Of a stretch of 64,000 bases of DNA, positions 1-64,000 are shown in pieces. The DNA comes from Candidatus Omnitrophota bacterium (GTDB lineage: Bacteria; Omnitrophota; Gorgyraeia; Gygaellales; Profunditerraquicolaceae), in contig JBAZKL010000003.1 in the NCBI GenBank assembly GCA_041650835.1, forward strand, positions 163,682 through 227,681. The letters run 5' to 3'. Within the stretch, counting starts at the first letter, position 1, and each line of letters begins with the position of its first letter. Under the pieces are notes generated by a model. The model worked only from the letters and a program-made list of their open reading frames with translations, did not search any database and was not told the DNA's origin. Position numbers and translations under genes: made by a program.

Positions 1-155
1 GCGCGGACATCGGTAACGGAACGCGATACCTTTGCCTTTTCAATCGCCCTGAAAGCATGCGGCGTGACCACAATGGCCAAAATAGCGATCACCGCTATCA
101 CCACGATTATTTCTACTAAGGTAAAGCCTCCGGATAAATTCTGTTTGGTATACAA
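1..155 (-). CDS. Type IV pilin / pseudopilin paralog, 5' part only; the C-terminus lies beyond the window start
   Basis: Minus-strand frame reads (TTG)YTKQNLSGG|[34 protein letters not shown]. This is a class III prepilin leader ending in Gly, with Phe+1 and Glu+5, followed by a hydrophobic helix. A GGTGAGG Shine-Dalgarno sits 7-13 nt upstream of the TTG. The N-terminus is almost identical to the two downstream pilins. Confidence 0.5.
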
Positions 156-169
156 GAAAACCTCACCGA

Positions 170-742
170 TTATAAAAGCGTCATCATTAACTGTGTTTCG
201 CTGTTAACCGCGCCATCTGCATCAAAACTGCTGTTTACCATTGATTGCTCTGAATGCGTCGGGATACCGTTTACGTCGGCATAATCCCGTTGGATACCCA
301 CATAACAACCCGGATCAACAGTAACCCCGTACCTCGTTGCTCCTGTCGGCCAATAATTCCAATCATACTTGCCCTTCCACGGAGTAAAACATGCCCATTT
401 CTCAACATACGGTCCCTCCCAAGTAGCTTGCACCCTGGCTTGCCAATCAGCAGGATAACCCGTCGTAACTAATCCCATCGGTCCTCCGTACCCATCTGGA
501 TTCCATGGCACCGGCCGCATAAACCCCGGGTCAAAACCTCTATTTATATCCGGAGGCCAGAAACCGATATCACTGTAATAACTTGTTGCTCCAACGCGAA
601 AAGCCTTCGCATCTCCCATAGCCCGGGAAATCTTACTTTTTTCAATAGCTTTAAAAGCATTTGGGGCAATTATCGAAGCCAAAATAGCGATGACAGCGAT
701 TACCACGATCAATTCGATTAAAGTAAACCCTTTCTTACGCAT
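170..742 (-). CDS. Type IV major pilin / pseudopilin with class III prepilin signal
   Basis: MRKKG|[32 protein letters not shown] has a short basic leader, G-1/F+1/E+5 and a hydrophobic N-terminal helix. The C-terminal domain is W/Y/P/G-rich and shares a GPYxEKW motif with the pilin at 3437..4003. Confidence 0.85.
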
Positions 743-882
743 AAGGCACCCGCCTTTCTAATAAGATATCTTAAAGTTTTTGCTCTAAGCATTCCTATAA
801 TAAGTATGCCTTATTATGGCATGCATTTCAATTAAAATCAACAAGTTAGAATATATTCTCCCTTGCAGAAAAAAGGCTTTTT

Positions 883-1698
883 CTAGAATAAACTTTTTAT
901 TTTACCCGGATTTTCCTCCCAATTCTTATCTAATTGATATCCTCTCCCAAAGGGGTCATCAGGGATCTTCTCGATCAAACCTTTTTGCACTAATTCGTTT
1001 AGATCCTTGGGCCAGAAACCAAAAAGTTCTTTAAATTTCCTTGTTTTGCCTTCTAAAAACACGATATTCTTTAACCAATCTATTTTCTTCTGAAAAAGCT
1101 TTATAAGTTGTTCGTCAGTAATGGTTTGAGCGAGGCTTTCTAAATATACAATGCCCATTTCCGCCTTGCCTGCTTTGTAATAAAACATTGCCTGATTAGT
1201 TTTAAGATACGGCGGCGCCCCGGGCAATAAAGACGATTTCTGATAATATTCGGCAGCCTTAAGATATTCACCAAGCTGCAAATAATTAAACCCTGTCCAG
1301 AACGGCACGCGCCAATCCCCCGGATTCAGGGAAGCCGCTTCTTCAAGAAAAGCAGTCCCCAGGGGAATATCGGTTTTCTTAACCGGCACAATACTCCCTC
1401 CAAAGAAATAAGCGCTCATTAATTTAGGGTCAAGATAAACAGCTGTCCTGAAAACATTGATCAGATACGGCACGCGGTTCGGGATCTCCTCGGTAAGCTC
1501 TAAGACGCCCTTAATAAACATCATTTCCGCGACCATTGGCCTGAATGTCCCGCTCACAGAAGAAAGATATTTGACCGAAGGCAGGTAAAAAAGGGGCTTT
1601 TTTTGTGCTAAAGCAACGGCTGATAAACGCCAGGATAGCGTAATAACGGCAAGGCAAAAGAAAAGAGAAAAAAACGCGGCCTTTTTTCTAACATCCAT
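883..1698 (-). CDS. Hypothetical secreted protein, possibly TPR-like, encoded upstream of the ABC transporter
   Basis: 271-aa ORF with an N-terminal hydrophobic signal (FFSLFFCLAVITLSWRLSAVALA). The sequence appears helical-repeat rich. No catalytic motif was recognised. Confidence 0.5.
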   Translation of the reverse strand: MDVRKKAAFFSLFFCLAVITLSWRLSAVALAQKKPLFYLPSVKYLSSVSGTFRPMVAEMMFIKGVLELTEEIPNRVPYLINVFRTAVYLDPKLMSAYFFGGSIVPVKKTDIPLGTAFLEEAASLNPGDWRVPFWTGFNYLQLGEYLKAAEYYQKSSLLPGAPPYLKTNQAMFYYKAGKAEMGIVYLESLAQTITDEQLIKLFQKKIDWLKNIVFLEGKTRKFKELFGFWPKDLNELVQKGLIEKIPDDPFGRGYQLDKNWEENPGKIKSLF

Positions 1699-1701
1699 AG
1701 G

Positions 1702-2463
1702 TTAATGCTCTTTATTGACGAATACCAGGACGCTTAAGGTAAAAGTAAGTAAAATATAAGCAAGAACATACAAAAAAATATATCCCGCGAAGGATGCGCT
1801 CATATTCTGCCCGTATATCGCCTGATATTTCAGGTCGATCTTATCCGTATTAGGCAGTATATGGTACAAAGACCTCATCGCTATTTTCATCACAACGTTT
1901 TCTGATACCGCGACGATCTTGAGCGCGCTCAGAGAAAACTCACTGGAAACATAGGCAAAAACAGTGGCGATGGTAGCCAGAAGCGGATACTCAAAAATAC
2001 AGGCGAATAAAAGGCATATTCCGCAAAACAAAGAGATCTTTAAGAAGATGCCAAAGCACCCCCAGAAATACTGCCAGAGAAAAGCCTTATTGAACACCAG
2101 GACGATGCCGGACAAAACAGAAGCCATTAAGATATACGTAAAACAGATCACCAGATAACCGAGCAATTTACCTGCCAGGTAGCTGGTTTGCGGAAAATAA
2201 GACAAATAAACTTCTTTTAACCGGGTTTCTTTTTCACGGTAGAAGTTATTCACGATCCCCAGGACAACTAAGAACAAACAGCTGATCTCGATGGCACAAA
2301 GGCTGATATTACGCAGGGCCACTTCTTTCTCACCGATAGACAATTCACCCAGAAAAAGAGAGAACGCCAAAAGGAACAAGAAAAAGAATGCCACCCCCCA
2401 AAAAGTCTTTTCCCTGATCCCCTGTTTGATATTGATCAACAATAATGATTTAACACTATTCAT
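1702..2463 (-). CDS. ABC-2 type transporter permease
   Basis: 253 aa, strongly hydrophobic with about 6 predicted TM segments. It overlaps the downstream-adjacent ATPase gene by 8 nt, which suggests translational coupling. Confidence 0.6.
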   Translation of the reverse strand: MNSVKSLLLINIKQGIREKTFWGVAFFFLFLLAFSLFLGELSIGEKEVALRNISLCAIEISCLFLVVLGIVNNFYREKETRLKEVYLSYFPQTSYLAGKLLGYLVICFTYILMASVLSGIVLVFNKAFLWQYFWGCFGIFLKISLFCGICLLFACIFEYPLLATIATVFAYVSSEFSLSALKIVAVSENVVMKIAMRSLYHILPNTDKIDLKYQAIYGQNMSASFAGYIFLYVLAYILLTFTLSVLVFVNKEH

Positions 2464-3169
2464 GACGGGTGATCCCTTTTATAAAAGCTTCTTCCAAAGA
2501 ACTGCTTTTATGTTTATCTATAAACCCTTTGACCGCGCCGGTAAATTCCAGCTTTCCATAATAAATGACCCCGATCCGGTCGCATAATTTCTCTGCCTGC
2601 GAAAGGTTATGAGAAGAAAAGAAAACAGTTTTACCCTGGCTACGCAGGTCCCTGATCAATGACATGATCTCATGCTGGCCGATAGGATCCAGGCCTAACA
2701 TCGGTTCATCAAGGATGACAAAAGCGGGATCCTTGAGCAATGCCGTTGCCAGCCCTAAACGCTGGACCATACCGCGGGAATAATGTTTTATTTTTTTCTT
2801 GCCGTCGAGCTTGACCTTTTCCAGAAACGCGTCGATCGCGGCAGCGCCGACCCCGATACTGAAACCCAGATTCCTTAGGAATTCTTGCCCGGTAAGCTCC
2901 CGCGGCGGGGTAAAATTCTCAGGCAGGTAACCGAAATCACGGTAGATATCTTCAGCAACAAGCGTTTTAGCTTTATAAAGATATTCGCCGCGGGTTATTT
3001 TCAACAATTGCAGGATACTCTTAATGAGCGTCGTCTTCCCTGCGCCATTCGGGCCCAGAAGCCCGAAGACTTCCCGCTCATTGATCGTAAGTGACACATC
3101 ATTAACAACACAAACCTTACCAAAATATTTGGATATATTTCTTGCTTCGAAAAGAACAGATACGCTCAT
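2456..3169 (-). CDS. ABC transporter ATP-binding protein
   Basis: Walker A GPNGAGKTTL, signature-like SRGMVQRLGLA, Walker B VILDEP, and an H-loop SSHN. Confidence 0.9.
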   Translation of the reverse strand: MSVSVLFEARNISKYFGKVCVVNDVSLTINEREVFGLLGPNGAGKTTLIKSILQLLKITRGEYLYKAKTLVAEDIYRDFGYLPENFTPPRELTGQEFLRNLGFSIGVGAAAIDAFLEKVKLDGKKKIKHYSRGMVQRLGLATALLKDPAFVILDEPMLGLDPIGQHEIMSLIRDLRSQGKTVFFSSHNLSQAEKLCDRIGVIYYGKLEFTGAVKGFIDKHKSSSLEEAFIKGITRHE

Positions 3170-3274
3170 ATATAATTTTATTGATACGGGGTTATAGAAT
3201 GCTTCTGGATACTGACTGTGCAGAAATTACGCCGCACCGTACTTTATTGGAAAGGCAAACGCGCACTTCCTGCG

Positions 3275-3340
3275 CAGGTGTGCTGCTTTCTGTCCAGCAC
3301 ACTGCGCTTATCGGAATTGCGCAGGTATGCGCCTTTCTGG
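3275..3340. repeat. Segment related to the 3' part of the ~160-nt intergenic repeat family, in inverted orientation, with an internal hairpin
   Basis: ctgcgcaggtgtgctgctttctg is the reverse complement of cagaaagcagcacacctgcgcag found at 34557-34580. ataagcgcag is also shared. The internal inverted repeat gcgcaggtgtgctg...cagcacactgcgc forms a hairpin. Confidence 0.35.
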
Positions 3341-3394
3341 CGCAAAAGGACGCACCCAGCAATCCTATTAAGCTGGGGTGCTGCAGCAAGACTT

Positions 3395-3421
3395 CCGTGC
3401 CCGGCAATGAACCGGGCACGG
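3395..3421 (-). terminator. GC-rich hairpin 16 nt downstream of the pilin stop, a possible terminator
   Basis: ccgtgcccgg-caatgaa-ccgggcacgg gives a perfect 10-bp stem. It is not followed by a clear U-tract on the minus strand, so confidence is limited. Confidence 0.35.
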
Positions 3422-3436
3422 AATAACGCCATTACA

Positions 3437-4003
3437 TTAGTCTTGAGAGATCAAATAATAAACATTAGCGGTAGAGCTATAACGGAAACCTCCCGTGGTC
3501 TGTGTCGCCCCAGGAGAAGCGGTCCCATCCAACTGGGTCTCCATCTTTTGCTCGGCAGCTAAAGGTACGGTACTGATCGTGATTACGCGGGTATTAGGCT
3601 GAGGAGCACCGGCAGTGCCGTCCCAGGCATACGAACCGACGTTCGCGTTTTCATCAGCCGCGGCATAATAGCTATAGTTACCGCTCCATCTTGCTAACGG
3701 CGGCCATTTCTCAATATACGGGCCATCCCAACCGGCAATTGTGGCAGTAGGAGTGGCGGCAATACCATTAGGAGCAGCACCGGCAGAAGCAGACGAAGTC
3801 GGCCAAATACCGCAATCAGAGTAAAATGACATAACTGCCGTCTTGATCGACCGGCAATCTTCAATACTGCTGGCAACCTTTGACTTTTCAATCGCCTTGA
3901 AGGCGTTCGGCGCGATGATCGCGGCTAAAATAGCGATAATAGCGATAACAACAATTAATTCAATCAATGTAAAACCTTTGTTTTTCATGTTTCCCCCTTT
4001 CAC
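3437..4003 (-). CDS. Type IV major pilin / pseudopilin paralog
   Basis: MKGGNMKNKG|[32 protein letters not shown]. The N-terminal ~35 aa after the leader are nearly identical to the pilin at 170..742. Translation may start at the internal Met, giving the leader MKNKG. A strong Shine-Dalgarno (AAGGGGGA) precedes the first ATG. Confidence 0.85.
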   Translation of the reverse strand: MKGGNMKNKGFTLIELIVVIAIIAILAAIIAPNAFKAIEKSKVASSIEDCRSIKTAVMSFYSDCGIWPTSSASAGAAPNGIAATPTATIAGWDGPYIEKWPPLARWSGNYSYYAAADENANVGSYAWDGTAGAPQPNTRVITISTVPLAAEQKMETQLDGTASPGATQTTGGFRYSSTANVYYLISQD

Positions 4004-4147
4004 TTTCTTTACATAAAAATGATATAATTAAGAACAAAAGTGCGCGACCCTCACCTCCTTTCACCAAATTAGGAATAAGACCCTACATAAAAAAGTGTAG
4101 CATATACTCCTAAGAAATTCAATCCTTTTAGCCAAAGCCTCATTTGC

Positions 4148-5824
4148 TTAGCCCGATTCCAAGGTGACCCTGACCACTTCTTCAGTTGTTGTAACACCCA
4201 GCATCAGCTTATCTAACGCGGCTTTACGCAGGGTAGTTAAGCCTTCTTTTACGGCTACCTCGCGGATCACCTCTGCCGAGCAGCGCTTCAAGACCATTTG
4301 CTGAATACCCGGGGACATCTTTAAAAGCTCATAAATACCTACCCTGCCCTTATACCCGCTTTTATTGCATATCTGGCAGCCGCGTCCCCGGCTGAATTTA
4401 ATATCCTGGCCTATCTTTTCTTCTAACCCCAAGCTTTTAAGCAATTCAGGCGCGGGGGTATAATATTCCTTGCATTTTTCGCAGACCCGCCTGACTAAGC
4501 GCTGGGCCAAAATTCCCAATAATGATGAAGAGACGAGGAACGGCTCAACGCCCATATCAATTAAGCGCGTAAAAGAAGACGGCGAATCATTGGTATGCAG
4601 CGTCGAAAAAACAAGGTGGCCGGTGAGCGCTGCCTGTACCGCGATCTCAGCGGTTTCCCTATCTCTGATCTCTCCCACCATGACAATATCCGGGTCCTGG
4701 CGCAAAAAAGAACGCAGCGCCGAAGCAAAGGTCAGGCCCGCGATAGGATTGACCTGGACCTGGCGCATCCCCGGGAATTGATACTCAACAGGATCCTCAA
4801 CAGTCATAATATTGACATCTTCTTTATTAAGCATTTGCATGCTGGAATAAAGCGTCGTAGTCTTACCGCTGCCGGTAGGGCCGGTAACCAGGACGATCCC
4901 GTAGGGAGAGCTTAGGATCTCTTTAAATAAAGCCATCTCCCGGGAAGGGAACCCCAGCGATTCCAGGCCGAGAACCAGCCCTGTTTTATCCAAGATCCTT
5001 AATACTACATTCTCTCCATGGACCGTAGGGCAGGTGGAAACGCGAAAATCAATATTCTTACTGCCGATCTTCATCATAATACGCCCGTCTTGCGGCAGGC
5101 GCTTTTCCGCGATATCCAGATTTGACATGATCTTAAACCGGGATATGATCGCCCCCGAGAGGTCGCGCGGCAGGGACGGCTGATGACGCAGGATCCCGTC
5201 GATACGATAACGGACACTTAAAAGCTTATCCTCCGGCTCTATATGAATATCGGAAGCTTTCATCTGCACTGCCTGCACAATAAGATGATTGACTATTTTT
5301 ATGATCGGGGCTTCTTCACCGAGCTTTTCTCCGTCGGCAAGTTTATCTTTGTCGATAGAGGCGATGATCTGCTGTAAATTAAAAGCGGAACCCCCATAAT
5401 ATTGGTCCTGGGCTTTTCGAATATCTAATTCTTCGGCCAAAACCGGCTCTACATTAAGCTTGGTTATACGCTGGAGCTCATCGATGATAAAAACATTCTT
5501 CGGGTCCTGCATCGCAACCGTCAACGTATTCTCAACCATAAAAACAGGGATCAATTTATATTTTCTGGCAAATTCCTCAGGGATAAGCTTGATAACATCG
5601 GGTTCAATGATATAGCCGGCAAGGTTGAATTTAGCGATACCGGATTGAGAGGCCAGCGCCCGCTCAATTTCCTCCTGGCTTACCAAGCCATTTTTGAGCA
5701 AAATCTCTCCCAGCCGCTCACTTGAGAATTTCTGCTGCTCAAGGGCTTCTTTCAACTGAGCCTGAGTGATCAAGCCGCGCTCGATCAGTATTTCGCCTAA
5801 TTGTTTATGAAAACTTTCTGCCAT
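4148..5824 (-). CDS. pilB: Type IV pilus / type II secretion assembly ATPase, GspE/PilB family
   Basis: Two N-terminal T2SE_N-like repeats (LGEILIERGLITQAQLKEALEQQ and LGEILLKNGLVSQEEIERALASQ). Walker A GPTGSGKTTTLYS. The C-terminus carries the tetracysteine motif CEKC...CQIC. Confidence 0.9.
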   Translation of the reverse strand: MAESFHKQLGEILIERGLITQAQLKEALEQQKFSSERLGEILLKNGLVSQEEIERALASQSGIAKFNLAGYIIEPDVIKLIPEEFARKYKLIPVFMVENTLTVAMQDPKNVFIIDELQRITKLNVEPVLAEELDIRKAQDQYYGGSAFNLQQIIASIDKDKLADGEKLGEEAPIIKIVNHLIVQAVQMKASDIHIEPEDKLLSVRYRIDGILRHQPSLPRDLSGAIISRFKIMSNLDIAEKRLPQDGRIMMKIGSKNIDFRVSTCPTVHGENVVLRILDKTGLVLGLESLGFPSREMALFKEILSSPYGIVLVTGPTGSGKTTTLYSSMQMLNKEDVNIMTVEDPVEYQFPGMRQVQVNPIAGLTFASALRSFLRQDPDIVMVGEIRDRETAEIAVQAALTGHLVFSTLHTNDSPSSFTRLIDMGVEPFLVSSSLLGILAQRLVRRVCEKCKEYYTPAPELLKSLGLEEKIGQDIKFSRGRGCQICNKSGYKGRVGIYELLKMSPGIQQMVLKRCSAEVIREVAVKEGLTTLRKAALDKLMLGVTTTEEVVRVTLESG

Positions 5825-5841
5825 AGTATTTTAAATAATTA

Positions 5842-8800
5842 TCACCATAGGACTTGACGCAGGCGGGCATCCATTTCTTCCAATTTATTTAACCAGCTTT
5901 TCACCGCTTTTTCTTTCTTAACCTGAGATGCTTCCTGGCTGGACTGCCGCACCTGATTGGAGCTGCGTTTATTCATTTGATACTCCAACTGCTCTTTATC
6001 GAGCTGCGCCTGCTTACGCCTGTCGATTACCGTTTGCTGCTGGTCAACCTTGGTTTTCGCCGCCATCTCCCGCTTATCGAACAGCGGCTGCTGGCTTTGA
6101 CGCCGCTGCTGCCGTAATTCAGCCTGAAGCTGCCGGTCTTCTATTGCGCGCTGGCGCCTTTCTTGTGCCTGCGCGACAAGCTCTTCCTTATGCTGGCGCG
6201 CTTCTTCTCGAGCGAGCTGCGCCTGCTTTTTTCTCTCTTCTTTGGCAGCCTTCAATTGTTGAACACGCTCAAGCTTTGCTTTTTCCTCCGCGAGCTGTTG
6301 TTCATGGATCTGTTTTTCCTCCTGGGCCTTTTGCTCTACGAGTTGGAGCCTGGATTCTTCTATCTTTTTCAAAGTCTCTAATTTTTGCTGCAGAGCCTCC
6401 TGGTGCTGGGCAAGGCGCTGCTTTTTCAATTCCTGCTCCTGTAAAGCTATTTGGCGCTTTTGCTCTTCAAGCTGATGAATACGCTCCTGTTCCTGCTTTT
6501 CAGCCGCTAAACGTTTTTCTTCTTCCTCCTTAGCCAACTGTTCCAGGCGACTTTTTTCTTCTTCTTCAGCGAAAACACGGGCTGCCGCCGCAGCCTGTTT
6601 TTGCTCCAAAAGCTCTTTATGTTTTTCCGCGACCCTAAGCTTTCTTACCTCTGCCAGCCTTGAGCGCTCCACTTCTGCCTGCTTCTCAGCTGCCAGGCGT
6701 TTTTCTTCTTCCTGTTTAGCCTGCTGCTCCTGGCGCTGATATTCCTCTTTAAGCTGCTTCAGGCGCTCTTGCCGTTTGGCCTCTTCAGCCAAACGCATTG
6801 CTTTCTTGACCCCCGCTTGCTCTTCTGCCAGCTGCTTTTGCTTTTCCTGGGCCTCTTTATCCGCTGCCAACTGCTTCTCTTCCGCTTCCTTGGCCAGGCG
6901 TTCCTGGCGCTGCTCTTCTTCTTTAAGCTGCTTCAGGCGCTCTTGCCGTTTGGCCTCTTCAACCAAACGCATTGCTTTCTTGACCCCCGCTTGCTCTTCT
7001 GCCAGCTGCTTTTGCTTTTCCTGGGCCTCTTTATCCGCTGCCAGCTGCTTCTCTTCCGCTTCCTTGGCCAGGCGTTCCTGACGCTGCTCTTCTTCTTTAA
7101 GCAGCCTTAGGCGTTCTTCCCTTTTCGCCTGCCCAACCAAACGCATTGCTTTCTTGACCCCCGCTTGCTCTTCTGCCAGCTGCTTTTGCTTTTCCTGGGC
7201 CTCTTTATCCGCTGCCAACTGCTTCTCTTCCGCTTCCTTGGCCAGGCGTTCCTGACGCTGGGCCTCCTCCTGCGCGGCTACCGACTTTGCTTCGGCTGCA
7301 ATTCTTTTTTGTTCTAAAAGCTGTTTTCTTTTTTCCGCTGCATTAATCTTATTCTTTGTTTTCAACTCTGCCTGCTCAGCGCTAAGCTGCGCAGACTTTT
7401 CCTGAGCTTCTTTCTCCGCCGCCAGCCGCTTCTCTTCTTCTTCCTGAGCGAGCTGCTCCTCCGATTTCTTTTCTGCAACAGGCTTACGCAAAGACGCCTG
7501 TTCATTCTCTTGCGCTAATTTATTCTTAAGCTTTCCCCTTGCCTTCTTTTGTAATTTCTGTTTACGCAACTCTTCTTTTTGTATCCGGGCCTCTTCTAAA
7601 GAAACCTCTTTTCTTATCGCAAGCCAGGTATCGACATCTTCTGCCTGCTGCTCTCCTGCCGCAGAATCCTGCGGTAGGAGTGAGGGCTCAACCGGAGCTG
7701 TTGCCCTTTCCGGTTTAAGCGCTTCCTGAGGCTTTAAAGCTTCAACCGATTTTTCAACTTCCAGAGCTCTTTTTTTTTCCTGATCCGCTCCCGGCGGCGC
7801 AGATTGAGCGGCTTTCTCTTTTTCCTTTAGACGATCCTGTTTTTCTTGTATTAACTGCTGCTTTTTTTCATCCCTGAGGCGCGCCTGTTCCAACGCTAAT
7901 TGATCCCGGCGTTCTTGCTCCTTCTTTTCAGCCTCAAGGCGCTTTTGCGCTTCCTGCTTCATGCGCTCTTGCCTATCTTTCTTTTCTTCAGCTTTCTTTT
8001 TTAAGCGCGCCTCTTTTGCCTGTTGAACTTCAAGCCTGCGCGCCTCTTTCTGTTTTTCTAACGCGCCCTTTTGCGCCTTCAGCAATTGCTTTTGTTCTTC
8101 GATCTTAGCAAGATACTCCTGCTCCTGCTCGGTCAATTGCTGGGTACATTCCTGCTTTAATTTTTCCTTCTCTTGCTGGAGCTTCTTCTGCGCCGCCTCT
8201 TTTTGCTTCTGTTTTTCTATTTTTATTTTTTCGGCTTCCTGCTTTTTTTCTTCTTCGGCACGAGCGAGTTCTGCGGCGCGCTCTTTTTCTTCCGCCTGCC
8301 GCCTTAACTCTTCCTGTTTTCTTTCTTCAGCCAGAAGCTTTCTTTCTTCCCGGATCTTTTCTTTTGCCGCGGCTAATTCCTGCAGGTGTTCCTGCTTTTC
8401 CCGGGCTGCTTCTCGCCGCTCCTCTTCCCGCTGCTTAAGAAGCTCTTCCTTAGCCTTCTTTGCTTCTTCAAGCTTCTTGAGGCGCGCTTGTTTTATTTGT
8501 TCTTCCTGAGATTTCTTTTCTTCTGCTGCTGCCTGCTTCTCAGCTGCCAGGCGCTTTTCTTCCTCCTGCTTAGCTAACGCATCCTGGCGCTTTTGCTCCT
8601 CTGCTGCCTGCTTCTCGGCTGCCAGGCGCTTTTCTTCCTCCTGCTTAGCTAACGCATCCTGGCGCTTTTGCTCCTCTGCGACCTGCTGAAGGCGCGCTTC
8701 TTTTTTTTGCTGAGCGAGCTTCCTTTTTTCTTCTTTACGCTTTTCCAATTCGCTCAAGCGCTGCCTGCGCTCTTCTTCTTTTTGTTTTTTACTCAGCATC

Positions 8801-9507
8801 TTCCGGCGCTCCTGCTCCGCGCGCTCGGCTTCCAATTGCTGCTGCTGGCGCATCCGTTCTAATTCGAGTTTTTGCGTGATCAATTCCTGCTTCTTCGCTT
8901 CTATCTCCGCCAGGCGTGCCTGCGCCAAGCGCTCGCGCTCTAATTTTTCTTCATTTAATTGTTTTTGCTCTTCTTGCTTTACCATCTCATCTTTACGCCT
9001 GCGCTCCTCATCCTGGGCAAAAAAACGGGCTTGCGTGAAGACTCTTTTTTCTTCCTCCAGATAGATCTGCCGCTGGATCTCTTCTTCTTCCTTTATATAC
9101 TGGTCTATCCTGTTGACCAACGCGCTGATCCTGCCGTCTTCGCCTAAATATTCTGCCTGTATGCCTGAAACGGTTTTCGAAGCCGGCGAGGCTTCACCTA
9201 TTTTTCTGTCCACTCCGCAGGCAGGCATAGCTGGGGCGGGAAAAGACTCAAGGTGCCCTATCTGCATGGTTACCGGCGACTGCTCCTGCAGAAAATCATT
9301 AATCTCTTGTTTCCGGCGTAAGATCTCTTCCTTTTTCTTACGCAGAGAACGAATATACTCTTCCTCTGCCTTGACCTTGCGCTGCATTTCTTCAAGGCGC
9401 AGCTCTTTTTCAGCCATATTATTATCTTGAGCGTAAACAACCCCCGCTCCCCAAACCATGCATCCCGTCACATAAAACCCAGCGATTATTAAAAATAGTC
9501 TTTTCAT
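5842..9507 (-). CDS. Giant coiled-coil lipoprotein (1221 aa, E/K/Q/A/R-rich) with internal tandem repeats
   Basis: Signal peptide with lipobox (FYVTGC). The remainder is almost entirely heptad-like charged low-complexity sequence. A 171-bp (57-aa) unit is repeated three times (about 6770-7260), and an ~80-bp unit twice (about 8520-8680). Antisense plus-strand ORFs also look repetitive for the same reason. Confidence 0.8.
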   Translation of the reverse strand: MKRLFLIIAGFYVTGCMVWGAGVVYAQDNNMAEKELRLEEMQRKVKAEEEYIRSLRKKKEEILRRKQEINDFLQEQSPVTMQIGHLESFPAPAMPACGVDRKIGEASPASKTVSGIQAEYLGEDGRISALVNRIDQYIKEEEEIQRQIYLEEEKRVFTQARFFAQDEERRRKDEMVKQEEQKQLNEEKLERERLAQARLAEIEAKKQELITQKLELERMRQQQQLEAERAEQERRKMLSKKQKEEERRQRLSELEKRKEEKRKLAQQKKEARLQQVAEEQKRQDALAKQEEEKRLAAEKQAAEEQKRQDALAKQEEEKRLAAEKQAAAEEKKSQEEQIKQARLKKLEEAKKAKEELLKQREEERREAAREKQEHLQELAAAKEKIREERKLLAEERKQEELRRQAEEKERAAELARAEEEKKQEAEKIKIEKQKQKEAAQKKLQQEKEKLKQECTQQLTEQEQEYLAKIEEQKQLLKAQKGALEKQKEARRLEVQQAKEARLKKKAEEKKDRQERMKQEAQKRLEAEKKEQERRDQLALEQARLRDEKKQQLIQEKQDRLKEKEKAAQSAPPGADQEKKRALEVEKSVEALKPQEALKPERATAPVEPSLLPQDSAAGEQQAEDVDTWLAIRKEVSLEEARIQKEELRKQKLQKKARGKLKNKLAQENEQASLRKPVAEKKSEEQLAQEEEEKRLAAEKEAQEKSAQLSAEQAELKTKNKINAAEKRKQLLEQKRIAAEAKSVAAQEEAQRQERLAKEAEEKQLAADKEAQEKQKQLAEEQAGVKKAMRLVGQAKREERLRLLKEEEQRQERLAKEAEEKQLAADKEAQEKQKQLAEEQAGVKKAMRLVEEAKRQERLKQLKEEEQRQERLAKEAEEKQLAADKEAQEKQKQLAEEQAGVKKAMRLAEEAKRQERLKQLKEEYQRQEQQAKQEEEKRLAAEKQAEVERSRLAEVRKLRVAEKHKELLEQKQAAAAARVFAEEEEKSRLEQLAKEEEEKRLAAEKQEQERIHQLEEQKRQIALQEQELKKQRLAQHQEALQQKLETLKKIEESRLQLVEQKAQEEKQIHEQQLAEEKAKLERVQQLKAAKEERKKQAQLAREEARQHKEELVAQAQERRQRAIEDRQLQAELRQQRRQSQQPLFDKREMAAKTKVDQQQTVIDRRKQAQLDKEQLEYQMNKRSSNQVRQSSQEASQVKKEKAVKSWLNKLEEMDARLRQVLW

Positions 9508-9517
9508 AAGATAACCT

Positions 9518-10801
9518 CTAATTATCCATCGCCTGTATTTTCCCCGCGACCGTCTTTTTAACTTCCTCTAAAACCCTTAAATCCTGCTCTTGCCTGCGCA
9601 GGTCCTGTTCCAATGCCTCTCTTTCTGAAACCAGGGAAGAATGTTTTTTATTCAACACTTCTACTTTCTTGACCGCTTCTTTCTGCTTATCTTTTTCCCG
9701 GGCCTCAGCTAACAACAATGCTTTTTCTTGCTTCTGCTTATCTTGATAATACGCTTTTCCGAGGCCGAACCGCTCCTGCTGCCCCATCTTAGCATATTCG
9801 TTAGGCGTAATGATAGTAGGAGAAACAAAAATCATTAATTCTGTCTTATCCCTGGTATCCTTCTGGCTCTTAAACAAATAGCCCAATACGGGAATATCTC
9901 CCAACAGAGGGATCTTGGTCTGGCCTTTTGTAACTTTATCTTTAATTAAACCTCCGATTATTAATGTTTGCCCGTTCCCTATAATAACCCTGGTTGTCGC
10001 TTGCCGTTTATCGATAATAGGGACATTATACGTTAAGCCGGAAATAGTCAAGGGCAAATCTCCCGTTTTCTCGCTTACCTGAGGGTCAAGATCCATAGCA
10101 ATTTGCCCATCTTCATTAATAGTCGGGGTAACCTTCAAGCTTATTCCTATTTCTTCAAAATGTATCGTCCAGGTGACCGTTTGATTGCCGGCATCGTCGA
10201 TCGTCACCGACGGCTCTGCCCAAGGATAACTCTGGATAATCTTTAATTCCGCCTGCCGGTTATTAATCGTTGTTATCCGGGGGGAAGAAAGGATATTCGT
10301 ATCCATCGCGTTAGCCAGCGTCTGCACGACAATATTAATATTATCGTCGAAAATAGCAAAGGTAAAAGGAGATTCCGATGTCCCGCCGGTGGCTTGGAGC
10401 GGAGGATAAATGGTATTTTTGTATGAAAGGCTCTGCGTGAGCGGGCCCGGCAACGCTCCTAAAGTACTTGCCGTTCCGGCCTTTAAACTTCCGATAGGGA
10501 GATATCCTTTGTCCGCGAATAACTGCCAGTTGACCCCCAAAGCGTGTTCCTTTTGCAATTTTGATTCAACGACCCGGGCTTCGATCAAAACCTGCTGCGG
10601 AGGCGCATCCGCCATCGCCAGATAATCCTCAACACGCTGGACGTTATCAGGATAATCGATCACAACAATAGAATTCGGCTCATTCCCATAGAGCACCTTT
10701 CCGTCTGTAGATAACAACGACCTAAGATTATCACTGATCTGCTGAGCATGGACTATGGAAAAACAAAAAAGAAAAAATAAAACGCACCCTATTCTTTTCA
10801 T
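9518..10801 (-). CDS. Secretin, GspD/PilQ family, short form with a C-terminal coiled-coil tail
   Basis: Signal peptide. Secretin_N-like SIVVIDYPDNVQRVEDYL. Secretin core motifs VLIEARVVE and TLIIGGLIKD...KIPLLGDIPVLGYLFKS...ELMIFVSP. The last ~80 aa are K/E/Q-rich coiled coil. The start is preceded by AAGGAG. Confidence 0.8.
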   Translation of the reverse strand: MKRIGCVLFFLFCFSIVHAQQISDNLRSLLSTDGKVLYGNEPNSIVVIDYPDNVQRVEDYLAMADAPPQQVLIEARVVESKLQKEHALGVNWQLFADKGYLPIGSLKAGTASTLGALPGPLTQSLSYKNTIYPPLQATGGTSESPFTFAIFDDNINIVVQTLANAMDTNILSSPRITTINNRQAELKIIQSYPWAEPSVTIDDAGNQTVTWTIHFEEIGISLKVTPTINEDGQIAMDLDPQVSEKTGDLPLTISGLTYNVPIIDKRQATTRVIIGNGQTLIIGGLIKDKVTKGQTKIPLLGDIPVLGYLFKSQKDTRDKTELMIFVSPTIITPNEYAKMGQQERFGLGKAYYQDKQKQEKALLLAEAREKDKQKEAVKKVEVLNKKHSSLVSEREALEQDLRRQEQDLRVLEEVKKTVAGKIQAMDN

Positions 10802-10819
10802 TTATTCTCCTTCTGGCTA

Positions 10820-11797
10820 TTAATTGCTTGTACTACTGCTCGTGCTACTGGTTGTAGATGCGCTGGTAGTCGAGGAGCCGGTACCGCTTTCAGTGGTCAC
10901 CACACCCACCACATCCGAAGCCTTTAAATATTTCATCTTAAAGACCTTACTGGTCATACGTTGGTCTATCTGCTGAAGATATGCTTCAATACGCGCGACA
11001 TAAGGAGGATAATCGATCACGATGATCGAATTCGGCACCTGCCCCAAAAGGATCTTTCCTTTCGCGGAAATAAGGTCATAGATCGTGCTTTCTTCCTTTT
11101 TCGCCTCTTCAAGTGCAGCGTCACCGGAGCCTGCGGCGGCCGAAGGCTGCGCCACAGTCGGAGAAGCCGCCTCGGTGCCTTGTGTCGCCTTCGCAGTATC
11201 AAGCAGCTTCCTAGCTTGAATATATTTTAAAACAACCATTTTGGTGATTAAATGCGGGCTGACCTTGACGATAGAGCCTTTTTTCTCCAGCACCAGATTA
11301 CTGATCTCGGCGATCCCTTCAAGAGCTTCTTCTAAGGAAATATTCGTAAAACTGGCGGTGATCTTTCCCTGGATATCTTTATCAACTAAAATATTCAAAT
11401 TATAATCATGCGCGATAACACGGAACAAATCGGACAATTCCACATTCCGCAGCTCGATCGAATACACCGGCAATTCATTTTCCAGGCGCTTGATCTCTAA
11501 AACCGGGACAGGAGCGGTCAATTCTTTCTTTACTTCTTTTTTCTTTTCCGCCTCTTTGCCGTCTTTGCTCTCCTGGTCATCGGCTTCTTCTTTTTCATCT
11601 CCCGGCTCTTCTTCACCATCATCGACACTGGAACTTTTTTGCCCGGCGCTTGACGCCGCAGGACTCATTTGAGCCGGTTTTTCATCAGCTTCATTTTCCA
11701 CCCCTGGCTGCGGCCTGGCAAACAAAGAATTCCCGCAATTGTAAAGCATAAACAAAAAACTGATCAACCCGATGAGCCCTATTTTCTTTAGTGTCAT
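10820..11797 (-). CDS. Secretin N-domain protein, the periplasmic N0/N1-like half of a split secretin
   Basis: Signal peptide with a lipoprotein-like Cys (LYNCG). An acidic linker, then secretin_N motifs (ILLGQVPNSIIVIDYPPYVARIEAYLQQID), and a Ser/Thr-rich C-terminal tail. It ends 18 nt before the secretin gene, which has its own RBS. Confidence 0.65.
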   Translation of the reverse strand: MTLKKIGLIGLISFLFMLYNCGNSLFARPQPGVENEADEKPAQMSPAASSAGQKSSSVDDGEEEPGDEKEEADDQESKDGKEAEKKKEVKKELTAPVPVLEIKRLENELPVYSIELRNVELSDLFRVIAHDYNLNILVDKDIQGKITASFTNISLEEALEGIAEISNLVLEKKGSIVKVSPHLITKMVVLKYIQARKLLDTAKATQGTEAASPTVAQPSAAAGSGDAALEEAKKEESTIYDLISAKGKILLGQVPNSIIVIDYPPYVARIEAYLQQIDQRMTSKVFKMKYLKASDVVGVVTTESGTGSSTTSASTTSSTSSSTSN

Positions 11798-13854
11798 TTT
11801 TTAAGTCCTTGTTCTGAATTCAAATCGTTGCTGCCGATGCTGGATTCGAATTCTGGTTTATCAAGCCCGTGTGCCCATATGATCGTCACCTGATTTTTGA
11901 AAACACCGTATACGGTAAAATCCTTCGTCCCGGGATTAAAAAAAAGATCACACCGCCCCGCCTTAAAAATCCCCTTTTTATTTTCTTCTAAGGCAATACC
12001 CGGGTATCTCTTCTGGAGCCACTGTTTATGCCCTTCGGCAAATTCGAGCGCGTCTTCAATGGTATCCCAGGATGACACAAAACGTATGAGACGGTTCCCC
12101 CGGTTATTTTCATACACCATGAGCCGGTCATCCAGCCAGCCGGAAACTGACTGATCAACGGCCTGCTTATCCAATAAACTGCTGAAAGACAAAAGGAGCG
12201 TGAATTCTCCTAAAGTAGTTTCATAGATCTTTTTCCATGGCTCGGAAGGCTTAACACCCTCATCAAGAACAGAGGGAGTTTTTTCTGCCGTAATTTCCCT
12301 GCCCGCGTATTTATGCGGATGCATGATCTCTTCCATGGAAACCGGAGGCGCCTTATAAATATTGCCGATATCGCTCCAATTGAACTGTCGTAAATACGAC
12401 TGGATAAACCGGGCGCCATAACCGTATATATTATACAGGATATTTCGCTTTGCATACTGCGATTGTTTCAAAAATTTATCTTCCAGCAGGACAAAAACAT
12501 CTTCAAGATGCTGCAGCTTCTTATCATCCTTGTTCAAAATATATTCAAGCATTACCGCGGAAGCATCGCCCTCTATGAGGGACTGCCGGGCAAACGCCAG
12601 GTCAAAATTATCCCGGGTATGAAGGCGGTCGGAGAATTTTTCAATATTGTAGTTTTTGTCCTGGAACGCGTGCGCCAATTCATGGACTACGACGATCTCG
12701 GCAAAATGAGGGGGAAGCCAATCCCCGATCAGGATCGTCTTGGTTTGAGGGTCATATAACCCCGCGATGGAAGAAATCTCCGAATTAAACGTACTTTCAA
12801 GGTAATCCGCGTCCTCGTTGACGACCCCTAACCATTTCATAACAAAACTTTCATTCTCCCGGACTTCGGGAGGCAGATCACGCTCCAATTGTTCACGTAA
12901 AAATTCCCCGAATGACACACGGTCTTTATATTCGACATTGATCGCCTCGGGCTTGCCCCAACCGCGTATCTGCATGACCGACTGCGTCAGACGAGGAAGC
13001 ATCCCTTTAAGCTTTTCTTTTTCTTGAATAACCTTATCTTCGACAAACGCGGGGACCTGTGTTGCACCCGGCACGCCGAAATCGTAATACTTGACGGTCT
13101 GCAGGATATACATATCGCCCAGCTTGCCTTCAGCGCGCAAGAGATGCGGCAAATACGTATCGGCGTCGATCCAGGTCTTAACAAAGATCTCTCCAACCAC
13201 ATTCCAATACGTCAACATCTCCGCGCCCAGCTTATACTGCAGCACAAAACAATCTTTACCGTTCCTTTTCTCCATACCCGCAAGCTTAACGGTTGAAGCA
13301 TCAGCCGCGCCCGCGTTAATTGAAGCAAGGCTGTTTAAGATCCCGTATTCTACCGCTTGTTGCGCGTCTTTAGCGGAAATCTTCAATTGTTCGCATTTCC
13401 ATTCCCGCTTATTCAGGTCCCACGTAAAAGGGATACCCCTGATCTTATACGTTTGCACCCATTGAGAAGTTGAAATGCTCTTTGATAAAATCGATGATAC
13501 GCTTACCCTGCCGGTTGTCCGGTAATCATCAATGTTGGTAATATCGCTCTTAAAATCCGATTTGATATGAAAAAGAGGGGTTTCCAGCCAAGTTTCCATT
13601 TCCATGCGCACAGAACGCTCTTTAAAAAATGCCGAGGTGGTTTTTTCCAAAACTTGATAGGGGGTACGCTGAACAGTTACCTGAGGGAAGCCGCAGGGCG
13701 CTTGATGTTCTTTTTTGTTTTCCACGCAGGTATCCGGTTTCGCAACCATACAGTCGCTTAAATTAACCCGCTGCCAGCCGGTGAGTAACGGCAGCACCAT
13801 AGCTAAGAAAATAACTCGAGAGGTTCCTTGTAATCCTGACCCTGTTTTCATCAA
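11794..13854 (-). CDS. Secreted zinc metalloprotease-like protein with HExxH
   Basis: 686 aa with an N-terminal signal sequence. IVVVHELAHAFQD contains an HExxH zincin motif. The 4-nt overlap (ATGA) with the downstream-adjacent gene suggests operon coupling. Confidence 0.55.
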   Translation of the reverse strand: MMKTGSGLQGTSRVIFLAMVLPLLTGWQRVNLSDCMVAKPDTCVENKKEHQAPCGFPQVTVQRTPYQVLEKTTSAFFKERSVRMEMETWLETPLFHIKSDFKSDITNIDDYRTTGRVSVSSILSKSISTSQWVQTYKIRGIPFTWDLNKREWKCEQLKISAKDAQQAVEYGILNSLASINAGAADASTVKLAGMEKRNGKDCFVLQYKLGAEMLTYWNVVGEIFVKTWIDADTYLPHLLRAEGKLGDMYILQTVKYYDFGVPGATQVPAFVEDKVIQEKEKLKGMLPRLTQSVMQIRGWGKPEAINVEYKDRVSFGEFLREQLERDLPPEVRENESFVMKWLGVVNEDADYLESTFNSEISSIAGLYDPQTKTILIGDWLPPHFAEIVVVHELAHAFQDKNYNIEKFSDRLHTRDNFDLAFARQSLIEGDASAVMLEYILNKDDKKLQHLEDVFVLLEDKFLKQSQYAKRNILYNIYGYGARFIQSYLRQFNWSDIGNIYKAPPVSMEEIMHPHKYAGREITAEKTPSVLDEGVKPSEPWKKIYETTLGEFTLLLSFSSLLDKQAVDQSVSGWLDDRLMVYENNRGNRLIRFVSSWDTIEDALEFAEGHKQWLQKRYPGIALEENKKGIFKAGRCDLFFNPGTKDFTVYGVFKNQVTIIWAHGLDKPEFESSIGSNDLNSEQGLKK

Positions 13855-14310
13855 CTACGACGCTCCCGGAACAACCGTTCCGATTTTAATAATATACTCC
13901 CCTTGAGTATCTTTTAAAATAACATCTTCGGCATTAATAACCACAACCTGCTTATTATCAAGGATGTCCCCGACCTGATAGACCTGTCCGTTAATAATTG
14001 CCTTACTTTTATTATCAGCCGAATGGATGATCGCTGATACCGTTAAATATTCAAGCGGGATTTGCGCGCTTTTATTTTCGAAAGACGATTCCTCGTCTGT
14101 GGTTAAAAAAGGGTTCAGACGGGGTAACGAGTCAAAATATGAAGCCTGCGAAGCCTGCGCCTGTACAGCTTCGGTTACCGGAAGAACGGCCTGCTTTTTG
14201 AGCGGAACAATAGAGTCATCCGTAAGCTTCGTTATTTCATCTTCAGGGCTGCAACCCGCGCCCAAAAAAGCAAACAATAAAATAAGTAAAATGGCCCTTA
14301 ACTTATTCAA
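13855..14310 (-). CDS. Small lipoprotein, hypothetical
   Basis: MNKLRAILLILLFAFLGAGCSPED gives a signal peptide plus lipobox LGAGC. The start overlaps the HTH gene by 8 nt. Confidence 0.5.
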   Translation of the reverse strand: MNKLRAILLILLFAFLGAGCSPEDEITKLTDDSIVPLKKQAVLPVTEAVQAQASQASYFDSLPRLNPFLTTDEESSFENKSAQIPLEYLTVSAIIHSADNKSKAIINGQVYQVGDILDNKQVVVINAEDVILKDTQGEYIIKIGTVVPGAS

Positions 14311-14494
14311 TGCTGCCCCTTATGATTTTACTTAATTCATTAAGGTCCTGTTGGCTGTATTGCCGCCAATGATTGATCGAGTTACGCTTTGGCCTTGGGA
14401 AAATCCCCTTTTTCTCATACCGAAAAAGGGTTTGTTTAGAGATCCCTAATTTCTCGGCAGCTTCCTTAGTTGTATATATTATTTCTTGTTCCAT
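14303..14494 (-). CDS. Small AlpA/excisionase-like (HTH_17-type) DNA-binding protein, free form
   Basis: 63 aa. TTKEAAEKLGISKQTLFRYEKKGIFPRPKRNSINHWRQYSQQDL matches the AlpA/Xis/MerR N-terminal HTH pattern. It is a close paralog of the N-terminal domain of the ORF at 30025..30678, with identity through ...KKGIFP.P.RN.IN.W..YS..DL. Confidence 0.75.
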   Translation of the reverse strand: MEQEIIYTTKEAAEKLGISKQTLFRYEKKGIFPRPKRNSINHWRQYSQQDLNELSKIIRGSIE

Positions 14495-14574
14495 ATGCTG
14501 TAACTAATTGTGACACAGCCAACAACGCTTAGAAAAGCCCGGATAAATAATAAAAATTCGCGTAACCATATCTG

Positions 14575-14620
14575 ATACTATTTGACTATACTTTAAACTA
14601 TTAGATATCAATTGTCAAGA
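14575..14620 (-). promoter_or_regulatory. Putative sigma70-like promoter plus conserved operator module upstream of the free HTH gene
   Basis: The minus strand has TTGACA (14618..14613), a 17-nt spacer and TAAAGT. The conserved motif GTCAAATAGTAT (14586..14575) lies at the predicted transcription start. The same two motifs, with the same ~35-nt spacing, occur upstream of the HTH-pilin fusion at 30702-30746. Confidence 0.45.
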
Positions 14621-14682
14621 GTTATATTATTTACTCAATAATATCGCAACCATCTGCAATATCGATAAATCCGTAAAATTAA

Positions 14683-15516
14683 CTATCCCGCAGCAAGCTT
14701 CAACAACTTGTTTTTGCCTTCTTTCGAAAGCTCTATGAATTTTATACCTAAATAATATCGTTTCCCTTCCTGTATATTACAATAAACGATCTCCCCCTTT
14801 GCCTGGACCGTTTCAGCTTCACTTATTATGCCGGAATTCAGTTTAAATTCTATAGATACTTCCAGGCCTTTAGGCAAAAACAAAAACACCTGCAAACCGA
14901 CAGCCATACCCGATTCCGATATATTGCAGGAAACCCCGTCAATAGGCGAGGCGCAACGCAGCCGTACCTCCTGCCCTTCAAGGGAAACGCGCACCGGAAC
15001 GGACAAGCTCCGGCGGCCGGATTCCCGATGGAAAGGGACCCCCCGTAAAGGATTCTTCTTGAACAGTAAATTTTCCAATTTAAAGAAATCCGCTTCTTGC
15101 CCGTAATATGAATCAAGCGCCTGCTGGATAGCGCGGGGTGAAGCGATCAAAGGCTCTACCGCCGATTCGCTTAAAGCAGACAGGCGGTCCAGGAAAGCCG
15201 TATTAAAAGGGTCTGAACAGGCAATATATAACGTATTCTTTACTTTAAATAACGGAATACACTGGTATTCGCGGCAGAATGATTCGCTTAATCCCCGGAA
15301 AACATCCGCGTTGATCGCATATTCCGTTAGTGAAACATAATTAAGGGCGCTTTCCTGGGCAAAAAGAATAAAAACATCTTCCTCGGTGAGATGGCCCCGC
15401 CTGACCAAAACACTCCACATGGATTTACCGAGCCTGAGAGCTTCTTGCTTGGCGGCAGAAAGCTGTTCTGAAGTAACCCGCTTGCTCCGGATAAGTTTTA
15501 ATTCAAACTCTTCCAT
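14683..15516 (-). CDS. T2SE_N (GspE N-terminal-like) domain fused to a PilZ domain; a putative c-di-GMP receptor
   Basis: The N-terminal ~140 aa resemble the GspE/PilB N-terminal domain (LGKSMWSVLVRRGHLTEEDV...CREYQCIPL...NTLYIACSDP). The C-terminus has PilZ motifs RESGRR (RxxxR) and NISESGM (D/NxSxxG). Confidence 0.7.
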   Translation of the reverse strand: MEEFELKLIRSKRVTSEQLSAAKQEALRLGKSMWSVLVRRGHLTEEDVFILFAQESALNYVSLTEYAINADVFRGLSESFCREYQCIPLFKVKNTLYIACSDPFNTAFLDRLSALSESAVEPLIASPRAIQQALDSYYGQEADFFKLENLLFKKNPLRGVPFHRESGRRSLSVPVRVSLEGQEVRLRCASPIDGVSCNISESGMAVGLQVFLFLPKGLEVSIEFKLNSGIISEAETVQAKGEIVYCNIQEGKRYYLGIKFIELSKEGKNKLLKLAAG

Positions 15517-15537
15517 TGTATAATGAGGTGCCCTTGA

Positions 15538-16122
15538 TTACAAAGAAGCGCTTCCCTTGTCCTGCTGCGGATAATATTTTTTAATGAAATCGGCCAGGTT
15601 TTCCGAGACTTTTTGCTCTTCTATAATATACATGCCTCCTTTATTCAATTCTTCGGGAGATACCTGAGGGTACTTCTTCTGCATCGCTTCAAGCCATTCA
15701 GCCTGCTGACGGGCGATCTTGATCAATACCCGGTTGTCGCGGATCACGTCAAAATAATCGAGCGACTGCTTCACGATCATTTTTAATTCTTCGTTTTCCC
15801 AGGGCTTGGTAATAAACCGGTACACCTGCCCCTTATTGATAGCCTGAATAGCGGCTTCCAGGTCGGGATAACCGGTAAAAAGTATCCGGATCGAATCAGG
15901 GTAAAGCTGCTTGACCTTGACCAGGAAATCAACCCCCTGTCCGTCGGGCAGGCGATTATCGGAGATCACCAGGTCAACCCCGCCCAAACTCTTGAGCTTA
16001 TCAATGCCCTCCTGAACACAGCCGGCAGTATTGATATCCCTGTCATCGGCGCGCAGCAACCTGCTTAAGCTGCTTAAGATATTCTGTTCATCATCAACGA
16101 TCAATATAGTATGGTTAGGCAT
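15538..16122 (-). CDS. Response regulator with CheY-like receiver and a C-terminal domain of unknown function
   Basis: ILIVDDEQNIL...VISDNRLPDGQG...ITKPW shows the receiver Asp and KP motifs. The ~70-aa C-terminal extension has no obvious DNA-binding HTH. Confidence 0.8.
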   Translation of the reverse strand: MPNHTILIVDDEQNILSSLSRLLRADDRDINTAGCVQEGIDKLKSLGGVDLVISDNRLPDGQGVDFLVKVKQLYPDSIRILFTGYPDLEAAIQAINKGQVYRFITKPWENEELKMIVKQSLDYFDVIRDNRVLIKIARQQAEWLEAMQKKYPQVSPEELNKGGMYIIEEQKVSENLADFIKKYYPQQDKGSASL

Positions 16123-16474
16123 TCTTTTGCTCCTCTAAGTTTTTAACATAGCGGTCGATATACTCCTTCCCGGAAGAAGGAAAGACCTTGGTGAACATGA
16201 TCCCCATGCCCGCCGCTTCCGCGGTGCCTGCCGGCCGGCTCCACTGCACGACCCCTTCCGCGTGAATGATCTTTTTTTCTTTCCCGCCTTCATCAAACTC
16301 AAACATCACTTCAATCTTGGCGTTAGCCGGCTCAACCTTATCGGTTGAAACGAACATGCCTCCCGCGGAAATATCGCGGGTTTCGACATACTGCCAAAAA
16401 CTTCTTCCCCTGACCTCCACCCGCAACTTAACAAACGCCCTTTTATATTGCCTCTTTTCGTCAAAAGCTCCCAT
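16115..16474 (-). CDS. PilZ domain protein, c-di-GMP binding
   Basis: RQYKR (RxxxR) and DISAGGMFV (DxSxGG) are canonical PilZ motifs. 119 aa. Confidence 0.8.
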   Translation of the reverse strand: MGAFDEKRQYKRAFVKLRVEVRGRSFWQYVETRDISAGGMFVSTDKVEPANAKIEVMFEFDEGGKEKKIIHAEGVVQWSRPAGTAEAAGMGIMFTKVFPSSGKEYIDRYVKNLEEQKNA

Positions 16475-16784
16475 CGCTTCTCCTGCGTTTTTTGTTTACT
16501 ATTAACTTTTTAGCCGTGGCATCCTCAACCCCGGCTTGACCGGCCGTAAAACTAAAAGAATATTACTGCTGCTTCCGGCTAAGCGCGATATCGTACAAAC
16601 TAAGCGCTATACTACAAAACAGGCAGATCACCGCGTTAATTATCAAAGCCCCGGGAAGCGCTCCCCATTTGATCTCTTCAATCCCTAATAATTTAAACAT
16701 GCCGCCGATTACCATTGCAAACAAACGCTATTGCCAGGAACAGATCATCTCCTAAATTATAAACCTTATTTATCCCACCCCTCC

Positions 16785-17633
16785 TTATCCCTGAGGCGCC
16801 CTCGGTAATTGCACCACAAACGTTGTCCCCGTTCCAACGGTACTTTCAACCTTCACGTCTCCGCCATGGTGTTTAATAATATTGTAACTGACCGATAACC
16901 CCAACCCCGTACTTTTCTTGGTCGAAAAAAACGGGTCGAAGATCTTCGGCAAGACATCTTTCGCGATACCGGAGCCGGTATCGACCACTTTAACATAGAC
17001 GCTTTTAGCATCTTCATAGGTGCTCATCGTAATCGTCCCTTTATCGGCAATGGCCTGGCTGGCATTGATCAGCAAATTAAGGAACACCTGGGACAATTGC
17101 GTCGTATCCGCGGATATCTTTGATTTTGCCTGATAGTCCTTGATGACCGTCACCTTATACTTGATCTCATTCCAGACGATCGAAAGCACCGACTCCAGGA
17201 CCTGATTGATCTCGATCAAGGAATTCTGCGTTTCGCTTCTTCGGGAAAAGGTCCGCAGGTCGGAAACGATCTTCTTGATACGTACCGCCCCGTCGAGTGA
17301 CTCCTGGTTCATCGCTTTCATATCTTCGATCAACACCTTGTTTTCTTTTTCGGCCAGAGAGATCTTTCCTTCGATCTGCTGGGTATAATCTATAAGGCTT
17401 TGCAGGTTACTGATCAAGAAGCCGAGCGGATTATTGATCTCATGCGCGATGCCGGCGGCCAACGTCCCCAGCGACGCCATCTTTTCCATGTGCACGATCT
17501 GGGCTTCGGCGTCCTTTACCAGCTTTGTCTTCTCATCGACCTTTTTTTTCCAAATACCGTTCATTACAACGGTATATACCCCGCAGGCTATACCGCTTAT
17601 CGCAACCACTACGAGTATTCCCCCCATATTCAT
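16785..17633 (-). CDS. Sensor histidine kinase
   Basis: One N-terminal TM segment and a coiled coil. H-box AGIAHEINNPL. HATPase_c motifs NLLINASQA and VVDTGSGI...GLGLSVS. Confidence 0.85.
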   Translation of the reverse strand: MNMGGILVVVAISGIACGVYTVVMNGIWKKKVDEKTKLVKDAEAQIVHMEKMASLGTLAAGIAHEINNPLGFLISNLQSLIDYTQQIEGKISLAEKENKVLIEDMKAMNQESLDGAVRIKKIVSDLRTFSRRSETQNSLIEINQVLESVLSIVWNEIKYKVTVIKDYQAKSKISADTTQLSQVFLNLLINASQAIADKGTITMSTYEDAKSVYVKVVDTGSGIAKDVLPKIFDPFFSTKKSTGLGLSVSYNIIKHHGGDVKVESTVGTGTTFVVQLPRAPQG

Positions 17634-17733
17634 CTGCTTACCCGGGTATTGCGTGTGAATATTGAAACCTCAGAATATTCTCTCCGCAAGGACCCGCCCC
17701 TTCCACAGCCGAAACTCTTTTATTATACCTGGA

Positions 17734-18972
17734 CTAGCTCCCTTTAATGACGCGAATCATATTCCACAACGGCAGGAATATTGCCAGTGCCATCCCGATA
17801 ACCACCAACCCCAGGACCGCCGTCATCACCGGCTCGATCATCGTCGTAAGATTTTTTATGGCGTTCTTTACTTCCAAAGTAAAATACTCGCACAAGGAGT
17901 CCAGCATGAGCGGTAAAGCCCCGCTCTTCTCTCCCACGGAGATCATGTAACCGACCAGGCGCGGGAAGAATTTACTGTTCAGCACTGCCCCGGAAATACC
18001 TTTACCGTCGGCGACATCGCGCTTAATAGCTTCTATCTCTTTTGCCAGGACGACATTGCCCAGCGTCATTCCGACGATATCTATCGTATTGAGCACCGGC
18101 AAACCCGCCTGGTATAAAACACTTAACATCGAGGCGAAGCGCAGCATCGTTATTTTCGTGTATACCTTTCCGTAAATATATATCTTGAACTTTAAGCCGT
18201 CCCACAAAAATCTCCCCGAAGACGTATTGACGTACCATTTCACAAAAACGAACAAGCCGGCGAGTAACGGGAACAGGATATACCAATAATACCGCAAGGC
18301 GTCGCTGATAAAGATCATCACCTGTGTCGGCAGGGGAAGCTCAACCTTTGCCGCCTTATAGATCTGGGCGAACTGAGGGATAACAAAGACCGAGAGCACG
18401 CCGACCGCGATCACCAGCGATATCACCACCATGATCGGATAACGAAGCGCTGCCTTAATATTCGTCTGGGTCTCAAGGTCTTCTTCCAGCATATGCGCCA
18501 GGCGCAGCAATACTTTTTCCAGGACGCCGGCGGATTCCCCCGCGATCACCGTATTCACGTACAGATCGGAAAAAACACCCGGGTGCTTGGACATGGCCTG
18601 AGATAAACTGGCTCCCCCTTCCACGTCGCGCACCACCTGATGCAAAGCTTCTTTAAGGGCGGGGTCCTCGCATTGTTCCGCCAAAGCGCTTAACCCTTCC
18701 AGGATAGGGACCGCTGCTTTAATGATCGTCGCGAACTGCCGCGAAAAAATAACCAACGATTCTGTTTTTACTTTTTTTGACTGGCCGAAAAGCCCCCCCG
18801 CGGAAGCCCTCGCAGGAGAGACAAACGCCGATTTGGCTTTAACGCTGACATTAACCGGCATATACCCCATCTTCGCCAGCTTCGTCGTCAACTCAACTTC
18901 AGTGGCGGCATCCATTTCGCCGTTAACAAGCTTGCCTTCCGCATCAACCGCCCGATAAGAATACGTCGACAT
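17734..18972 (-). CDS. pilC: Type IV pilus / type II secretion inner-membrane platform protein, GspF/PilC family
   Basis: Two T2SSF-like repeats (GLSALAEQCEDPALKEAL...GGASLSQAMSKHPGVF and KSGALPLMLDSL) with three TM segments. 412 aa. Confidence 0.9.
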   Translation of the reverse strand: MSTYSYRAVDAEGKLVNGEMDAATEVELTTKLAKMGYMPVNVSVKAKSAFVSPARASAGGLFGQSKKVKTESLVIFSRQFATIIKAAVPILEGLSALAEQCEDPALKEALHQVVRDVEGGASLSQAMSKHPGVFSDLYVNTVIAGESAGVLEKVLLRLAHMLEEDLETQTNIKAALRYPIMVVISLVIAVGVLSVFVIPQFAQIYKAAKVELPLPTQVMIFISDALRYYWYILFPLLAGLFVFVKWYVNTSSGRFLWDGLKFKIYIYGKVYTKITMLRFASMLSVLYQAGLPVLNTIDIVGMTLGNVVLAKEIEAIKRDVADGKGISGAVLNSKFFPRLVGYMISVGEKSGALPLMLDSLCEYFTLEVKNAIKNLTTMIEPVMTAVLGLVVIGMALAIFLPLWNMIRVIKGS

Positions 18973-18998
18973 GTGTTTTTTATACCTCTTTAGCCTTT

Positions 18999-20666
18999 TT
19001 ACACCTGTTCGGAGGAAACCCTTGAGATCTCTTCAATAGTCGTCATCCCTGCCAGGACTTTCGTTAACCCGTCTTCGCCTAAAAGCTTCATCCCGTTTTC
19101 CTGCGCCTTTTTACGCAAGGCAAGCGCTGAGGCCTGCTGCACGATCATCTCCCTCATTTCATCGCTGATCACCATCAATTCGAAGATACCGGCCCGGCCG
19201 CGGTAACCGGTGCCTTTACAATTATCGCAACCTTTTCCGTGGTATAACGTCACGTTGGGAATTTTCGTCAAACCCCATTTTTCTAAAATAACCTGTGACG
19301 GTTGATACGGCTCTTTACAAACATCGCAGATCTTGCGGACAAGCCTCTGAGCCATAACCCCGATCAAACAAGCGGAAATTAAAAACGGCTCCACGCCCAT
19401 ATTGACCAAGCGGGTCACCGCGGAAGGGGCATCATTCGTGTGGAGCGTTGAAAACACTAAATGTCCGGTAAGGGCCGCCTGCACGGCAATGACCGCGGTT
19501 TCCAGGTCCCTGATTTCCCCCACCATGATCACATCGGGGTCCTGGCGAAGGATAGCGCGCAAACCATTGGCAAAACTGATGCCGGCTTTTACGTTAACCT
19601 GGATCTGGCGGATCAGGCCTAAACGATATTCCACCGGGTCTTCGATCGTAATAATATGCCGGTCGATCGTATTGATCGTGGTAAGCGCAGAATAGAGCGT
19701 CGTGGTCTTTCCGCTTCCCGTCGGGCCGGTTGAAAGGATGATACCGTAAGGCTTGGTGATCAGGCCACGGTAACGCTTCAAATCCGTATCCGTGGCAAAT
19801 CCTAAGCGCTCAAGGCCGATCCGGACGGAGGCGGTATCCAAAAGCCTCATGACCAGGTTCTCACCATAAATAGTCGGGATGGTCGAAACGCGGAAGTCGA
19901 TGATCTTATCGTCTACCTTGACCTGAAAATGACCGTCCTGAGGGATCCTGCTTTCAGCGATATCCATCCCCGCCAACACCTTCAGGCGGGAAAGGATCGC
20001 CGGCTCCCATTCTTTAGGAGGAGAAGGGATCTCGTGCATAATACCGTCGATACGAAAGCGTATCCGCGTGATATCCTGTTCGGGCTCAATATGGATATCG
20101 GATGCCCTGTCATGGACTGCCTGGGAAATGATCAGGTCCACTAATTTAATGATGGAGGTGCCTTCCGAACGGGAATCCTTCGTCGGCGCGGCGGGCTCCT
20201 TGGTATTTAACCCGTCCAACAGGTTTTTCGTGATCTTTCGCTCAACATATAAACGCTGCTGCGCGTCGGCGATATCGGCAAGGGCAGCATAATAGATCTC
20301 GATAGGCATCCCGGTATGCATCTGTATCTGGTCAATAGCGTATAAATCGTTCGGGTCAGCCATGGCAACGCGCAGCGTATTATTATCGATCTTTACCGGT
20401 ATTGCCTGTGCCTGGCGCGCTAACGCCTCCGGCACCATTTTAATAAGCTCCTCGTTAAACTCGACATTTTCCAGGCTCAAATACTTGAACCCGAGAGACC
20501 GGGCGATAGTTTCATGCAAAAGAGGGCGGGAGACAATATTCATATCAACCAGGACCTTTTCCAGCGGGCGCTTTAATTTCCTCATTTCCTCACCCGCCTT
20601 GTCTATATCAGCCTGGTTAACCAATCCCGAACTTAATAATAGCCCTTCCAGATCTTTATCATTCAT
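18999..20666 (-). CDS. pilB: Type IV pilus assembly ATPase, GspE/PilB family; second paralog
   Basis: T2SE_N-like N-terminus, Walker A GPTGSGKTTTLYS and C-terminal CDVC...CDNC. The start is taken at ATG 20666 (MNDKDLEGLL), immediately after the stop of the TPR gene. The longer ORF (to 20765) would overlap the upstream gene by 98 nt. Confidence 0.9.
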   Translation of the reverse strand: MNDKDLEGLLLSSGLVNQADIDKAGEEMRKLKRPLEKVLVDMNIVSRPLLHETIARSLGFKYLSLENVEFNEELIKMVPEALARQAQAIPVKIDNNTLRVAMADPNDLYAIDQIQMHTGMPIEIYYAALADIADAQQRLYVERKITKNLLDGLNTKEPAAPTKDSRSEGTSIIKLVDLIISQAVHDRASDIHIEPEQDITRIRFRIDGIMHEIPSPPKEWEPAILSRLKVLAGMDIAESRIPQDGHFQVKVDDKIIDFRVSTIPTIYGENLVMRLLDTASVRIGLERLGFATDTDLKRYRGLITKPYGIILSTGPTGSGKTTTLYSALTTINTIDRHIITIEDPVEYRLGLIRQIQVNVKAGISFANGLRAILRQDPDVIMVGEIRDLETAVIAVQAALTGHLVFSTLHTNDAPSAVTRLVNMGVEPFLISACLIGVMAQRLVRKICDVCKEPYQPSQVILEKWGLTKIPNVTLYHGKGCDNCKGTGYRGRAGIFELMVISDEMREMIVQQASALALRKKAQENGMKLLGEDGLTKVLAGMTTIEEISRVSSEQV

Positions 20667-20667
20667 A

Positions 20668-21309
20668 TTAATCCCGCATGACTTGCAGCCGCGCGACCCA
20701 CGATTGCACCTCGTTTTTATCTTGCGCTTCAGGGGCGTATTTGAGGTATTTTTGATAATACTCAATCGCTTTTTTATTATCTTTTAACTGCTCTTCATAA
20801 ATGACACCCAGATTATAACAGGCGTCGGCCTGGTTCGGATTCAAGGAGAGCGACTTCAAGAACATATTGACTGCCAGGTTGAATTGCCTGGTTTTTAAAT
20901 ATTCTATCGCCAGGTTATAATATAAATCGCTGTTGCGGGGTTCGATCTCAACCGCTCGCAGGTAGAGCACAATAGCCTCTTTTGATTGTTCTTTTTTGGA
21001 TAAAAGCCATGCCCTGCGGGCTGACGACAAAGGGGCCTCTTCAGCGGCCAAAGAAGCCGGCGCAGGTAGCGCCCTACGCGCCGGGATCCCGCCCAAAAGC
21101 TCCTGCGCTTTTTTTAATTCTTCGTCGGCAAGGATATAATCGCCTTCCTGAAGGTATTTTTCTCCCGCAAGATAATACTCCTTTGCCTTTTTGAGCTTAT
21201 CGTCGGGAGAAAAAGACACCCCGGCGCGTTCCTGTCCGAAAACAAGCCCGGGGGCCAACAAAACCCCCAGAACGATCCCCCGGAACACGCTTCTCTTTGT
21301 TTTTTTCAC
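20668..21309 (-). CDS. TPR-repeat protein with signal peptide
   Basis: Signal peptide MKKTKRSVFRGIVLGVLLAPGLVFG. TPR-like repeats (AKEYYLAGEKYLQEGDY, LYYNLAIEYLKTRQF, ACYNLGVIYEEQLKDNKKAIEYYQKYLKYAP). Confidence 0.8.
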   Translation of the reverse strand: MKKTKRSVFRGIVLGVLLAPGLVFGQERAGVSFSPDDKLKKAKEYYLAGEKYLQEGDYILADEELKKAQELLGGIPARRALPAPASLAAEEAPLSSARRAWLLSKKEQSKEAIVLYLRAVEIEPRNSDLYYNLAIEYLKTRQFNLAVNMFLKSLSLNPNQADACYNLGVIYEEQLKDNKKAIEYYQKYLKYAPEAQDKNEVQSWVARLQVMRD

Positions 21310-21312
21310 CCG

Positions 21313-22653
21313 CTATTCTCCGTTATTTTGAGGCATCAGTTCAACTCCGACCTTCTTCCCGGCAGCCCCCGGCGTATCAACAGTATCATACGTCCGCTCC
21401 GGCTCAGCGAGTTTGAACATATTGCTGACCTGCTGGAACTTGTTCTGCAATTCATTTAATTTCGCCTTGGTCTGGTTCAGGTCATTGACCATGGTTTCCC
21501 GTTCTAATTGCACCGAAACATTCTGCTCCCGCAGCAACGCGGATTCTTTTTTCATCTCTTTATATTTTGAATAGACCTCAAATGTCTTGGCGTCCGCTTC
21601 CTCCAGCCGCTGCTTTATAAAAGCCACTTCTTCTTTTCGGCGGGACAACTCGGCCTCACCCTGCTTCATCGCTAACTGGGAGGTAGCGTGCTTATCGCCT
21701 AAATCGGAATAATCCTTATTCAATTTCGCAAGCTGCGACTTAAACAAATTGACCTCTTTTGCCAGCTCTTGGTTCTTCTTGCTCAAAAGAACCATGTTCA
21801 TCTTTTGCTTCTCGGTGCGTTGGGTATAATCCTGTTTTTCCTCTATAAGCCTTGCCTCCCTCGATTGAGCGTCCTTTAATTCCCTGTCCAGCTTTTCCAG
21901 AACCGGCTTCAGGTCAGGGCCGCCGAGGGAAAGCTCATTCAATGTTTTTTCCAGGTCAAGGGCCTTCTGCGCCAACAACGCTTTTTCATTCACTACTACC
22001 TGCAGCTGCCCGGAGACAGAAGACAAGGTATTCTGTAACGCTTCTTTCTGGGACTGCGCTTCCGCGAATTGCTTCTTAAGCGCCTGTAACTCTTCTTCCT
22101 TGCGCGCCAGGCTTTCACGGAACCGTTCCGTTTGCTCTTTATACGCCGCTATCTCGCTCAATAACGCCGGGACCTGAGCATTAACCACATCCAGGTCTTT
22201 GCCTAAGTTCTCTAATTGAGCGATAAACTCCGCCCCCTTATCCGGCTGGAGCTTAAGCTCCGTCAAAACGCGCTCGAGCTGACGGATCTTTTCTTTAACC
22301 GGCAGGGATATATCGGCATCGCCTTTAAGCCCGGCCAATTCTTTTTCCAGTTCATCTTTTTGCTTCATGGCGTCTTTCAACTGCCCCTGAAGATCAATGA
22401 TCTTTGCTCTCACATCGAGGGCCTTGGCTTTTTCCTCGTTGAACGCCTGATGCAGGGTAAGATTAAATTTACCGAAGCCATTGACTACGTCGCGCAACTG
22501 CTGCACCTCGGATTCCAGCACTGAAACGGCCATCCCGTTCTTATCCGCGAGAGTCACCTGGCGGGTTTTCTTAGAAAGCTTGACCGCCTGGAAGAGCACA
22601 AAAGAAAGCAGCATGACCACGACAAAAAGGATCAACAATTTTCTATCCGTCAT
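21313..22653 (-). CDS. Membrane-anchored coiled-coil protein in the pilus operon
   Basis: N-terminal TM segment (LLILFVVVMLLSFVLF) followed by ~400 aa of heptad-rich K/E/L/Q sequence. It sits between pilQ and pilB, the position occupied by the giant coiled-coil protein in locus B. Confidence 0.65.
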   Translation of the reverse strand: MTDRKLLILFVVVMLLSFVLFQAVKLSKKTRQVTLADKNGMAVSVLESEVQQLRDVVNGFGKFNLTLHQAFNEEKAKALDVRAKIIDLQGQLKDAMKQKDELEKELAGLKGDADISLPVKEKIRQLERVLTELKLQPDKGAEFIAQLENLGKDLDVVNAQVPALLSEIAAYKEQTERFRESLARKEEELQALKKQFAEAQSQKEALQNTLSSVSGQLQVVVNEKALLAQKALDLEKTLNELSLGGPDLKPVLEKLDRELKDAQSREARLIEEKQDYTQRTEKQKMNMVLLSKKNQELAKEVNLFKSQLAKLNKDYSDLGDKHATSQLAMKQGEAELSRRKEEVAFIKQRLEEADAKTFEVYSKYKEMKKESALLREQNVSVQLERETMVNDLNQTKAKLNELQNKFQQVSNMFKLAEPERTYDTVDTPGAAGKKVGVELMPQNNGE

Positions 22654-24065
22654 TTGATCTCTCTCATTTCAAGCTTCGCCGGACGAGGCAGCGCGGTAAC
22701 CATATTGCTCTCGCTGGCGATGAGCGGTAAATCATCGTCTTTAATAATATGGGCGGTAACGAATATCAACAAATCGGTCTTTTCAGTCGGGTTTTCAGTC
22801 GAACCGACTTCCTTGCGCCTAAAGAGCGCCCCCAGAAAGGGGATGTCCCCCAACAGGGGGATCTTTTTCTCTGTCGTCGCCGTTTCATCCTTTACCATTC
22901 CGCCGATGACAACCGTTTGGCCGTCCTTGATCTGGACTTCCGTCTGCGCGGAACGCGAAGACGTGATCGGTCCTTCTTTTACCCCGTCGCGTTCAGAGGC
23001 GTATCCGACAAGGCTGCTGACTTCAGGCTTAAGCTTTAATTTAATATGCCCGTCGGGGCTGACCTGCGGGGTCACGTCAAGCTTAACCCCGACATTATAA
23101 TTGGTCCAGCCGGTGATCTCCAGGTTCCCGGTAGTCTCGTTACGCTCATACGTCGGCAACGACAAAACCTTCCCGACATTGATCACGGCATTCTGGTTAT
23201 TGATGGTGACAATACGGGGATTCGCGACGAGTTTAGTTTTATTGCGTGATTTCAAGAAATCAAGAATGGTCTGGAAAGAAGAAAAATCAAGGGTTCCGAA
23301 GGTAAAATCCCCCAAGACGGTATAGGGAAAACCCGTAGGATTAGCCGCGTTAAAATCAGCGTCGGTAGAAGAAGCTTGCGGCAGAAAATTCTGCGCGAAC
23401 TCATTGCCGCCCTTCGGGCTGAAAGGGAACGTTATCGCCCGTTTCGCGCCGGTAGCCTTTATGGTCGTCGTCCAGTCGATCCCTAATTTATCGTTGACCG
23501 TAAGAGACGTCTCGATCATCTTGGCTTCGATCAAAACCTGGGAAGTCAATTCATCGAGAGAAGGGACCATCGCTTCGATCTTATTGATCACGGAGCTGGA
23601 ATCAGTGACGATGATCGAATTGGAACGGCTGTCTGATTCTATCGATCCGTCGGATGAGAGGACTTTGGCGAGCGTGACCTTGAGGGTGGCGGCGTCGGCA
23701 TTATTCAGTTTAAAAAGCTTTGTCTGATTGCCCTGTTTGACGACCTCATCCTGCGTCGTTACTTTATAAACATTATCTTTTTTGGAATAAGCAAACCCGT
23801 TGACCGTGATGATCGAATCCAGCGCCTGCTCAATGCTGACATTGTTCAACTGGACGGTGACCAGCCCCTTGACCGTTTCCGAAAAAATGATATTCAGGTT
23901 ATATTGTTTAGCGAGCTGGCGTAAAACATCCTTAATGTCAACCTCGCGGAATTCCAGCGATTCGATCATCTGCTGCTCTTGGGCAATAAGGAGGCCCGCC
24001 CAGGACAAAAAGAACCCTAACAAGATAACAACACATAATTTTAGCCTGACCCGCTTTTCAATCAT
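22650..24065 (-). CDS. pilQ: Type IV pilus secretin PilQ
   Basis: Signal peptide. STN/secretin N-domain (IKDVLRQLAKQYNLNIIFSETVKG). Secretin core motifs VLIEAKMIE and VVIGGMVKD...KIPLLGDIPFLGALFRRK...LLIFVTAHII. Confidence 0.85.
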   Translation of the reverse strand: MIEKRVRLKLCVVILLGFFLSWAGLLIAQEQQMIESLEFREVDIKDVLRQLAKQYNLNIIFSETVKGLVTVQLNNVSIEQALDSIITVNGFAYSKKDNVYKVTTQDEVVKQGNQTKLFKLNNADAATLKVTLAKVLSSDGSIESDSRSNSIIVTDSSSVINKIEAMVPSLDELTSQVLIEAKMIETSLTVNDKLGIDWTTTIKATGAKRAITFPFSPKGGNEFAQNFLPQASSTDADFNAANPTGFPYTVLGDFTFGTLDFSSFQTILDFLKSRNKTKLVANPRIVTINNQNAVINVGKVLSLPTYERNETTGNLEITGWTNYNVGVKLDVTPQVSPDGHIKLKLKPEVSSLVGYASERDGVKEGPITSSRSAQTEVQIKDGQTVVIGGMVKDETATTEKKIPLLGDIPFLGALFRRKEVGSTENPTEKTDLLIFVTAHIIKDDDLPLIASESNMVTALPRPAKLEMREIK

Positions 24066-24159
24066 GATGCATGCCTCTTGGATAATACCCGAATGTTTCC
24101 TGATAGAAAATTATACCACACTCCAACAAATAGTTTGACTATTTTTATACCCCCGGCCT

Positions 24160-24630
24160 TCATTGGTTTAATTCACCGGGAAACGTCAAATAAAAGCTCT
24201 GGCTTTCTTTTTTAAGCAGCACTTTTGCTTTCTCAACTTCAACGACCTCATAGCCGCCGACCGCATCTCCTTGTTTCACGATCTCATTATTAATAAAAGC
24301 GTACCCGGCCCTGTTTTTTCCGAAAGATATACCCTGCAGCTTTAATTCATCCATTTTAAACTCTTTATCAAACAGGCCGATAAAAGGGTCCCGCCCCCAG
24401 TTGAGCTTGCCGCGCTCCAACTGCTGGGCGCGCATCGTATCGCTCGTCGCCGCGGGTGAGGCCGGCGCAGCGGAAGAGGATATTGCCACCGGAGGAGCCA
24501 GCGCCACGGTTGACTGCGTCTGGGGCACCGGCGCGCGGGATGGCTTCTTCTTAATATTCCCCAGGGTAACCAGGGCCAAAACAACGATCAAACAGCCGGT
24601 GAGAATGAGTTGCTTTATCTGTTTAGACAT
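24160..24630 (-). CDS. PilP-like pilus assembly lipoprotein; assigned by position and topology
   Basis: 156 aa with an N-terminal signal/lipobox-like LTGC. A Pro/Ala-rich linker precedes a small C-terminal beta-rich domain. It lies between the PilO-like gene and pilQ. Confidence 0.4.
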   Translation of the reverse strand: MSKQIKQLILTGCLIVVLALVTLGNIKKKPSRAPVPQTQSTVALAPPVAISSSAAPASPAATSDTMRAQQLERGKLNWGRDPFIGLFDKEFKMDELKLQGISFGKNRAGYAFINNEIVKQGDAVGGYEVVEVEKAKVLLKKESQSFYLTFPGELNQ

Positions 24631-24640
24631 GCGTATCCTG

Positions 24641-25258
24641 TTATATTTCCAGGACCATATACGTGCTTAAAAGAAGCGTTGCCACAAGGTCGCGCGGCTT
24701 CGCCTGGTCCTTATCTTTGAGCTTATCCTGCACCACGACAGCAATATCCTTGCCCGCCTTCTTATCGATGGCTATCGATTCTACGATAAAAGCTACCTGC
24801 AATTTTCCCAGGTTAGCCAAGTATTCCCCTAACTCCTGATAAGAACAATTGAGCACCACCTCGATATACACCTTATTGACTCCCGGAGGAAGGTTTTCAC
24901 TTGACGCTCTTATATCATCGCGCGGGCGTATCGAAGCTACCGACATATTATACTGGCTTATCGAAGCACCCAGCAGGGTAACCAGCCGCGGGACCTGCTT
25001 TTTATTGATCTCCGCGTCTTTAAATTCCTCCGCCTTCTTAGCAATATCCTCCATGGCCTTTTTAGGGTCCGGCAGGGCGCGGATAAGCGCCTCTGATTCC
25101 TGGAGCTTAACTTGTTCGTCGCTGAATTCAACTTTAAGCTTATTCGCCGCTTTCGTCAAAGCCCCTCCTAAGAATACCTGGATAAGCGCCAAAACAACGG
25201 CAGACACCACAAAGATGACCGCGATCTCTTTTAACGTATTGCCGTTTTTTCTCGCCAT
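24641..25258 (-). CDS. PilO-like bitopic protein; assigned by position and topology
   Basis: 205 aa with a single N-terminal TM segment, then a coiled coil and a periplasmic domain. It lies immediately downstream of the PilM-N fusion. Confidence 0.45.
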   Translation of the reverse strand: MARKNGNTLKEIAVIFVVSAVVLALIQVFLGGALTKAANKLKVEFSDEQVKLQESEALIRALPDPKKAMEDIAKKAEEFKDAEINKKQVPRLVTLLGASISQYNMSVASIRPRDDIRASSENLPPGVNKVYIEVVLNCSYQELGEYLANLGKLQVAFIVESIAIDKKAGKDIAVVVQDKLKDKDQAKPRDLVATLLLSTYMVLEI

Positions 25259-25270
25259 GGCGCTTTTTTG

Positions 25271-27067
25271 CTAATACTCCAATTTACAGGTTATTTCAAA
25301 TGTCGCCGCCGGCAGCGGAGAATATTTATCCGGCTCGCTTGAAACCAGAATAACATCCTTGAAAAAAGGCGATTCTTCCAGCACCATCTGGTACTGAGAC
25401 AAAGCCAGGTCCACGATCGTATATTGGGAAACGATCCTGCCGAACAAATGTATTTCTTTGGTTTCTTTAGCCGGATCCGTATTGACCCTCGTTAACACGA
25501 CATTCTTCGGCGTAATATTACTAAGCTCTTTAAAGATCCCCCACCACAAAGGCTGCTTTCCTATCGCTTTTTCCAAAAGGTCTTTGCGCTGGTCTAAGCG
25601 CGTCTTCATGTCCAAATACCCTTTAACCTGGGTAACCGTCGGTTCAAGTCGCAGGATCTCCTCCTGCGTCGCCTGGATAAGGTTTTTATACCTGACATTG
25701 TTAAGATAGCTGAACCCGTGCATCACCAGGAACAAAAGCAGGGTTACCGGGAAGAACAGCTTGAGCAATAAACGCAAAAAGAGCGTTTTCTGCTCTAACT
25801 TTTCAGTGCTCGGCAGCAGGTTTATCTTCCCCCCGCCCCCGAGGCAAAGGCCAAAGGCTACCGCCAAATGAGGAGCAGCCTGCTCCATCACAAAATCCTG
25901 TTTTAAAACACCTTTTTCCGTCCATCCCTTGATCGCCTTAAGGACATTGAGCCGTTCAACCTTCTTTAAACGCTCAAGATTATACAAAAAGAACTTGTCC
26001 AGGTTCTTCAAACGGGAGCTGCCGCCGGTAATATATAATTCCTCGATATTTTCGGATTTAAACGTTTTAGCGTAATAACTGAGCGTACGGGTGATCTCCA
26101 TGATCAAACGTTCCAGGGTCGGACGGAACATGGTCGATATCTGCTCCCCCAGCAAGGCGCCGTAATCCGTCAAGAACTCGGTCCGGGACTCATCTTCCAA
26201 AGGGATCCCGCAGTTACGCTTTATCTTTTCCGCGTCATCAAAGCTCAGTTCAATGGTTTGAGCCCCCGAAGCTACCGGCTTTGCCATCGCCCGGGTCAAG
26301 TGGTCGCCGCCGACAGGGATATCACGCATAAATACCAGATCCCTGCCTTTATAAAAATTAAGCGTTGTATTATTAGCGCCCACATCAAGGAGCATTACGG
26401 TCTTGCCGACGGGAGCCTCGACACAAAAAGGCAAAAGGTTGCCAAGGGCATCCGGCACAATATTGATCGCCAGCGGGCGTATAGAGATATCTTTCAAGAA
26501 TTGCACCTGCTCATCAAGCACGGAGCGGTCAACCGCGATACAGGTTACCTGCAAATTAGGCCCCTTATCATCCTGAGCGCGGCCGGTAATAAAATAATCG
26601 AACGAAACGTGATTGATATCGACCTGGAAGGGCATGCGCTTCTTCAACTCTAAGCCGATCAACCCCCGCAGGTCTTTTTTATTGATCACCGGGACGCTCA
26701 AGGAAAAAACAAAGATGCCTTTACCTGAGACAGCCATGCGGGCAAAGCGTGTTTTAATCGGGCTATCGGCAATGAATTTTCTAATGATATCCTGAAACAT
26801 TTTTTTCTTCGCGGAAGCATCTTCCCGGATTTCCAGAGGGATACTGCGGATAACGCAATCGGTTATCAGGTATCCCTTGCTTATTTTCTGCAGCTGCAGC
26901 ACCTTGATATGGCTTGAGCCCAGGTCGATGCCGACAACATGCTGGCCGGAGGCGACAAAATTCCGGAAAGCCGCGGAAAACAAAAACAGGAAATCACGCA
27001 ACGAGAATGATGATTTCGGTTTTGGCGCTTTCACGGCAAACTGATTTTCCTGCTTCCGGTTATTCAT
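25271..27067 (-). CDS. pilM: PilM-PilN fusion: actin-like ATPase-fold domain plus bitopic PilN-like domain
   Basis: HVVGIDLGSSHIKVLQL matches the PilM/FtsA-like phosphate-1 motif. After ~420 aa comes a TM segment (LFFPVTLLLFLVMHGF), then a coiled coil and a periplasmic domain as in PilN. Confidence 0.7.
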   Translation of the reverse strand: MNNRKQENQFAVKAPKPKSSFSLRDFLFLFSAAFRNFVASGQHVVGIDLGSSHIKVLQLQKISKGYLITDCVIRSIPLEIREDASAKKKMFQDIIRKFIADSPIKTRFARMAVSGKGIFVFSLSVPVINKKDLRGLIGLELKKRMPFQVDINHVSFDYFITGRAQDDKGPNLQVTCIAVDRSVLDEQVQFLKDISIRPLAINIVPDALGNLLPFCVEAPVGKTVMLLDVGANNTTLNFYKGRDLVFMRDIPVGGDHLTRAMAKPVASGAQTIELSFDDAEKIKRNCGIPLEDESRTEFLTDYGALLGEQISTMFRPTLERLIMEITRTLSYYAKTFKSENIEELYITGGSSRLKNLDKFFLYNLERLKKVERLNVLKAIKGWTEKGVLKQDFVMEQAAPHLAVAFGLCLGGGGKINLLPSTEKLEQKTLFLRLLLKLFFPVTLLLFLVMHGFSYLNNVRYKNLIQATQEEILRLEPTVTQVKGYLDMKTRLDQRKDLLEKAIGKQPLWWGIFKELSNITPKNVVLTRVNTDPAKETKEIHLFGRIVSQYTIVDLALSQYQMVLEESPFFKDVILVSSEPDKYSPLPAATFEITCKLEY

Positions 27068-27133
27068 CTTATAATTTGCAACCGGCCCAACGGGCCGTTT
27101 CTTGTTTTAAGGAGCCCCGTCCTGCGGATACGG

Positions 27134-27397
27134 CTATCTTCTCGTAGCCCTCACCTTGACGATCTCCAGCTCTTTAAGTATCTTTTCCTGATTACTGATC
27201 ACCACCGCCAATTGAGCGAGGACCAGCTTATCCGTTTCATTCGTATGCGCCGCCAACTGATCGAATTTATCGACCAGGCGGGCGAACTCATCGACTGGGC
27301 CTGCCGGCTCAGCCGTTCGCTGGGCGCGCAGGGACGCAACCATACCCAAACAAACCACTACGGTCACTCCTATACCAACGGCTATTTTCTTTCCCAT
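27134..27397 (-). CDS. Small secreted coiled-coil protein, hypothetical
   Basis: 87 aa with a signal peptide (IAVGIGVTVVVCLGMVASLRA) and a helical remainder. Confidence 0.35.
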   Translation of the reverse strand: MGKKIAVGIGVTVVVCLGMVASLRAQRTAEPAGPVDEFARLVDKFDQLAAHTNETDKLVLAQLAVVISNQEKILKELEIVKVRATRR

Positions 27398-27406
27398 ATC
27401 CCCCCC

Positions 27407-28933
27407 TTACTGTTCCTGCCAGGAAATAGAATCAAACGCCCCGATAAAACCGTTATCTTTAACGAACCGTGTTGAATAGCGTATCCTCACCCGCCCGTCT
27501 AAATAAACATCACTGCCCATGACGGACCTTCCGTCAAGGTAGTTAAGATATACCGCGCCGTTCTGCGTATAAATAAGCCCGTCGAAATTCCGGGCGTCCC
27601 TCCTTTGCGTCTCATTATGGCCTGAGGGCGTCTCATAAGAAAGGATATTGCCGTATTGCGTTGCCAGGTTCGGATAGGTCAGGCGGATAACCCTGCGGGA
27701 ACGCCTCCCGCGGGGGATCCTTTGGCGCGAAGCGACCATGATGATCGGATCTTCGCCTTTAATAACGATATCTCTTTCCCCGACGAGGCTGGTACCGTTA
27801 AAGGTCAGATCATGACTTCTTACATCAAGAAGCAGATCTCCGGCGACATACCAGATGTTTTCATTATCATAATCATGATTGGGATTACTATGGCTTGAAT
27901 CATAGTAAAACCGCCTGACTAAAGCCACCTCTTCATTGACAAGCCAGCGGTCCGCAGGACGGGAATTAAAGTTAATGCTCCCGTCAAATTCCAGGGTGAC
28001 CGTATTATTGTTTATCCGGTTCACGATCACTCCCCAGTTCCTGTATCCCCATTTATCGTTAAGGACGGGGTCCTCCCGCTTATTCCGCAGCACAACCTCC
28101 TGGGTCCACGATGAACCCGACGGCCCGGGAGGGGGAGAGGTAAAAACATCGCTCTTTAAGCGCACCTGTAACTGCCGGGCGGAAACCACGCTCACATTAT
28201 CAATGACCGCGTCTAACTGTAAAGCTGAAGGGGCCCAGACGCGGCTGCCCGCCTCGTCGCGGAAATACTGCATATCGATCCCCTGATAACCGGTATCCAC
28301 CGGTACCCGGTCCCGTACACCGCTGGAGGTATCCGGAACATTCAGATCAGCGGCTTCATTATGGGTCGAATTATTATTTCCTTCATAGCCGTCGGTTGAA
28401 TCCCCCGGGCGGTCAACGACGACAATATCCCCGTCTATTAAAGAACCGCTATGCCACGCTGACCAGTCAAAAAGATGCTTGATCATACTGGCTTCATTGA
28501 TCGTTCCAGGCGTAACGCTCAATTTTAACTGGCGCATTGCCAGGTATGAATTCTCCGACGGGACATAGCCCCTTACCTCAATAACCGCATCGCCTGCTTC
28601 ACCTGCGAGCGCGTTGCGGCAGCAAACGGTATACTCGCCCGGGCTCAAAGCATATTTCGGCCGCTCAAGCGCGTCGTTACAATCACGGTCGTTATTAAGG
28701 TCCGTGCGCCAGGTTTCATCGTTCATATAGCGCACGAGCGCCCATTGGCCGCCGGCCTCTGCCAGATTCAACGCGCGTTCAGATTCCAATAAACGGGATG
28801 AAGCGTCAAAATCAGTCGAGATCATTGATGACAGAGTCCACCCCAGGAGCGCGAAAATAAGCATCGCGAAGATCACTATAACCAGGCTCATCCCTTTTTT
28901 ATTCGCCACGGGCGCTTCCTTTCTGCGCGACAA
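27407..28933 (-). CDS. PilX-like large minor-pilin / tip-associated protein
   Basis: The N-terminus KKGMSLVIVIFAMLIFALLGWTLSSM resembles the PilX_N class of pseudopilin-like helices, which lack Glu+5. The ~470-aa C-terminal domain has no catalytic motifs. Confidence 0.55.
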   Translation of the reverse strand: MSRRKEAPVANKKGMSLVIVIFAMLIFALLGWTLSSMISTDFDASSRLLESERALNLAEAGGQWALVRYMNDETWRTDLNNDRDCNDALERPKYALSPGEYTVCCRNALAGEAGDAVIEVRGYVPSENSYLAMRQLKLSVTPGTINEASMIKHLFDWSAWHSGSLIDGDIVVVDRPGDSTDGYEGNNNSTHNEAADLNVPDTSSGVRDRVPVDTGYQGIDMQYFRDEAGSRVWAPSALQLDAVIDNVSVVSARQLQVRLKSDVFTSPPPGPSGSSWTQEVVLRNKREDPVLNDKWGYRNWGVIVNRINNNTVTLEFDGSINFNSRPADRWLVNEEVALVRRFYYDSSHSNPNHDYDNENIWYVAGDLLLDVRSHDLTFNGTSLVGERDIVIKGEDPIIMVASRQRIPRGRRSRRVIRLTYPNLATQYGNILSYETPSGHNETQRRDARNFDGLIYTQNGAVYLNYLDGRSVMGSDVYLDGRVRIRYSTRFVKDNGFIGAFDSISWQEQ

Positions 28934-28946
28934 GATATTGCCTGCC

Positions 28947-29486
28947 TTAAAGATTCCTGAAAAACACCTGCGCGGTCACCGTCTTATCCAAGGTCCTGTC
29001 GGGGCCGCTGGAAACAAAAACCAGGGCGACCTCGACACGATAGATATCAGACTCTTGCGGATTGACCAGGGGGGATGCGATCAGCTGATTATCCGCGTTA
29101 TAATAAGTAAACGCCACCTCACTCAAGCCGCTTACCAGGACATTCTCAACAGCATTACTTCCCCGGATCAGGGCATTGCCTGAAAACCGGTAGCGGATCA
29201 TCGTATCGCTGACATCCAGGAATCGGAATTCCGAAGCGCCCGCCGTATAAACCGACAAAGCGTTTTTTATCTGCCGCATCTCCCGGGACATGCGCATCAA
29301 TGCCATGCGCCCCTGGCTGACCGACTCGCTGCGAAATGATATAAAGCGCCATAAATCGATCACTCCTTTGACATAAAACGATGAACCCGCGGCCAACACC
29401 CCCACGATCACCATGACCGTTACCAGCTCTATCAAGGTGACCGCTTTTTTCCGGCGCAAAGGCCAAGACACACCTTTAAAACCCAT
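28947..29486 (-). CDS. Minor pilin (prepilin-type N-terminal domain)
   Basis: RRKKAVTLIELVTVMVIVGVLA shows a basic leader, TLIEL with Glu+5 and a hydrophobic helix. 179 aa. Confidence 0.7.
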   Translation of the reverse strand: MGFKGVSWPLRRKKAVTLIELVTVMVIVGVLAAGSSFYVKGVIDLWRFISFRSESVSQGRMALMRMSREMRQIKNALSVYTAGASEFRFLDVSDTMIRYRFSGNALIRGSNAVENVLVSGLSEVAFTYYNADNQLIASPLVNPQESDIYRVEVALVFVSSGPDRTLDKTVTAQVFFRNL

Positions 29487-29500
29487 TGCTCATTATCCCC

Positions 29501-30043
29501 CTAATAAGCGCCGACGATAGTTGTCAAACTCACATCGCTGGCTAAATTATTGCTGCGGGAAACGCTTACCTGGACACGCTTAAAGCAGCATTCGGAACAA
29601 CTGCTGCAATCCGTCGGTTCCACGCAGGCGGATACCTCACCGCAGCCCTGCCAGGTATTGCCGCTCAAACGCATATAATCAACCGTTACCGCGCGCGTGT
29701 ATCCTATAACAGGCGTAGTAACTGAAATATCCGCGCATCCGACGTAATCATCCACGTCGTTAAAAGTCCTTTTATCATTACTATTTTCCCCGCTCTCAGC
29801 TCCGAAGGAAGTGCTCGCGGTCCAGGGAGCGGCATCGCCGTGGTCAAAACTTTTTGATTTTATCTCTTCCATTAATTGCTGCGCGAAAAAAGCCGCGTCC
29901 GCTAAAGATTCCGAACGGACCGACCTCCAGGAAACATCCGACCACATGGTCATCAATACCGGCACGCTGAAACCCAGGACCACGATCACGACGATCAGCT
30001 CAATTAACGACATACCCTTATTACTCATTGTACCCTCACCCAT
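29501..30043 (-). CDS. Minor pilin with Cys-rich C-terminal domain
   Basis: MSNKG|[20 protein letters not shown] is a prepilin motif. The C-terminus contains CGEVSACVEPTDCSSCSECC. Confidence 0.75.
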   Translation of the reverse strand: MGEGTMSNKGMSLIELIVVIVVLGFSVPVLMTMWSDVSWRSVRSESLADAAFFAQQLMEEIKSKSFDHGDAAPWTASTSFGAESGENSNDKRTFNDVDDYVGCADISVTTPVIGYTRAVTVDYMRLSGNTWQGCGEVSACVEPTDCSSCSECCFKRVQVSVSRSNNLASDVSLTTIVGAY

Positions 30044-30678
30044 CCTGTATTCGGCGAAACATAAACGCTTAAATCCTCGTTTCGGCAGCTAAACCTTACT
30101 TGCCCGTCGGCAACTAACGGGTTCCCCGCGGCATCCTGGGGAGCGCCCTGCCAATCAAAACGCAGGACATTCGAACTCCCGAAACTCACCGCGGCGATCC
30201 TGATCCCTTTATACTGCGGGTCATTGATAAAATCCACCCTGAAATTATTGCGGCCAAAAGGAGACAGCGCGAAGCTGTTATCCAGCTTCTGGACATCATA
30301 CCGATTTACGGGATTATTATAAAATGTTATCTTATACGACTCGTGGCGGGAAACAGCCAGCTGCTGGACATAGCGGATGTCCGATACAGTTTTTTGCACC
30401 GCGCCTGCCAGCTTCATGGAATAAAAGCTGTCGATGCGGGGAATTGCCAGGCCGACCATGATCCCGATAATAGCCATTACCATGATCAGTTCAACCAGGC
30501 TCATGCCCCGGCCCAAGATCTGCTCCATTTTTCGCAGGTCATCTTCGGAATATTCCCGCCATTGATTAATACGGTTCCTGCGCGGTTTAGGAAAAATTCC
30601 TTTTTTTTCATAGCGAACCAGAGTTTGCCGGGATAGCCTCAATTTTTCCGCAATCTCTGAAGCGCGAAAAATACGCAT
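30025..30678 (-). CDS. AlpA/excisionase-like HTH domain fused in frame to a minor pilin
   Basis: Residues 1-~50 (EIAEKLRLSRQTLVRYEKKGIFPKPRRNRINQWREYSEDDL) are paralogous to the 63-aa protein at 14303..14494. They are followed by ...MEQILGRG|MSLVELIMVMAIIGIMVGLAIP, which has G-1, Glu+5 and a hydrophobic helix. A strong Shine-Dalgarno (CAGGAG) precedes the first ATG, whereas the internal Met codons lack good ribosome-binding sites. Confidence 0.7.
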   Translation of the reverse strand: MRIFRASEIAEKLRLSRQTLVRYEKKGIFPKPRRNRINQWREYSEDDLRKMEQILGRGMSLVELIMVMAIIGIMVGLAIPRIDSFYSMKLAGAVQKTVSDIRYVQQLAVSRHESYKITFYNNPVNRYDVQKLDNSFALSPFGRNNFRVDFINDPQYKGIRIAAVSFGSSNVLRFDWQGAPQDAAGNPLVADGQVRFSCRNEDLSVYVSPNTGWVRVQ

Positions 30679-30701
30679 TTAGAATCTCCTGATATGGTTT
30701 A

Positions 30702-30746
30702 ATACTATTTGTCATAATTTTATTATATTATAGGAAATTGTCAAGA
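30702..30746 (-). promoter_or_regulatory. Sigma70-like promoter plus conserved operator module for the minor-pilin operon
   Basis: The minus strand has TTGACA (30744..30739), a 16-nt spacer and TAAAAT (30722..30717). The conserved GACAAATAGTAT (30713..30702) lies at the predicted transcription start. The same motif pair occurs at 14575-14620. Confidence 0.5.
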
Positions 30747-30854
30747 CAAATATCATTTAAATACTTATATTGTATTGGGTTAAATAGAATAGCACTGATT
30801 AGGAAAGCTGGATATGTAGGAAGGGAAAAATAAAAATGGGTAACTTAAATTTAA

Positions 30855-30975
30855 AGTATAAAGTCTAAATAACAAAGAAAGATCAAAGGTTTAAGGCTCC
30901 TGCCTACCGGCAGGTAGGAAATTTTAAGATTAAACCTTTAATCTTAAGGCTTCCTTTGCTTATTGAGACCTTAAC
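30855..30975. repeat. AT-rich palindromic intergenic element, family 2, copy X
   Basis: taaataacaaag...tcaaaggtttaa...ttaaaccttt...taatcttaag.cttcctttg is homologous to 52925-53045. aaaggtttaa and ttaaaccttt are reverse complements. This copy carries an extra GC hairpin, cctgcc-tacc-ggcagg, at 30899-30914. It starts right at the folC stop codon. Confidence 0.6.
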
Positions 30976-32395
30976 CTTTAAACTTATTATTTGTCAACAA
31001 TGCCTTTGCCTCTCCAATTACAAACATAGAGCCGGTGATAAGGATAACCTCATCGTGACGGGAGATCTTTCGAGCCAGGGATAAAGCGGTTTTAACATTA
31101 ACGGCGACCCGGACCCGCCCATCGCCGATCAAGCCTTCCATCCGCGTATAAATTTCCTGGGGCTTTGCCGCCCGGTTATTCCGGGCACGCGTAAGAATGA
31201 CCTGCTCACTCAAAGGGACAAGCGCTTTACATATGCCGGCAATATCCTTATCACGGGAAATCCCCAGCACAAGGATTACTTTCTTGCCGGGGACGAATTT
31301 TGCCAACGACTCTTTAAGCATCACCGCGGAAGCGGCATTGTGAGCGCCGTCTAAAATGATCCACGGCTGCCGGGATACGATCTCAAACCTCCCCGGCCAA
31401 AGCGTCTTGCGCAACCCATTTTTACACGCCTGCTGCGAAATCTTCACCCGGTAATGCTTCCTGAGCGCCCCGATAATTCCCAGAGCTACCGAAGCATTGA
31501 CCAATTGATGCTCTCCTAATAAAGAGATACGCATCTTGTAAAAATCGCCCAGGGCGCCACTCACCGAGAATTCCTGATAATCAAGCCGGCTGCGCAACTC
31601 GCGGAATATAATATCGCTTCCGACTTTATATAAGAGCGCGGGGATCCGGGAACATTTTTGCTCGATCACGCGTAATGCCGGCTTCTCTTGAGGGGCGGTG
31701 ATCACGACGGGCAACCTTCCCGAGCCGCCTGAACTCCCGGGCGCCTTAATAATGCCCGCCTTCTCTCCGGCGATCGCCGCGAGTGTTGCCCCCAGTTTAC
31801 GCGTATGATCATAGCTGATCGAGGTGATCGCGCAGACAAGAGAATGAGCCACGTTAGTAGAATCGATCCTCCCGCCTAAACCGGTCTCTAACACGACAAA
31901 GTCGGTTTTCTTCTCAAGATAATAAACAAACGCGAAAACAGTAATGGCCTCAAAAAAAGTCAGCGGCCCGTATTTCGACCTGCGGTTATACCTCACTATC
32001 AAAGGCTTAAGACGCAGCGTAAGGCGCGTCAGCTCTTTCTCGGTGATCATCCCTTCAAAATCATTTCCGGCCCCCTGCGGCATCCCCGGGGAAAGCGGTT
32101 TTTTTGATTTATCAAGGATCCTGATCCTCTCCCGCAGATTAAACAAATGCGGAGAAGTAAAAAGCCCGACGGTATATCCTGCTTCACGCAGCATATACGC
32201 GACCATCGAACAAACCGACCCCTTACCCTTCGTACCTGCGACATGGATGACCTTCAGGTTATCCTGAGGGTCATGAATGCTCGCCAAGAAATCCTTGATA
32301 CGCTCCAGCTTCAAAGATTGCTTATACGGATAATGGACCTTCTTTTCGTAATTGATAAAAGAATTTAAATACTGCAGTGTCTGCCGGTATGTCAT
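30971..32395 (-). CDS. folC: Folylpolyglutamate synthase / dihydrofolate synthase
   Basis: Mur-ligase P-loop VIHVAGTKGKGSV...TSPHL, a FolC central domain and a Mur ligase C-terminal domain. 474 aa. Confidence 0.9.
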   Translation of the reverse strand: MTYRQTLQYLNSFINYEKKVHYPYKQSLKLERIKDFLASIHDPQDNLKVIHVAGTKGKGSVCSMVAYMLREAGYTVGLFTSPHLFNLRERIRILDKSKKPLSPGMPQGAGNDFEGMITEKELTRLTLRLKPLIVRYNRRSKYGPLTFFEAITVFAFVYYLEKKTDFVVLETGLGGRIDSTNVAHSLVCAITSISYDHTRKLGATLAAIAGEKAGIIKAPGSSGGSGRLPVVITAPQEKPALRVIEQKCSRIPALLYKVGSDIIFRELRSRLDYQEFSVSGALGDFYKMRISLLGEHQLVNASVALGIIGALRKHYRVKISQQACKNGLRKTLWPGRFEIVSRQPWIILDGAHNAASAVMLKESLAKFVPGKKVILVLGISRDKDIAGICKALVPLSEQVILTRARNNRAAKPQEIYTRMEGLIGDGRVRVAVNVKTALSLARKISRHDEVILITGSMFVIGEAKALLTNNKFKG

Positions 32396-32415
32396 AACGG
32401 GGGGTAATAAAACGT

Positions 32416-33975
32416 TTAATGTTTAAAGTGGCGCACTCCTGTCAGGACCATGGCAATCTTATGCTTATCGCAGGCTTTAATGATCTCGGGATCGGCGATA
32501 GAACCGCCCGGCTGAATAATCGCGCGCACTCCCTTTTTGGCCGCCTCAAAGATCGAATCCGGCTTGGGAAAAAATCCATCGGAAGCCAGGCAGGAATTCA
32601 TAGTACGCCTGCCTGCTTTTGTTTTGGCGATAATAACCGAATCGACCCTCGACATTTGGCCCGCGCCGATGCCGATAGTTTTTGTCCCCTTCGCCAGGAC
32701 AATAGCGTTTGATTTAACGTGCTTGGCGACTTTCCAGGCGAATAAAAGCGCGCGCAACTGCGCCTGAGTCGGTTTCTTACGGGTAACGGTCTTAAGGGCT
32801 TCCTGGCGGACCAGCTCAATATCCTTATCCTGCAATAACAGCCCGCCGGATACTTTTTTAAAATCATACTCCTTACGCGTGCGGCTGTCCTTCAATTCCA
32901 GGACCCGCAGGTTTTTCTTCGCGCTGAAAACCGAGAGCGCCTCTGCGGCGTACCCCGGGGCGATAACGCACTCTAAAAAACCGCTCCCGACGATAACACG
33001 GGCGGCCTTTGCGTCGACCTGGCGGTTTAAACCCACGATCCCTCCGAAGGCGGAAAGTGGATCCCCCGCGAACGCATCCCGGTACGCCTGAGCAATGTCC
33101 TTTGCTTCGGCAACCCCGCAGGGATTATTATGCTTTAAAATGACCGCGGCAGGAGACAAGAATTCTTTCAGCAATTCCCAGGCGCTGTTGAGATCAAGGA
33201 TATTATTAAAAGACAGCTCTTTACCCTGCAGCTGGCGCACGGAAGCTATGCCGCGGAGTGACCCCAGGTCCCGGTAAAATGCCGCTTTCTGATGAGGATT
33301 TTCCCCATAACGCAGGTCCTGGATCTTAGTGAACGACAACTCCAGCTTTGCCGGAAAATCAATCCCCCGGTCTTTTCCGGGCAGCGGCGCGCCTCTGAAG
33401 TACTGATAAATTGCCGCGTCGTATTGCGCGGTATTCTTAAAAACCTCAACCGCTAATTGACGGGCAGTTTCCTGGCTGAGACCTCCCTGGTTCGACTCTA
33501 ATTCTTTCATAACCGCGGCGTACTGGGACACCTGAGAAACTACCGCGACCGAATCATGGTTCTTTGCCGCCGAACGCAGCATTGACGGCCCGCCGATATC
33601 GATATTTTCAATCGCTTCCTCATCGGTTACCGAGGGGCTGGATACGGCCTTTTCAAAAGGGTAGAGATTAACCACCACCATATCGATCAACCCGATCCCT
33701 AAACTTTCAAGCTTCTTCATATGCTCAAGATTATCGCGGACCGCCAAAAGCCCTCCGTGGATATTCGGATGCAGCGTCTTCACCCTGCCGTCGAGTATTT
33801 CCGGAAAACCGGTGTAATCAGACACATCCTTTACCTCAAGGCCGCTCTCCCGCAATAATTTTGCCGTGCCGCCCGTCGAAAGGATCTCCACGCCGAATTT
33901 ATTGAGCGTTTTCGCTAAATCCAAAACCCCTGTTTTATCCGATACGCTGATAAGCGCCCGCTTTATTTTTATCAT
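32416..33975 (-). CDS. purH: Bifunctional AICAR transformylase / IMP cyclohydrolase
   Basis: The N-terminal MGS-like domain (KRALISVSDKTGVLDLAK...ILSTGGTAKLL) and the AICARFT domain are conserved throughout. GAGGAG lies 5 nt upstream of the ATG. Confidence 0.95.
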   Translation of the reverse strand: MIKIKRALISVSDKTGVLDLAKTLNKFGVEILSTGGTAKLLRESGLEVKDVSDYTGFPEILDGRVKTLHPNIHGGLLAVRDNLEHMKKLESLGIGLIDMVVVNLYPFEKAVSSPSVTDEEAIENIDIGGPSMLRSAAKNHDSVAVVSQVSQYAAVMKELESNQGGLSQETARQLAVEVFKNTAQYDAAIYQYFRGAPLPGKDRGIDFPAKLELSFTKIQDLRYGENPHQKAAFYRDLGSLRGIASVRQLQGKELSFNNILDLNSAWELLKEFLSPAAVILKHNNPCGVAEAKDIAQAYRDAFAGDPLSAFGGIVGLNRQVDAKAARVIVGSGFLECVIAPGYAAEALSVFSAKKNLRVLELKDSRTRKEYDFKKVSGGLLLQDKDIELVRQEALKTVTRKKPTQAQLRALLFAWKVAKHVKSNAIVLAKGTKTIGIGAGQMSRVDSVIIAKTKAGRRTMNSCLASDGFFPKPDSIFEAAKKGVRAIIQPGGSIADPEIIKACDKHKIAMVLTGVRHFKH

Positions 33976-34262
33976 CGATCTCCTCTATTCTATAGCAACT
34001 TAATATTCAAGTAAGGATATCCTGTGACTTGTGTATAGATAGTATGTTTATTAGTGAACGGGTCTTTGTCTTGGACTGTTTTCTCGCGGGGACGTTTGCC
34101 CCGCCCCGGCGTGGCGGGGCTGCACTCAAGTCGGCTGCGTCGCTCTGCCCGACTTCGTTTATCGAGGGGCATCCGTGCCCGCTCCTTGCCTTTATGCCCC
34201 GCTCGTAAACAATCCAAGCCACCCGTTCAACGGAATCCAGAAACTTCAGACCTGCGACCTGT
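33976..34262 (-). promoter_or_regulatory. Long GC-rich structured 5' leader of purH-folC; candidate cis-regulatory RNA or riboswitch, class not assignable by eye
   Basis: About 285 nt with no credible ORF. It is locally much more GC-rich than its surroundings and has several strong hairpins, for example gcgggg-caaacgt-ccccgc. A GGGcAGAGCGAC segment loosely resembles the ZTP/pfl core. Sequence context fits ZTP/pfl-class regulation of purH and folate genes. Confidence 0.3.
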
Positions 34263-34366
34263 TTACCCTGAGCGTCTTATAACTTTACCTGTTAATTAAG
34301 TCGAAGGGTTTACCCTCCAGCGTCTTATAACTTTACCTGTTAATTAAGTCGAAGGGTTTACCCGAT
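34261..34366. repeat. Tandem direct repeat: 2 full units of 48 bp plus a partial leading unit
   Basis: agcgtcttataactttacctgttaattaagtcgaagggtttaccc occurs at 34271-34315 and again at 34319-34363. It is preceded by gtttaccc at 34261-34268. Each unit contains the palindrome TTAATTAA. Confidence 0.8.
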
Positions 34367-34392
34367 CTTGTCAAGGGTGATTTCTGTAATTT

Positions 34393-34549
34393 AACTTTAC
34401 GGTTTTTGCTTTAAGCGCACATTTGAAAACTTTCGGCACTGAAATCTATCTGTAGTGCGCAAAGATTTACGGCGAGTTGAAGCACGCTCTTTACGTAAGT
34501 CTATAGCGTAAACGAGCCGTAAACTGCAGCGCACGGCGAAAGTTTTTTT
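34393..34549 (+). repeat. ~157-nt structured intergenic element, family 1, copy B; candidate small RNA or MITE-like element
   Basis: It matches 47600-47756 nearly exactly apart from a ~20-nt central segment. Several hairpins are built from TTTACG/CGTAAA pairs (ctctttacg-taagtctatag-cgtaaacgag and tttacggc...gccgtaaa) and from gcgcac/gtgcgc. It ends with ggcgaaagttttttt. Confidence 0.75.
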
Positions 34550-34692
34550 GCTGCAGAAAGCAGCACACCTGCGCAAGTCCTATAAGCGCAGGGTGAAGCG
34601 TAAGCGAAAACCGGAAAGTTAAACGCCTACTATTAACTATCGACAATTTTGCGACCTGCCATCTGAGACTTGTGTCATGCGACCTGTAAATC

Positions 34693-35424
34693 CTATTTAT
34701 TAAACCTGAAATTCGCCAGGTCGGCATCCTGCATAATATAATCTTTTTGCTCAAGGCGCTGCTTTCCAGCTTGTTTTGCCTGCGTCTCCCCGCCTGCCTG
34801 TATAAAATCGTTAAAGCTGATGATCTCCGCGCGGATAAAGCCTTTCTGAATATCGGAATGGATCACGCCCGCGGCCTCCCAGGCAGTCGCCCCCTGCTTT
34901 AAGCTCCAGGCGCGGTTTTCTTTGTCGCCAACCGTAAAAAAACTGATATAACCGCTTTCTTTATACGCCTTGGCTAAAACACCGCTTAAATCCTCCAACT
35001 CCTGCTTCTCGACGCAAACAACGGGCTTGCCCGTCACCAAGCCGTAGCCGGCCATTAATTCTTTTTCTGCAGGGGTTAAAGGAGCGTTAAAAATAAATTC
35101 TTCTTTTTCCAGGAGTGTCTTTAGTTTTTGCAACAGCGCTTTTTCCTCTTCTGAAGCGCTGCGGCCCAGGCGGCCTTCGACAAATTCCAGGTCCTTGATG
35201 ATCAAATCGGTGCGGGAATCAGATAAGGTCAGGATAGCGTCGGCATTCGGGATATCATTCTCTCCGACAAGCTCAACCTGAACGGGGGTCTTTTTCTTTG
35301 CCTTGACTAACTTATCAGCCTGATCAAGGCGGGGGTCTTTAATATTTTGCTTGCCTACGGTTAAATCCGGGACGCAATAAAGGGCGATCTTCATGTTTTT
35401 TGTGCGCGCATAACTTATGAGCAC
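34693..35424 (-). CDS. YchF/Obg-family homolog with TGS/DUF933 C-terminal domain but lacking the P-loop; a possible pseudo-GTPase or 5'-truncated remnant
   Basis: The C-terminal 130 aa match the YchF consensus closely (FFTVGDKENRAWSLKQGATAWEAAGVIHSDIQKGFIRAE...QAGKQRLEQKDYIMQDADLANFRF). The N-terminus aligns only from YchF residue ~38 (DPRLDQ). No GxxxxGKS/T G1 motif is present. Confidence 0.6.
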   Translation of the reverse strand: MLISYARTKNMKIALYCVPDLTVGKQNIKDPRLDQADKLVKAKKKTPVQVELVGENDIPNADAILTLSDSRTDLIIKDLEFVEGRLGRSASEEEKALLQKLKTLLEKEEFIFNAPLTPAEKELMAGYGLVTGKPVVCVEKQELEDLSGVLAKAYKESGYISFFTVGDKENRAWSLKQGATAWEAAGVIHSDIQKGFIRAEIISFNDFIQAGGETQAKQAGKQRLEQKDYIMQDADLANFRFNK

Positions 35425-35469
35425 AAAAAACTCACCAAGCTATCGACGCTATTAGGTATCTTTTTTTAA

Positions 35470-37446
35470 TTAATGGTGTTCTGCGTGCGCGTGTTCTTCT
35501 TCATGCTTCTTAGAAGCCAGGTAGTGGCTAATGATCGGCTGAGCGACCTTATGAGGGGCTTCCGCGTAATGGGAAAACCGCATCGTATAGGAACCGCGGC
35601 CGCCGGTGATCGAACGCAGGTCATTGGCATACGTAAACATTTCAGAAGCCGGAACCTGCGCCTTAACGATCTGGGATTTTCCCACAACATCCATACCGAT
35701 CATGTGCCCCCGGCGGGAATTGATATCACCTGATATCGCGCCCAGGAATTCTTCAGGGAGAACGACTTCCACATCCATGATCGGTTCAAGTAAAACCGGG
35801 CCTGCTTCGGCAACCGCTTTTCGAAGCGCCATAGCTCCTGCGATCTGAAAAGCCATATCGGAAGAATCGACATCATGATATGAACCGTCAACAAGCGTGA
35901 CACGTACATCCACTATCGGGTATCCCGCGACCGCGCCTTCCGCGCAGGCCTGGCGTATCCCTTTTTCAGCCGAGGGGATAAAATTCCTCGGGATCGCCCC
36001 GCCAAAGACCTTATCAAGGAACTCAAAGCCTTTACTTCTCTCCAAAGGCTCGATCTCAATCCATACATCGCCGTATTGGCCGCGGCCGCCGGACTGCCGC
36101 TTGAACTTTCCCTGCACCCGCGCTTTTTTCGTGATCGTTTCTTTATAGGATACTTTCGGAGTACCCAGGTCGACCTCGACGTTAAACCTCTTTTTCATCC
36201 GCTCAACCATGATCCCCAAATGCAGATCGCCTAATCCGGAAACGATCAACTCTTTGGTCTGCTGGTCATGGGTCACTTTAAAGGTAAGGTCCTCCGCGGC
36301 GAGCTTATGCAAAGCATTGGCGATCTTATCCTCGTCATTGCGCGATTTCGGATGTACCGACGCGGATATCGCCGGCTCAGGAAAGACAAGCGGCTCAAAG
36401 ACCAAAGGATGCTTCTCATCGGCAAGCGAATCAGACGTAACGGTATCTTTTAATTTAGCGATAGCCACAATATCGCCGCAGGACGCCTGATCCACCAACC
36501 GTTGTTCTTTCCCCTGCAGGATATAGATATGGCCGATGCGCTCCTTAACCTGTTTACTCACATTAAAGAAAGCGGTGTTGGATAACAAGGACCCGGAAAA
36601 TACGCGCAAGAGCGTCAGATGCCCGACGTACGGGTCGGATATCGACTTAAAAACAAAAGCCGCAAAATTGGCTTCAGGAGAAAGAACGACCTCTATTTTC
36701 TCTTCCGGCGTAAGCGGATTACGCGCGATCACTTTCGCGCGTTCCCGGGGGTCCGGGAAATATTTAAGCACCGCGTCCAAGAGCTCAACCACGCCTTTAT
36801 CCGTGGCGGCAGAACCGGTGAGCACCGGAAAGATCTTTCGCCTGACCACTGCCTGCCGCAAGCTTACCGTTAATTCCTCTACTGATAACGCAGTGCCGTT
36901 CAAATATTTTTCCAGGAGCGCATCATCGCTTTCAGCCACGACTTCCACCAGTTCCGGAGCGCTCAGGTCAGCAATGATCACCGCTTTTTTGGAAAGGCAA
37001 TTCTGGATATCAACAAGGACCTTGGCAACATCAACGCCATCTTTATCGGTTTTGTTGATAAAAATAATGCCCGGCAAGCCGGCATCCTCTGCCATTTGCC
37101 AAGCCCGCTCAGTACCCACTTCAACGCCTGCGGTCGCCTCCACCACAATCACCGCGCTATCGACCGCCCGCAGGCCGGAAAGTACTTCCCCCAGGAAATC
37201 CGCGTAACCGGGAGCATCTACAATCTGGATCCGGGTATCCCTGCAATCGCAAAACAACAAACTCGCGTTAATGGAACTCTTGCGCGTTATTTCGTCAAAG
37301 CTGTAGTCGCTGACGGTCGTCCCGTCGGCAACAGCCCCTTTGCGCGTCGTCGCTTTACAGAGAGAAAGCATGCTTTCCGCAAGAGATGTCTTACCGGATT
37401 GCGCGTGGCCCAAAAGAATGAGACTGCGTTTATTTTTTACATCCAT
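35470..37446 (-). CDS. EF-G family translational GTPase paralog (EF-G-like) with His-rich C-terminal tail
   Basis: G1 GHAQSGKTSL, G3 DAPGYADF, G4 NKTD, then EF-G domains II-V. The C-terminus ends HEEEHAHAEHH. It is diverged from canonical fusA at the N-terminus. Confidence 0.8.
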   Translation of the reverse strand: MDVKNKRSLILLGHAQSGKTSLAESMLSLCKATTRKGAVADGTTVSDYSFDEITRKSSINASLLFCDCRDTRIQIVDAPGYADFLGEVLSGLRAVDSAVIVVEATAGVEVGTERAWQMAEDAGLPGIIFINKTDKDGVDVAKVLVDIQNCLSKKAVIIADLSAPELVEVVAESDDALLEKYLNGTALSVEELTVSLRQAVVRRKIFPVLTGSAATDKGVVELLDAVLKYFPDPRERAKVIARNPLTPEEKIEVVLSPEANFAAFVFKSISDPYVGHLTLLRVFSGSLLSNTAFFNVSKQVKERIGHIYILQGKEQRLVDQASCGDIVAIAKLKDTVTSDSLADEKHPLVFEPLVFPEPAISASVHPKSRNDEDKIANALHKLAAEDLTFKVTHDQQTKELIVSGLGDLHLGIMVERMKKRFNVEVDLGTPKVSYKETITKKARVQGKFKRQSGGRGQYGDVWIEIEPLERSKGFEFLDKVFGGAIPRNFIPSAEKGIRQACAEGAVAGYPIVDVRVTLVDGSYHDVDSSDMAFQIAGAMALRKAVAEAGPVLLEPIMDVEVVLPEEFLGAISGDINSRRGHMIGMDVVGKSQIVKAQVPASEMFTYANDLRSITGGRGSYTMRFSHYAEAPHKVAQPIISHYLASKKHEEEHAHAEHH

Positions 37447-37662
37447 ATGCCAACACTCCTTTGTAATAATAACATTAATAATTATTATTTATCGAGAGAG
37501 AAAACAGCATAAGTAGTAAAATAACCAGATTGTATATAATTATATATAGGTAAGATTATATCTCAGAGCAAAAAGCCGGTCAAGAAAATAAAAAGGAGAG
37601 GCAACAATACCTGGTAAGCAAAGAAGTAACCGGGAATATCTTTACTAAGGGCCATAGTGCGT

Positions 37663-38850
37663 TTATTCGAGATACGTATAGATTTTCCCTTTATAGTTAC
37701 GCAAAACGTACTTACCCTTAGCCTGGGAAAGCAAATAATTGGAGCTAATAGGTATTTTTCCTCCGCCGCCGGGTCCGTCAATAACATAGGTCGGGACCGC
37801 GTACCCTGAAGTATGGCCGCGGAGCTTTTCCATAATATTAATTCCCGCGGCTACGGGAGTGCGAAAATGGCCGCTGCCCTTGACCGGGTCACATTGATAA
37901 ATATAATACGGGCGCACCCTGATCTTAAGCAGGTCATGCATCAGTTTACGCATGATATAGGGCCGGTCATTGATCCCCTGCAGCAAAACAGTCTGACTGC
38001 CTAACGGGATGCCCGCTTCAGAGAGCATGTCACAGGCGATCTTACAGCGCCTGGTGATCTCCTTAGGATGGTTGAAATGGATGCTCATCCAGATCGGAGA
38101 ATACTTCTTAAGCATAGAGATCAAATCTTCGGTAATACGCTGCGGCAGGGTCACCGGGACCCGGGTGCCGATACGCAAAAATTCGACATGAGGGATCGCG
38201 CGCAATTTCTTAAGTAACTCCCCCAGTACGTCATCTTCAAGCAATAAGGGATCGCCGCCTGAAATCAAGACGTCGCGGATCTTTTTATTGCCGCGTATAT
38301 ACTCGAGGGCCGCATCCAGCTTATTTAAAGACCCGACAACTCCGTTATCTTCCTTGCCCACCAGCCTTCTCCTGGTGCAATGACGGCAATACATAGCGCA
38401 TTGCTCGGTGACCAGGAGTAATATCCGGTCGGGGTAGCGGTGCACTAAATGCGGAGCGGGAGAATCGCGGTCTTCCGCGCAAGGGTCGACCATTTCGTAA
38501 GGCCCGACCTGAAATTCATTCATCGTGGGAACCGCTTGCCGCCTGATCGGGCAGCGGGTATCTTCCTGATCTATCAAAGTCGCCCAATACGGGGTAATAG
38601 CCATTGCCATGCGCCCTTTGGCATTTTTAATTCCTTCTTCCTCTTCGGGAGTAAGCTTAATAATCTGGCTGATCTGATCTAATTTGGTAACACGGTTCTT
38701 TAACTGCCACCGCCAATCTTCCCAATCCAGGGGGTTTATATCCTTATATAAGCTGATCTGCTGGTAATCCCTGCCCCTTTTCCCGGGTCGAACGGCTATC
38801 AAATTTTCTGGCAGTAATTTTTGGCCTTCAGTTACCACCGGATTATTCAT
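37663..38850 (-). CDS. kamA: L-lysine 2,3-aminomutase (radical SAM, KamA family)
   Basis: CAMYCRHCTRRR radical-SAM cysteine triad. KamA-specific blocks ITPYWATLIDQEDTRCPIRRQAVPT, HRYPDRILLLVTEQC and LISGGDPL. 395 aa, longer than EpmB-type enzymes. Confidence 0.9.
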   Translation of the reverse strand: MNNPVVTEGQKLLPENLIAVRPGKRGRDYQQISLYKDINPLDWEDWRWQLKNRVTKLDQISQIIKLTPEEEEGIKNAKGRMAMAITPYWATLIDQEDTRCPIRRQAVPTMNEFQVGPYEMVDPCAEDRDSPAPHLVHRYPDRILLLVTEQCAMYCRHCTRRRLVGKEDNGVVGSLNKLDAALEYIRGNKKIRDVLISGGDPLLLEDDVLGELLKKLRAIPHVEFLRIGTRVPVTLPQRITEDLISMLKKYSPIWMSIHFNHPKEITRRCKIACDMLSEAGIPLGSQTVLLQGINDRPYIMRKLMHDLLKIRVRPYYIYQCDPVKGSGHFRTPVAAGINIMEKLRGHTSGYAVPTYVIDGPGGGGKIPISSNYLLSQAKGKYVLRNYKGKIYTYLE

Positions 38851-39850
38851 TTTTTGCTTTCCTCCTTTTATAAGCGCTCATTAATATTGATTCGATCAAG
38901 TCGCCATAGGTCAGTCCGGCCGCGTAGGCCATGATCGGGAAATTCGATTCCTTAGGATTAAGGCCGGGGAGAGGATTGATCTCCAGGACATAGGGAATAT
39001 TATCCGCGCTGAGGCGGATATCCGTGCGGGAAATATCCAGGCATCCGACTGCCCGATGCGTGCGTAACGCGACTTCTTTGATTTTCTTCTCGGTTTCTTT
39101 GTCCAGGCGCGCCGGGCAATAGAATGTCGGGGTCAACCCCATCTCTTCATTTCCCTGGAATTCTTTCATCCTCCAGGAATAAAAATATTCGCCGCTTTTA
39201 GCGCAGCTGGTAAAATCGATTTCCAGGATAGGCAAGACATCTATCTTACCGTTTTCCAGGATCCCGACGGTAAACTCCCTGCCTTCGATGAACTCCTCCA
39301 CTAACACTTCCTGCTTATAAAGAGAAATGATCTCATGGGCCTTGGCAAAAAGCTCTTTCGGCGAATGGACCACATTTGATTTATTAATACCCTTAGCGGA
39401 ACCCTCGCAATTCGGCTTGAGGATCAAAGGGAAGCGTAACGCCGGGTCTAATTTTTCATTCCCCTTAACTAAGATCTGGAACGCCGGGGTGGGAATATTC
39501 TCCGCTTTGAGGATTTTTTTGGTAAGCGCTTTGTTTAAAGCCAGCGCCAGCGAAAGGGTATTAGATCCGGTATACGGGATATCCAAGTAATCCAGGATCG
39601 CGGGAACCTCGGATTCGCGGAACTTGCCGTGGTTTCCTTCAGCGATATTAAAAACCATGTCCGCGCCATGCTTCTTGAAGAAAGAAAAAAGGTTGGAGCG
39701 CTCCACGTCGATATAATCGACACTATGCCCCCTGGAACGCAGCGCGGAAGTGATCGCATTGATGGTCTCTTCGGAATCAAACTCTGAAAAATAATCCGGA
39801 GGCTTTGTTCCGTCTTCTTTCTTTAAATTACACGTCAGGGTAATTTTCAC
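38843..39850 (-). CDS. ATP-grasp ligase, D-Ala-D-Ala ligase-like
   Basis: Ddl-like N-terminal domain. ATP-grasp motifs ILKPNCEGSAKGI, EEFIEGREFTVGIL and the C-terminal LEINPLPGL. It overlaps kamA by 8 nt. Confidence 0.75.
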   Translation of the reverse strand: MKITLTCNLKKEDGTKPPDYFSEFDSEETINAITSALRSRGHSVDYIDVERSNLFSFFKKHGADMVFNIAEGNHGKFRESEVPAILDYLDIPYTGSNTLSLALALNKALTKKILKAENIPTPAFQILVKGNEKLDPALRFPLILKPNCEGSAKGINKSNVVHSPKELFAKAHEIISLYKQEVLVEEFIEGREFTVGILENGKIDVLPILEIDFTSCAKSGEYFYSWRMKEFQGNEEMGLTPTFYCPARLDKETEKKIKEVALRTHRAVGCLDISRTDIRLSADNIPYVLEINPLPGLNPKESNFPIMAYAAGLTYGDLIESILMSAYKRRKAKNE

Positions 39851-39871
39851 CCTGCCCTTCCTTTCTTATAC

Positions 39872-40864
39872 TTATATAAGATTACACCGCTTCAACGCGC
39901 TTTTCAAGATCCTGCCGATGACCTCGTTATATGAAATACCGAGGGCCTTGGCAACCGCCATAAAGACATCCTCCGAGGAAAGCGACGGCAGCGGATTGAT
40001 CTCTAAAACATAGGGCTTGCCTTTTTCATCAACGCGGAAATCAACCCTGCCGAAATCACGGCATTCAATCGCGTTATACGTGGCAAGCGCCAGACTGGTT
40101 AATTCAGCAGCCAGCTCCGGCTTTATCTTTGCCGGGCAGACATATTCCAGGGCATCCGACTTAATATGCCCGAAGGTATAGAATTTATCATTGAGCTTCA
40201 ATTTACCGTCGATCTTGATCTGCACGATCGGCATCACCTCCGCGGGGTCATTGCCGATAACGGCGACGGTAAATTCTTCCCCGCGAATGAACTCCTCAAC
40301 CAGCGCGGGCTGTTTATAGGTATTGATCACGTAGTCGACCTGCCGCTTTAATTCATCTTTATTCTCCACGCGGGAATTATCGTTCATCCCTTTGGAAGAC
40401 CCTTCAAAGCGCGGTTTAACGATCATCGGGAAATGGGCGTGGTCCATCTCCGCGAATGAGGTATCATCCGGCTTGACCTCAAATGATTTCGGCGTCCTGA
40501 TACCGTCGGCAACGAAGATCTTCTTCGCCATCAGCTTATCGAGCGACAGACCCAGGCTCAAAGCGTCGGCGCCGACAAAAGGAACTCCTGCCATCTCCAG
40601 CAAAAGCGGCACCTGCGATTCACGGTTCCTGCCGGAAACACCTTCCGAGATATTAAAAACAATATCCACTTTCAGATTACTGATATTATCCAGGAGGTTA
40701 GCCACATTCCCGATCTTTTTTACCTTAAACCCTTGAGACTCGATGGCTTTGGCAATAACATCGATAGTCGACGGATGGTCGAATTCGGCGTTCGCGTCCG
40801 GAGGATCTCCCTCCTTGAATTCGTAATCAGATTTTAAGTCGTATGTTAAACCGATGATTTTCAT
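39872..40864 (-). CDS. ATP-grasp ligase, D-Ala-D-Ala ligase-like, second paralog
   Basis: MIVKPRFEGSSKGM, EEFIRGEEFTVAVIG, VDFRVDEKGKPYVLEINPLPSL. It is paralogous to the ATP-grasp gene downstream. Confidence 0.75.
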   Translation of the reverse strand: MKIIGLTYDLKSDYEFKEGDPPDANAEFDHPSTIDVIAKAIESQGFKVKKIGNVANLLDNISNLKVDIVFNISEGVSGRNRESQVPLLLEMAGVPFVGADALSLGLSLDKLMAKKIFVADGIRTPKSFEVKPDDTSFAEMDHAHFPMIVKPRFEGSSKGMNDNSRVENKDELKRQVDYVINTYKQPALVEEFIRGEEFTVAVIGNDPAEVMPIVQIKIDGKLKLNDKFYTFGHIKSDALEYVCPAKIKPELAAELTSLALATYNAIECRDFGRVDFRVDEKGKPYVLEINPLPSLSSEDVFMAVAKALGISYNEVIGRILKSALKRCNLI

Positions 40865-41078
40865 GGCATATAAAAAATAAAGGCTCTTCCGTCCAAGAGC
40901 CTTTTTAAGCTTTTACCTGATTTTTCCAATGTCCTTACCTATCCTCCATAAAATTGGTAAATACCTCATTGATACATTTATTTTTTTATCACATCTGCCG
41001 ACTTTGTCAAGTATTTTCTATCGACGGGAAAGCGGACTTGAGAAAAAATCTTTTCACCGCGGCGAATTATCGACGGAA

Positions 41079-41816
41079 TTACGCCGCGAATTCAACGTTT
41101 CCCCAGCTTGCGAAGCTGTTCCCCAGGACGACAACCACGCCGCTGACCCCTTTAAACGAGCGGGCAAAACCAACTGCCGCAGGCAGGTCTTTTTTTGCGT
41201 GCACGCGGTTGGCGACGGCGGTAGCGACGGCATCGGCAAATGAGGCATCGGCGGCGATAATAACGACGCTGTCGGCGCAACCGAAGCTCAGCGAATGCCC
41301 GAAGGTACCCGTTGATGCGCAAATCCCGATGGGGCGGCCCTGAGGCTTCACCTTAAGAAAAAGTTTCGCCGATACCAAGGAATCCCCCGCGTAAATACCG
41401 AGGATACGGGCGCGGGTTGTTTTCAGAAAAATGTCTCCCCCGTTCTCGATAATAACATCGCGATAGCCCCGGCGCAGAAGGCACTGCCCCAGGAACTTCG
41501 CGATCGCCCCTGCCACCGCCGCCATCGGCCCGACATTCGCCCGGCGAGCGGCCCGGCCCATATCTCTGACGATCGCCGGTGAGCGCGTTTCCACCGCAAG
41601 CGGGGTGAGGCTCGTCAGAAAACGGCGGTCTTTCTGAATATAACTTTCGATTTGCCGCCGGTAGTAAAGGACCTTGCCTTCAATAAAAGCACGATCAACC
41701 GGCTTGTCGGTTAAGATGTGCAAATCGGTTTCCCGCACAATAACTTCAGTCTTGCACAAACCTTCGGCCTTCACCCACTCCCGGTAAAACCGTTTCTGAT
41801 ACTTATTGCTTTTCAT
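41079..41816 (-). CDS. Conserved hypothetical protein, UPF0280-like
   Basis: 245 aa. GPMAAVAGAIAKFLG...ENGGDIF...GICASTGTFGHSLSFGCADSVVIIAADASFADAVATAVANRV is reminiscent of the UPF0280 family. The assignment is from memory only. Confidence 0.4.
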   Translation of the reverse strand: MKSNKYQKRFYREWVKAEGLCKTEVIVRETDLHILTDKPVDRAFIEGKVLYYRRQIESYIQKDRRFLTSLTPLAVETRSPAIVRDMGRAARRANVGPMAAVAGAIAKFLGQCLLRRGYRDVIIENGGDIFLKTTRARILGIYAGDSLVSAKLFLKVKPQGRPIGICASTGTFGHSLSFGCADSVVIIAADASFADAVATAVANRVHAKKDLPAAVGFARSFKGVSGVVVVLGNSFASWGNVEFAA

Positions 41817-42464
41817 TTATTCGTTATTTTCGTTAATCTCTTCTATCTTGACGCCGCAGGAAGCCAAGTCTTTTTTAAGCTGTGCTGTCCCCTGATAGAC
41901 AAACGCCCGGATACCCAGCAAACGGGCCTTCGCCACTAAATCCGCCCGGTCATCGACGTAAAAGGTTTCCGGCGGCGCCACCCCCAGCGCTTTCATTGCT
42001 TGAATATAGATCTGCGGATGAGGCTTCGTCAAGTGGGCTTCAAAAGAAGTAAAGATATCGGGGAAAATGTCAAAAAGCGCGTACTGTTTCTTGATATACT
42101 CAAAATGTAACACATTGGTATTAGAAAGGAGCGCCACAATATATTCCTGCCGCAGCCGCGCCGCTATTTGCGCCGTTGATATATTATCCTGCGTCAAAAA
42201 GAAGATCTCGTTCCATACCGGCTTGAAAGCCTTATAGCTGAGGGAAAGCCGCAGGATCTTTTTTATCTTTGAGAAAAAATCCTGCGGAGAGAGCCTGCCT
42301 TCTTCAAAAGACTTCAGGAGCTTAACCGCCCCGAACACGCGGGAGAAAATTTCCTCGGGCTTTTTGTCCGTGAAAGCGGATATCCTGGAGGCCGCCCGCA
42401 TAGTATCAAAGCTGACCAGGACATTGCCCAGGTCGAAAATAACCGCCTTCAGAGGGGTGCTCAT
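41817..42464 (-). CDS. HAD-superfamily hydrolase
   Basis: Motif I VIFDLGNVLV has the Asp nucleophile in the DxG context. The C-terminal YVDDR(A) is a motif IV-like acidic pair. 215 aa. Confidence 0.75.
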   Translation of the reverse strand: MSTPLKAVIFDLGNVLVSFDTMRAASRISAFTDKKPEEIFSRVFGAVKLLKSFEEGRLSPQDFFSKIKKILRLSLSYKAFKPVWNEIFFLTQDNISTAQIAARLRQEYIVALLSNTNVLHFEYIKKQYALFDIFPDIFTSFEAHLTKPHPQIYIQAMKALGVAPPETFYVDDRADLVAKARLLGIRAFVYQGTAQLKKDLASCGVKIEEINENNE

Positions 42465-42481
42465 AGTATGCTCAACAATAA

Positions 42482-43453
42482 TTAATTATTGGTATCCCGT
42501 GATTTTTTAAATAAGTCGAGGAACCGGTCTTCGTATTCCCGGTAGACATTCCACTTATCCAGTTCAGCTTTTAATTGATGGGCTTTTGAGATATCCGTCT
42601 TTGCGTCAACGAAAAGACTTTCGATCTTTTCTTTCACGGACTGAGGAAGCCTGGTGAGTTGGCTGAGGCTTTTCTTTATCTTTTCGATCTCTTCTTCGTT
42701 AATAGGCGCAGGCGACGAAGGGCCGCCGGCCTTCAAAAAGTCCAGAAGTTTATTGATCTGTTCCTCCACGCCATGGGTTTGTTCAATCAGGCCGGTAAAA
42801 TCTATCCGGAGATTAATGATCTTGCAGAGAGACTCCAGAAGGATAAGAGAAGCACGGGGATTCTCGATCTGGATAGTATAGAGCGGGATCTCCCCTAACA
42901 GGCAGAGGCCGTCCAGGCCTTCGCGTTTTGCCAAGCCTAAAAAGAGGCCGTTCAAACCGCTGATCTGGCCTTCGGATAACACCTGCAGGCCAAGCTTCTT
43001 TAAACCGGCGATAAGCTGCGGCGACGTCGCGGTTAACCAGACATTCGGCGGCTGATTATGATCGATAGGCTGCGGCATGGCGGCAAAGCCGATCACCGTT
43101 TTTACTTTATACGCCTTAGCCAGATTAATTATCCGTTCACAGTATTCTTCGGCCTGCTCTAAATCAGGCTGTGAATCGCTGGCAAAGATGATCAGGTCAT
43201 TTTTACCTGTTTTATTCTTCCAGAAATAGAATTTGTTTTTCGGCAGCTCAGGCAGCCGCAAGATCCCGTCAACGACATTACTTCCCGTCAGATAGAAGAA
43301 GTCTTTCGGTGGGATCTCGGCGAATTCAATAGCCGCGAGTTTTTCAATAAGGTATGTTGCCGCTTTGATCGCGACTTCCCCCATGCCGGGCCATGCCACA
43401 ATTAAATACGGGCTCTTCAGCCGCGGTTTTTTATACACCCTAATACCTTCCAT
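42482..43453 (-). CDS. PAC2-family (proteasome assembly chaperone-like) protein
   Basis: The N-terminal PYLIVAWPGMGEVAIKAATYLIEKL matches the PAC2 signature (LI.G.PG.G.V). 323 aa. Confidence 0.5.
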   Translation of the reverse strand: MEGIRVYKKPRLKSPYLIVAWPGMGEVAIKAATYLIEKLAAIEFAEIPPKDFFYLTGSNVVDGILRLPELPKNKFYFWKNKTGKNDLIIFASDSQPDLEQAEEYCERIINLAKAYKVKTVIGFAAMPQPIDHNQPPNVWLTATSPQLIAGLKKLGLQVLSEGQISGLNGLFLGLAKREGLDGLCLLGEIPLYTIQIENPRASLILLESLCKIINLRIDFTGLIEQTHGVEEQINKLLDFLKAGGPSSPAPINEEEIEKIKKSLSQLTRLPQSVKEKIESLFVDAKTDISKAHQLKAELDKWNVYREYEDRFLDLFKKSRDTNN

Positions 43454-43488
43454 AATATAATCTCCTTAATGAAGCCCAGTACTTAAGG

Positions 43489-44613
43489 CTAAAATTTAAG
43501 ATCTTTTAAGAACCTCTCCAGAACGACCGTCCCCTGATACAGGTTATCCAGCGAAACATATTCATTAATGATATGGGCGCAGCCTTCAGAACCAAAACCC
43601 GTTGCCACCGCGGGAATATGCCTGTCCTGAAAGAAGGTAATGACCGTCGCTCCTTCAGACCCGCAAATCCGCGGGGATACCTTACACTGGCGCATCGCGG
43701 CGGTCAAATATTTTACCAACGGATGCCCTTCATCGATGAGATAGGGTTTTTGGATACCCTCAACTTCTATCGCGAATTTCCGGCTGTGCTTCTTTACAAT
43801 ACTTTTTAACAACCGCAGGATAACTTGAGCGTCTGTCCCCGGTAAAAACCGGAAATCCAGTTCAAATTCACACCAATCGGCGACCACATTTACTTTATCG
43901 CCTCCTTTAATGGTCCCGACATTGATAGTGGGAGGCTGTAAATACCGGTTCTTTCTAAAAGGAATTTTGCTTTTTTTAAGCTCTGAAACTATCCTGACCG
44001 CGGCATCAATAGCGTTATCGCCGCGCCAGGGATAAGCGCCATGGGCCCTTTTGCCTTCAAGCACAACTTTAACGTGCAAAAGGCCTTTCTGCGCTACAAT
44101 AACCTCAAATTCCTCGGAATCAAGCACCACCGCCGCGTCAACTTTTATTATACCCTTTTTAAGCAGCGGAATCAATCCCCACGTAGAACCGCTTTCTTCG
44201 TCGGCTGTGGCAGCCAGTACCAGATTATAATACAAACCCGCCTTATCTTCAACAATACTGTTTATTGCTTCGACGCAGCAGGCAAGATTCCCCTTACAAT
44301 CGGTAGCGCCGATACCATAAAGTTTATTTTGAGCAACCACGCCGGCGAAAGGATCAATTCGCCATTTTCTGCCGGCAGGGACCGTATCTAAATGAGGCGT
44401 GACCAGGAGCGAATGCTTCGCATGTTTAGCCGGTAAATACGCAAGGAGATTAGGGCGGTTTTTCTTAAATTCCACTATTTTCACGCGCAGGCTGAGCTTT
44501 TCCAGGTATGCCTTAAGAAAACAGGCAATTGCCGTTTCATTACCGGGAGGATTTTGAGAATCTATCTTTATTAACGACCGGGTTAGATCTATTAATCGTT
44601 TTTTATTGATCAT
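43489..44613 (-). CDS. M20-family metallopeptidase / deacylase (ArgE/DapE-like)
   Basis: LLVTPHLDTVPAG and YGIGATDCKGNLA are metal-binding motifs of the M20 family. A dimerisation-domain insert is present. 374 aa. Confidence 0.85.
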   Translation of the reverse strand: MINKKRLIDLTRSLIKIDSQNPPGNETAIACFLKAYLEKLSLRVKIVEFKKNRPNLLAYLPAKHAKHSLLVTPHLDTVPAGRKWRIDPFAGVVAQNKLYGIGATDCKGNLACCVEAINSIVEDKAGLYYNLVLAATADEESGSTWGLIPLLKKGIIKVDAAVVLDSEEFEVIVAQKGLLHVKVVLEGKRAHGAYPWRGDNAIDAAVRIVSELKKSKIPFRKNRYLQPPTINVGTIKGGDKVNVVADWCEFELDFRFLPGTDAQVILRLLKSIVKKHSRKFAIEVEGIQKPYLIDEGHPLVKYLTAAMRQCKVSPRICGSEGATVITFFQDRHIPAVATGFGSEGCAHIINEYVSLDNLYQGTVVLERFLKDLKF

Positions 44614-44639
44614 GTTTTTCCTCGGTTATTGTCTCGGTA

Positions 44640-47543
44640 CTAGAACGCGTGGCTCAAACCTATCCAAAAATGCGTATCCTCTTTCGGATCATTGATAGGC
44701 CGGGCGATATCAAGGCGCAGCACCGCCTTTTCCAGAAATCCGGCAATATCAAAATGCAGGCGCAAGCCTAACCCCGCGTCCTTCTTAAAATGAGCGCCTT
44801 CAAAATCGTTATGCCAGGCCTTGGCGATATCAAAAAATCCGACGCCCTGAATTTTATTCAGGCAAAAAACATTGTCCAGGAAATACATTTTCATATCTTT
44901 GGTCAAAGGAAAACGGTACTCCGCCGTTCCTAAAACCATACGCGCCCCCTGGATCGTTTCCCTGCCATACCCCCGCAATCCATCCGCGCCTCCCAAATCA
45001 AAAAGGTCCTTATCTCCCGGGCCTCCCCATCCAACCTTGAGGCGTGTCGCTATTTTCTGTGAAAGCTTCGGCACCAGCAGGCGGTAATTATCCAATTCTA
45101 AACTCGTGCGCCAAAAAGATTCTTTTCCTCCCAGGAAATGTCCGGCAAATTCCTGCTGAGGGGTGAATTTCCAGCCATAATCCGGATCTGCATACGGGCC
45201 GTACCGGCACAAAGAAGCGGCCATGCCGACGATCGATTCATCCGTTTTTCGATAAACGGTATTGCGGGCGTCTTCCGCGCCATTAACAGCGGCCTGTTGA
45301 TCAAGTTTTTGATCCCTTAAAAGATACAAAGTAACATGATCATTAAGGTCAAAAATGCCGTACCGCGCCGGCCATAGTTCTCGCCTGATATAAAGCTTGC
45401 CGCCGGACACATCTTTACGGCGCGTACGGTAATTGCGGTTAAAAACCTCAAGCCCCACGGACACCTGTTTATTGAAAAGGTGGGGCAACTCATAGCCGGC
45501 CGTATATTCCGACTCTTTATCATTAAAATCGTAGAGAGAAGAAAATTTCACCAGCCCATCATAGGGCTTTGCCGCCGAGGCAGCCGCCCCCATCCGCGAC
45601 CCCCGAAGATCAGGGCCGAAAACCACATTATAAGATCCGGCAGGCATCAGGGAAGGGATCTCATAGGCAAAGAAATACCAGGGGACCGGCTTAAGAAAAA
45701 TATGCCGCGGCCAGGAATTGTTTACCCGGTCCACATCCAGGATGATCTTATTATCCGGATCGACCACGACTTGAGAAACCGCCTTGCCGGCATCAAGAGG
45801 TAAAGCTATATCCCGCCCGCGCCCGTCCCACTGAAAAACACTTTGCGTTTGGTCGCGATAAACGACCCTTGCTTCAACCGGCATTTCGATCGAACCGCGG
45901 TTTTCTAAAACAAACGCCCCTTCACCCGACGGCTTCACGGCATAATCGCAGGTTTTCTTGGTCTTCAGCCAATTATTAAAGAATCCGGTCAAGTCTTCGC
46001 CCGATTCCTCATTACAGATCCTCACAAGATCACTCAATGCGAAATTCTTGAACCTGAATTCTTCGGTATAACGCTTCATGATCCGCTCGAACACCCGGCT
46101 GCCGACGAAAGCCTCGAGCATTTCCAAAACAGCGGCGCCCTTGCCGTAGGTCAAGGCGAATATCGATGAGGGCTCCTGAAAGCTCGAAAGGTCGCTTACG
46201 ACCGGCCCATCGAGAGAATTTTTCGCCAGGTACAGGTAACGGGCGACCGTTGAGCCGTGAAATGTAAAATCAGGAATTAGCCACCGTAGCGCCGGCGGCA
46301 AAGTCAGAACGGAGGCGTTCTTCCCGTAAACATGCTCCAAATAACGTAATATCCAATATGAATTCATGCCCTCATCAAGGAACATCTCCCTGTATTCATC
46401 GGAACCGATGATATTATAAAACCATTGATGGCCGGTCTCATGCGATATGAGGAAATTAAAATAGCGCTCCAAAAACCCGGGGACCCGATAAACGCGCGTA
46501 TCAATAAATATAAAACTGGAAGACTGGCACCCGCCGTATCCTAAATAACTCGGGACAATGGAAAAATTCTTATACGGATACGGCCCGAAGCGTTCGGCGT
46601 AAAACCGCATTAATGACGCGGCGTAATCGGCGGCGGAAACCGCTCTTTTTTCGTCGCCTTTAAGATAATACGAATAGATCGTCGCATCGCCATACGCAAG
46701 TTTATGCACTAAAAATGACCTGCTGAGCCCCAATGAAAAGTCCCTCACCGGGAATTCCGTCTCCATAACAAGGGTTTTTGTCCCGTCAGGGTTGTCTGTT
46801 TGGCCTTTTACTAAAGCCGTTGAAGCCACGATCTCATCCCGCGGCAGAGTAAAGGTGACCTTATAATAAGCGGCTTCACTGAAATAAGGCTGGTGATAAA
46901 TATAAAAAGGATAATTATGCCACCCAGATTTATCCACAACGCTTAAGATCGGATACCAGCGGGCAAGGCTGGTGATCTCCCGGTGCCAGCCGAACCTGCC
47001 GTATGCGTGAGGTATCTCGACCTTGAAATCCAAGGTAACCTCTTGAGTATCACCGGGTTTAAGCGGTGAATCAAGCTCAACCTTAAGGATCGTCCGGTCA
47101 TCGCCTTCCACGCGGTAAGCAAGCGCCGAACCCTTCGCGGATACTTTTTCTATTTTTAGATCTCCCCCCTGAAATCCTTCAGGGAAAGGATTCATTTTGA
47201 AATAACCGGCATACCGGTACATGAAACCGATCTCTTTTTTTGTGTACGTGCGGTGAGGATAGATATGAAAATAAAGGGCATCAAGGGGAATGTCGGTGTT
47301 ATTGGTAAACGCGACTTTCTGGCTGGCCGCGATAGTATGATTTTTAGTATCCAACTCGGCGGTAATATCATAGCGGGGGCATTCGGCGGCGTAAGAAAGT
47401 AAGAAATTGAAAACAAAAAGGCAAAAGAAAAACGCAAGAAACAATACAAACCTTACGCTCTTATTCATATCAAAAACTCCTGATTTTCCGGGTGCCCCAG
47501 TCGCCAGTACACCAGTTACTATAACTATGGACCATAGTCTCAA
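44640..47543 (-). CDS. Fusion protein: N-terminal M1-type (aminopeptidase N-like) zinc metallopeptidase domain plus C-terminal Omp85/BamA-type outer-membrane beta-barrel
   Basis: The N-terminal hydrophobic region carries alternative starts (M1 or MNKSVRF). The gluzincin motif is HETGHQWFYNIIGSDEYREMFLDEGMNSYW (HExxH...E). The C-terminal ~350 aa have amphipathic beta-strand periodicity, the Omp85 signature FDLGGADGLRGYG (LGG...LRGY) and a terminal aromatic (...WIGLSHAF). Confidence 0.7.
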   Translation of the reverse strand: MRLWSIVIVTGVLATGAPGKSGVFDMNKSVRFVLFLAFFFCLFVFNFLLSYAAECPRYDITAELDTKNHTIAASQKVAFTNNTDIPLDALYFHIYPHRTYTKKEIGFMYRYAGYFKMNPFPEGFQGGDLKIEKVSAKGSALAYRVEGDDRTILKVELDSPLKPGDTQEVTLDFKVEIPHAYGRFGWHREITSLARWYPILSVVDKSGWHNYPFYIYHQPYFSEAAYYKVTFTLPRDEIVASTALVKGQTDNPDGTKTLVMETEFPVRDFSLGLSRSFLVHKLAYGDATIYSYYLKGDEKRAVSAADYAASLMRFYAERFGPYPYKNFSIVPSYLGYGGCQSSSFIFIDTRVYRVPGFLERYFNFLISHETGHQWFYNIIGSDEYREMFLDEGMNSYWILRYLEHVYGKNASVLTLPPALRWLIPDFTFHGSTVARYLYLAKNSLDGPVVSDLSSFQEPSSIFALTYGKGAAVLEMLEAFVGSRVFERIMKRYTEEFRFKNFALSDLVRICNEESGEDLTGFFNNWLKTKKTCDYAVKPSGEGAFVLENRGSIEMPVEARVVYRDQTQSVFQWDGRGRDIALPLDAGKAVSQVVVDPDNKIILDVDRVNNSWPRHIFLKPVPWYFFAYEIPSLMPAGSYNVVFGPDLRGSRMGAAASAAKPYDGLVKFSSLYDFNDKESEYTAGYELPHLFNKQVSVGLEVFNRNYRTRRKDVSGGKLYIRRELWPARYGIFDLNDHVTLYLLRDQKLDQQAAVNGAEDARNTVYRKTDESIVGMAASLCRYGPYADPDYGWKFTPQQEFAGHFLGGKESFWRTSLELDNYRLLVPKLSQKIATRLKVGWGGPGDKDLFDLGGADGLRGYGRETIQGARMVLGTAEYRFPLTKDMKMYFLDNVFCLNKIQGVGFFDIAKAWHNDFEGAHFKKDAGLGLRLHFDIAGFLEKAVLRLDIARPINDPKEDTHFWIGLSHAF

Positions 47544-47599
47544 GTCTCAAGTCGCAGGTCGCATGATACATGTTGTCGATGGTTCATGGAAGAAAGGAT

Positions 47600-47756
47600 A
47601 ACTTTACGGTTTTTGCTTTAAGCGCACATTTGAAAACTTTCGGCACAGGGGTTTCATCTACAGTGCGCAAAGATTTACGGCGAGTTGAAGCACGCTCTTT
47701 ACGTAAGTCTATAGCGTAAACGAGCCGTAAACTGTAGCGCACGGCGAAAGTTTTTT
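47600..47756 (+). repeat. ~157-nt structured intergenic element, family 1, copy C
   Basis: It matches copy B (34393-34549) nearly exactly over ~140 of 157 nt. The hairpin architecture and terminal gaaagtttttt are the same. Its flanks contain GCGACCTG/CAGGTCGC motifs, as do the flanks of copy B. Confidence 0.75.
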
Positions 47757-47798
47757 GTGCGCGTAAGCAAAAAGCGTAAAGTTTGCCCATGCCATGGA

Positions 47799-48449
47799 CT
47801 ATTTTGCAACCTGTGACTTTCCCAAGGGACAACACTCACACCGGGGCTTCCTCTTCAAGCAAAACTCCTTGCCTGCCCGCACCAAAAGAGCATGAAATTC
47901 ATTATAAAGCGGCGCATCGGGTTTAAGCCTGCTCATACATAAAAACTGTACGGTATGGTAACCGTCATTTTCCGCTATCAGCTTATGCCGGAGGAATATC
48001 CTTTTTGTGTACGCGTCGACGACAAAAACAGGTTTTTGGAACGCGTAAAGCAAGATCGCATCCGCGGTTTCCGGCCCGACCCCATTGACCAAAAGCAACT
48101 CCTCCCGCAAAAGAGGGGAGGCGACAACCGACATTTTTTCCAAATCCCCCCCATAACGGGAAAACAGGTATTCCAAGAAATTCTTCAAACGGTGAGCCTT
48201 AATATTATAATATCCCGCGGGAACAATTATTGCCGCTAATTTTTTCTCAGGCAAACGGTAGAGCTTCCCGGGAGACAATACCTTCTTTACTTTTAAATTA
48301 TCAAGCGCCCGTTCGACATTTACCCAACTTGTATTTTGCGTCAGGATCGCCCCGACGATAACTTCCCAGGGATCATCTGCCGGCCACCAGGCTTGCGGCC
48401 CGAAATGCTTGTATAACTTGTTATAAATTGAACGAAGAGTCGAAGTCAT
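47799..48449 (-). CDS. nth: Endonuclease III-family DNA glycosylase (HhH-GPD with [4Fe-4S] cluster)
   Basis: HhH-GPD LLLVNGVGPETADAILLYAF with the catalytic Asp context (VVDAY). The C-terminus has CLKRKPRCECCPLGKSQ (Cx6CxxCx5C-like). Confidence 0.85.
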   Translation of the reverse strand: MTSTLRSIYNKLYKHFGPQAWWPADDPWEVIVGAILTQNTSWVNVERALDNLKVKKVLSPGKLYRLPEKKLAAIIVPAGYYNIKAHRLKNFLEYLFSRYGGDLEKMSVVASPLLREELLLVNGVGPETADAILLYAFQKPVFVVDAYTKRIFLRHKLIAENDGYHTVQFLCMSRLKPDAPLYNEFHALLVRAGKEFCLKRKPRCECCPLGKSQVAK

Positions 48450-48451
48450 AT

Positions 48452-48524
48452 ACTCGGTATTCGGTACTCGGTGATCGGTGTTCGACCAGAATAGTCGCCG
48501 ATAACCGAGTACCGAATACCGAGT
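48452..48524. promoter_or_regulatory. Large near-perfect inverted repeat (28-bp arms, 17-nt loop) spanning the nth translation-initiation region
   Basis: actcggtattcggtactcggtgatcggtg (48452-48480) against gccgataaccgagtaccgaataccgagt (48497-48524). The left arm begins 3 nt upstream of the nth ATG. The upstream gene stops at 48533. Confidence 0.65.
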
Positions 48525-48532
48525 ACCGACAA

Positions 48533-50485
48533 CTAATTCTCAAGTTCCAAAGGATTGTAATTATAATACGCGAACAACGTATATACCGTTGCCGAAACAG
48601 CGCCTGTCTTTCTTCCCGCCGGAGTAGTCCATCCATGGCCGGTATCAACGGATGCGGCGGAAGCATACGGCAGGCATCCTGCCCCCTGGCCGGAGGGAGA
48701 AGCGCTGGAAATGATCAACGTGCACAGATCAACCATATATTCGTTTGCTTTTTGATCATAGACCTTTGCCTTGCCGAGCATATCTTTTTTCTTATAATAA
48801 TCCGCCATTATTTTGAATGACAGTATCATTTGAGCGGTCCATTCGGTCGAGATCACTCCTCCCCGGGAGAGATGCCGCTGCGGGGCAAAATCAAAGCCTT
48901 TGATCTTGATCGTTTCTCCTGACGGGCCTATCGAAGGGACCTCAACCACGCAATTTTCTTCGGCAAATTCAATTATTTTATCGGGCTGCATCGCGTTTTC
49001 CGCCAATTTTTCAGGCCCCAGCGCCGCGATCGCCCATGCGTACGTATCGGTAGCGATCGTTGAATCCCCCTTACCGCGGATGATCGGGATATCGACTTTA
49101 TCATAAATGTGCCCGAGCAACCAACCAAACACCTTGTCCCGCGCGTCCGCGTAATGCTGTTTCTTGGTCATTGTATACAGCATATTAAAGAACGCGTAAG
49201 CGTCCAGGTTATGCTCGGTAGAATACCAACTGATATTAGGGCCGCCGCGGATACCTCCTTGCCCGTCCTGTCCCTGTAAAACGATCATGACCTGAGCGAT
49301 CTCTTCGGCTATCTTCATATACCGGGTATCGGACGTTTTCTTCGTATAGTGGAGTATCGCGATCCCCAGCCAGATATTAGGGCCGCTGTGCACGATATAT
49401 TCCGCGGGGCTGCCGTCTTTAGCATCATAGGCATTGACAAAAAGCCCTTCCCTTTTCTTGGCTTTGTGCGCATAAAACTCTAATGTCTTCTGAGCACGCT
49501 CATAATCGGAAAAATTCGTGAAAGCCTGGATTACCAGGGACTGGTCATAGGTAAACGCCCAGCCGTCGACATTCGCGTCGCCCTCAAAGCTCATGACCAG
49601 GCCTGTCCGGGGATTTTGATGCAAGCTGAGCCATTGATACATTTTATTAAAATTTTCTTTCTGTAACGTCGCTTTTTTCTCATCCAGGCGCAGTAATTCT
49701 TCCGTCACCGAAGTCTCACGGTGCTGCAGGTCGATCAACTTCTCCTGGAGCGGGGCCTTTTGCTGCCTCAACTGCTCGATCAATTTTTTAAGCTCCTCTA
49801 CTTTCTTGATAGACTTGGCCTCTTCCAATTTAACGCCGTCTTCAAGAGAATTCTTTTCATCCTCCACGGTCTTAATACGCACCTGTAACGCTTCGATCTT
49901 AAGCTGCAGGTCCTCTTTATCCTTATTGATGTTCGTGATCTTTTGCTTGGCGATGATCGATTCCTGCAAGATATTAACCAACTGGCTGATCAAAGTCTTG
50001 TTGCCCTGGATAAGCTTGGCATTAACATAGCTGTTAACAACGAGCGCCGCGGAAAAAACCAGGATTATCGAATAAACTACCGGAACGAATAATTTTTTCA
50101 TCCAGACATACCGCATGAGCCGGGTATTCGCGTTGCGATCGATAGAATCATAATTTAAACCAATAACGTACTTATTGGCGTTGACCGCGGCGCCTTTTAC
50201 CCAGGAAACGCTTGCCCGGGCAAAAACCGGATGCCTCCCTAAAGGGCTTTCGATCTCTAAGATGACCCGGCTCGATTGGCTCTTTATGGTCTGGATCAAA
50301 TCGGGAGAAAGATTATTAACGCGCAGGCACAATCCGCCCTTTCCTATATTATTCGTAAAACCCTGCAGCCAACCGGAGAGGAACGCCTGCTCATCGGCGG
50401 CAAGCACCAGCCTAAACTGGACAGGAAAGACCGAATCAAGCCTCACATATTTTCTACGGTTGAGGGCTTCGTGATCTTTTTCCAT
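48533..50485 (-). CDS. PilZ-domain membrane protein with coiled coil and C-terminal (alpha/alpha)6 glycoside-hydrolase-like domain
   Basis: N-terminal PilZ motifs RRKYVR and NIGKGG. A TM segment (LFVPVVYSIILVFSAALVV) is followed by ~150 aa of coiled coil. The C-terminal ~330 aa (WAFTYDQSLVIQAF...GPNIWLGIAILHY...TEHNLDAYAFF...DTYAWAIAAL) have helical-hairpin repeat character, as in GH8 or epimerase-like toroids. Confidence 0.55.
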   Translation of the reverse strand: MEKDHEALNRRKYVRLDSVFPVQFRLVLAADEQAFLSGWLQGFTNNIGKGGLCLRVNNLSPDLIQTIKSQSSRVILEIESPLGRHPVFARASVSWVKGAAVNANKYVIGLNYDSIDRNANTRLMRYVWMKKLFVPVVYSIILVFSAALVVNSYVNAKLIQGNKTLISQLVNILQESIIAKQKITNINKDKEDLQLKIEALQVRIKTVEDEKNSLEDGVKLEEAKSIKKVEELKKLIEQLRQQKAPLQEKLIDLQHRETSVTEELLRLDEKKATLQKENFNKMYQWLSLHQNPRTGLVMSFEGDANVDGWAFTYDQSLVIQAFTNFSDYERAQKTLEFYAHKAKKREGLFVNAYDAKDGSPAEYIVHSGPNIWLGIAILHYTKKTSDTRYMKIAEEIAQVMIVLQGQDGQGGIRGGPNISWYSTEHNLDAYAFFNMLYTMTKKQHYADARDKVFGWLLGHIYDKVDIPIIRGKGDSTIATDTYAWAIAALGPEKLAENAMQPDKIIEFAEENCVVEVPSIGPSGETIKIKGFDFAPQRHLSRGGVISTEWTAQMILSFKIMADYYKKKDMLGKAKVYDQKANEYMVDLCTLIISSASPSGQGAGCLPYASAASVDTGHGWTTPAGRKTGAVSATVYTLFAYYNYNPLELEN

Positions 50486-50488
50486 AAA

Positions 50489-52897
50489 TTATTTTTTCCT
50501 CTCTACGACCACTTTCTGTTTAATTTTCTGGGCAAGATTCTCATATACCTTCTTAAAATCGGCATATTCTTCCTGCGGAATGAGCGTTTTTTTTAATTCA
50601 ATCGACTGTTTAAAAGATATCCTCTTATTTTTATAGGTATACCCCGCGCTAAAACGAAACCAGCTATTATCCTCCGCGATATTACCGGGGAGGAACTTCA
50701 CGTTAAAATCAGGAGGCATCTGAATTTCCGTCACCACCTCTTTAGTATTCAGGAAACCGAAATCAAGCGGATACCTGCGGCGACTTTGAGCGACTAAGGA
50801 GAGGTCCAAATATGCCAATTGAGGCAGGATACGCAGAGCACCGGCGATGGTCGCGTACTCGCTGCCGCTAAAGGCATATTCAAGCAATAAAGGTTTATTC
50901 GGATCATCGGCATTCTTAATATCATATTTACCTAAACGCGCCCCCACGGATATTTCCTGGATCCTGGCTTCCAGGTGCTGGCGGATCAATTCCGGCGGCG
51001 TATATAAAACCCAATACCGCTGCATCTGGTTATAGACCCCGGAAACCGCGACCGTTTTCTCTCCCGTAATACGGTCATCTCCTTGCACCGTAAGCGATAA
51101 ACCCTGGCTGATCTGATTATGCCCGGCCTCATAGAGCGGAGTCGTAAGGACTTCAAACCCTTGTTCTTTGCATAATAAAACCGTCCGCGCCTGGTCATCC
51201 TGGGGCAAATCGCCAAACGCGCATGTTTCCGCGGTGGGATCGACAAAAACTTTTTTTCCTTCCCATACCACCGCCGCGATAGCATGATTAAAAAGTATCG
51301 AAGGGAAATCCTCCCGCGCGTTATAAGCATCTTTTGTCGCGATAAGCACCGGATAGGCCTCAATGCCGGCCTGCCGCAGCATCGTCACTAACAAAACCGC
51401 CTTATCCTTGCAGTCGCCGTATTTATTCTGAAAGATATCCGCTGCTTTATGCGGTTCATAACCGGCCTGCCCGTATTCAACCGCAACATAACGGATCTTC
51501 TGCGCGGCAAAGCCGCACAACGCGCGGATCTTCTCCTCATCGGATACGGCAGAAGCGGTTAATTCTTTTACCTTGTTCCTGATCGAATCATCGGCCGTGA
51601 TCTTGTCCCGGGCGAGCGGCCACCACCAATCGTAAATCCCTTTCCACGACTCAAAGGTGGAGAACAACAGCGATGGATTGATCTCTGAAGCAGGCGGCAT
51701 ATCGGACTCGGGTATCACCTGCGGGATGTCCCTGAATTGCCATGAATAGACGGCTGAGCCTTTTTCTTCCCGGACAGAAGGATCTAAAGAAACTCCAAAA
51801 TCATTATATTTTTCGTTGATCTTTTTAATATTGAGTACTGTATCCTTCGGCACGGTAATGGAAAAATTCGCCCGGATCACCGGCTGGGAAGTTTGCAGGG
51901 GATACGGGAAAGCGAAATCTTTTTTGTTCACCAGCTGGTTACGCACGATCTTTACTTTGTATTCGATGATCGCTCCTTCCGTTATTTCCGGGAAAGAAAT
52001 TATAAAGATCCGCGCGTTGCTGTAAAGCGGGAAATTAAGGTATTTCGAGACATCGCGCATATGGCGGCTGCCGACATCAACGAGAGTACCGTCGGGCTTA
52101 ATGGTCCGCGCGTATTCCACCTCCAGCTTTTCATATGTTGAATCATACTCGATGTGCGCCTCTGAAAATTCATCCTTGCCCCGTTCATTTAAGATCTTCA
52201 CCAGATAATGCTCAGAGGAAACCTGGGTATTTTCCGCAGATACTACGACCGCTTCATCGGCAAGCAGGATCAACGCTCCTGCCTGAGGATATTTCTCCGA
52301 CGCAGGCGCGCCAAGCAGGATCGCATTGATCTCGGGGCTGACATCTTTAATGTGCAGTCCTTCCACCTGTTTCTCTATAAGCCGCATTCGCTCCCGCGCA
52401 AAGAAGGCAAAGCTTCCCGGGACGGGCATCAGTACACCGGGTATCTTTTTATACGCTTCAAGGGCGCTGTCAAAAAGATTGAGCTTTTCACAGGTCAAAC
52501 CGCGGTAATATAAATACTCGGCATCATCCTTCAACTCATTCTGATCAAAGACCGCCAAGGCATCGGTATAGCTGCCCGCCTTATAGTATGAGATCGCCAG
52601 CCACTTCCGCGCCCCGGGGGCATCCACGCGCTTAAATTCTTCCGCCGCCTCGGCGTATTTCCCCTGACGGTAATACAACTCTCCCAATTCAAAGCCTATT
52701 CTCCGGGGATCGGCCCCCTGAGAGAGCAATCGCTTATACAGGACAACCGCTTTCCGGTAATCAGCTTCGGAAACCTGCGCGTAAATACGGGCCTGCTCCA
52801 ACTCCGATTTCTGAGGGGTACAGCCGCATAAAGCTGAAAACACAAGAACAAATACAAAAGCGGATATAGATCTATTATTAATAATTTGATTATTCAT
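50489..52897 (-). CDS. Large lipoprotein with N-terminal TPR repeats and central transglutaminase-like cysteine-protease core (DUF3857-like architecture)
   Basis: Lipobox LCGC. TPR-like YRKAVVLYKRL...GELYYRQGKYAEAAEEFKRV. The transglutaminase-core motif KYGDCKDKAVLLVTMLRQAGIEAYPVL carries the catalytic Cys. 802 aa. Confidence 0.7.
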   Translation of the reverse strand: MNNQIINNRSISAFVFVLVFSALCGCTPQKSELEQARIYAQVSEADYRKAVVLYKRLLSQGADPRRIGFELGELYYRQGKYAEAAEEFKRVDAPGARKWLAISYYKAGSYTDALAVFDQNELKDDAEYLYYRGLTCEKLNLFDSALEAYKKIPGVLMPVPGSFAFFARERMRLIEKQVEGLHIKDVSPEINAILLGAPASEKYPQAGALILLADEAVVVSAENTQVSSEHYLVKILNERGKDEFSEAHIEYDSTYEKLEVEYARTIKPDGTLVDVGSRHMRDVSKYLNFPLYSNARIFIISFPEITEGAIIEYKVKIVRNQLVNKKDFAFPYPLQTSQPVIRANFSITVPKDTVLNIKKINEKYNDFGVSLDPSVREEKGSAVYSWQFRDIPQVIPESDMPPASEINPSLLFSTFESWKGIYDWWWPLARDKITADDSIRNKVKELTASAVSDEEKIRALCGFAAQKIRYVAVEYGQAGYEPHKAADIFQNKYGDCKDKAVLLVTMLRQAGIEAYPVLIATKDAYNAREDFPSILFNHAIAAVVWEGKKVFVDPTAETCAFGDLPQDDQARTVLLCKEQGFEVLTTPLYEAGHNQISQGLSLTVQGDDRITGEKTVAVSGVYNQMQRYWVLYTPPELIRQHLEARIQEISVGARLGKYDIKNADDPNKPLLLEYAFSGSEYATIAGALRILPQLAYLDLSLVAQSRRRYPLDFGFLNTKEVVTEIQMPPDFNVKFLPGNIAEDNSWFRFSAGYTYKNKRISFKQSIELKKTLIPQEEYADFKKVYENLAQKIKQKVVVERKK

Positions 52898-52924
52898 ATG
52901 AAATTATACTGAGCTGTAACGTTA

Positions 52925-53045
52925 ATAATAAAGTTTAAAGGTTAAATAACAAAGGAATTTCAAAGAATAAAGGTTTAATTTTAAAATTTAACCTTTTTAC
53001 TTTAATCTTCCTTTGATATTTAGTCTTTAATTTTTAACCTTGTAT
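52925..53045. repeat. AT-rich palindromic intergenic element, family 2, copy Y
   Basis: ttaaataacaaaggaatttcaaagaataaaggtttaattttaaaatttaacctttttactttaatcttcctttgatatttag is homologous to 30855-30975. It lies immediately downstream of the pabC stop and upstream of the transglutaminase-like lipoprotein gene. Confidence 0.6.
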
Positions 53046-53079
53046 ATTGACACGCCTGACAATCAAAATTATATCTCTT

Positions 53080-53937
53080 TTACTCACCGCTGCATAGCGC
53101 TTTATTCGAAGAGCGCTTCAGCAACAAAGCAGCGTAGCGCTCCATCAGGCCTTTAGTTATACTCCCGGGGATACCGCCGCCGATAGGACGGCCGCCGAGA
53201 GACACCAGCGGCATAACGCCCATAAGAGAGTTGGTCAAAAAGGCTTCATCGGCCGAACGCGCATCAGCGGGATCGAAACTCCCTTCGATAATTTTATACC
53301 CCTGTTTTCCCGCCAGGCCTATCACCACCGCGCGCGTAATGCCCGGCAGGCAGCCGCACGATACCGCAGGAGTCATGATCAATTTATTTTTCACCATAAA
53401 GATATTCGACCGGGACCCTTCCGCGACAACCCCCCGGCTATTTAAAATAAGGGCTTCATCATAACCCCTCTTGCGGGCTTCACTATAAGCTAATTGGAAC
53501 AAAAGCCGGCTGGTTGTTTTAACCTGCGCAAAGGGGCAATATTCATCCTGCCTGAACGAAGAAACACAGCCGCGGAAACCTTTCCCGTATTGCCTGCGCG
53601 TATACGCCTTGTAGGGTTTTACCGTGATGACCGTATGGACCACCGCGGCTGACCTGTAAAAACTTAACCTCACGACGGCGTCTTTATATCCGTTGAGAAG
53701 AACCACGCGGGCTATCGCCCTCGACAGACAGGAAGATGAATAGGGGGAGGCGATCTTAAGCCGGCGGGCAGCCGCAAAGATCCTTTTCATATGCAGCGGC
53801 AGGAAAACAATGGTGTTTCCAACGGCGCGCATGGTCTCGAAAACCCCCCAGCCAGAGAACAATTCAGGCTCTAAAGCCGTAAAAACCGCCTGCGCAGGCA
53901 GCAGGAACTTCCCGTTTATAAAAACCTTTTCACTCAC
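53080..53937 (-). CDS. pabC: Class IV aminotransferase; probably aminodeoxychorismate lyase
   Basis: Fold-type IV PLP-enzyme pattern (GWGVFETMRA, RLK, EAFLTNSLMGVMPV). The ATGA overlap with the upstream pabB-like gene supports a PabC role. Confidence 0.7.
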   Translation of the reverse strand: MSEKVFINGKFLLPAQAVFTALEPELFSGWGVFETMRAVGNTIVFLPLHMKRIFAAARRLKIASPYSSSCLSRAIARVVLLNGYKDAVVRLSFYRSAAVVHTVITVKPYKAYTRRQYGKGFRGCVSSFRQDEYCPFAQVKTTSRLLFQLAYSEARKRGYDEALILNSRGVVAEGSRSNIFMVKNKLIMTPAVSCGCLPGITRAVVIGLAGKQGYKIIEGSFDPADARSADEAFLTNSLMGVMPLVSLGGRPIGGGIPGSITKGLMERYAALLLKRSSNKALCSGE

Positions 53938-55295
53938 GTAATTGCCTCAAACATAGCCCGGGCCTTGACCAGCGTTTCCCGGTATTCTTTTTCAGGGTCT
54001 GAATCGGCGACGATCCCGCCTCCCACGCCGAAATACACCATATCAGCTTTTTTAACTATCGTGCGGATCAAAATATTAAAATCCATCTCGCCTGAAAAGC
54101 TGAAGTATCCCAAACTCCCCGTATAGAGCGAACGCCCGAACGGCTCTAATTCATCGATGATCTCCATAGCGCGGATCTTCGGGCACCCCGTGACCGATCC
54201 GCCGGGAAAACACGCCCGCATCAGATCAAATCCGTCCTTATCTCGCCGCAGGCGGCCCTCGACCGTCGCGGTAGTCTGAAAAACAGTAGCATACTCTTCC
54301 AGGGCGCGCAGCGTCTTTACCCCCACCGAACCGTATTCACAAACCCTGCCGAGATCGTTCCTTTCAAGATCGACGATCATCACTAATTCCGCCCGCTCCT
54401 TATGGCTGGAGAGTAATTCATTTCTCAACTTTGCGTCAAGCGCCCTGTTCTTTGAACGAGGGCGCGTGCCCTTCATCGGAGTAGTCTCAACTCTTCCCTT
54501 GCGCAGGCTTAAAAAGCGTTCCGGCGAAGAGCTTAAAACCTGGAAGCTGCCTGCGTCAAAATAAGCGCTGAAGCTTGACGGGCTGATACGCCGCAAACGC
54601 TCATAAATATCAAAAGATTCGTCGCTGCAATGGCCGCAAAAACGCTGAGATAAATTAACCTGATAAATATCCCCCCGCTTGATATATGCCTTGGCTTTCC
54701 TGACTGCCCGGTGATAGGCTTGCCTGCTGAAGTTTGATCTTAATCCTCCTGAAGCGCATATTAAAGGCTTTACCCGCGGCAGGCGGCGACTTTCTACCCG
54801 CGAGAGTATCGCGGCTGTTTTCTTGATATTATGCCCGCACAATGCTTTTGCCGCGTGATACTTCTTTTCGGGAAACCCCGCGGAGAAAATATAAAGTTTA
54901 CGCGCCGGGTTATCAATGATCACGACAGTATTATAAAAAGCGAAGTAACTCTGCGGGACCGACAAAGATCCTTTTTTCCTCCCGCGGTGAGATGCTTCCA
55001 TCTCTACCCCAAGGTCATAGGTAAGGTATCCCAAAGCGCCTCCCAGGAACGGGATATTGTTCCCGGGGACCGATAAACGGTAATCATTAAGCCTCCTGCG
55101 CAACGCGGAAAACGGATCCTTACTTGAGCTCTTTAAAATATAGAACGGATCCATACCGATAAATGAATACCGGCCGGTGGACCCCGCAGAAAGGCTGCTG
55201 TCGAGAAAAAAACAGTTTTTTTCATCCTTAAACGCGGCAAAAACGCTCAACGGGTCAACGCGTAATTTATATGATTTCAAGATGTAATATGCCAT
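53934..55295 (-). CDS. pabB: Aminodeoxychorismate synthase component I (chorismate-binding enzyme family)
   Basis: Chorismate-binding C-terminal domain motifs (LSQRF...ERLRRISPSSFSAYF, MKGTRPR, ERAELVMIVDLERNDL, PGGSVTGCPKIRAMEII, GYFSFSGEMDFNILIRT). No glutamine amidotransferase domain is fused. Confidence 0.85.
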   Translation of the reverse strand: MAYYILKSYKLRVDPLSVFAAFKDEKNCFFLDSSLSAGSTGRYSFIGMDPFYILKSSSKDPFSALRRRLNDYRLSVPGNNIPFLGGALGYLTYDLGVEMEASHRGRKKGSLSVPQSYFAFYNTVVIIDNPARKLYIFSAGFPEKKYHAAKALCGHNIKKTAAILSRVESRRLPRVKPLICASGGLRSNFSRQAYHRAVRKAKAYIKRGDIYQVNLSQRFCGHCSDESFDIYERLRRISPSSFSAYFDAGSFQVLSSSPERFLSLRKGRVETTPMKGTRPRSKNRALDAKLRNELLSSHKERAELVMIVDLERNDLGRVCEYGSVGVKTLRALEEYATVFQTTATVEGRLRRDKDGFDLMRACFPGGSVTGCPKIRAMEIIDELEPFGRSLYTGSLGYFSFSGEMDFNILIRTIVKKADMVYFGVGGGIVADSDPEKEYRETLVKARAMFEAIT

Positions 55296-56127
55296 CGATT
55301 CTAAACGTCCGTTCTTCGTTGCGTAAACAACAGAAACCGACCAGGTATAAGCGGCGCTTATCCTGTTTTATGGAGCGGGGGATCACTTCCCGTTCGGAGA
55401 TCTCCGCGGCGGAAGTGGAAAAATACCGGATCTTTAATTTAACGCCCAGGTCGATAGCCTCCCGGATCTCGGCCACCTTTTGATTATTGCTATCCTCAAG
55501 AAAATCGGCCTGGACGCCGAAAAGGCTGACAAAATCATGGAAATCGGTTATTCCTTTCTGCTCCATGGCAAGGCGCAGCTTCAAAAATACTCCCCACGTC
55601 ATTTCCACGTCGGCCAGCGCGCGGTGTTTTTGCGGCGCGGTAATGCCTAATTTCCGGGAAATAAACCACAAGGCGTAACGCTCCTGCCCCGGGAGCAGCT
55701 TGCGTGCCATCGAAAGTATATCGACAACGACCATTTCTTCGGATAATGCCATCCCCGCCAAGCCTAATTCAACCTTCAAGAATTCAAGGTCGAACGGCGC
55801 GTTATAAGAGCACAGGCAGCTGCCCGAAATAAAATCAAGGAATCGGGGGATGACCTCCCGCATGCGAGGGCACCCGAGCAATTCTTCCCGGGTGATCTGA
55901 TTGACCTGGAACGCGCCAGGCGAAATAGCCATTTCCGGATCAACCAGCATCTGGAAAGTCGCGATCCTTCTATCCGCCTGAAAGCGCAATCCCGCGATCT
56001 CAACTATCCGGTCGCCGGAGCCAGGATCCAAGCCGGTAGTCTCAGTATCAAAAATAGTAAACTCGACTTCATCCAGTTTTTTACGCAGCATCGGACCGCT
56101 CATTTCATGAAAAAGTTTTCTTAACAA
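55267..56127 (-). CDS. DEDDh 3'-5' exonuclease (DnaQ / Pol III epsilon-like) with C-terminal extension
   Basis: Exo I FTIFDTETTGLDP, Exo II ...YNAPFDLEFL, Exo III HRALADVEMT. The ~90-aa C-terminal domain is of unknown function. Confidence 0.8.
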   Translation of the reverse strand: MLRKLFHEMSGPMLRKKLDEVEFTIFDTETTGLDPGSGDRIVEIAGLRFQADRRIATFQMLVDPEMAISPGAFQVNQITREELLGCPRMREVIPRFLDFISGSCLCSYNAPFDLEFLKVELGLAGMALSEEMVVVDILSMARKLLPGQERYALWFISRKLGITAPQKHRALADVEMTWGVFLKLRLAMEQKGITDFHDFVSLFGVQADFLEDSNNQKVAEIREAIDLGVKLKIRYFSTSAAEISEREVIPRSIKQDKRRLYLVGFCCLRNEERTFRIDGILHLEII

Positions 56128-57004
56128 TATAATTAGGGACCACGCCGAGCGGATGATACGACTCTTTTACTCTCTTGAGGTTATCCAACCCCGAATCATC
56201 CATGATATTGATATACCGGTACTCTTTTAATTCATCGCAGAAGCGGCGGAAAATATATTGGCTTAACCCTTTAACCGCCAGATCGCTTACCTCATAGGCT
56301 ATGCAAAACGTATCCGCTGAAAGTTTAAAACCGAAGGTGAACGCCTTGACCCGGGAGTCGATCATGACCAGCCTCCCCGGCATTTTAAAGACAGGGTATT
56401 CCTCCAATAACACCGTCAGGCTCCGCAGACTGTCCCCCAACATCCCCTGATACAGCGTATCCGGGTTCAAGAGGCTGCGGGAGCGCATCCAACTCCGGTA
56501 AAGATCGAGGCACTCTTGTTTATATTCCTGCGTATAGGGCTGATAAGATGCGCGGGTATGTTTTTCAAAATAATTGACCGCCGAGCGCTTTGACTTAAAA
56601 CGCCCCCCCTTGAGCGCCGCCAGGTCATCGCGCAAAAACAGGTAATCGCCGAACTTGCTGCCGCAGGCAAACCCCTGCTGCAGGAAAAAAGCCCGATCGC
56701 CTTCTTCAATATTCTCAATACGCGAAACTCCGCGCGCGGTATTACGCTCGTCCATGAGCGTAAAGGCTCCCTCGATAACCGCGGGGCCGACGTCCTCTGC
56801 CAGAGGCGGCAGGTACATGAACGTGCCGATACCGTCGGTAAAAAAGACGCACAGGGCCCCCTGAACGATGTCCCACGATATTGAAAAAAGGCCCTTCCAG
56901 ATATAAATATTCTCAAAAGCGTAAGCGCTTAACGCGTGCGGCTTAAGCGCCAGGAACTCATCAAAAGTTTCCCTGTCTTCGGCGGTGAGTGTTTTGAGCT
57001 TCAT
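56105..57004 (-). CDS. Conserved hypothetical protein, possibly DUF2156-like (GNAT-fold, aminoacyl-transferase-like)
   Basis: 299 aa. The N-terminal LSAYAFENIYIWKGLF...FMYLPP pattern resembles DUF2156 or MprF C-terminal-like proteins. The assignment is tentative. Confidence 0.35.
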   Translation of the reverse strand: MKLKTLTAEDRETFDEFLALKPHALSAYAFENIYIWKGLFSISWDIVQGALCVFFTDGIGTFMYLPPLAEDVGPAVIEGAFTLMDERNTARGVSRIENIEEGDRAFFLQQGFACGSKFGDYLFLRDDLAALKGGRFKSKRSAVNYFEKHTRASYQPYTQEYKQECLDLYRSWMRSRSLLNPDTLYQGMLGDSLRSLTVLLEEYPVFKMPGRLVMIDSRVKAFTFGFKLSADTFCIAYEVSDLAVKGLSQYIFRRFCDELKEYRYINIMDDSGLDNLKRVKESYHPLGVVPNYIVKKTFS

Positions 57005-57007
57005 GAA

Positions 57008-57478
57008 TTACAGCATTATCTCAAAAATATCCAATACATGTACGTATGATTGGACCAATTGGGGGTTTGCTTTAAGGTTTTTTTTGACCTCGGGAGAATT
57101 AAAAAACGTGTTCAAATACTCGCAGTAATCTTTATAGCGCGCCAAATCCGTGTTCTCTTTCATATACAAACAGCGCAGGTCAACGGAAAGATAAACTTTC
57201 TTGCCTTGCCGGTTTATCAGGAACGGATAGAGCTGGCACTCAAACGGATGGATACCATGGATCTTGCACCGGTTATCTTTCTGGTTCAGGAACTGGCAGA
57301 CAAAATTCCCCTGCGCGGGGTTTGCGCGCAGTTCGATCTTCTTGGTATGAGGCGCCAGGCGGATTTGTTCATCTTCTAAAAGATGAGGCGTCCAAACAGT
57401 CTCCTGCTCGGCAAACCTGCAGCAGCCCTGACAGCGCAAACAAAAACCCGGAATAATAAACGGTTTTAATCGTTCCAT
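57008..57478 (-). CDS. YkgJ-family Cys-cluster protein (putative Fe-S / zinc-binding, UPF0153)
   Basis: CLRCQGCCRF...C...C...C cysteine-cluster pattern. The start is taken at the internal Met (MERLKPF) to avoid a 65-nt overlap with the upstream-adjacent gene. Confidence 0.65.
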   Translation of the reverse strand: MERLKPFIIPGFCLRCQGCCRFAEQETVWTPHLLEDEQIRLAPHTKKIELRANPAQGNFVCQFLNQKDNRCKIHGIHPFECQLYPFLINRQGKKVYLSVDLRCLYMKENTDLARYKDYCEYLNTFFNSPEVKKNLKANPQLVQSYVHVLDIFEIML

Positions 57479-57479
57479 T

Positions 57480-57800
57480 TTATTTAACGATGCTGCCCAG
57501 CTGCATCTGTCTCCCGGGAGAAACAACCGATATCCCCGCTTCATCAGAAGCGGCTAAAAGCATTCCCTGGCTTTCCACGCCTCGCAGCAGCGCCGGCTCC
57601 AGATTATCGACCACCACGACCTGCTTACCGAGAAGGTCTTCTTTTGCGTAGGCATTCCTTATGCCGGCAACGATCTGCTTGGTCTTATCCCCCAAGTCGA
57701 CGATCAGGACATAGAGCCTGTCCGCGTTGGGATGTTCACTAACCTCTTTGATCGTAGCGATTTTAAGCTCTAACTTTCTGAAATCTTCTATACTTGCCAT
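57480..57800 (-). CDS. tRNA-binding domain protein (CsaA / EMAP-II-like OB fold)
   Basis: FRKLELKIATIKEVSEHPNADRLYVLIVDLGD...QIVAGIRNAY...VVVVDNLEPA matches the CsaA/MetRS C-terminal tRNA-binding domain. Confidence 0.8.
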   Translation of the reverse strand: MASIEDFRKLELKIATIKEVSEHPNADRLYVLIVDLGDKTKQIVAGIRNAYAKEDLLGKQVVVVDNLEPALLRGVESQGMLLAASDEAGISVVSPGRQMQLGSIVK

Positions 57801-57826
57801 GTCTCCTCCGTTATCTTTCTTGAATA

Positions 57827-58474
57827 TTATTCCGGCTTATTTTCCTCAGGCGATAGCGTATGCTTTTTCAGGGAAGAGCTTGCAGGATTGATCATGCCTC
57901 CGGAAACGATCAATTTAATGGCATCTTTAATATTGATGTCAAGAAAGACCACTTCGCTTCGCGGGACAAAAAACAAAAAGCCGGTCGTCGGGTTCGGAAC
58001 GGTAGGGATAAAGACCGAAACCAGCTCGCTCTTGGTTTTTTCCTGCGCCTCAGGGAAGCCTTCATTGGTTACAAATCCGATCGTCAGAGTATTATTCGGC
58101 AGGCAGCGCACCAAGACCGTTTTCTTAAAAGCCACCTTATCTTCTGAGAATAAAAATTCGAAAATCTGTTTGAGCGGCTGATAAATATACCCCACAAAAG
58201 GGAATTTTATGATCATCCGCCCTAAAAAACGATGCGTCAGCCTGCCGATAAGGTTCTTGCTTAAGAACCCGATAGCAGTGATCAGGACTATAAAAAGGAT
58301 AAAACCCAACCCATAAATCTGGATACCCCAGTTCCTCTGCAGATAAACATTGATAAACCTGCCTAAAATATTATCGACAGCCATAAAAATAATAAAGAGG
58401 ATATACAGGCTTAAATATAAAGGAAGCAGGACAACCAGCCCGGTAATAAAATATCTCTGTAAACGTTTAATCAT
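57827..58474 (-). CDS. DUF502-family membrane protein
   Basis: MIKRLQRYFITGLVVLLPLYLSLYILFIIF is followed by a second TM segment and a conserved C-terminal domain typical of DUF502 proteins. Confidence 0.65.
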   Translation of the reverse strand: MIKRLQRYFITGLVVLLPLYLSLYILFIIFMAVDNILGRFINVYLQRNWGIQIYGLGFILFIVLITAIGFLSKNLIGRLTHRFLGRMIIKFPFVGYIYQPLKQIFEFLFSEDKVAFKKTVLVRCLPNNTLTIGFVTNEGFPEAQEKTKSELVSVFIPTVPNPTTGFLFFVPRSEVVFLDINIKDAIKLIVSGGMINPASSSLKKHTLSPEENKPE

Positions 58475-58480
58475 CGTGTT

Positions 58481-58783
58481 TTAGCGTAGCCGGGCCGCGA
58501 TATCAAATAAGGTCCGGACCAAAAATGATTGCAAGAAAATAATCAACAAGAAAGCGATAATAGGAGAAATATCGATACGCATTTTCAGGCTGAAAGGAAG
58601 CAGCCGGCGGATCGGTATCAACACCGGTTCGGTGACCATATGCAGGAACTGGACAATAGGATTATACGGGTCGGGACTAACCCAGCTTATTAAAGCACGT
58701 ACCAGGATAAGCCAATAGAATGCCGTTAAGACGAAATTGACAATATGCGCTATCGCTTGAACAAAATTTGCCAGCACGAACAT
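58481..58783 (-). CDS. yggT: YggT-family membrane protein
   Basis: 100 aa with two TM segments. LISWVSPDPYNPIVQFLHMVTEPVLIPIRRLLP matches the YggT/Ycf19 motif. Confidence 0.75.
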   Translation of the reverse strand: MFVLANFVQAIAHIVNFVLTAFYWLILVRALISWVSPDPYNPIVQFLHMVTEPVLIPIRRLLPFSLKMRIDISPIIAFLLIIFLQSFLVRTLFDIAARLR

Positions 58784-58952
58784 TTCTTGCGTCTCCTTCT
58801 CCTCAAAGGTGATTCACCGCCAAACGCCGCTTTCAGAAGCGGATTTAATAGTTTACTCTACCATAGAAAATCAAAATAATCAATTCAGGAAAAACCTTAC
58901 ATACCATAAAACGCTTAGGGGATTATTCAGGAAGGTCCTGCCCTTAAAAATC

Positions 58953-59966
58953 TTAACGAAGAGGGGCTATTTCCTGCAGTGATTTGACAAAATCCTGGTC
59001 TAACGTATACCGGAGGGCCTCGGCATGACGGACATCTTCCCAGGCTAAATCATATTTTTCCTGTACGGCATAAATCTTTGCGCGCAGCGCATAAGCGGCC
59101 GCATATTCCGGATCAAGCATTAAAGCTTGCTTGAGATCGGCCAAAGCAGCCCCATAGTCGGCCTTGTTAAAATAGACCGTCGCCCGCTCATAATAAGCCC
59201 AGCCGAGAGACGCTTTATTTACCTCCAGTTCGATTGCGTTAGAATAATCAGCAAGCGATGGATCAAACTCCCCTTTATAACAATACGCCGCCGCCCGGTT
59301 AAAATATGCGGCGGCAGAATAACGGTTTATTTCCAGCGCGTGATTGCAATCCTTAATAGCTTGGTCATAATCCCCTGTTTTACGCCAGGCGCGCGCCCGC
59401 AAAACCAAAGTAGGCTCATGATCCGGCTCGATCGTTAAAGCACGGGTAAAATCTTCAATAGCCAGAGCAAAGTCTTTTTTTTCCGCGTAAGCCTTACCTC
59501 TTGCCCTGTAAATTTGAGCATTTTCAGAGGCAAGCCCGGCAGCCTCGTTAAAATATTCGACGGCTCGATCAAAATTATTATTATTTAACTCCTCGATCCC
59601 GGCCTTATAGTGCTTTACGGCGGCAGCTCGCATTGCGCGCTCAGAAGCAGTTATTTCATTAGTTTGACCGCCCTCATTTCCAGCCTCACCTGCTTGCGGC
59701 TCAGGAGACGCGGGAGGTTTTTCAATAAGATTTATGATTTCTTTCCTGGGATATATCCGAAGAGAGCCGTTGACATTCTTAATAACATACTCCGGGTCTG
59801 GTTCGCTCAGATCGTTTTCTTCTTCAGCGGTTGATCCCCCGATAACATTGTCGGCAAGAACCAAGCAGGAACAAGATAAAACACAGAGCGCTACTACCGC
59901 GATTCCCCACCTCTCCAATACGCTATTATACATATCACACCTCAACGCCCGCGTTATTTCCTGCAA
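58953..59966 (-). CDS. TPR-repeat protein with N-terminal signal/TM
   Basis: At least six TPR units (AVEYFNEAAGL, AQIYRARGKAYAEKKDFALAIEDFTRALTIEPDH, AAAYFNRAAAYCYKGEF, and others). Confidence 0.8.
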   Translation of the reverse strand: MQEITRALRCDMYNSVLERWGIAVVALCVLSCSCLVLADNVIGGSTAEEENDLSEPDPEYVIKNVNGSLRIYPRKEIINLIEKPPASPEPQAGEAGNEGGQTNEITASERAMRAAAVKHYKAGIEELNNNNFDRAVEYFNEAAGLASENAQIYRARGKAYAEKKDFALAIEDFTRALTIEPDHEPTLVLRARAWRKTGDYDQAIKDCNHALEINRYSAAAYFNRAAAYCYKGEFDPSLADYSNAIELEVNKASLGWAYYERATVYFNKADYGAALADLKQALMLDPEYAAAYALRAKIYAVQEKYDLAWEDVRHAEALRYTLDQDFVKSLQEIAPLR

Positions 59967-60167
59967 ATCCCGGATAAAAACTACGCAGCATTCCCTTATA
60001 TTTACCTCACCTATTGCGCCAAACCACCCTGTCTCATCAAAAGCCGCTCACGTTACAATTGCATAATAAAGGTTTTTAGAAAGGTTGTCAAATAGTATAC
60101 GGGCATCAGGAATACCTATATTGCCCGTTCGGAAACAATCAATCACTCCCCTGCGGATATAAAATTC

Positions 60168-61214
60168 TTAAGGCGCCTCGCGGATATGTTCCTGCTCTTT
60201 TCCACCCGAGAAAGCATCGCGCAAACTTTTACCATCGCACGGATGCGTTTGAAGATCATACAAATACGCGACGGTTGCAAAAATATCCGCGTGTGAAATG
60301 GTTCGGTCGATACGCTCCCCTTTTTTAATATCAGGGCCGTAAATATAAAGCCAGACAAGGGAAGGATTGTCAAAACTATTTTCATGATGCTGCATGTAAT
60401 ACCTGTTCCTCAAATGGTCGACGGTAACAATAAGATACGTTCTCTTGGCATAGTACGGGTCACTCTGGATATCTTGCCAGATATTGAAAATTATTTCATC
60501 GGTATGCTTTAAGGCCAGCACATAATTAGCCCAAGTTGTAAAATGAGCGCATTCAACCTCTTCTAAGGCGTAATGGACCAATTTCGGCTTGAAAGCGCGC
60601 CGGATCTTTTGAAAAAGCCGGTACCGCACTAAAGACGTACTATCCCACTGGATCTTTAAGCTCAAAGGATTCGCCTTTATGCGCGCGTAGTGTTTTAAGA
60701 AAATCTTGTCTTCCCACGCCAATATCGATTCGCCTTCTTTCGAAAGATTAAAATGCTTCGGTAAGTAGCAGGGCAGCGTATCCGCGCCAAAATCGTTATT
60801 GCGCACCTTTGCCGGATCCTTAACAGAGGTGTCCCCGATAACCCAGGCTTTTGTCGCGGGCCAACGGAACTTTTTCCTCGCGTATTGAAAGAATGAAGGC
60901 GGTTCTTTTGACGGCTCAAATATGCCGTAGGAAAAACCCGTATTGATCGACTGTGTCGAAGGGATGTGAAATTGAACGTTGGCATCAACACAATGCGTGT
61001 ATAAAACACCGCGCGCGGCCATCTCGTTAAACAAATGCGGCATATATTGATGCTGAGGATCATCGATAGTATCAGCCCTATTGGCCCCCATGATGGTTAA
61101 GATAACTATATTCGGGGTTAAAAATTCACCCTCATCCTGGGCGGCAAGCGGGCCGGGACCCGCTGCTAAATATAATATAAGGAAAGCAAAGCACCCTTTT
61201 TTAAAAATGGCCAT
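60168..61214 (-). CDS. Secreted alkaline-phosphatase-superfamily (metalloenzyme-like) protein
   Basis: Start taken at MAIFKKG, which gives a signal peptide. PNIVILTIMGANRADT and VTVDHLRNRY...HHEN...SHADIFATV resemble the AlkP-core metal-ligand blocks. The longer ORF begins at 61304. Confidence 0.45.
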   Translation of the reverse strand: MAIFKKGCFAFLILYLAAGPGPLAAQDEGEFLTPNIVILTIMGANRADTIDDPQHQYMPHLFNEMAARGVLYTHCVDANVQFHIPSTQSINTGFSYGIFEPSKEPPSFFQYARKKFRWPATKAWVIGDTSVKDPAKVRNNDFGADTLPCYLPKHFNLSKEGESILAWEDKIFLKHYARIKANPLSLKIQWDSTSLVRYRLFQKIRRAFKPKLVHYALEEVECAHFTTWANYVLALKHTDEIIFNIWQDIQSDPYYAKRTYLIVTVDHLRNRYYMQHHENSFDNPSLVWLYIYGPDIKKGERIDRTISHADIFATVAYLYDLQTHPCDGKSLRDAFSGGKEQEHIREAP

Positions 61215-63987
61215 TATTCTTACCTTCGGCTTTGAGTTTATTACCCTGGATCGTATAAAGAAAATAATCCTGTGTTTGAAAAAAAGAGGAGCCTTCAAAA
61301 CCATTAATATATATCAACTCGCTGTCAGCGACATTCCCCGGCAATGATACCGAGCTCATGACCGACCCTGTCCCCGTATTAAGCGTAATTATTTTCGAGT
61401 CAGTCGCAACCACCGTGGCTTTATCGCATTCACTTATATCAGACGGGCAATTCTCAAAACAAGCGGTAGCTGTCACCAGAGCGACTTCGGTATCGGATTT
61501 CCCATACACAGACACATAATAAAGCTGGCCGCGGACACCGGGGAGCATGCGCTCCCACACTTTTTCTCCCGTAACCAGATCGAAACAAACCAGAAAAAAA
61601 TCACAGCCTGTCTTTTTCAGGGTCATGATACGGGGCCCTATTATTGTATAATAATTACTGCTTCTCTCAGGGAGCCCCCGCCAATAAAGACCTCCGCCGG
61701 AAGAACCGATATTTATTCTCCGCGTTTCCCGGATGATCCCCCCTTCCGCGGAATACACAAAAATCTTCCGAAAGGGCTCAACCAATACGAAGGATCCTCC
61801 CGCAAGCTGGCCGTACATCCTTGATCTCGCCTCCACCAATACGCTACTTTTTAAAACACCTGTCTGTTTATTAAACGATAGTATATTCGTTTCCTGGCGA
61901 ATAATGATCGCGTCTTTAAGGACAAAAACCTCCGGATATTCGTCTTTGTTCTTAATGAAATTCAGGTTGAAACTTCTTTTCAGCGATAATTCCCTATCGT
62001 AAACAGCGAACTTATCCAACTGAGAACTCAACACATAAATATATCCCTCTGAGACAATCAAACGTATCGCCGCTTCGATCCCCATGACGCTCTTTTGATA
62101 ACAATATCCTGTTAAAGGGTCCAGGGAAAAGATCCTGTTGCCATGAGTGACAATCAGCCTGTCATCCAGGAACTCGGTTTGAAAGGCTATCCCCTTAAGA
62201 TAAGAACGGCTGACACCGAACTTCTTATAAAGCTTATCAGGATTATCGGGGGGCAGATACTTTTCCGCGTTGAATTTTTCATCGGGATTCGTTACGCTCC
62301 AACGATAAGCGCCATCCTCCGCCTGGAAAGCAAGCATATTCCCGTGACAGTTAAGGATAAGGACATCATCAAACAAATACGCCCGGATATCATCCGCGTC
62401 CATGCGGCCTTGCCGGGCATCAAACCGGGGCCGCACAAAATAAGCCAATTCTTTAAAGGGGCTCAGGTTGAAAACCTTCCTTGCCCATTTGATCATGCCA
62501 TTTTCTGCTATACAAAAAAGCTGGTCATAATTGAGCATCAGATAAAAATCAGGAGCTTTCGCGCCACGGATAACTTGAAACGGCAAGAGCGAAAGCGACT
62601 CCCCGCGAACCTCATAACTTTTCCGTTCAAACGGAGTTACCTTTTGGCCAGATACAGGCAGCGTCAGAGGACCAGAGGACATGCTTTGCGGCAAACGCTG
62701 ACCGGCCAATTCAGCCTTTTCAAGAAAACAAGAAAGCTTTATCGAAATACCTTGATACTCCACAATTTCGTCGCCAAATCGTTCGCGCAATAAATCAAAT
62801 AAAGGCTTCCATAAAATCCGGTCTATATTCTTAATCTGTCCAGCTGCTTTTTCCATGAATTGCTTGACAGGAAAATCCTGTTCCCGCGCCTGAGTAAGAA
62901 GCCATTCACGCATGCCGGAGGCTTTTTCATCATCGGATTTCATGCTCAGAGCATCATGAAACACCTTAACTATTCGCTCTTTCTTCGCGATAAGATCTCT
63001 TATACGCGCAGGACCGGGGTCAACGGCCTCTTTTTCATTCATGATCGTCGCACCCATCAAACTCTTCCCATCCCCCAGGAATAAAAACGGCCCGTGGCAG
63101 CCCACCAGCCAACCGCTTCCCGGGCTTTTAGCCTGATGGTGTACAATATGCTCCTTATCGAATCTTAAAAAATGGATATTACCTGCTACCTTAAAGAACA
63201 ATTCATTATCATTCCTGGACTGCACCCCTTGCAGCGCCCCATATCCGAGGTATTGCTCATAAAGCTGCCGGCCTGAGTCAAGGTCGACAATACGAAGCCA
63301 ACCTTGAGCTTTCCGCGGGCCAGCAGGATCCGCATGTTCATCATCTGGCTTCTCTTTTCTTAAAAAAACAGCCTTCCGGTCATAAATCTTTAAAAGATAA
63401 TAGAGGGAAGGGTCAATTTTGAAGCTTTTATTGAGATCACCGGTTTCTGCGTTAATGATATACAGGTAATCTGACTCACGCGGCTTACAATAAAGCGTTC
63501 CATCGTTTAATTCCATGAATTGAGTGTCATAGCGTAAAAAACCGCGCCCCTGAAGCCTTTTTTTATATACTTTATTCTTCCAGAAGTGGTATATACTATA
63601 TTTCCTGACCGCGTACGTCCTGACCCAGGCTATGCCGCCTTTTAACGAATCAAGCGCCATTAATAAGCCTGTATTAGTCGCAAAAAAAAGCCTTCCATTT
63701 CTCTCGGCAGAGATCGTACATACCGGGGAAAGAGAAGACGTCAACCCTATATACGTACTCCATTGCAACTCTCCTGTCTTGACATCAAAACCGCATATCC
63801 AGATCTCTCTTCTCGTATTTATCAAACCGACAGCGAGAATATCTTTACTGACTAACGGTTTCATGAATACCGTATACTCTCCAAGCTCCCGCTTCCAAAG
63901 GATTTTGGGAGCGATCACATCGCTTAAGTCTATCGCCATCAATGTACCATTGAGCTCGGTATAACAGCGCTCAGATGACACAGACAA
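61201..63987 (-). CDS. Large PQQ-like beta-propeller repeat protein; the N-terminus may extend beyond the window end
   Basis: Multiple PQQ/BamB-like repeats (LFFATNTGLLMALDSLKGGIAW, LYCKPRESDYLYIINAETGDL, MLAFQAEDGAYRWS, FFLVCFDLVTGEKVWE). At least 928 aa. The ORF reaches within 13 nt of the window edge. Confidence 0.55.
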   Translation of the reverse strand: MSVSSERCYTELNGTLMAIDLSDVIAPKILWKRELGEYTVFMKPLVSKDILAVGLINTRREIWICGFDVKTGELQWSTYIGLTSSLSPVCTISAERNGRLFFATNTGLLMALDSLKGGIAWVRTYAVRKYSIYHFWKNKVYKKRLQGRGFLRYDTQFMELNDGTLYCKPRESDYLYIINAETGDLNKSFKIDPSLYYLLKIYDRKAVFLRKEKPDDEHADPAGPRKAQGWLRIVDLDSGRQLYEQYLGYGALQGVQSRNDNELFFKVAGNIHFLRFDKEHIVHHQAKSPGSGWLVGCHGPFLFLGDGKSLMGATIMNEKEAVDPGPARIRDLIAKKERIVKVFHDALSMKSDDEKASGMREWLLTQAREQDFPVKQFMEKAAGQIKNIDRILWKPLFDLLRERFGDEIVEYQGISIKLSCFLEKAELAGQRLPQSMSSGPLTLPVSGQKVTPFERKSYEVRGESLSLLPFQVIRGAKAPDFYLMLNYDQLFCIAENGMIKWARKVFNLSPFKELAYFVRPRFDARQGRMDADDIRAYLFDDVLILNCHGNMLAFQAEDGAYRWSVTNPDEKFNAEKYLPPDNPDKLYKKFGVSRSYLKGIAFQTEFLDDRLIVTHGNRIFSLDPLTGYCYQKSVMGIEAAIRLIVSEGYIYVLSSQLDKFAVYDRELSLKRSFNLNFIKNKDEYPEVFVLKDAIIIRQETNILSFNKQTGVLKSSVLVEARSRMYGQLAGGSFVLVEPFRKIFVYSAEGGIIRETRRINIGSSGGGLYWRGLPERSSNYYTIIGPRIMTLKKTGCDFFLVCFDLVTGEKVWERMLPGVRGQLYYVSVYGKSDTEVALVTATACFENCPSDISECDKATVVATDSKIITLNTGTGSVMSSVSLPGNVADSELIYINGFEGSSFFQTQDYFLYTIQGNKLKAEGKNNGHF

Positions 63988-64000
63988 CTCATAACCGACG

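What the first reader, a model, noticed from the sequence alone, without database searches (positions are those of the whole stretch)
44640..47543. M1 aminopeptidase-like domain fused to an Omp85-type beta-barrel: a possible type Vd-like (PlpD-style) surface or exported peptidase
- The N-terminal ~550 aa carry the gluzincin signature HETGHQWF...(18 aa)...E, preceded by a beta-rich domain as in aminopeptidase N.
- The C-terminal ~350 aa carry the Omp85/D15 hallmark LGG...LRGY and end in an aromatic residue.
- Omp85 barrels fused to enzymatic passengers are known for patatin lipases (PlpD, type Vd).
- An M1 peptidase passenger would be a new cargo for that architecture. Alternatively it could be a BamA-like protein with a peptidase module replacing POTRA domains.
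Basis: partly seen in the sequence, partly recalled or inferred. Interest (0 to 1): 0.75.

Follow-up and report, generated by a model that had tools for sequence, protein, structure and literature searches.

The report
M1 peptidase fused to Omp85 barrel
This is a real gene, conserved across the uncultured phylum Omnitrophota, that joins a zinc peptidase directly to an outer-membrane barrel of the BamA/TamA type with no POTRA domain; the peptidase most likely sits under the outer membrane rather than being secreted, and no paper I could find describes this design.

Summary
One minus-strand gene (44640..47468, 942 aa from the likely ATG start) encodes these parts in order:
- a signal peptide;
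- M1 zinc-peptidase domains I-III, with H343-E344-xx-H347, E366 and Y441 invariant in 56 homologues;
- a conserved 43-residue linker;
- a 16-stranded Omp85 barrel with the L6 LRGY motif and a C-terminal Phe.

It is not a mis-assembly. More than 120 full-length homologues (47-87% identity) carry both Pfam domains. In addition, 294 species-representative genomes, nearly all Omnitrophota, encode a relative.

The "type Vd / exported" interpretation is only partly supported.
- There is no POTRA domain and no patatin domain.
- The barrel topology puts the N-terminal module at the periplasmic end of strand 1.
- The type Vd prototype PlpD has itself been shown to keep its enzyme domain in the periplasm.

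My best reading is a periplasm-facing, outer-membrane-anchored M1 peptidase in which the barrel takes the sequence position of M1 helical domain IV. The aminopeptidase GAMEN motif is replaced by GGxQS, so specificity is probably altered.

More distant versions occur in Gemmataceae, Latescibacterota, KSB1, Zixibacteria and WOR-3.

I rate it a new variant of a known kind (Omp85 proteins with non-POTRA enzyme domains). It is moderately interesting, and its function is untested.

The parts
44640..47468 (-). Whole coding sequence (942 aa plus stop) of the M1 peptidase-Omp85 fusion. The mechanical ORF extends to TTG 47543.
   Evidence: ORF list. AGGAG 8 nt upstream of ATG 47468. Homologues of 942 aa cover 100%.
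47477..47481 (-). Shine-Dalgarno-like AGGAG
   Evidence: Read directly from the sequence.
47388..47468 (-). Predicted Sec signal peptide (aa 1-27, MNKSVRFVLFLAFFFCLFVFNFLLSYA), with probable cleavage after SYA
   Evidence: Basic n-region, hydrophobic helix 3-23 of low pLDDT. It is the least conserved region (0.26). Homologues have equivalent ...FA/..A ends. Assignment is by inspection; no signal-peptide predictor was run.
46665..47375 (-). M1 domain I (N-terminal beta domain, aa 32-268)
45966..46652 (-). M1 catalytic (thermolysin-like) domain II, aa 273-501
46521..46535 (-). GGCQS, the equivalent of the GAMEN exopeptidase motif (aa 312-316), with Gln in place of the Glu that binds the substrate amino terminus
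   Evidence: Aligned to GAMEN of puromycin-sensitive aminopeptidase. Gln in 49 of 56 homologues and Glu in 6.
46371..46442 (-). Zinc-binding and catalytic motif HETGH-x18-E (H343, E344, H347, E366)
   Evidence: Translation. All four residues are invariant in 56 sequences.
46146..46148 (-). Catalytic Tyr441 (transition-state stabiliser of the M1 family), within ALTYGKG
   Evidence: Aligned to the SYSKGA Tyr of PSA. Invariant.
45762..45944 (-). Small beta-sandwich (aa 509-569), equivalent to M1 domain III
   Evidence: Six strands in the model. Foldseek alignments to four-domain M1 enzymes span about 580-600 columns, that is domains I-III.
45633..45761 (-). Conserved linker (aa 570-612): DxDRxNNxWPR ... 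KPVPxYFFAYEIP. It is not a POTRA domain.
   Evidence: Mean column identity 0.66, with invariant N583 and Y598. No Pfam hit at E<=10. The motif is shared with distant relatives (hhalign).
44643..45632 (-). 16-stranded Omp85-type beta-barrel (aa 613-942), ending in the beta-signal-like ...WIGLSHAF
45339..45377 (-). Periplasmic turn T3 (aa 698-710, LWPARYGIFDLND), the most conserved barrel segment and a candidate docking surface for the peptidase module
   Evidence: Mean column identity 0.81. pLDDT is below 50 in the barrel-only model and about 87-90 in the full-length model. The docking role is inferred.
44943..45020 (-). Loop L6 (aa 817-842) with the Omp85 signature LRGY (L831, R832, G833 invariant)
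   Evidence: It lies between strands 11 and 12.
44823..44840 (-). Strand 13 motif GFFDIA. The family consensus is FFDxG, the inner-wall partner of L6 in Omp85 proteins.
   Evidence: The motif's role is taken from PMC4490367 (abstract).

Best explanation
The gene encodes an outer-membrane protein made in four steps.
1. A Sec signal peptide takes it to the periplasm.
2. The C-terminal 330 residues fold into a 16-stranded Omp85 (BamA/TamA-type) barrel. The cell's BAM machinery presumably inserts it, using the C-terminal aromatic beta-signal.
3. The N-terminal 570 residues form a zinc peptidase of family M1 (domains I, II and III) with all catalytic residues intact.
4. Strand 1 of an Omp85 barrel begins at the periplasmic face and there is no POTRA domain or pore-spanning helix. 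The peptidase therefore most likely stays in the periplasm, docked rigidly under the barrel through the conserved linker and periplasmic turn T3.

In the sequence the barrel occupies the place of the helical domain IV that caps the active site in classical M1 aminopeptidases. The GAMEN glutamate that grips the substrate's free amino terminus is a glutamine.

I therefore expect an open-cleft peptidase working at the inner face of the outer membrane. Candidate substrates are longer peptides or unfolded envelope proteins, for envelope proteostasis or peptide scavenging, rather than a strict cytosolic-type aminopeptidase.

Shown: the architecture, the conservation, the intact catalytic residues, the Omp85 fold and the lack of POTRA.
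Inferred: the periplasmic location, the rigid docking and the substrate class.
For: Domains and catalytic residues:
- Both domains score above the Pfam cut-offs.
- M1 catalytic residues H343, E344, H347, E366 and Y441 are invariant in 56 homologues at 47-87% identity.

Structure:
- The full-length AlphaFold model has mean pLDDT 90.2 and pTM 0.88. It shows M1 domains I-III, a short structured linker and 16 strands.
- L6 (LRGY) lies between strands 11 and 12. Odd-to-even connections are therefore extracellular and strand 1 starts on the periplasmic side.
- No POTRA is detected.

Conservation pattern:
- Periplasmic turns (mean identity 0.63, T3 0.81) and the linker (0.66) are more conserved than extracellular loops other than L6 (0.54).
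- T3 is confident only when the peptidase module is present in the model.

Precedent and distribution:
- PlpD's patatin domain is periplasmic and the Omp85 scaffold has been reused for new functions (PMC11116518).
- Heinz & Lithgow listed other non-POTRA Omp85 classes (PMC4104836).
- The fusion is conserved across the phylum: 294 genomes.
Against: - I could not read the model coordinates or the predicted aligned error. The side of the barrel on which the peptidase is modelled, and the direction its active site faces, were therefore not seen directly.
- An N-terminal passenger joined to strand 1 is also the connectivity of classical autotransporters, so topology alone does not exclude surface display.
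- The difference in T3 confidence between the two models may only reflect alignment depth (56 against 15 sequences).
- The gene neighbourhood gives no functional hint; the neighbours are housekeeping genes.
- No expression, localisation or activity data exist.
Confidence: 0.6

Rival explanations
1. Surface-displayed or released peptidase. The M1 module would be exported through, or alongside, its own barrel during assembly, in the manner of type V secretion. It would then digest extracellular proteins or peptides for nutrition or for attacking prey or host cells.
For: - The passenger-linker-barrel order is that of autotransporters.
- Globular enzymes, including the aminopeptidase AaaA, are known type Va passengers (PMC3426542 and PMC6555100).
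- Many Omnitrophota are proposed to be predatory or parasitic (PMC10066038).
- The extracellular loops other than L4 and L6 are short, so the barrel might be less occluded than BamA.
Against: - The barrel is a 16-stranded Omp85 type, not a 12-stranded autotransporter barrel, and no autotransporter family was hit.
- The 43-residue linker contains only short secondary-structure elements and no long pore-spanning helix.
- The lid-lock motifs (L6 LRGY, strand 13 FFDxG) that plug Omp85 lumens are conserved.
- Every N-terminal Omp85 domain located experimentally so far is periplasmic, including PlpD's (PMC11116518).
- Periplasmic turns are more conserved than surface loops.
Confidence: 0.2
2. A BamA or TamA replacement: the organism's outer-membrane protein insertase, in which a peptidase has taken over the substrate-handling role of the POTRA domains.
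For: - The barrel is closest to the BamA, TamA and Sam50 barrels and keeps their signature motifs.
- The family is phylum-wide and well conserved.
Against: - The BamA equivalog model TIGR03303 scores 35.5 bits against a cut-off of 297.
- All known BamA and TamA proteins carry POTRA domains (PMC11116518 abstract).
- There is no neighbourhood link to bam, tam, skp or lpx genes.
- From general knowledge, diderm phyla carry a canonical BamA. This was not checked here for Omnitrophota.
Confidence: 0.07
3. A catalytically dead scaffold: the M1 module is a binding or structural domain, as in TAF2, and the protein is simply an outer-membrane protein with a large periplasmic domain.
For: - The GAMEN glutamate is lost in 49 of 56 members.
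Against: The zinc ligands, the general base E344 and Tyr441 are invariant over sequences that are only 47% identical. They are retained in the aligned distant relatives (one search finds Peptidase_M1 in all of them). Such conservation is not expected without catalysis.
Confidence: 0.05
4. An assembly chimera of two separate genes.
For: None was found.
Against: The same full-length fusion occurs on more than 120 independent contigs from different sources, in 80 genome loci and in distant lineages. GC content is continuous across the junction.
Confidence: 0.01

Closest known systems
PlpD / FplA (patatin-like Omp85 proteins, 'type Vd')
   Same: One polypeptide carries an N-terminal hydrolytic enzyme and a C-terminal 16-stranded Omp85 barrel. 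By analogy, the enzyme is probably held under the outer membrane (PMC11116518).
   Different: - The cargo is an M1 zinc peptidase, not a patatin phospholipase.
- There is no POTRA domain between enzyme and barrel.
- Nothing is known about dimerisation.
- The host lineages differ (Omnitrophota and other candidate phyla).
Non-POTRA Omp85 classes of Heinz & Lithgow 2014 ('Metallo' PF00149-Omp85, WD40-Omp85, noNterm)
   Same: An Omp85 barrel whose N-terminal region is not POTRA. The authors raised the same open question of whether the enzyme domain is periplasmic or exported (PMC4104836).
   Different: The N-terminal domain here is Peptidase_M1 (PF01433), which is not among their ten subfamilies. 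I did not test whether the barrels are specifically related.
BamA / TamA / Sam50 barrels
   Different: There are no POTRA domains. The extracellular loops are shorter. It fails the BamA equivalog model. Insertase activity is unknown.
M1 aminopeptidases (PepN, tricorn factor F3, ERAP1/IRAP, LTA4H) and the two-domain M1 of Deinococcus radiodurans (PDB 6a8z)
   Same: The fold of domains I-III, HExxH-x18-E, and the catalytic Tyr.
   Different: The GAMEN motif is GGxQS. Helical domain IV is absent and a membrane barrel follows domain III. The protein is secreted and membrane-anchored rather than cytosolic.
AaaA of Pseudomonas aeruginosa (type Va autotransporter aminopeptidase) and BepA (periplasmic M48 protease acting at BAM)
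   Same: These are functional analogies only: a peptidase tied to the outer membrane for peptide nitrogen scavenging (AaaA, PMC3426542) or for quality control of outer-membrane proteins (BepA, from my own knowledge).
   Different: The peptidase families (M28, M48) and the membrane attachment differ. There is no homology to this protein beyond being zinc enzymes.

Membership tests
Peptidase family M1 (gluzincin) | HExxH followed 18 residues later by the Glu zinc ligand | tested here: met
   HETGH...E at aa 343-366. The residues are invariant in 56 homologues.
Peptidase family M1 (gluzincin) | Profile match above the curated threshold, and the fold of the N-terminal beta domain plus the thermolysin-like domain | tested here: met
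   [not shown]
Peptidase family M1 (gluzincin) | Catalytic Tyr downstream of the zinc site | tested here: met
   Y441 aligns with the Tyr of PSA and is invariant.
Peptidase family M1 (gluzincin) | GxMEN exopeptidase motif, whose Glu binds the substrate alpha-amino group | tested here: not met
   The motif reads GGCQS here. Gln is present in 49 of 56 members and Glu in 6. The protein belongs to the M1 fold family, but aminopeptidase specificity cannot be assumed.
Omp85 superfamily | 16-stranded C-terminal beta-barrel matching the Omp85 profile | tested here: met
   [not shown]
Omp85 superfamily | L6 loop (V/L)RG(F/Y) tip and the inner-wall FxDxG motif on strand 13 | tested here: met
   L831, R832 and G833 are invariant. 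FFDxG is the family consensus, though the window protein itself reads FFDIA.
Omp85 superfamily | [quoted passage not shown] | tested here: not met
   No PF07244 hit at E<=1 on the whole protein or at E<=10 on aa 500-620. None is listed in the precomputed Pfam domains of the 120 listed homologues. The model has no beta-alpha-alpha-beta-beta unit. POTRA-less classes of Omp85 proteins are, however, recognised (PMC4104836).
BamA (outer membrane protein assembly factor) | Equivalog-level profile match with five POTRA domains | tested here: not met
   TIGR03303 scores 35.5 bits against a cut-off of 297.15, and only the barrel matches.
Type Vd secretion (PlpD/FplA) | Patatin-like (alpha/beta hydrolase) lipase passenger | tested here: not met
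   The N-terminal module is M1 and there is no patatin hit. Definition taken from PMC6555100.
Type Vd secretion (PlpD/FplA) | A single POTRA domain between passenger and barrel | tested here: not met
Type Vd secretion (PlpD/FplA) | Passenger translocated to the cell surface or released | not testable with these tools
   This needs localisation experiments. The feature is now disputed for PlpD itself (PMC11116518).
Type Va classical autotransporter | 12-stranded C-terminal barrel with an alpha-helical linker in the pore | tested here: not met
   The model has 16 strands and the linker has no long helix. No autotransporter family was among the Pfam hits.

The most novel reading that the evidence does not exclude
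The barrel may be more than an anchor; it could be a working partner of the peptidase. I see two versions.

(a) The Omp85 barrel keeps its ability to capture beta-signals or unfolded outer-membrane proteins at its strand 1 seam. It then feeds them to the peptidase docked at its periplasmic mouth. That would be a single-chain quality-control protease built on the BamA scaffold.

(b) The barrel conducts peptides across the outer membrane and the peptidase trims them as they emerge. That would be an import-and-digest device suited to very small scavenging or predatory cells.

In either version, the barrel standing in the sequence position of M1 domain IV would mean the membrane pore itself forms the lid of the active-site chamber.
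Probability: 0.15. Interest if true: 0.8.

Novelty: new variant of a known kind. Interest (0 to 1): 0.55.

Why it matters
Omp85 proteins are the universal machines that build outer membranes, and they were long thought always to pair a barrel with POTRA domains. PlpD recently showed that the scaffold can be reused to hold an enzyme under the membrane.

This family would be a second, independent and much more widespread example with a different enzyme class. It is conserved across Omnitrophota, and related forms occur in Gemmataceae and several candidate phyla of the FCB group.

It offers a natural test case for two questions:
- what an Omp85 barrel does when it has no POTRA domain;
- how an M1 peptidase works when its capping domain is replaced by a membrane pore.

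It also shows that automatic annotation as "M1 family aminopeptidase" hides an outer-membrane protein whose aminopeptidase motif is in fact altered.

Tried and rejected
- Model coordinates: I looked for them in order to see which face of the barrel the peptidase occupies. Only FASTA files are exposed, so location rests on strand topology and conservation.
- AFDB search: a Foldseek search of afdb50 for the same architecture with organism names was not possible, because the library is unavailable.
I used the precomputed Pfam columns instead.
- Barrel-only model: it came out mediocre (pLDDT 74, pTM 0.51). It was good enough to hit TamA and BamA by Foldseek, but I did not use it for fine geometry.
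- Gene neighbourhood across 81 loci: only partial synteny with housekeeping genes was found (HhH-GPD glycosylase, aminotransferase, AsnC, UPF0047, Era, PfkB, and a Ste24-like M48 peptidase in 19 loci). There is no outer-membrane biogenesis, transporter or secretion operon. Context therefore adds nothing to function.
- Second Omp85 or BamA gene: a search of the window and all fetched loci with the barrel HMM found only truncated orthologues. This covers far too little of each genome to decide whether a canonical BamA coexists.
- Literature searches: queries were Omp85 + Peptidase_M1; Omp85 + aminopeptidase + Omnitrophica; Omp85 + 'M1 family'; Omp85 + domain architecture + metallopeptidase + POTRA; Omnitrophica + BamA + diderm; plus full-text term searches of two Omnitrophota genome papers. 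No description of this fusion was found.
- Mis-assembly: rejected.
- Lipoprotein anchoring: rejected, because the Cys in the signal peptide is not in a lipobox context (by inspection).
Full report
**Observation.**
- The window carries an uninterrupted minus-strand ORF at 44640..47543 (967 aa from the farthest TTG).
- The biologically likely start is ATG 47468. It has an AGGAG 8 nt upstream, it yields a 942-aa protein with a typical signal peptide, and it matches the length and full coverage of the closest homologues. All residue numbers below use this 942-aa version.
- Pfam finds Peptidase_M1 (80.9 bits, cut-off 27.7) and Omp85 PF01103 (67.5 bits, cut-off 24) and nothing else of note.
- NCBIfam agrees. 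It gives partial aminopeptidase N and LTA4H hits on the front half. On the back half it gives Omp85_fam and BamA hits that lie far below their equivalog cut-offs.
- GC content is continuous across the junction.

**The fusion is real and conserved.**
- A search of 5.8 billion proteins returned 419 hits. The best 120 are all 899-1003 aa, cover 96-100% of the query at 46-87% identity, and all carry PF01433 plus PF01103 with no POTRA. Where named, they are "M1 family aminopeptidase" or "BamA/TamA family outer membrane protein" from Candidatus Omnitrophota.
- Among one genome per species, 294 genomes encode a relative. The 80 best loci align down to 38% identity. All but six, which are cut off at contig ends, align nearly end to end.
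- Most of the 80 are labelled Omnitrophota. About 23 are labelled "uncultured Planctomycetales/Planctomycetia", one is labelled Deltaproteobacteria and two carry no phylum label. The set includes Ca. Gygaella obscura and a complete 3.36-Mb chromosome.

**Anatomy.** With a 56-sequence alignment, AlphaFold gives mean pLDDT 90.2 and pTM 0.88. The parts in order are:
- a signal-peptide helix (3-23);
- a beta domain (32-268);
- a helical catalytic domain (273-501);
- a six-stranded beta-sandwich (509-569);
- a 43-residue linker with only short secondary-structure elements (570-612);
- sixteen beta-strands (613-941).

Structural comparison supports these assignments.
- Foldseek against the PDB superposes about 580-600 columns on IRAP, ERAP1/2 and tricorn factor F3, which corresponds to M1 domains I, II and III.
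- A barrel-only profile finds Fusobacterium BamA (1e-8) and TamA in the PDB.

The barrel is therefore of the BamA/TamA type, not the TpsB type. In the sequence it follows M1 domain III, exactly where classical M1 enzymes have helical domain IV.

**No POTRA.**
- No POTRA profile hit appears on the whole protein.
- None appears on residues 500-620 even at E<=10.
- None is listed in the precomputed Pfam domains of the 120 listed homologues.
- The model shows no beta-alpha-alpha-beta-beta unit.
- The inter-domain segment is instead a family-specific, strongly conserved linker, DxDRxNNxWPR...KPVPxYFFAYEIP.

**Catalytic competence and specificity.**
- H343, E344, H347, E366 and Y441 are invariant in all 56 aligned sequences. 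That argues for a working zinc peptidase.
- The GAMEN exopeptidase motif, aligned through puromycin-sensitive aminopeptidase, reads GGCQS here. The family pattern is GG-x-Q-S, with Gln in 49 of 56 members and Glu in 6.
- In M1 enzymes that Glu binds the free amino terminus of the substrate (established knowledge of the family, not tested here).
- With the Glu replaced and the capping domain IV absent, strict aminopeptidase behaviour should not be assumed.

- The LRGY loop (L6) lies between strands 11 and 12. Connections from odd to even strands are therefore extracellular, and strand 1 rises from the periplasm, as in all Omp85 structures. The N-terminal module is tethered at the periplasmic rim.
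- Periplasmic turns (mean column identity 0.63) and the linker (0.66) are more conserved than the extracellular loops other than L6 (0.54). Turn T3 (LWPAxYGLxDxND) is the most conserved barrel segment at 0.81.
- T3 is modelled confidently only in the full-length model. That fits a docking surface for the peptidase, although the two models differ in alignment depth.
- The high pTM also implies a fixed inter-domain arrangement.
- PlpD, the prototype of "type Vd secretion", has been shown experimentally to keep its patatin domain in the periplasm. The authors argue that a folded domain cannot be pushed through a folded Omp85 barrel (PMC11116518).
- Against this, passenger-linker-barrel is also the autotransporter order, and I could not inspect the coordinates.
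- I put periplasmic location at about 0.6-0.7 and surface display at about 0.2.

**Most likely mechanism.**
- Sec export and signal peptidase I cleavage after SYA.
- BAM-dependent insertion of the barrel via the C-terminal ...WxGxxxxF signal.
- The M1 module remains docked under the barrel and cleaves peptides or unfolded polypeptides at the inner face of the outer membrane.
- Whether the barrel is only an anchor or an active partner (substrate capture at the seam, or a peptide conduit) is open. The conserved lid-lock motifs (L6 LRGY, strand 13 FFDxG) show it is under selection as a true Omp85 barrel.
- The neighbourhood does not help. Genes around it in the window are an M20 peptidase, PAC2, a HAD hydrolase, an HhH-GPD glycosylase, a PilZ protein and a TPR-transglutaminase protein. 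The neighbours conserved across 81 loci are housekeeping genes.

**Comparison with known systems.**
- It works like PlpD/FplA in the sense of an enzyme fused to an Omp85 barrel. It is not a member of type Vd, because it has no patatin domain and no POTRA (definition from PMC6555100).
- It is not BamA.
- It belongs with the non-POTRA Omp85 classes recognised by Heinz & Lithgow (WD40, the PF00149 "Metallo" class, noNterm). An M1 class is not among their ten subfamilies (PMC4104836).
- Nine full-text searches, and term searches within two Omnitrophota genome papers, found no description of an M1-Omp85 fusion.
- Database annotation treats it as an ordinary M1 aminopeptidase.

**Wider distribution.** An exhaustive HMMER search of 1.84 billion representatives returned 15,309 hits at E<=0.001. 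Among the best 150:
- About 35 have the M1 part plus a barrel matching this family's barrel HMM, down to about 27-31% identity. One such cluster is from Gemmataceae in the Planctomycetota.
- A further 40 proteins of about 870-1040 aa share the M1 part and a C-terminal region that Pfam does not recognise. That region is homologous to this linker plus barrel by profile-profile comparison: probability 99.1%, E 5.5e-19, over 293 columns that include the DRxNN linker and LRGY.
- Named members of this second group come from Latescibacterota, KSB1, Zixibacteria and WOR-3.

The architecture is therefore widespread in poorly studied phyla and largely invisible to standard domain annotation.

**Verdict.**
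- It is a new variant of a known kind: an Omp85 protein with a non-POTRA enzymatic N-terminal domain. It is conserved across a phylum and undescribed in the searchable literature. Location and function are inferred only.
- Interest is 0.55. It would surprise and interest Omp85 and M1 specialists and is directly testable. It extends a concept that PlpD already opened rather than founding a new one.

Noticed in passing
Proteins P0158-P0269 (not in the window); named examples are the P0163 cluster (Latescibacterota) and P0337 (KSB1): A second, larger group of 870-1040-aa proteins has the same M1 front half and a C-terminal region of about 350 aa that Pfam leaves unannotated. That region is homologous to this linker plus Omp85 barrel (hhalign probability 99.1%, E 5.5e-19) and often ends in Phe. 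It occurs in Latescibacterota, KSB1, Zixibacteria and WOR-3, so the fusion is far more widespread than Pfam architectures show.
   Followed up: partly
P0152 cluster, 982 aa: An M1 + Omp85 fusion (Pfam-positive) with a longer inter-domain spacer occurs in Gemmataceae (Planctomycetota), at only about 30% identity to the window protein.
   Followed up: partly
Hits, about 575-665 aa (for example P0308, P0359, P0412): Barrel-less relatives that cover about 60-65% of the query occur in Zixibacteria, Bipolaricaulota and Fraserbacteria. They could be the soluble ancestors, or derivatives, of the fused form.
   Followed up: no
window 1..64000: Almost every ORF of 150 aa or more (49 of 53) lies on the minus strand. 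The four plus-strand ORFs overlap minus-strand genes and look like shadows. Cumulative GC skew falls steadily across 40-52 kb.
   Followed up: no
window 4148..5824, 18999..20765, 25271..27067 (all minus strand): Two PilB/GspE-type secretion ATPases (T2SSE + MshEN) and a PilM-PilN fusion protein, that is type IV pilus or type II secretion-like machinery, lie upstream in the same strand run.
   Followed up: no
window 5842..9507 (-) and 27407..28933 (-): A 1221-aa ORF and a 508-aa ORF have no Pfam family at E<=1e-5.
   Followed up: no
window 48533..50485 (-) and 50489..52897 (-): Upstream of the fusion gene, beyond the adjacent HhH-GPD gene, are two proteins. One is a 650-aa protein with an N-terminal PilZ domain and a long region Pfam leaves unannotated. 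The other is an 802-aa TPR-DUF3857-transglutaminase-DUF3858 protein. Both are conserved upstream in a subset of related loci (clusters 9 and 13).
   Followed up: partly
window 42482..43453 (-) and 43489..44613 (-): Directly downstream are an M20-family metallopeptidase (26 nt after the stop codon) and a PAC2 (proteasome-assembly-chaperone-like) protein. They are conserved downstream in about 20 related loci (clusters 19 and 20). No functional link is evident.
   Followed up: partly
related loci, for example L021:4829-5944: A Ste24/HtpX-like M48 membrane metallopeptidase lies about 2 kb upstream of the fusion gene in 19 of 81 loci, but not in the window.
   Followed up: no
window 44823..44840 (-): The strand 13 Omp85 motif reads FFDIA in the window protein and its two closest relatives, whereas the rest of the family has FFDxG. 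This is a small local departure in an otherwise conserved signature.
   Followed up: no
[not shown]
   Followed up: no

Follow-up and report, generated by a model that had tools for sequence, protein, structure and literature searches.

A minus-strand gene in the 64,000-nt stretch of Omnitrophota DNA analysed here (referred to as the window) encodes a protein in which a canonical PilZ domain is followed by a single transmembrane helix, then by a pair of long helices in the periplasm and, at the C terminus, by an (alpha/alpha)6 toroid (Table 1). The open reading frame (ORF) starts 3 nt past the stop codon of the upstream gene. The coordinates given in the initial annotation are exact, and the order it proposed, from PilZ through a transmembrane helix and a helical spacer to an (alpha/alpha)6 domain, is the order found with Pfam, hydropathy, AF2 and Foldseek. 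The four-part architecture is real, and the full-length AF2 model has a mean pLDDT of 82. A chance ORF is ruled out because 975 database proteins, nearly all of ~650 aa, match the sequence and 410 species-representative genomes encode a relative; among the 80 fetched, essentially all are Omnitrophota, with one PilZ-toroid copy per fetched locus.

Table 1. Features of the PilZ-fusion gene, its product and the two adjoining genes (window positions).
Feature	Position	Strand	Details	Basis
PilZ-fusion gene	48533..50485	-	ATG start, 650 aa	ORF list
Cytoplasmic canonical PilZ domain	50105..50461	-	aa 9-127	Pfam PF07238, AF2, profile alignment
RxxxR motif	50441..50455	-	R11-K-Y-V-R15	Translation check, family alignment
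[D/N]hSxxG variant	50333..50350	-	N46-I-G48-K-G-G51 (Ser -> Gly)	Translation check, family alignment
Single transmembrane helix, N-in/C-out	50030..50092	-	aa 132-152	Hydropathy, flank charge
Periplasmic helix, arm 1	49838..50029	-	aa 153-216	AF2 helix 117-216, heptad register, covariation with arm 2
Helix break, putative hairpin tip	49823..49837	-	aa 217-221, indel-prone	AF2 break, alignment indels
Periplasmic helix, arm 2	49622..49822	-	aa 222-288	AF2 helix 222-288, antiparallel covariation
Periplasmic (alpha/alpha)6 six-hairpin domain, uncharacterised family	48536..49621	-	aa 289-650	AF2, Foldseek, weak GH76 Pfam matches
Segment equivalent to GH76 catalytic D-D-N-x-W	49370..49384	-	G368-P369-N370-I371-W372	Profile alignment
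Upstream TPR + DUF3857 + transglutaminase-core + DUF3858 lipoprotein gene	50489..52897	-	802 aa, probably co-transcribed	Pfam
Downstream HhH-GPD (endonuclease III-like) gene	47799..48449	-		Pfam, NCBIfam

The N-terminal region scored 26.8 bits with the Pfam PilZ model, which has a gathering threshold of 22.5, and PilZ was also matched in 28/32 orthologues (best E 1.5e-10). The six-stranded beta-barrel and C-terminal alpha-helix expected of a PilZ domain are present in the AF2 model, with strands at residues 14-28, 40-47, 51-57, 72-78, 87-98 and 105-115 forming the barrel (residues 14-115) and a helix starting at residue 117 (pLDDT 77-89 across the region). The motifs RRKYVR and NIGKGG (aa 46-51), quoted in the initial annotation, were both found in the translation, and Bacillus subtilis YpfA/MotI (5vx6), a proven receptor, profile-aligns to the domain with both motifs in register. 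The same annotation had held that key Arg or Ser residues missing from a careful alignment would make the PilZ motifs non-functional. Both Arg residues, R11 and R15, were found in all non-gap positions across 232 distinct family sequences, but the Ser is replaced in the window protein: five of the six positions of the [D/N]hSxxG motif, as defined in bioRxiv 10.1101/814665, fit, and the Ser position is Gly48. Across the 232 sequences, this position is occupied by S (113), G (98), A (8) or C (5); [D/N]46 is found in 97% and G51 in 100%, and position 47 is hydrophobic in every non-gap sequence. The remaining motif residues are retained in 95% of sequences from Gly48 lineages compared to 97% of those from Ser48 lineages. 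In MapZ, the Ser of this motif contacts c-di-GMP, and Galperin and Chou report that PilZ domains within fusion proteins invariably keep binding (bioRxiv 10.1101/814665). Judged by its motifs, the PilZ domain described here likely binds c-di-GMP. GGDEF domains are encoded in Omnitrophota (West-Roberts, bioRxiv 10.1101/2023.11.21.568195), and we also found GGDEF proteins encoded in this phylum. As had been noted, no window ORF carries a GGDEF or EAL domain, nor is HD-GYP present in any of them, and the pilus/T2SS-like locus of the window does contain two further PilZ proteins, one encoded by an MshEN-PilZ gene (14683-15516) and the other by a stand-alone PilZ gene (about 16118-16495, 44 bits).

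The sole strongly hydrophobic segment of the protein is the transmembrane helix (Kyte-Doolittle 19-residue maximum of 2.65), which is flanked by five K/R residues on the N-terminal side versus two on the C-terminal side, a positive-inside bias. In the AF2 model, the C-terminal helix of the PilZ domain runs unbroken into the membrane segment and on to residue 216. The ~135 residues that follow the membrane segment (aa 153-288) were described in the initial annotation as ~150 residues of coiled-coil spacer. They are indeed helical with a clear heptad register, LIVMF occupying 0.57 of the a/d positions versus 0.30 overall, but probably fold back on themselves as an antiparallel hairpin instead of forming an extended coiled coil. 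The AF2 helix is broken at the point to which indels of 4-17 residues are restricted in the family alignment. Covariation between the two arms along i+j ~438-443 reached z ~5, compared to at most 2.2 on control diagonals, and the antiparallel band was enriched in the top 2% of covarying pairs (p = 0.006), in statistics that treat pairs as independent and to which indels may contribute some signal near the hairpin tip. Two periplasmic helices of ~65 residues each thus probably form an antiparallel hairpin in this model, and an extended parallel coiled-coil stalk is less likely, as the helix is interrupted and its two arms are equally long and covary in antiparallel register. Such a hairpin, which resembles the alpha-hairpin of periplasmic adaptor proteins, would return the chain towards the membrane before the toroid.

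For the C-terminal domain, six helical hairpins were seen in AF2 models (pTM 0.86 for the domain alone), and Foldseek returned (alpha/alpha)6 enzymes only, namely GH76, MmpH, AGE epimerases, GH126, GH88 and GH8. Structure prediction, which the initial annotation had proposed as a check on its (alpha/alpha)6 hydrolase-like domain, therefore gives a six-hairpin toroid of the glycosidase/epimerase clan. A TPR-like solenoid is ruled out, since all fold matches are (alpha/alpha)6 toroids. The match is about equally good for GH76/MmpH, AGE-type 2-epimerases, GH126 and GH8 (TM 0.55-0.7): 6u4z and 4c1s were found at E 5e-7 to 8e-7 with TM ~0.6, GH76 and MmpH overall at E 5e-7 to 1e-8, and the 2-epimerase 8h1l at E 2.4e-9 with the full-length model, while the GH8/BcsZ-type structures 5gy3 (E 1e-7) and 1wzz (E 1.4e-6) are alike at the level of fold only. 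Because hydrolase, epimerase and isomerase folds match equally, the chemistry is not fixed by the fold. The toroid is predicted to be extracytoplasmic, given the N-in/C-out transmembrane helix and the signal peptides or lipoboxes carried by several stand-alone toroid homologues. Between species it is 62-69% identical, compared with 40-56% for PilZ, and no other part of the protein is better conserved. The AGE-superfamily 2-epimerases and isomerases (glucose, cellobiose 2-epimerase, YihS) are an equal or better fold match when the full-length model is used. AGE enzymes are soluble, cytoplasmic and act on free sugars, whereas the fusion toroid appears to be extracytoplasmic and membrane-tethered, and its H425 is invariant in the PilZ-fused subfamily only (<70% in the wider superfamily).

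At the sequence level, GH76 was the only family matched (best 2e-7), and when the PDB was searched directly, by sequence and by profile, only marginal GH76 matches came up. Weak GH76 Pfam matches were obtained for 15/32 orthologues, and orthologues P0094 and P0015 reached 31 bits against the PF03663 cutoff of 25.9, covering HMM positions 26-218 of 366 (about half). The window protein is below the gathering score, with no PF03663 match at E <= 0.1. The likeness to GH8/BcsZ-type endoglucanases or epimerases in the initial annotation is borne out among the fold matches, but by sequence the domain lies nearest to GH76 and not to GH8; membership in GH8/BcsZ is ruled out at the sequence level, with no GH8 Pfam match in the window protein or the 32 orthologues. 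The GH76 alpha-1,6-mannanases (BT3792 4c1s, BT2949, BcGH76/Aman6) and MmpH share the (alpha/alpha)6 fold and the N-x-W element with the toroid. In the sequence-profile alignment, whose register is anchored by Asp143-Glu144...Trp147 of BT2949 (PMC4321491), the "DN[IV]W" of GH76 structures falls on "PN[IL]W". The consecutive catalytic carboxylates (Asp124-Asp125 in BcGH76, Asp143-Glu144 in BT2949) are thereby replaced by G368-P369, a difference that holds throughout the toroid superfamily, and the N-x-W that follows them is kept. Membership in GH76 is ruled out by the absent catalytic dyad together with the subthreshold Pfam score of the window protein, and hydrolase chemistry should not be assumed because G368-P369 stands in place of the Asp-Asp pair. 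Any case for catalysis would have to be made from the other conserved carboxylates and not from this pair. The residues conserved across the superfamily are Y313, D314, G368, N370, W372, E424, D428, D474, D480, D532, E548, Y607 and W619. In the AF2 model, each inner helix carries conserved acidic and aromatic residues where it begins at its N terminus, and these share a single face of the toroid; D314, E424, D480 and E548 are kept in 93-98% of the wider superfamily, including secreted stand-alone and giant proteins.

These alignments bear on whether the toroid is an enzyme at all. It could be a non-catalytic pseudo-enzyme that binds a glycan or a protein, making the whole protein a scaffold or sensor: either a c-di-GMP-dependent tether of an envelope structure, or a device by which a periplasmic ligand is reported inwards, with PilZ as the adaptor to, for example, MshEN-type pilus ATPases. 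A Gly-Pro in place of the GH76 Asp-Asp would suit such a protein, given that W372 (equivalent to Trp147) and probably the Asp equivalent to Asp249 are kept, as would the abundance of c-di-GMP-binding pilus components in the window and the tendency of PilZ domains to work by protein-protein contacts through their C-terminal helix (bioRxiv 10.1101/814665). The near-invariance of the four carboxylates in so diverse a superfamily is, however, a pattern seen more often with catalysis than with binding by itself, and the conservation of G368 throughout that superfamily (95% of 92 diverse domains) points to a family in its own right and not to a GH76 that has decayed. Moreover, nearly all characterised members of the six-hairpin clan are enzymes. 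We therefore consider a pseudo-enzyme unlikely, although it is the alternative we would take most seriously.

The PilZ fusion sits in a syntenic housekeeping block and not in an exopolysaccharide operon. Besides the adjoining genes, its neighbours are an M1 peptidase-Omp85 fusion, an aminotransferase and a chorismate-binding enzyme, and orthologous loci are alike. The HhH-GPD gene is directly downstream in 61/67 testable loci and is probably a syntenic neighbour with no functional link. We take the fusion to be a core, vertically inherited Omnitrophota protein kept in this conserved block. Neighbouring exopolysaccharide genes, which the initial annotation had suggested looking for, did not turn up; no synthase, export or glycosyltransferase operon was found around the gene, whether in the window or at the orthologous loci that were inspected.

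This setting weighs on a more specific form of that annotation's model, in which exopolysaccharide would be secreted by a synthase-dependent system and the protein would serve it both as c-di-GMP receptor and as periplasmic glycanase (Alg44 and AlgL, or BcsA-PilZ and BcsZ, in one chain), with the hairpin docking to an outer-membrane export component. The closest architectural parallel is Alg44, the Pseudomonas alginate co-polymerase, which likewise has an N-terminal canonical PilZ domain, one transmembrane helix and a periplasmic C-terminal part; in both, the helix that ends the PilZ domain continues into the membrane anchor, and a periplasmic process is presumably under the control of cytoplasmic c-di-GMP. 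The adaptor-like hairpin supported by covariation and the GH8 BcsZ-type structures among the fold matches would also agree with the model, and known c-di-GMP-controlled exopolysaccharide systems do include a periplasmic hydrolase or lyase. In contrast to Alg44 with its periplasmic HlyD/MFP-like domain, however, the fusion has the helical hairpin and the toroid, and no Pfam or NCBIfam match to an HlyD-family domain was detected in it. Synthase-dependent systems are normally operonic, and an Alg44-type protein is encoded within such an operon, whereas the protein, its neighbourhood and the orthologous loci inspected showed neither a synthase or polymerase nor an export porin or HlyD-type barrel/lipoyl domain. 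The very high phylum-wide conservation of the toroid also fits a housekeeping substrate better. The analogy to cellulose and alginate systems is thus architectural only, because the exopolysaccharide operon is missing from the window and the orthologous loci, and we regard an exopolysaccharide secretion role as improbable.

The upstream gene offers another possibility. Its product has a signal peptide with a lipobox-like LCGC sequence, and its GDC496 motif, with the catalytic Cys, is intact; the gene is directly upstream of the PilZ fusion in 46/61 testable orthologous loci, separated by 3 nt in the window and by 2-6 nt in the loci inspected. The periplasmic part of the fusion might bind and sequester, or else release, this transglutaminase-like lipoprotein, which in turn would process a surface protein, as in the LapD/LapG switch. 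LapG, a member of the transglutaminase-like cysteine proteinase family, is likewise a periplasmic cysteine protease under a transmembrane c-di-GMP receptor with periplasmic output. The remaining 15/61 loci, about a quarter of species, have HypD, RNase_T-WYL or aminotransferase genes at that position on the same backbone, which weakens an obligate pairing, and the adjacency lies within a generally syntenic block in which a DNA glycosylase gene is just as conserved on the downstream side. Further, LapD senses by a degenerate GGDEF-EAL module and carries a HAMP domain, whereas PilZ is all that Pfam finds in the fusion, with no HAMP or other LapD domain; the periplasmic domain differs as well, and by Pfam the lipoprotein is a Transglut_core protein with DUF3857/DUF3858 and no member of the LapG family. 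Since such a switch would also leave the conserved sugar-enzyme-like active site unexplained, we think it very improbable.

Beyond the PilZ fusion, the toroid superfamily comprises 843 clusters at 50% identity, and an exhaustive search found toroid paralogues inside proteins of 1,000-7,886 aa. Some distant homologues have weak GlcNAc_2-epim and C5-epim_C Pfam matches, and the database clusters of ten distant homologues carry no functional names. One orthologue has a precomputed PF27605 assignment. The "Archaeovorin" giants of Omnitrophota contain a 4C1S-like fold and have pilZ genes and GGDEF domains nearby; the Omnitrophota giants are extracellular multidomain proteins proposed to attack prey cell walls (bioRxiv 10.1101/2023.11.21.568195). 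Unlike these, the fusion is 650 aa long, is joined to PilZ and lies in a housekeeping block. We found no description of a PilZ-toroid fusion in the searchable literature, and no paper in it with both PilZ and GH76.

Taken together, these data lead us to propose, with a probability of about 0.5, that the protein is an inner-membrane c-di-GMP receptor-effector acting on an envelope glycan and a core protein of the Omnitrophota. The cytoplasmic PilZ domain would bind c-di-GMP, and binding may shift the orientation or oligomeric state of a rigid unit formed by PilZ, its helix and the transmembrane segment. By analogy with known receptors, the signal would pass across the single transmembrane helix and change how active or accessible the periplasmic toroid is, or which partners it contacts, a form of "inside-out" signalling. 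The toroid is a candidate active carbohydrate-processing domain (hydrolase, lyase or epimerase) that would use D314, E424, D480 and E548 instead of the GH76 Asp-Asp pair, and its substrate may be a conserved endogenous envelope or periplasmic glycan rather than variable prey polysaccharides. Of the c-di-GMP-controlled polysaccharide-processing fusion first suggested for this gene, the domain order, the toroid and the RxxxR motif have held up; the GH76 pair and the exopolysaccharide operon are absent. A bolder version is more doubtful: that this is the first PilZ-based "inside-out" switch gating a periplasmic carbohydrate-active enzyme, from an unrecognised six-hairpin family with its own catalytic apparatus, in a near-universal Omnitrophota core protein, and that the same family has been recruited into giant prey-attacking proteins.

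PilZ control of glycan synthesis is already known, exerted from within the cytoplasm (BcsA) or by way of an adaptor in the periplasm (Alg44), and LapD provides the one well-understood inside-out c-di-GMP switch, with a sensor that differs from PilZ. With a PilZ domain wired via one transmembrane helix to a sugar-enzyme-like domain in the periplasm, a second messenger would govern glycan chemistry outside the cytoplasm by compact and testable means. The toroid itself represents a six-hairpin family, so far uncharacterised, whose conserved carboxylates are a set of their own and whose members include secreted and giant proteins, and the PilZ fusion is one of the most conserved envelope proteins of the Omnitrophota, a phylum without cultured representatives. 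If the proposed inside-out switch is true, it would tie second-messenger signalling to envelope remodelling in these ultra-small, host-associated bacteria.

The PilZ fusion is a four-part protein of 650 aa, made up of a PilZ domain, a TM helix, a stalk and a C-terminal toroid, and is encoded on the minus strand, which carries every large ORF of the window. The gene upstream ends in TAA, and the ATG follows 3 nt later. The ORF, the N-terminal PilZ domain and the TM helix following it, all proposed in the initial annotation, were borne out, with Pfam scoring the PilZ domain above its gathering threshold and both quoted motifs translating as stated. The five K/R residues in the N-terminal flank of the TM segment compared to two in the C-terminal flank give an N-in/C-out orientation. 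Neither Pfam nor NCBIfam covers aa 280-650.

Features of the PilZ fusion and of other genes in the window (nt positions unless marked aa)
Feature	Position	Strand	Basis or remark
PilZ fusion gene	48533-50485	-	ORF listing, ATG start
PilZ domain	aa 9-127	-	Pfam, 26.8 bits vs gathering score 22.5
RKYVR motif (RxxxR)	50441-50455	-	translation
NIGKGG motif	50333-50350	-	translation
TM segment	aa 132-152	-	sole strongly hydrophobic stretch; Kyte-Doolittle 19-residue maximum 2.65
C512 and C604	~48673-48675 and 48949-48951	-
HhH-GPD (endonuclease III / 3-methyladenine glycosylase-like)	47799-48449	-	83 nt gap to PilZ fusion gene
M1 peptidase-Omp85 fusion	44640-47543	-	967 aa; M1-family aminopeptidase aa 306-525, C-terminal Omp85-type barrel aa 673-961
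RNase_T-WYL	55267-56127	-	exonuclease with C-terminal WYL
c-di-GMP receptor modules in two pilus/T2SS-like loci	4148-5824, 14683-15516, 16118-16495, 18999-20765	-
1221-aa protein	5842-9507	-	signal peptide, possible lipobox (VTGC)
217-aa protein	30025-30678	-	N-terminal MerR-type HTH (aa 5-61), weak prepilin N-methylation motif (aa 57-78)

A refined definition of the c-di-GMP site is RxxxR together with [D/N]hSxxG (bioRxiv 10.1101/814665). Across 232 distinct family sequences, R11, R15, hydrophobic residue 47 and G51 are present wherever the position is not a gap, and [D/N]46 is kept in 97%. Position 48 is Ser in 113 sequences, Gly in 98, Ala in 8 and Cys in 5. Of the motifs quoted in the initial annotation, RxxxR is intact in the target, and the Ser of the second is replaced by Gly48. 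Given that the other four key residues are kept in 95% of Gly48 lineages versus 97% of Ser48 lineages, the site is under selection in both groups, and affinity may differ between the two forms. When the family profile was aligned with MotI/YpfA (5vx6), a proven c-di-GMP receptor, both motifs were in register (RRQYVR/RRKYVR and NISAGG/NIGKGG), and the AF2 full-length model (mean pLDDT 82.3) has the expected PilZ barrel. Motif conservation, register and modelled barrel together make c-di-GMP binding by the domain likely.

Other receptor modules are dense in the two pilus/T2SS-like loci. Both T2SSE ATPases of the window have N-terminal MshEN domains, and the two further PilZ proteins announced for the pilus locus are present, one an MshEN-PilZ fusion and the other a stand-alone PilZ of 126 aa (RQYKR...DISAGG, 44 bits) with a histidine kinase and a response regulator beside it. 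The 64 kb contain no gene for a cyclase or phosphodiesterase; the reported lack of GGDEF and EAL genes was confirmed and extends to HD-GYP. In one orthologous locus (L001), a REC-GGDEF gene is ~5 kb away from the orthologue. The 1221-aa protein, which has no Pfam match, is encoded by a gene flanked by those for a T2SSE ATPase and a secretin and accounts for the extreme AT skew (-0.50) there. Glu makes up 20% of its residues, Lys 15%, Gln 14% and Ala 13%, and a repeat of ~50 aa occurs in it in at least three near-identical copies (QRQERLAKEAEEKQLAADKEAQEKQKQLAEEQAGVKKAMRL). The 217-aa MerR-type protein, encoded at the edge of the pseudopilin cluster, is an odd combination, if real.

The spacer (aa 153-288) had been described as a coiled coil and does show a heptad register, in which LIVMF fill a fraction of 0.57 of the a/d positions (0.30 overall), but the model and covariation favour an antiparallel alpha-hairpin. 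In the AF2 full-length model, the C-terminal helix of PilZ and the TM segment belong to one unbroken helix of aa 117-216 and, after a break at aa 217-221, a second helix spans aa 222-288, giving periplasmic arms of 64 and 67 residues. All orthologue indels are located at the break. In mean-field DCA of 209 sequences (effective number 164), the top mean coupling was an antidiagonal band at i+j 438-443 (z ~5) compared to z <=2.2 for control diagonals of constant j-i, where the z-scores presuppose pair independence and tip-proximal indels can create coupling near the tip. Among the top 2% of pairs, 29 of 86 fall in the band versus 21.5% expected (p = 0.006), and band pairs span the whole stalk (e.g. 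154-287, 172-265, 187-253, 200-239 and 214-227). We thus propose with moderate confidence a hairpin ~9-10 nm long (at 0.15 nm per helical residue), as in periplasmic adaptor proteins, which would bring the toroid back near the membrane and the TM helix.

Modelled with AF2 from 32 orthologues, aa 280-650 form six helical hairpins (pTM 0.86). Foldseek against the PDB returned exclusively (alpha/alpha)6 toroids, which settles the modelled fold as first claimed and excludes a TPR solenoid. The top matches were the GH76 alpha-mannanases 6u4z and 4c1s (E 5e-7 to 8e-7, TM ~0.6), followed by MmpH, glucose and cellobiose 2-epimerases, GH126 and GH88. The ranking differs with the full-length model, which resolves the toroid better and for which AGE-type epimerases (8h1l, E 2.4e-9), GH126, MmpH (TM 0.71 relative to the target), GH76 and GH8 score about equally; the GH8 matches include 1wzz, the cellulose-associated CMCax. 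The suggested likeness to GH8/BcsZ or epimerases holds for the fold, but the sole curated family detected by sequence is GH76; a hydrolase, a lyase and an epimerase cannot be told apart by the modelled fold alone.

PF03663 (GH76) matched 15 of the 32 orthologues at E <=0.01 (best 2.2e-7), two of which passed the gathering score, with matches covering just HMM positions 26-218 of 366; the target had no match at E <=0.1. Alignment of GH76 structures with a profile from diverse stand-alone homologues set the GH76 'D-N-[IV]-W' opposite 'P369-N370-[IL]-W372'. The GH76 catalytic pair consists of consecutive carboxylates (Asp143-Glu144 in BT2949, Asp124-Asp125 in BcGH76), and conserved Trp147 lies four residues beyond the first (PMC4321491). 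This spacing fixes the register such that the pair corresponds to G368-P369 and is absent from the target in the profile alignment. Because G368 is conserved in 95% of 92 diverse domains, a decayed GH76 was ruled out and the toroid is best classed, by sequence, as a separate family within the six-hairpin clan.

Alternative carboxylates are conserved across these 92 domains, along with other residues: Y313, E548 and Y607 (98% each), E424 and D480 (96%), D314 (93%), D474 (88%), D428 and D532 (87%), W372 and W619 (86%) and N370 (84%). In the model, D314, G368-W372, E424, D480 and E548 are at the N-terminal start of the hairpins' first helices (H312, H367, H423, H478 and H547), which puts these residues on one predicted face of the toroid, the side on which the active-site funnel of six-hairpin enzymes is located. 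We infer a catalytic rather than purely binding function; that the toroid is a non-catalytic binding or scaffold domain, as the missing GH76 pair could suggest, is unlikely beside the carboxylates on this face. Within the PilZ-fused subfamily, C512 is near-invariant and C604 invariant, and the two could form a periplasmic disulfide.

A word-indexed search found 975 homologues, of which the best 120 are nearly all ~650 aa with C-domain identity of 63-94%, the named entries among them being labelled Candidatus Omnitrophota. An exhaustive search of 50%-identity representatives gave 843 clusters at E <=1e-3; the best 150 include 58 PilZ fusions, 32 stand-alone proteins and 23 proteins of 1,000-7,886 aa. 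Several stand-alone forms have obvious signal peptides or lipoboxes, independently supporting an extracytoplasmic C-domain. The giant forms match the 4C1S-like fold reported inside giant 'Archaeovorin' proteins of Omnitrophota, around whose genes pilZ genes and GGDEF domains were noted (bioRxiv 10.1101/2023.11.21.568195). When one genome per GTDB species was scanned, 410 genomes had a relative; nearly all of the best 80 are MAGs or SAGs of Omnitrophota (a few bins are labelled otherwise), which shows phylum-wide conservation. No source looked up gave functional names for ten distant homologues. Two of the distant homologues from the exhaustive search (P0182 and P0184, 871-967 aa) have weak MgtE_N and FliG-like matches in their N-terminal parts, which suggests another signalling or motor-related fusion of the toroid domain. 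Across species, identity is 62-69% for the toroid, 40-56% for PilZ and ~50-58% for the neighbouring lipoprotein; as the toroid is the most conserved part of the protein, its substrate would be an endogenous conserved glycan.

The gene neighbourhood is housekeeping, with genes for TPR-DUF3857-transglutaminase-DUF3858, aminotransferase IV, a chorismate-binding enzyme, RNase_T-WYL and LPG_synthase_C upstream and for the HhH-GPD glycosylase, M1 peptidase-Omp85 fusion, M20 peptidase, PAC2 and HAD hydrolase downstream. No exopolysaccharide genes are among these neighbours, and the control of exopolysaccharide machinery suggested at first is improbable, even with a cellulose-associated GH8 among the fold matches. 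Of 67 testable Omnitrophota loci, 61 have the HhH-GPD gene immediately downstream of the PilZ fusion gene, often a few bases away; the order is probably that of a conserved operon, and a functional link is not obvious. The M1-Omp85 fusion, an unusual peptidase display or anchoring, is downstream in 13 of 83 fetched loci (49-88% identity), and many Omnitrophota loci conserve the RNase_T-WYL gene in this syntenic block, in which it lies directly beside the PilZ gene if the genes in between are missing.

The transglutaminase-like gene is immediately upstream in 46 of 61 testable fetched loci; loci without it keep the same backbone, whose genes then lie directly next to the PilZ gene. The transglutaminase-like protein carries an LCGC lipobox-like motif in its signal peptide, and its transglutaminase-core motif GDC496 is intact. 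LapD is a transmembrane c-di-GMP receptor controlling LapG, a periplasmic transglutaminase-like protease, and this arrangement beside a candidate transmembrane receptor is reminiscent of that pair. The pairing is suggestive but is not obligate and falls within general synteny, and a LapD/LapG-like protease switch is very improbable.

We propose that c-di-GMP bound by PilZ would signal through a rigid PilZ-helix-TM unit into the periplasmic domain. Fusions of PilZ to an output are already known, as is the action of c-di-GMP on processes in the periplasm; the searchable library held no paper combining PilZ and GH76, and the Omnitrophota and PilZ literature searched does not describe a PilZ-toroid fusion. 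The host organisms are uncultivated. The toroid defines an uncharacterised six-hairpin family, and as a candidate for inside-out control through PilZ the protein is clean, abundant and amenable to experiment.
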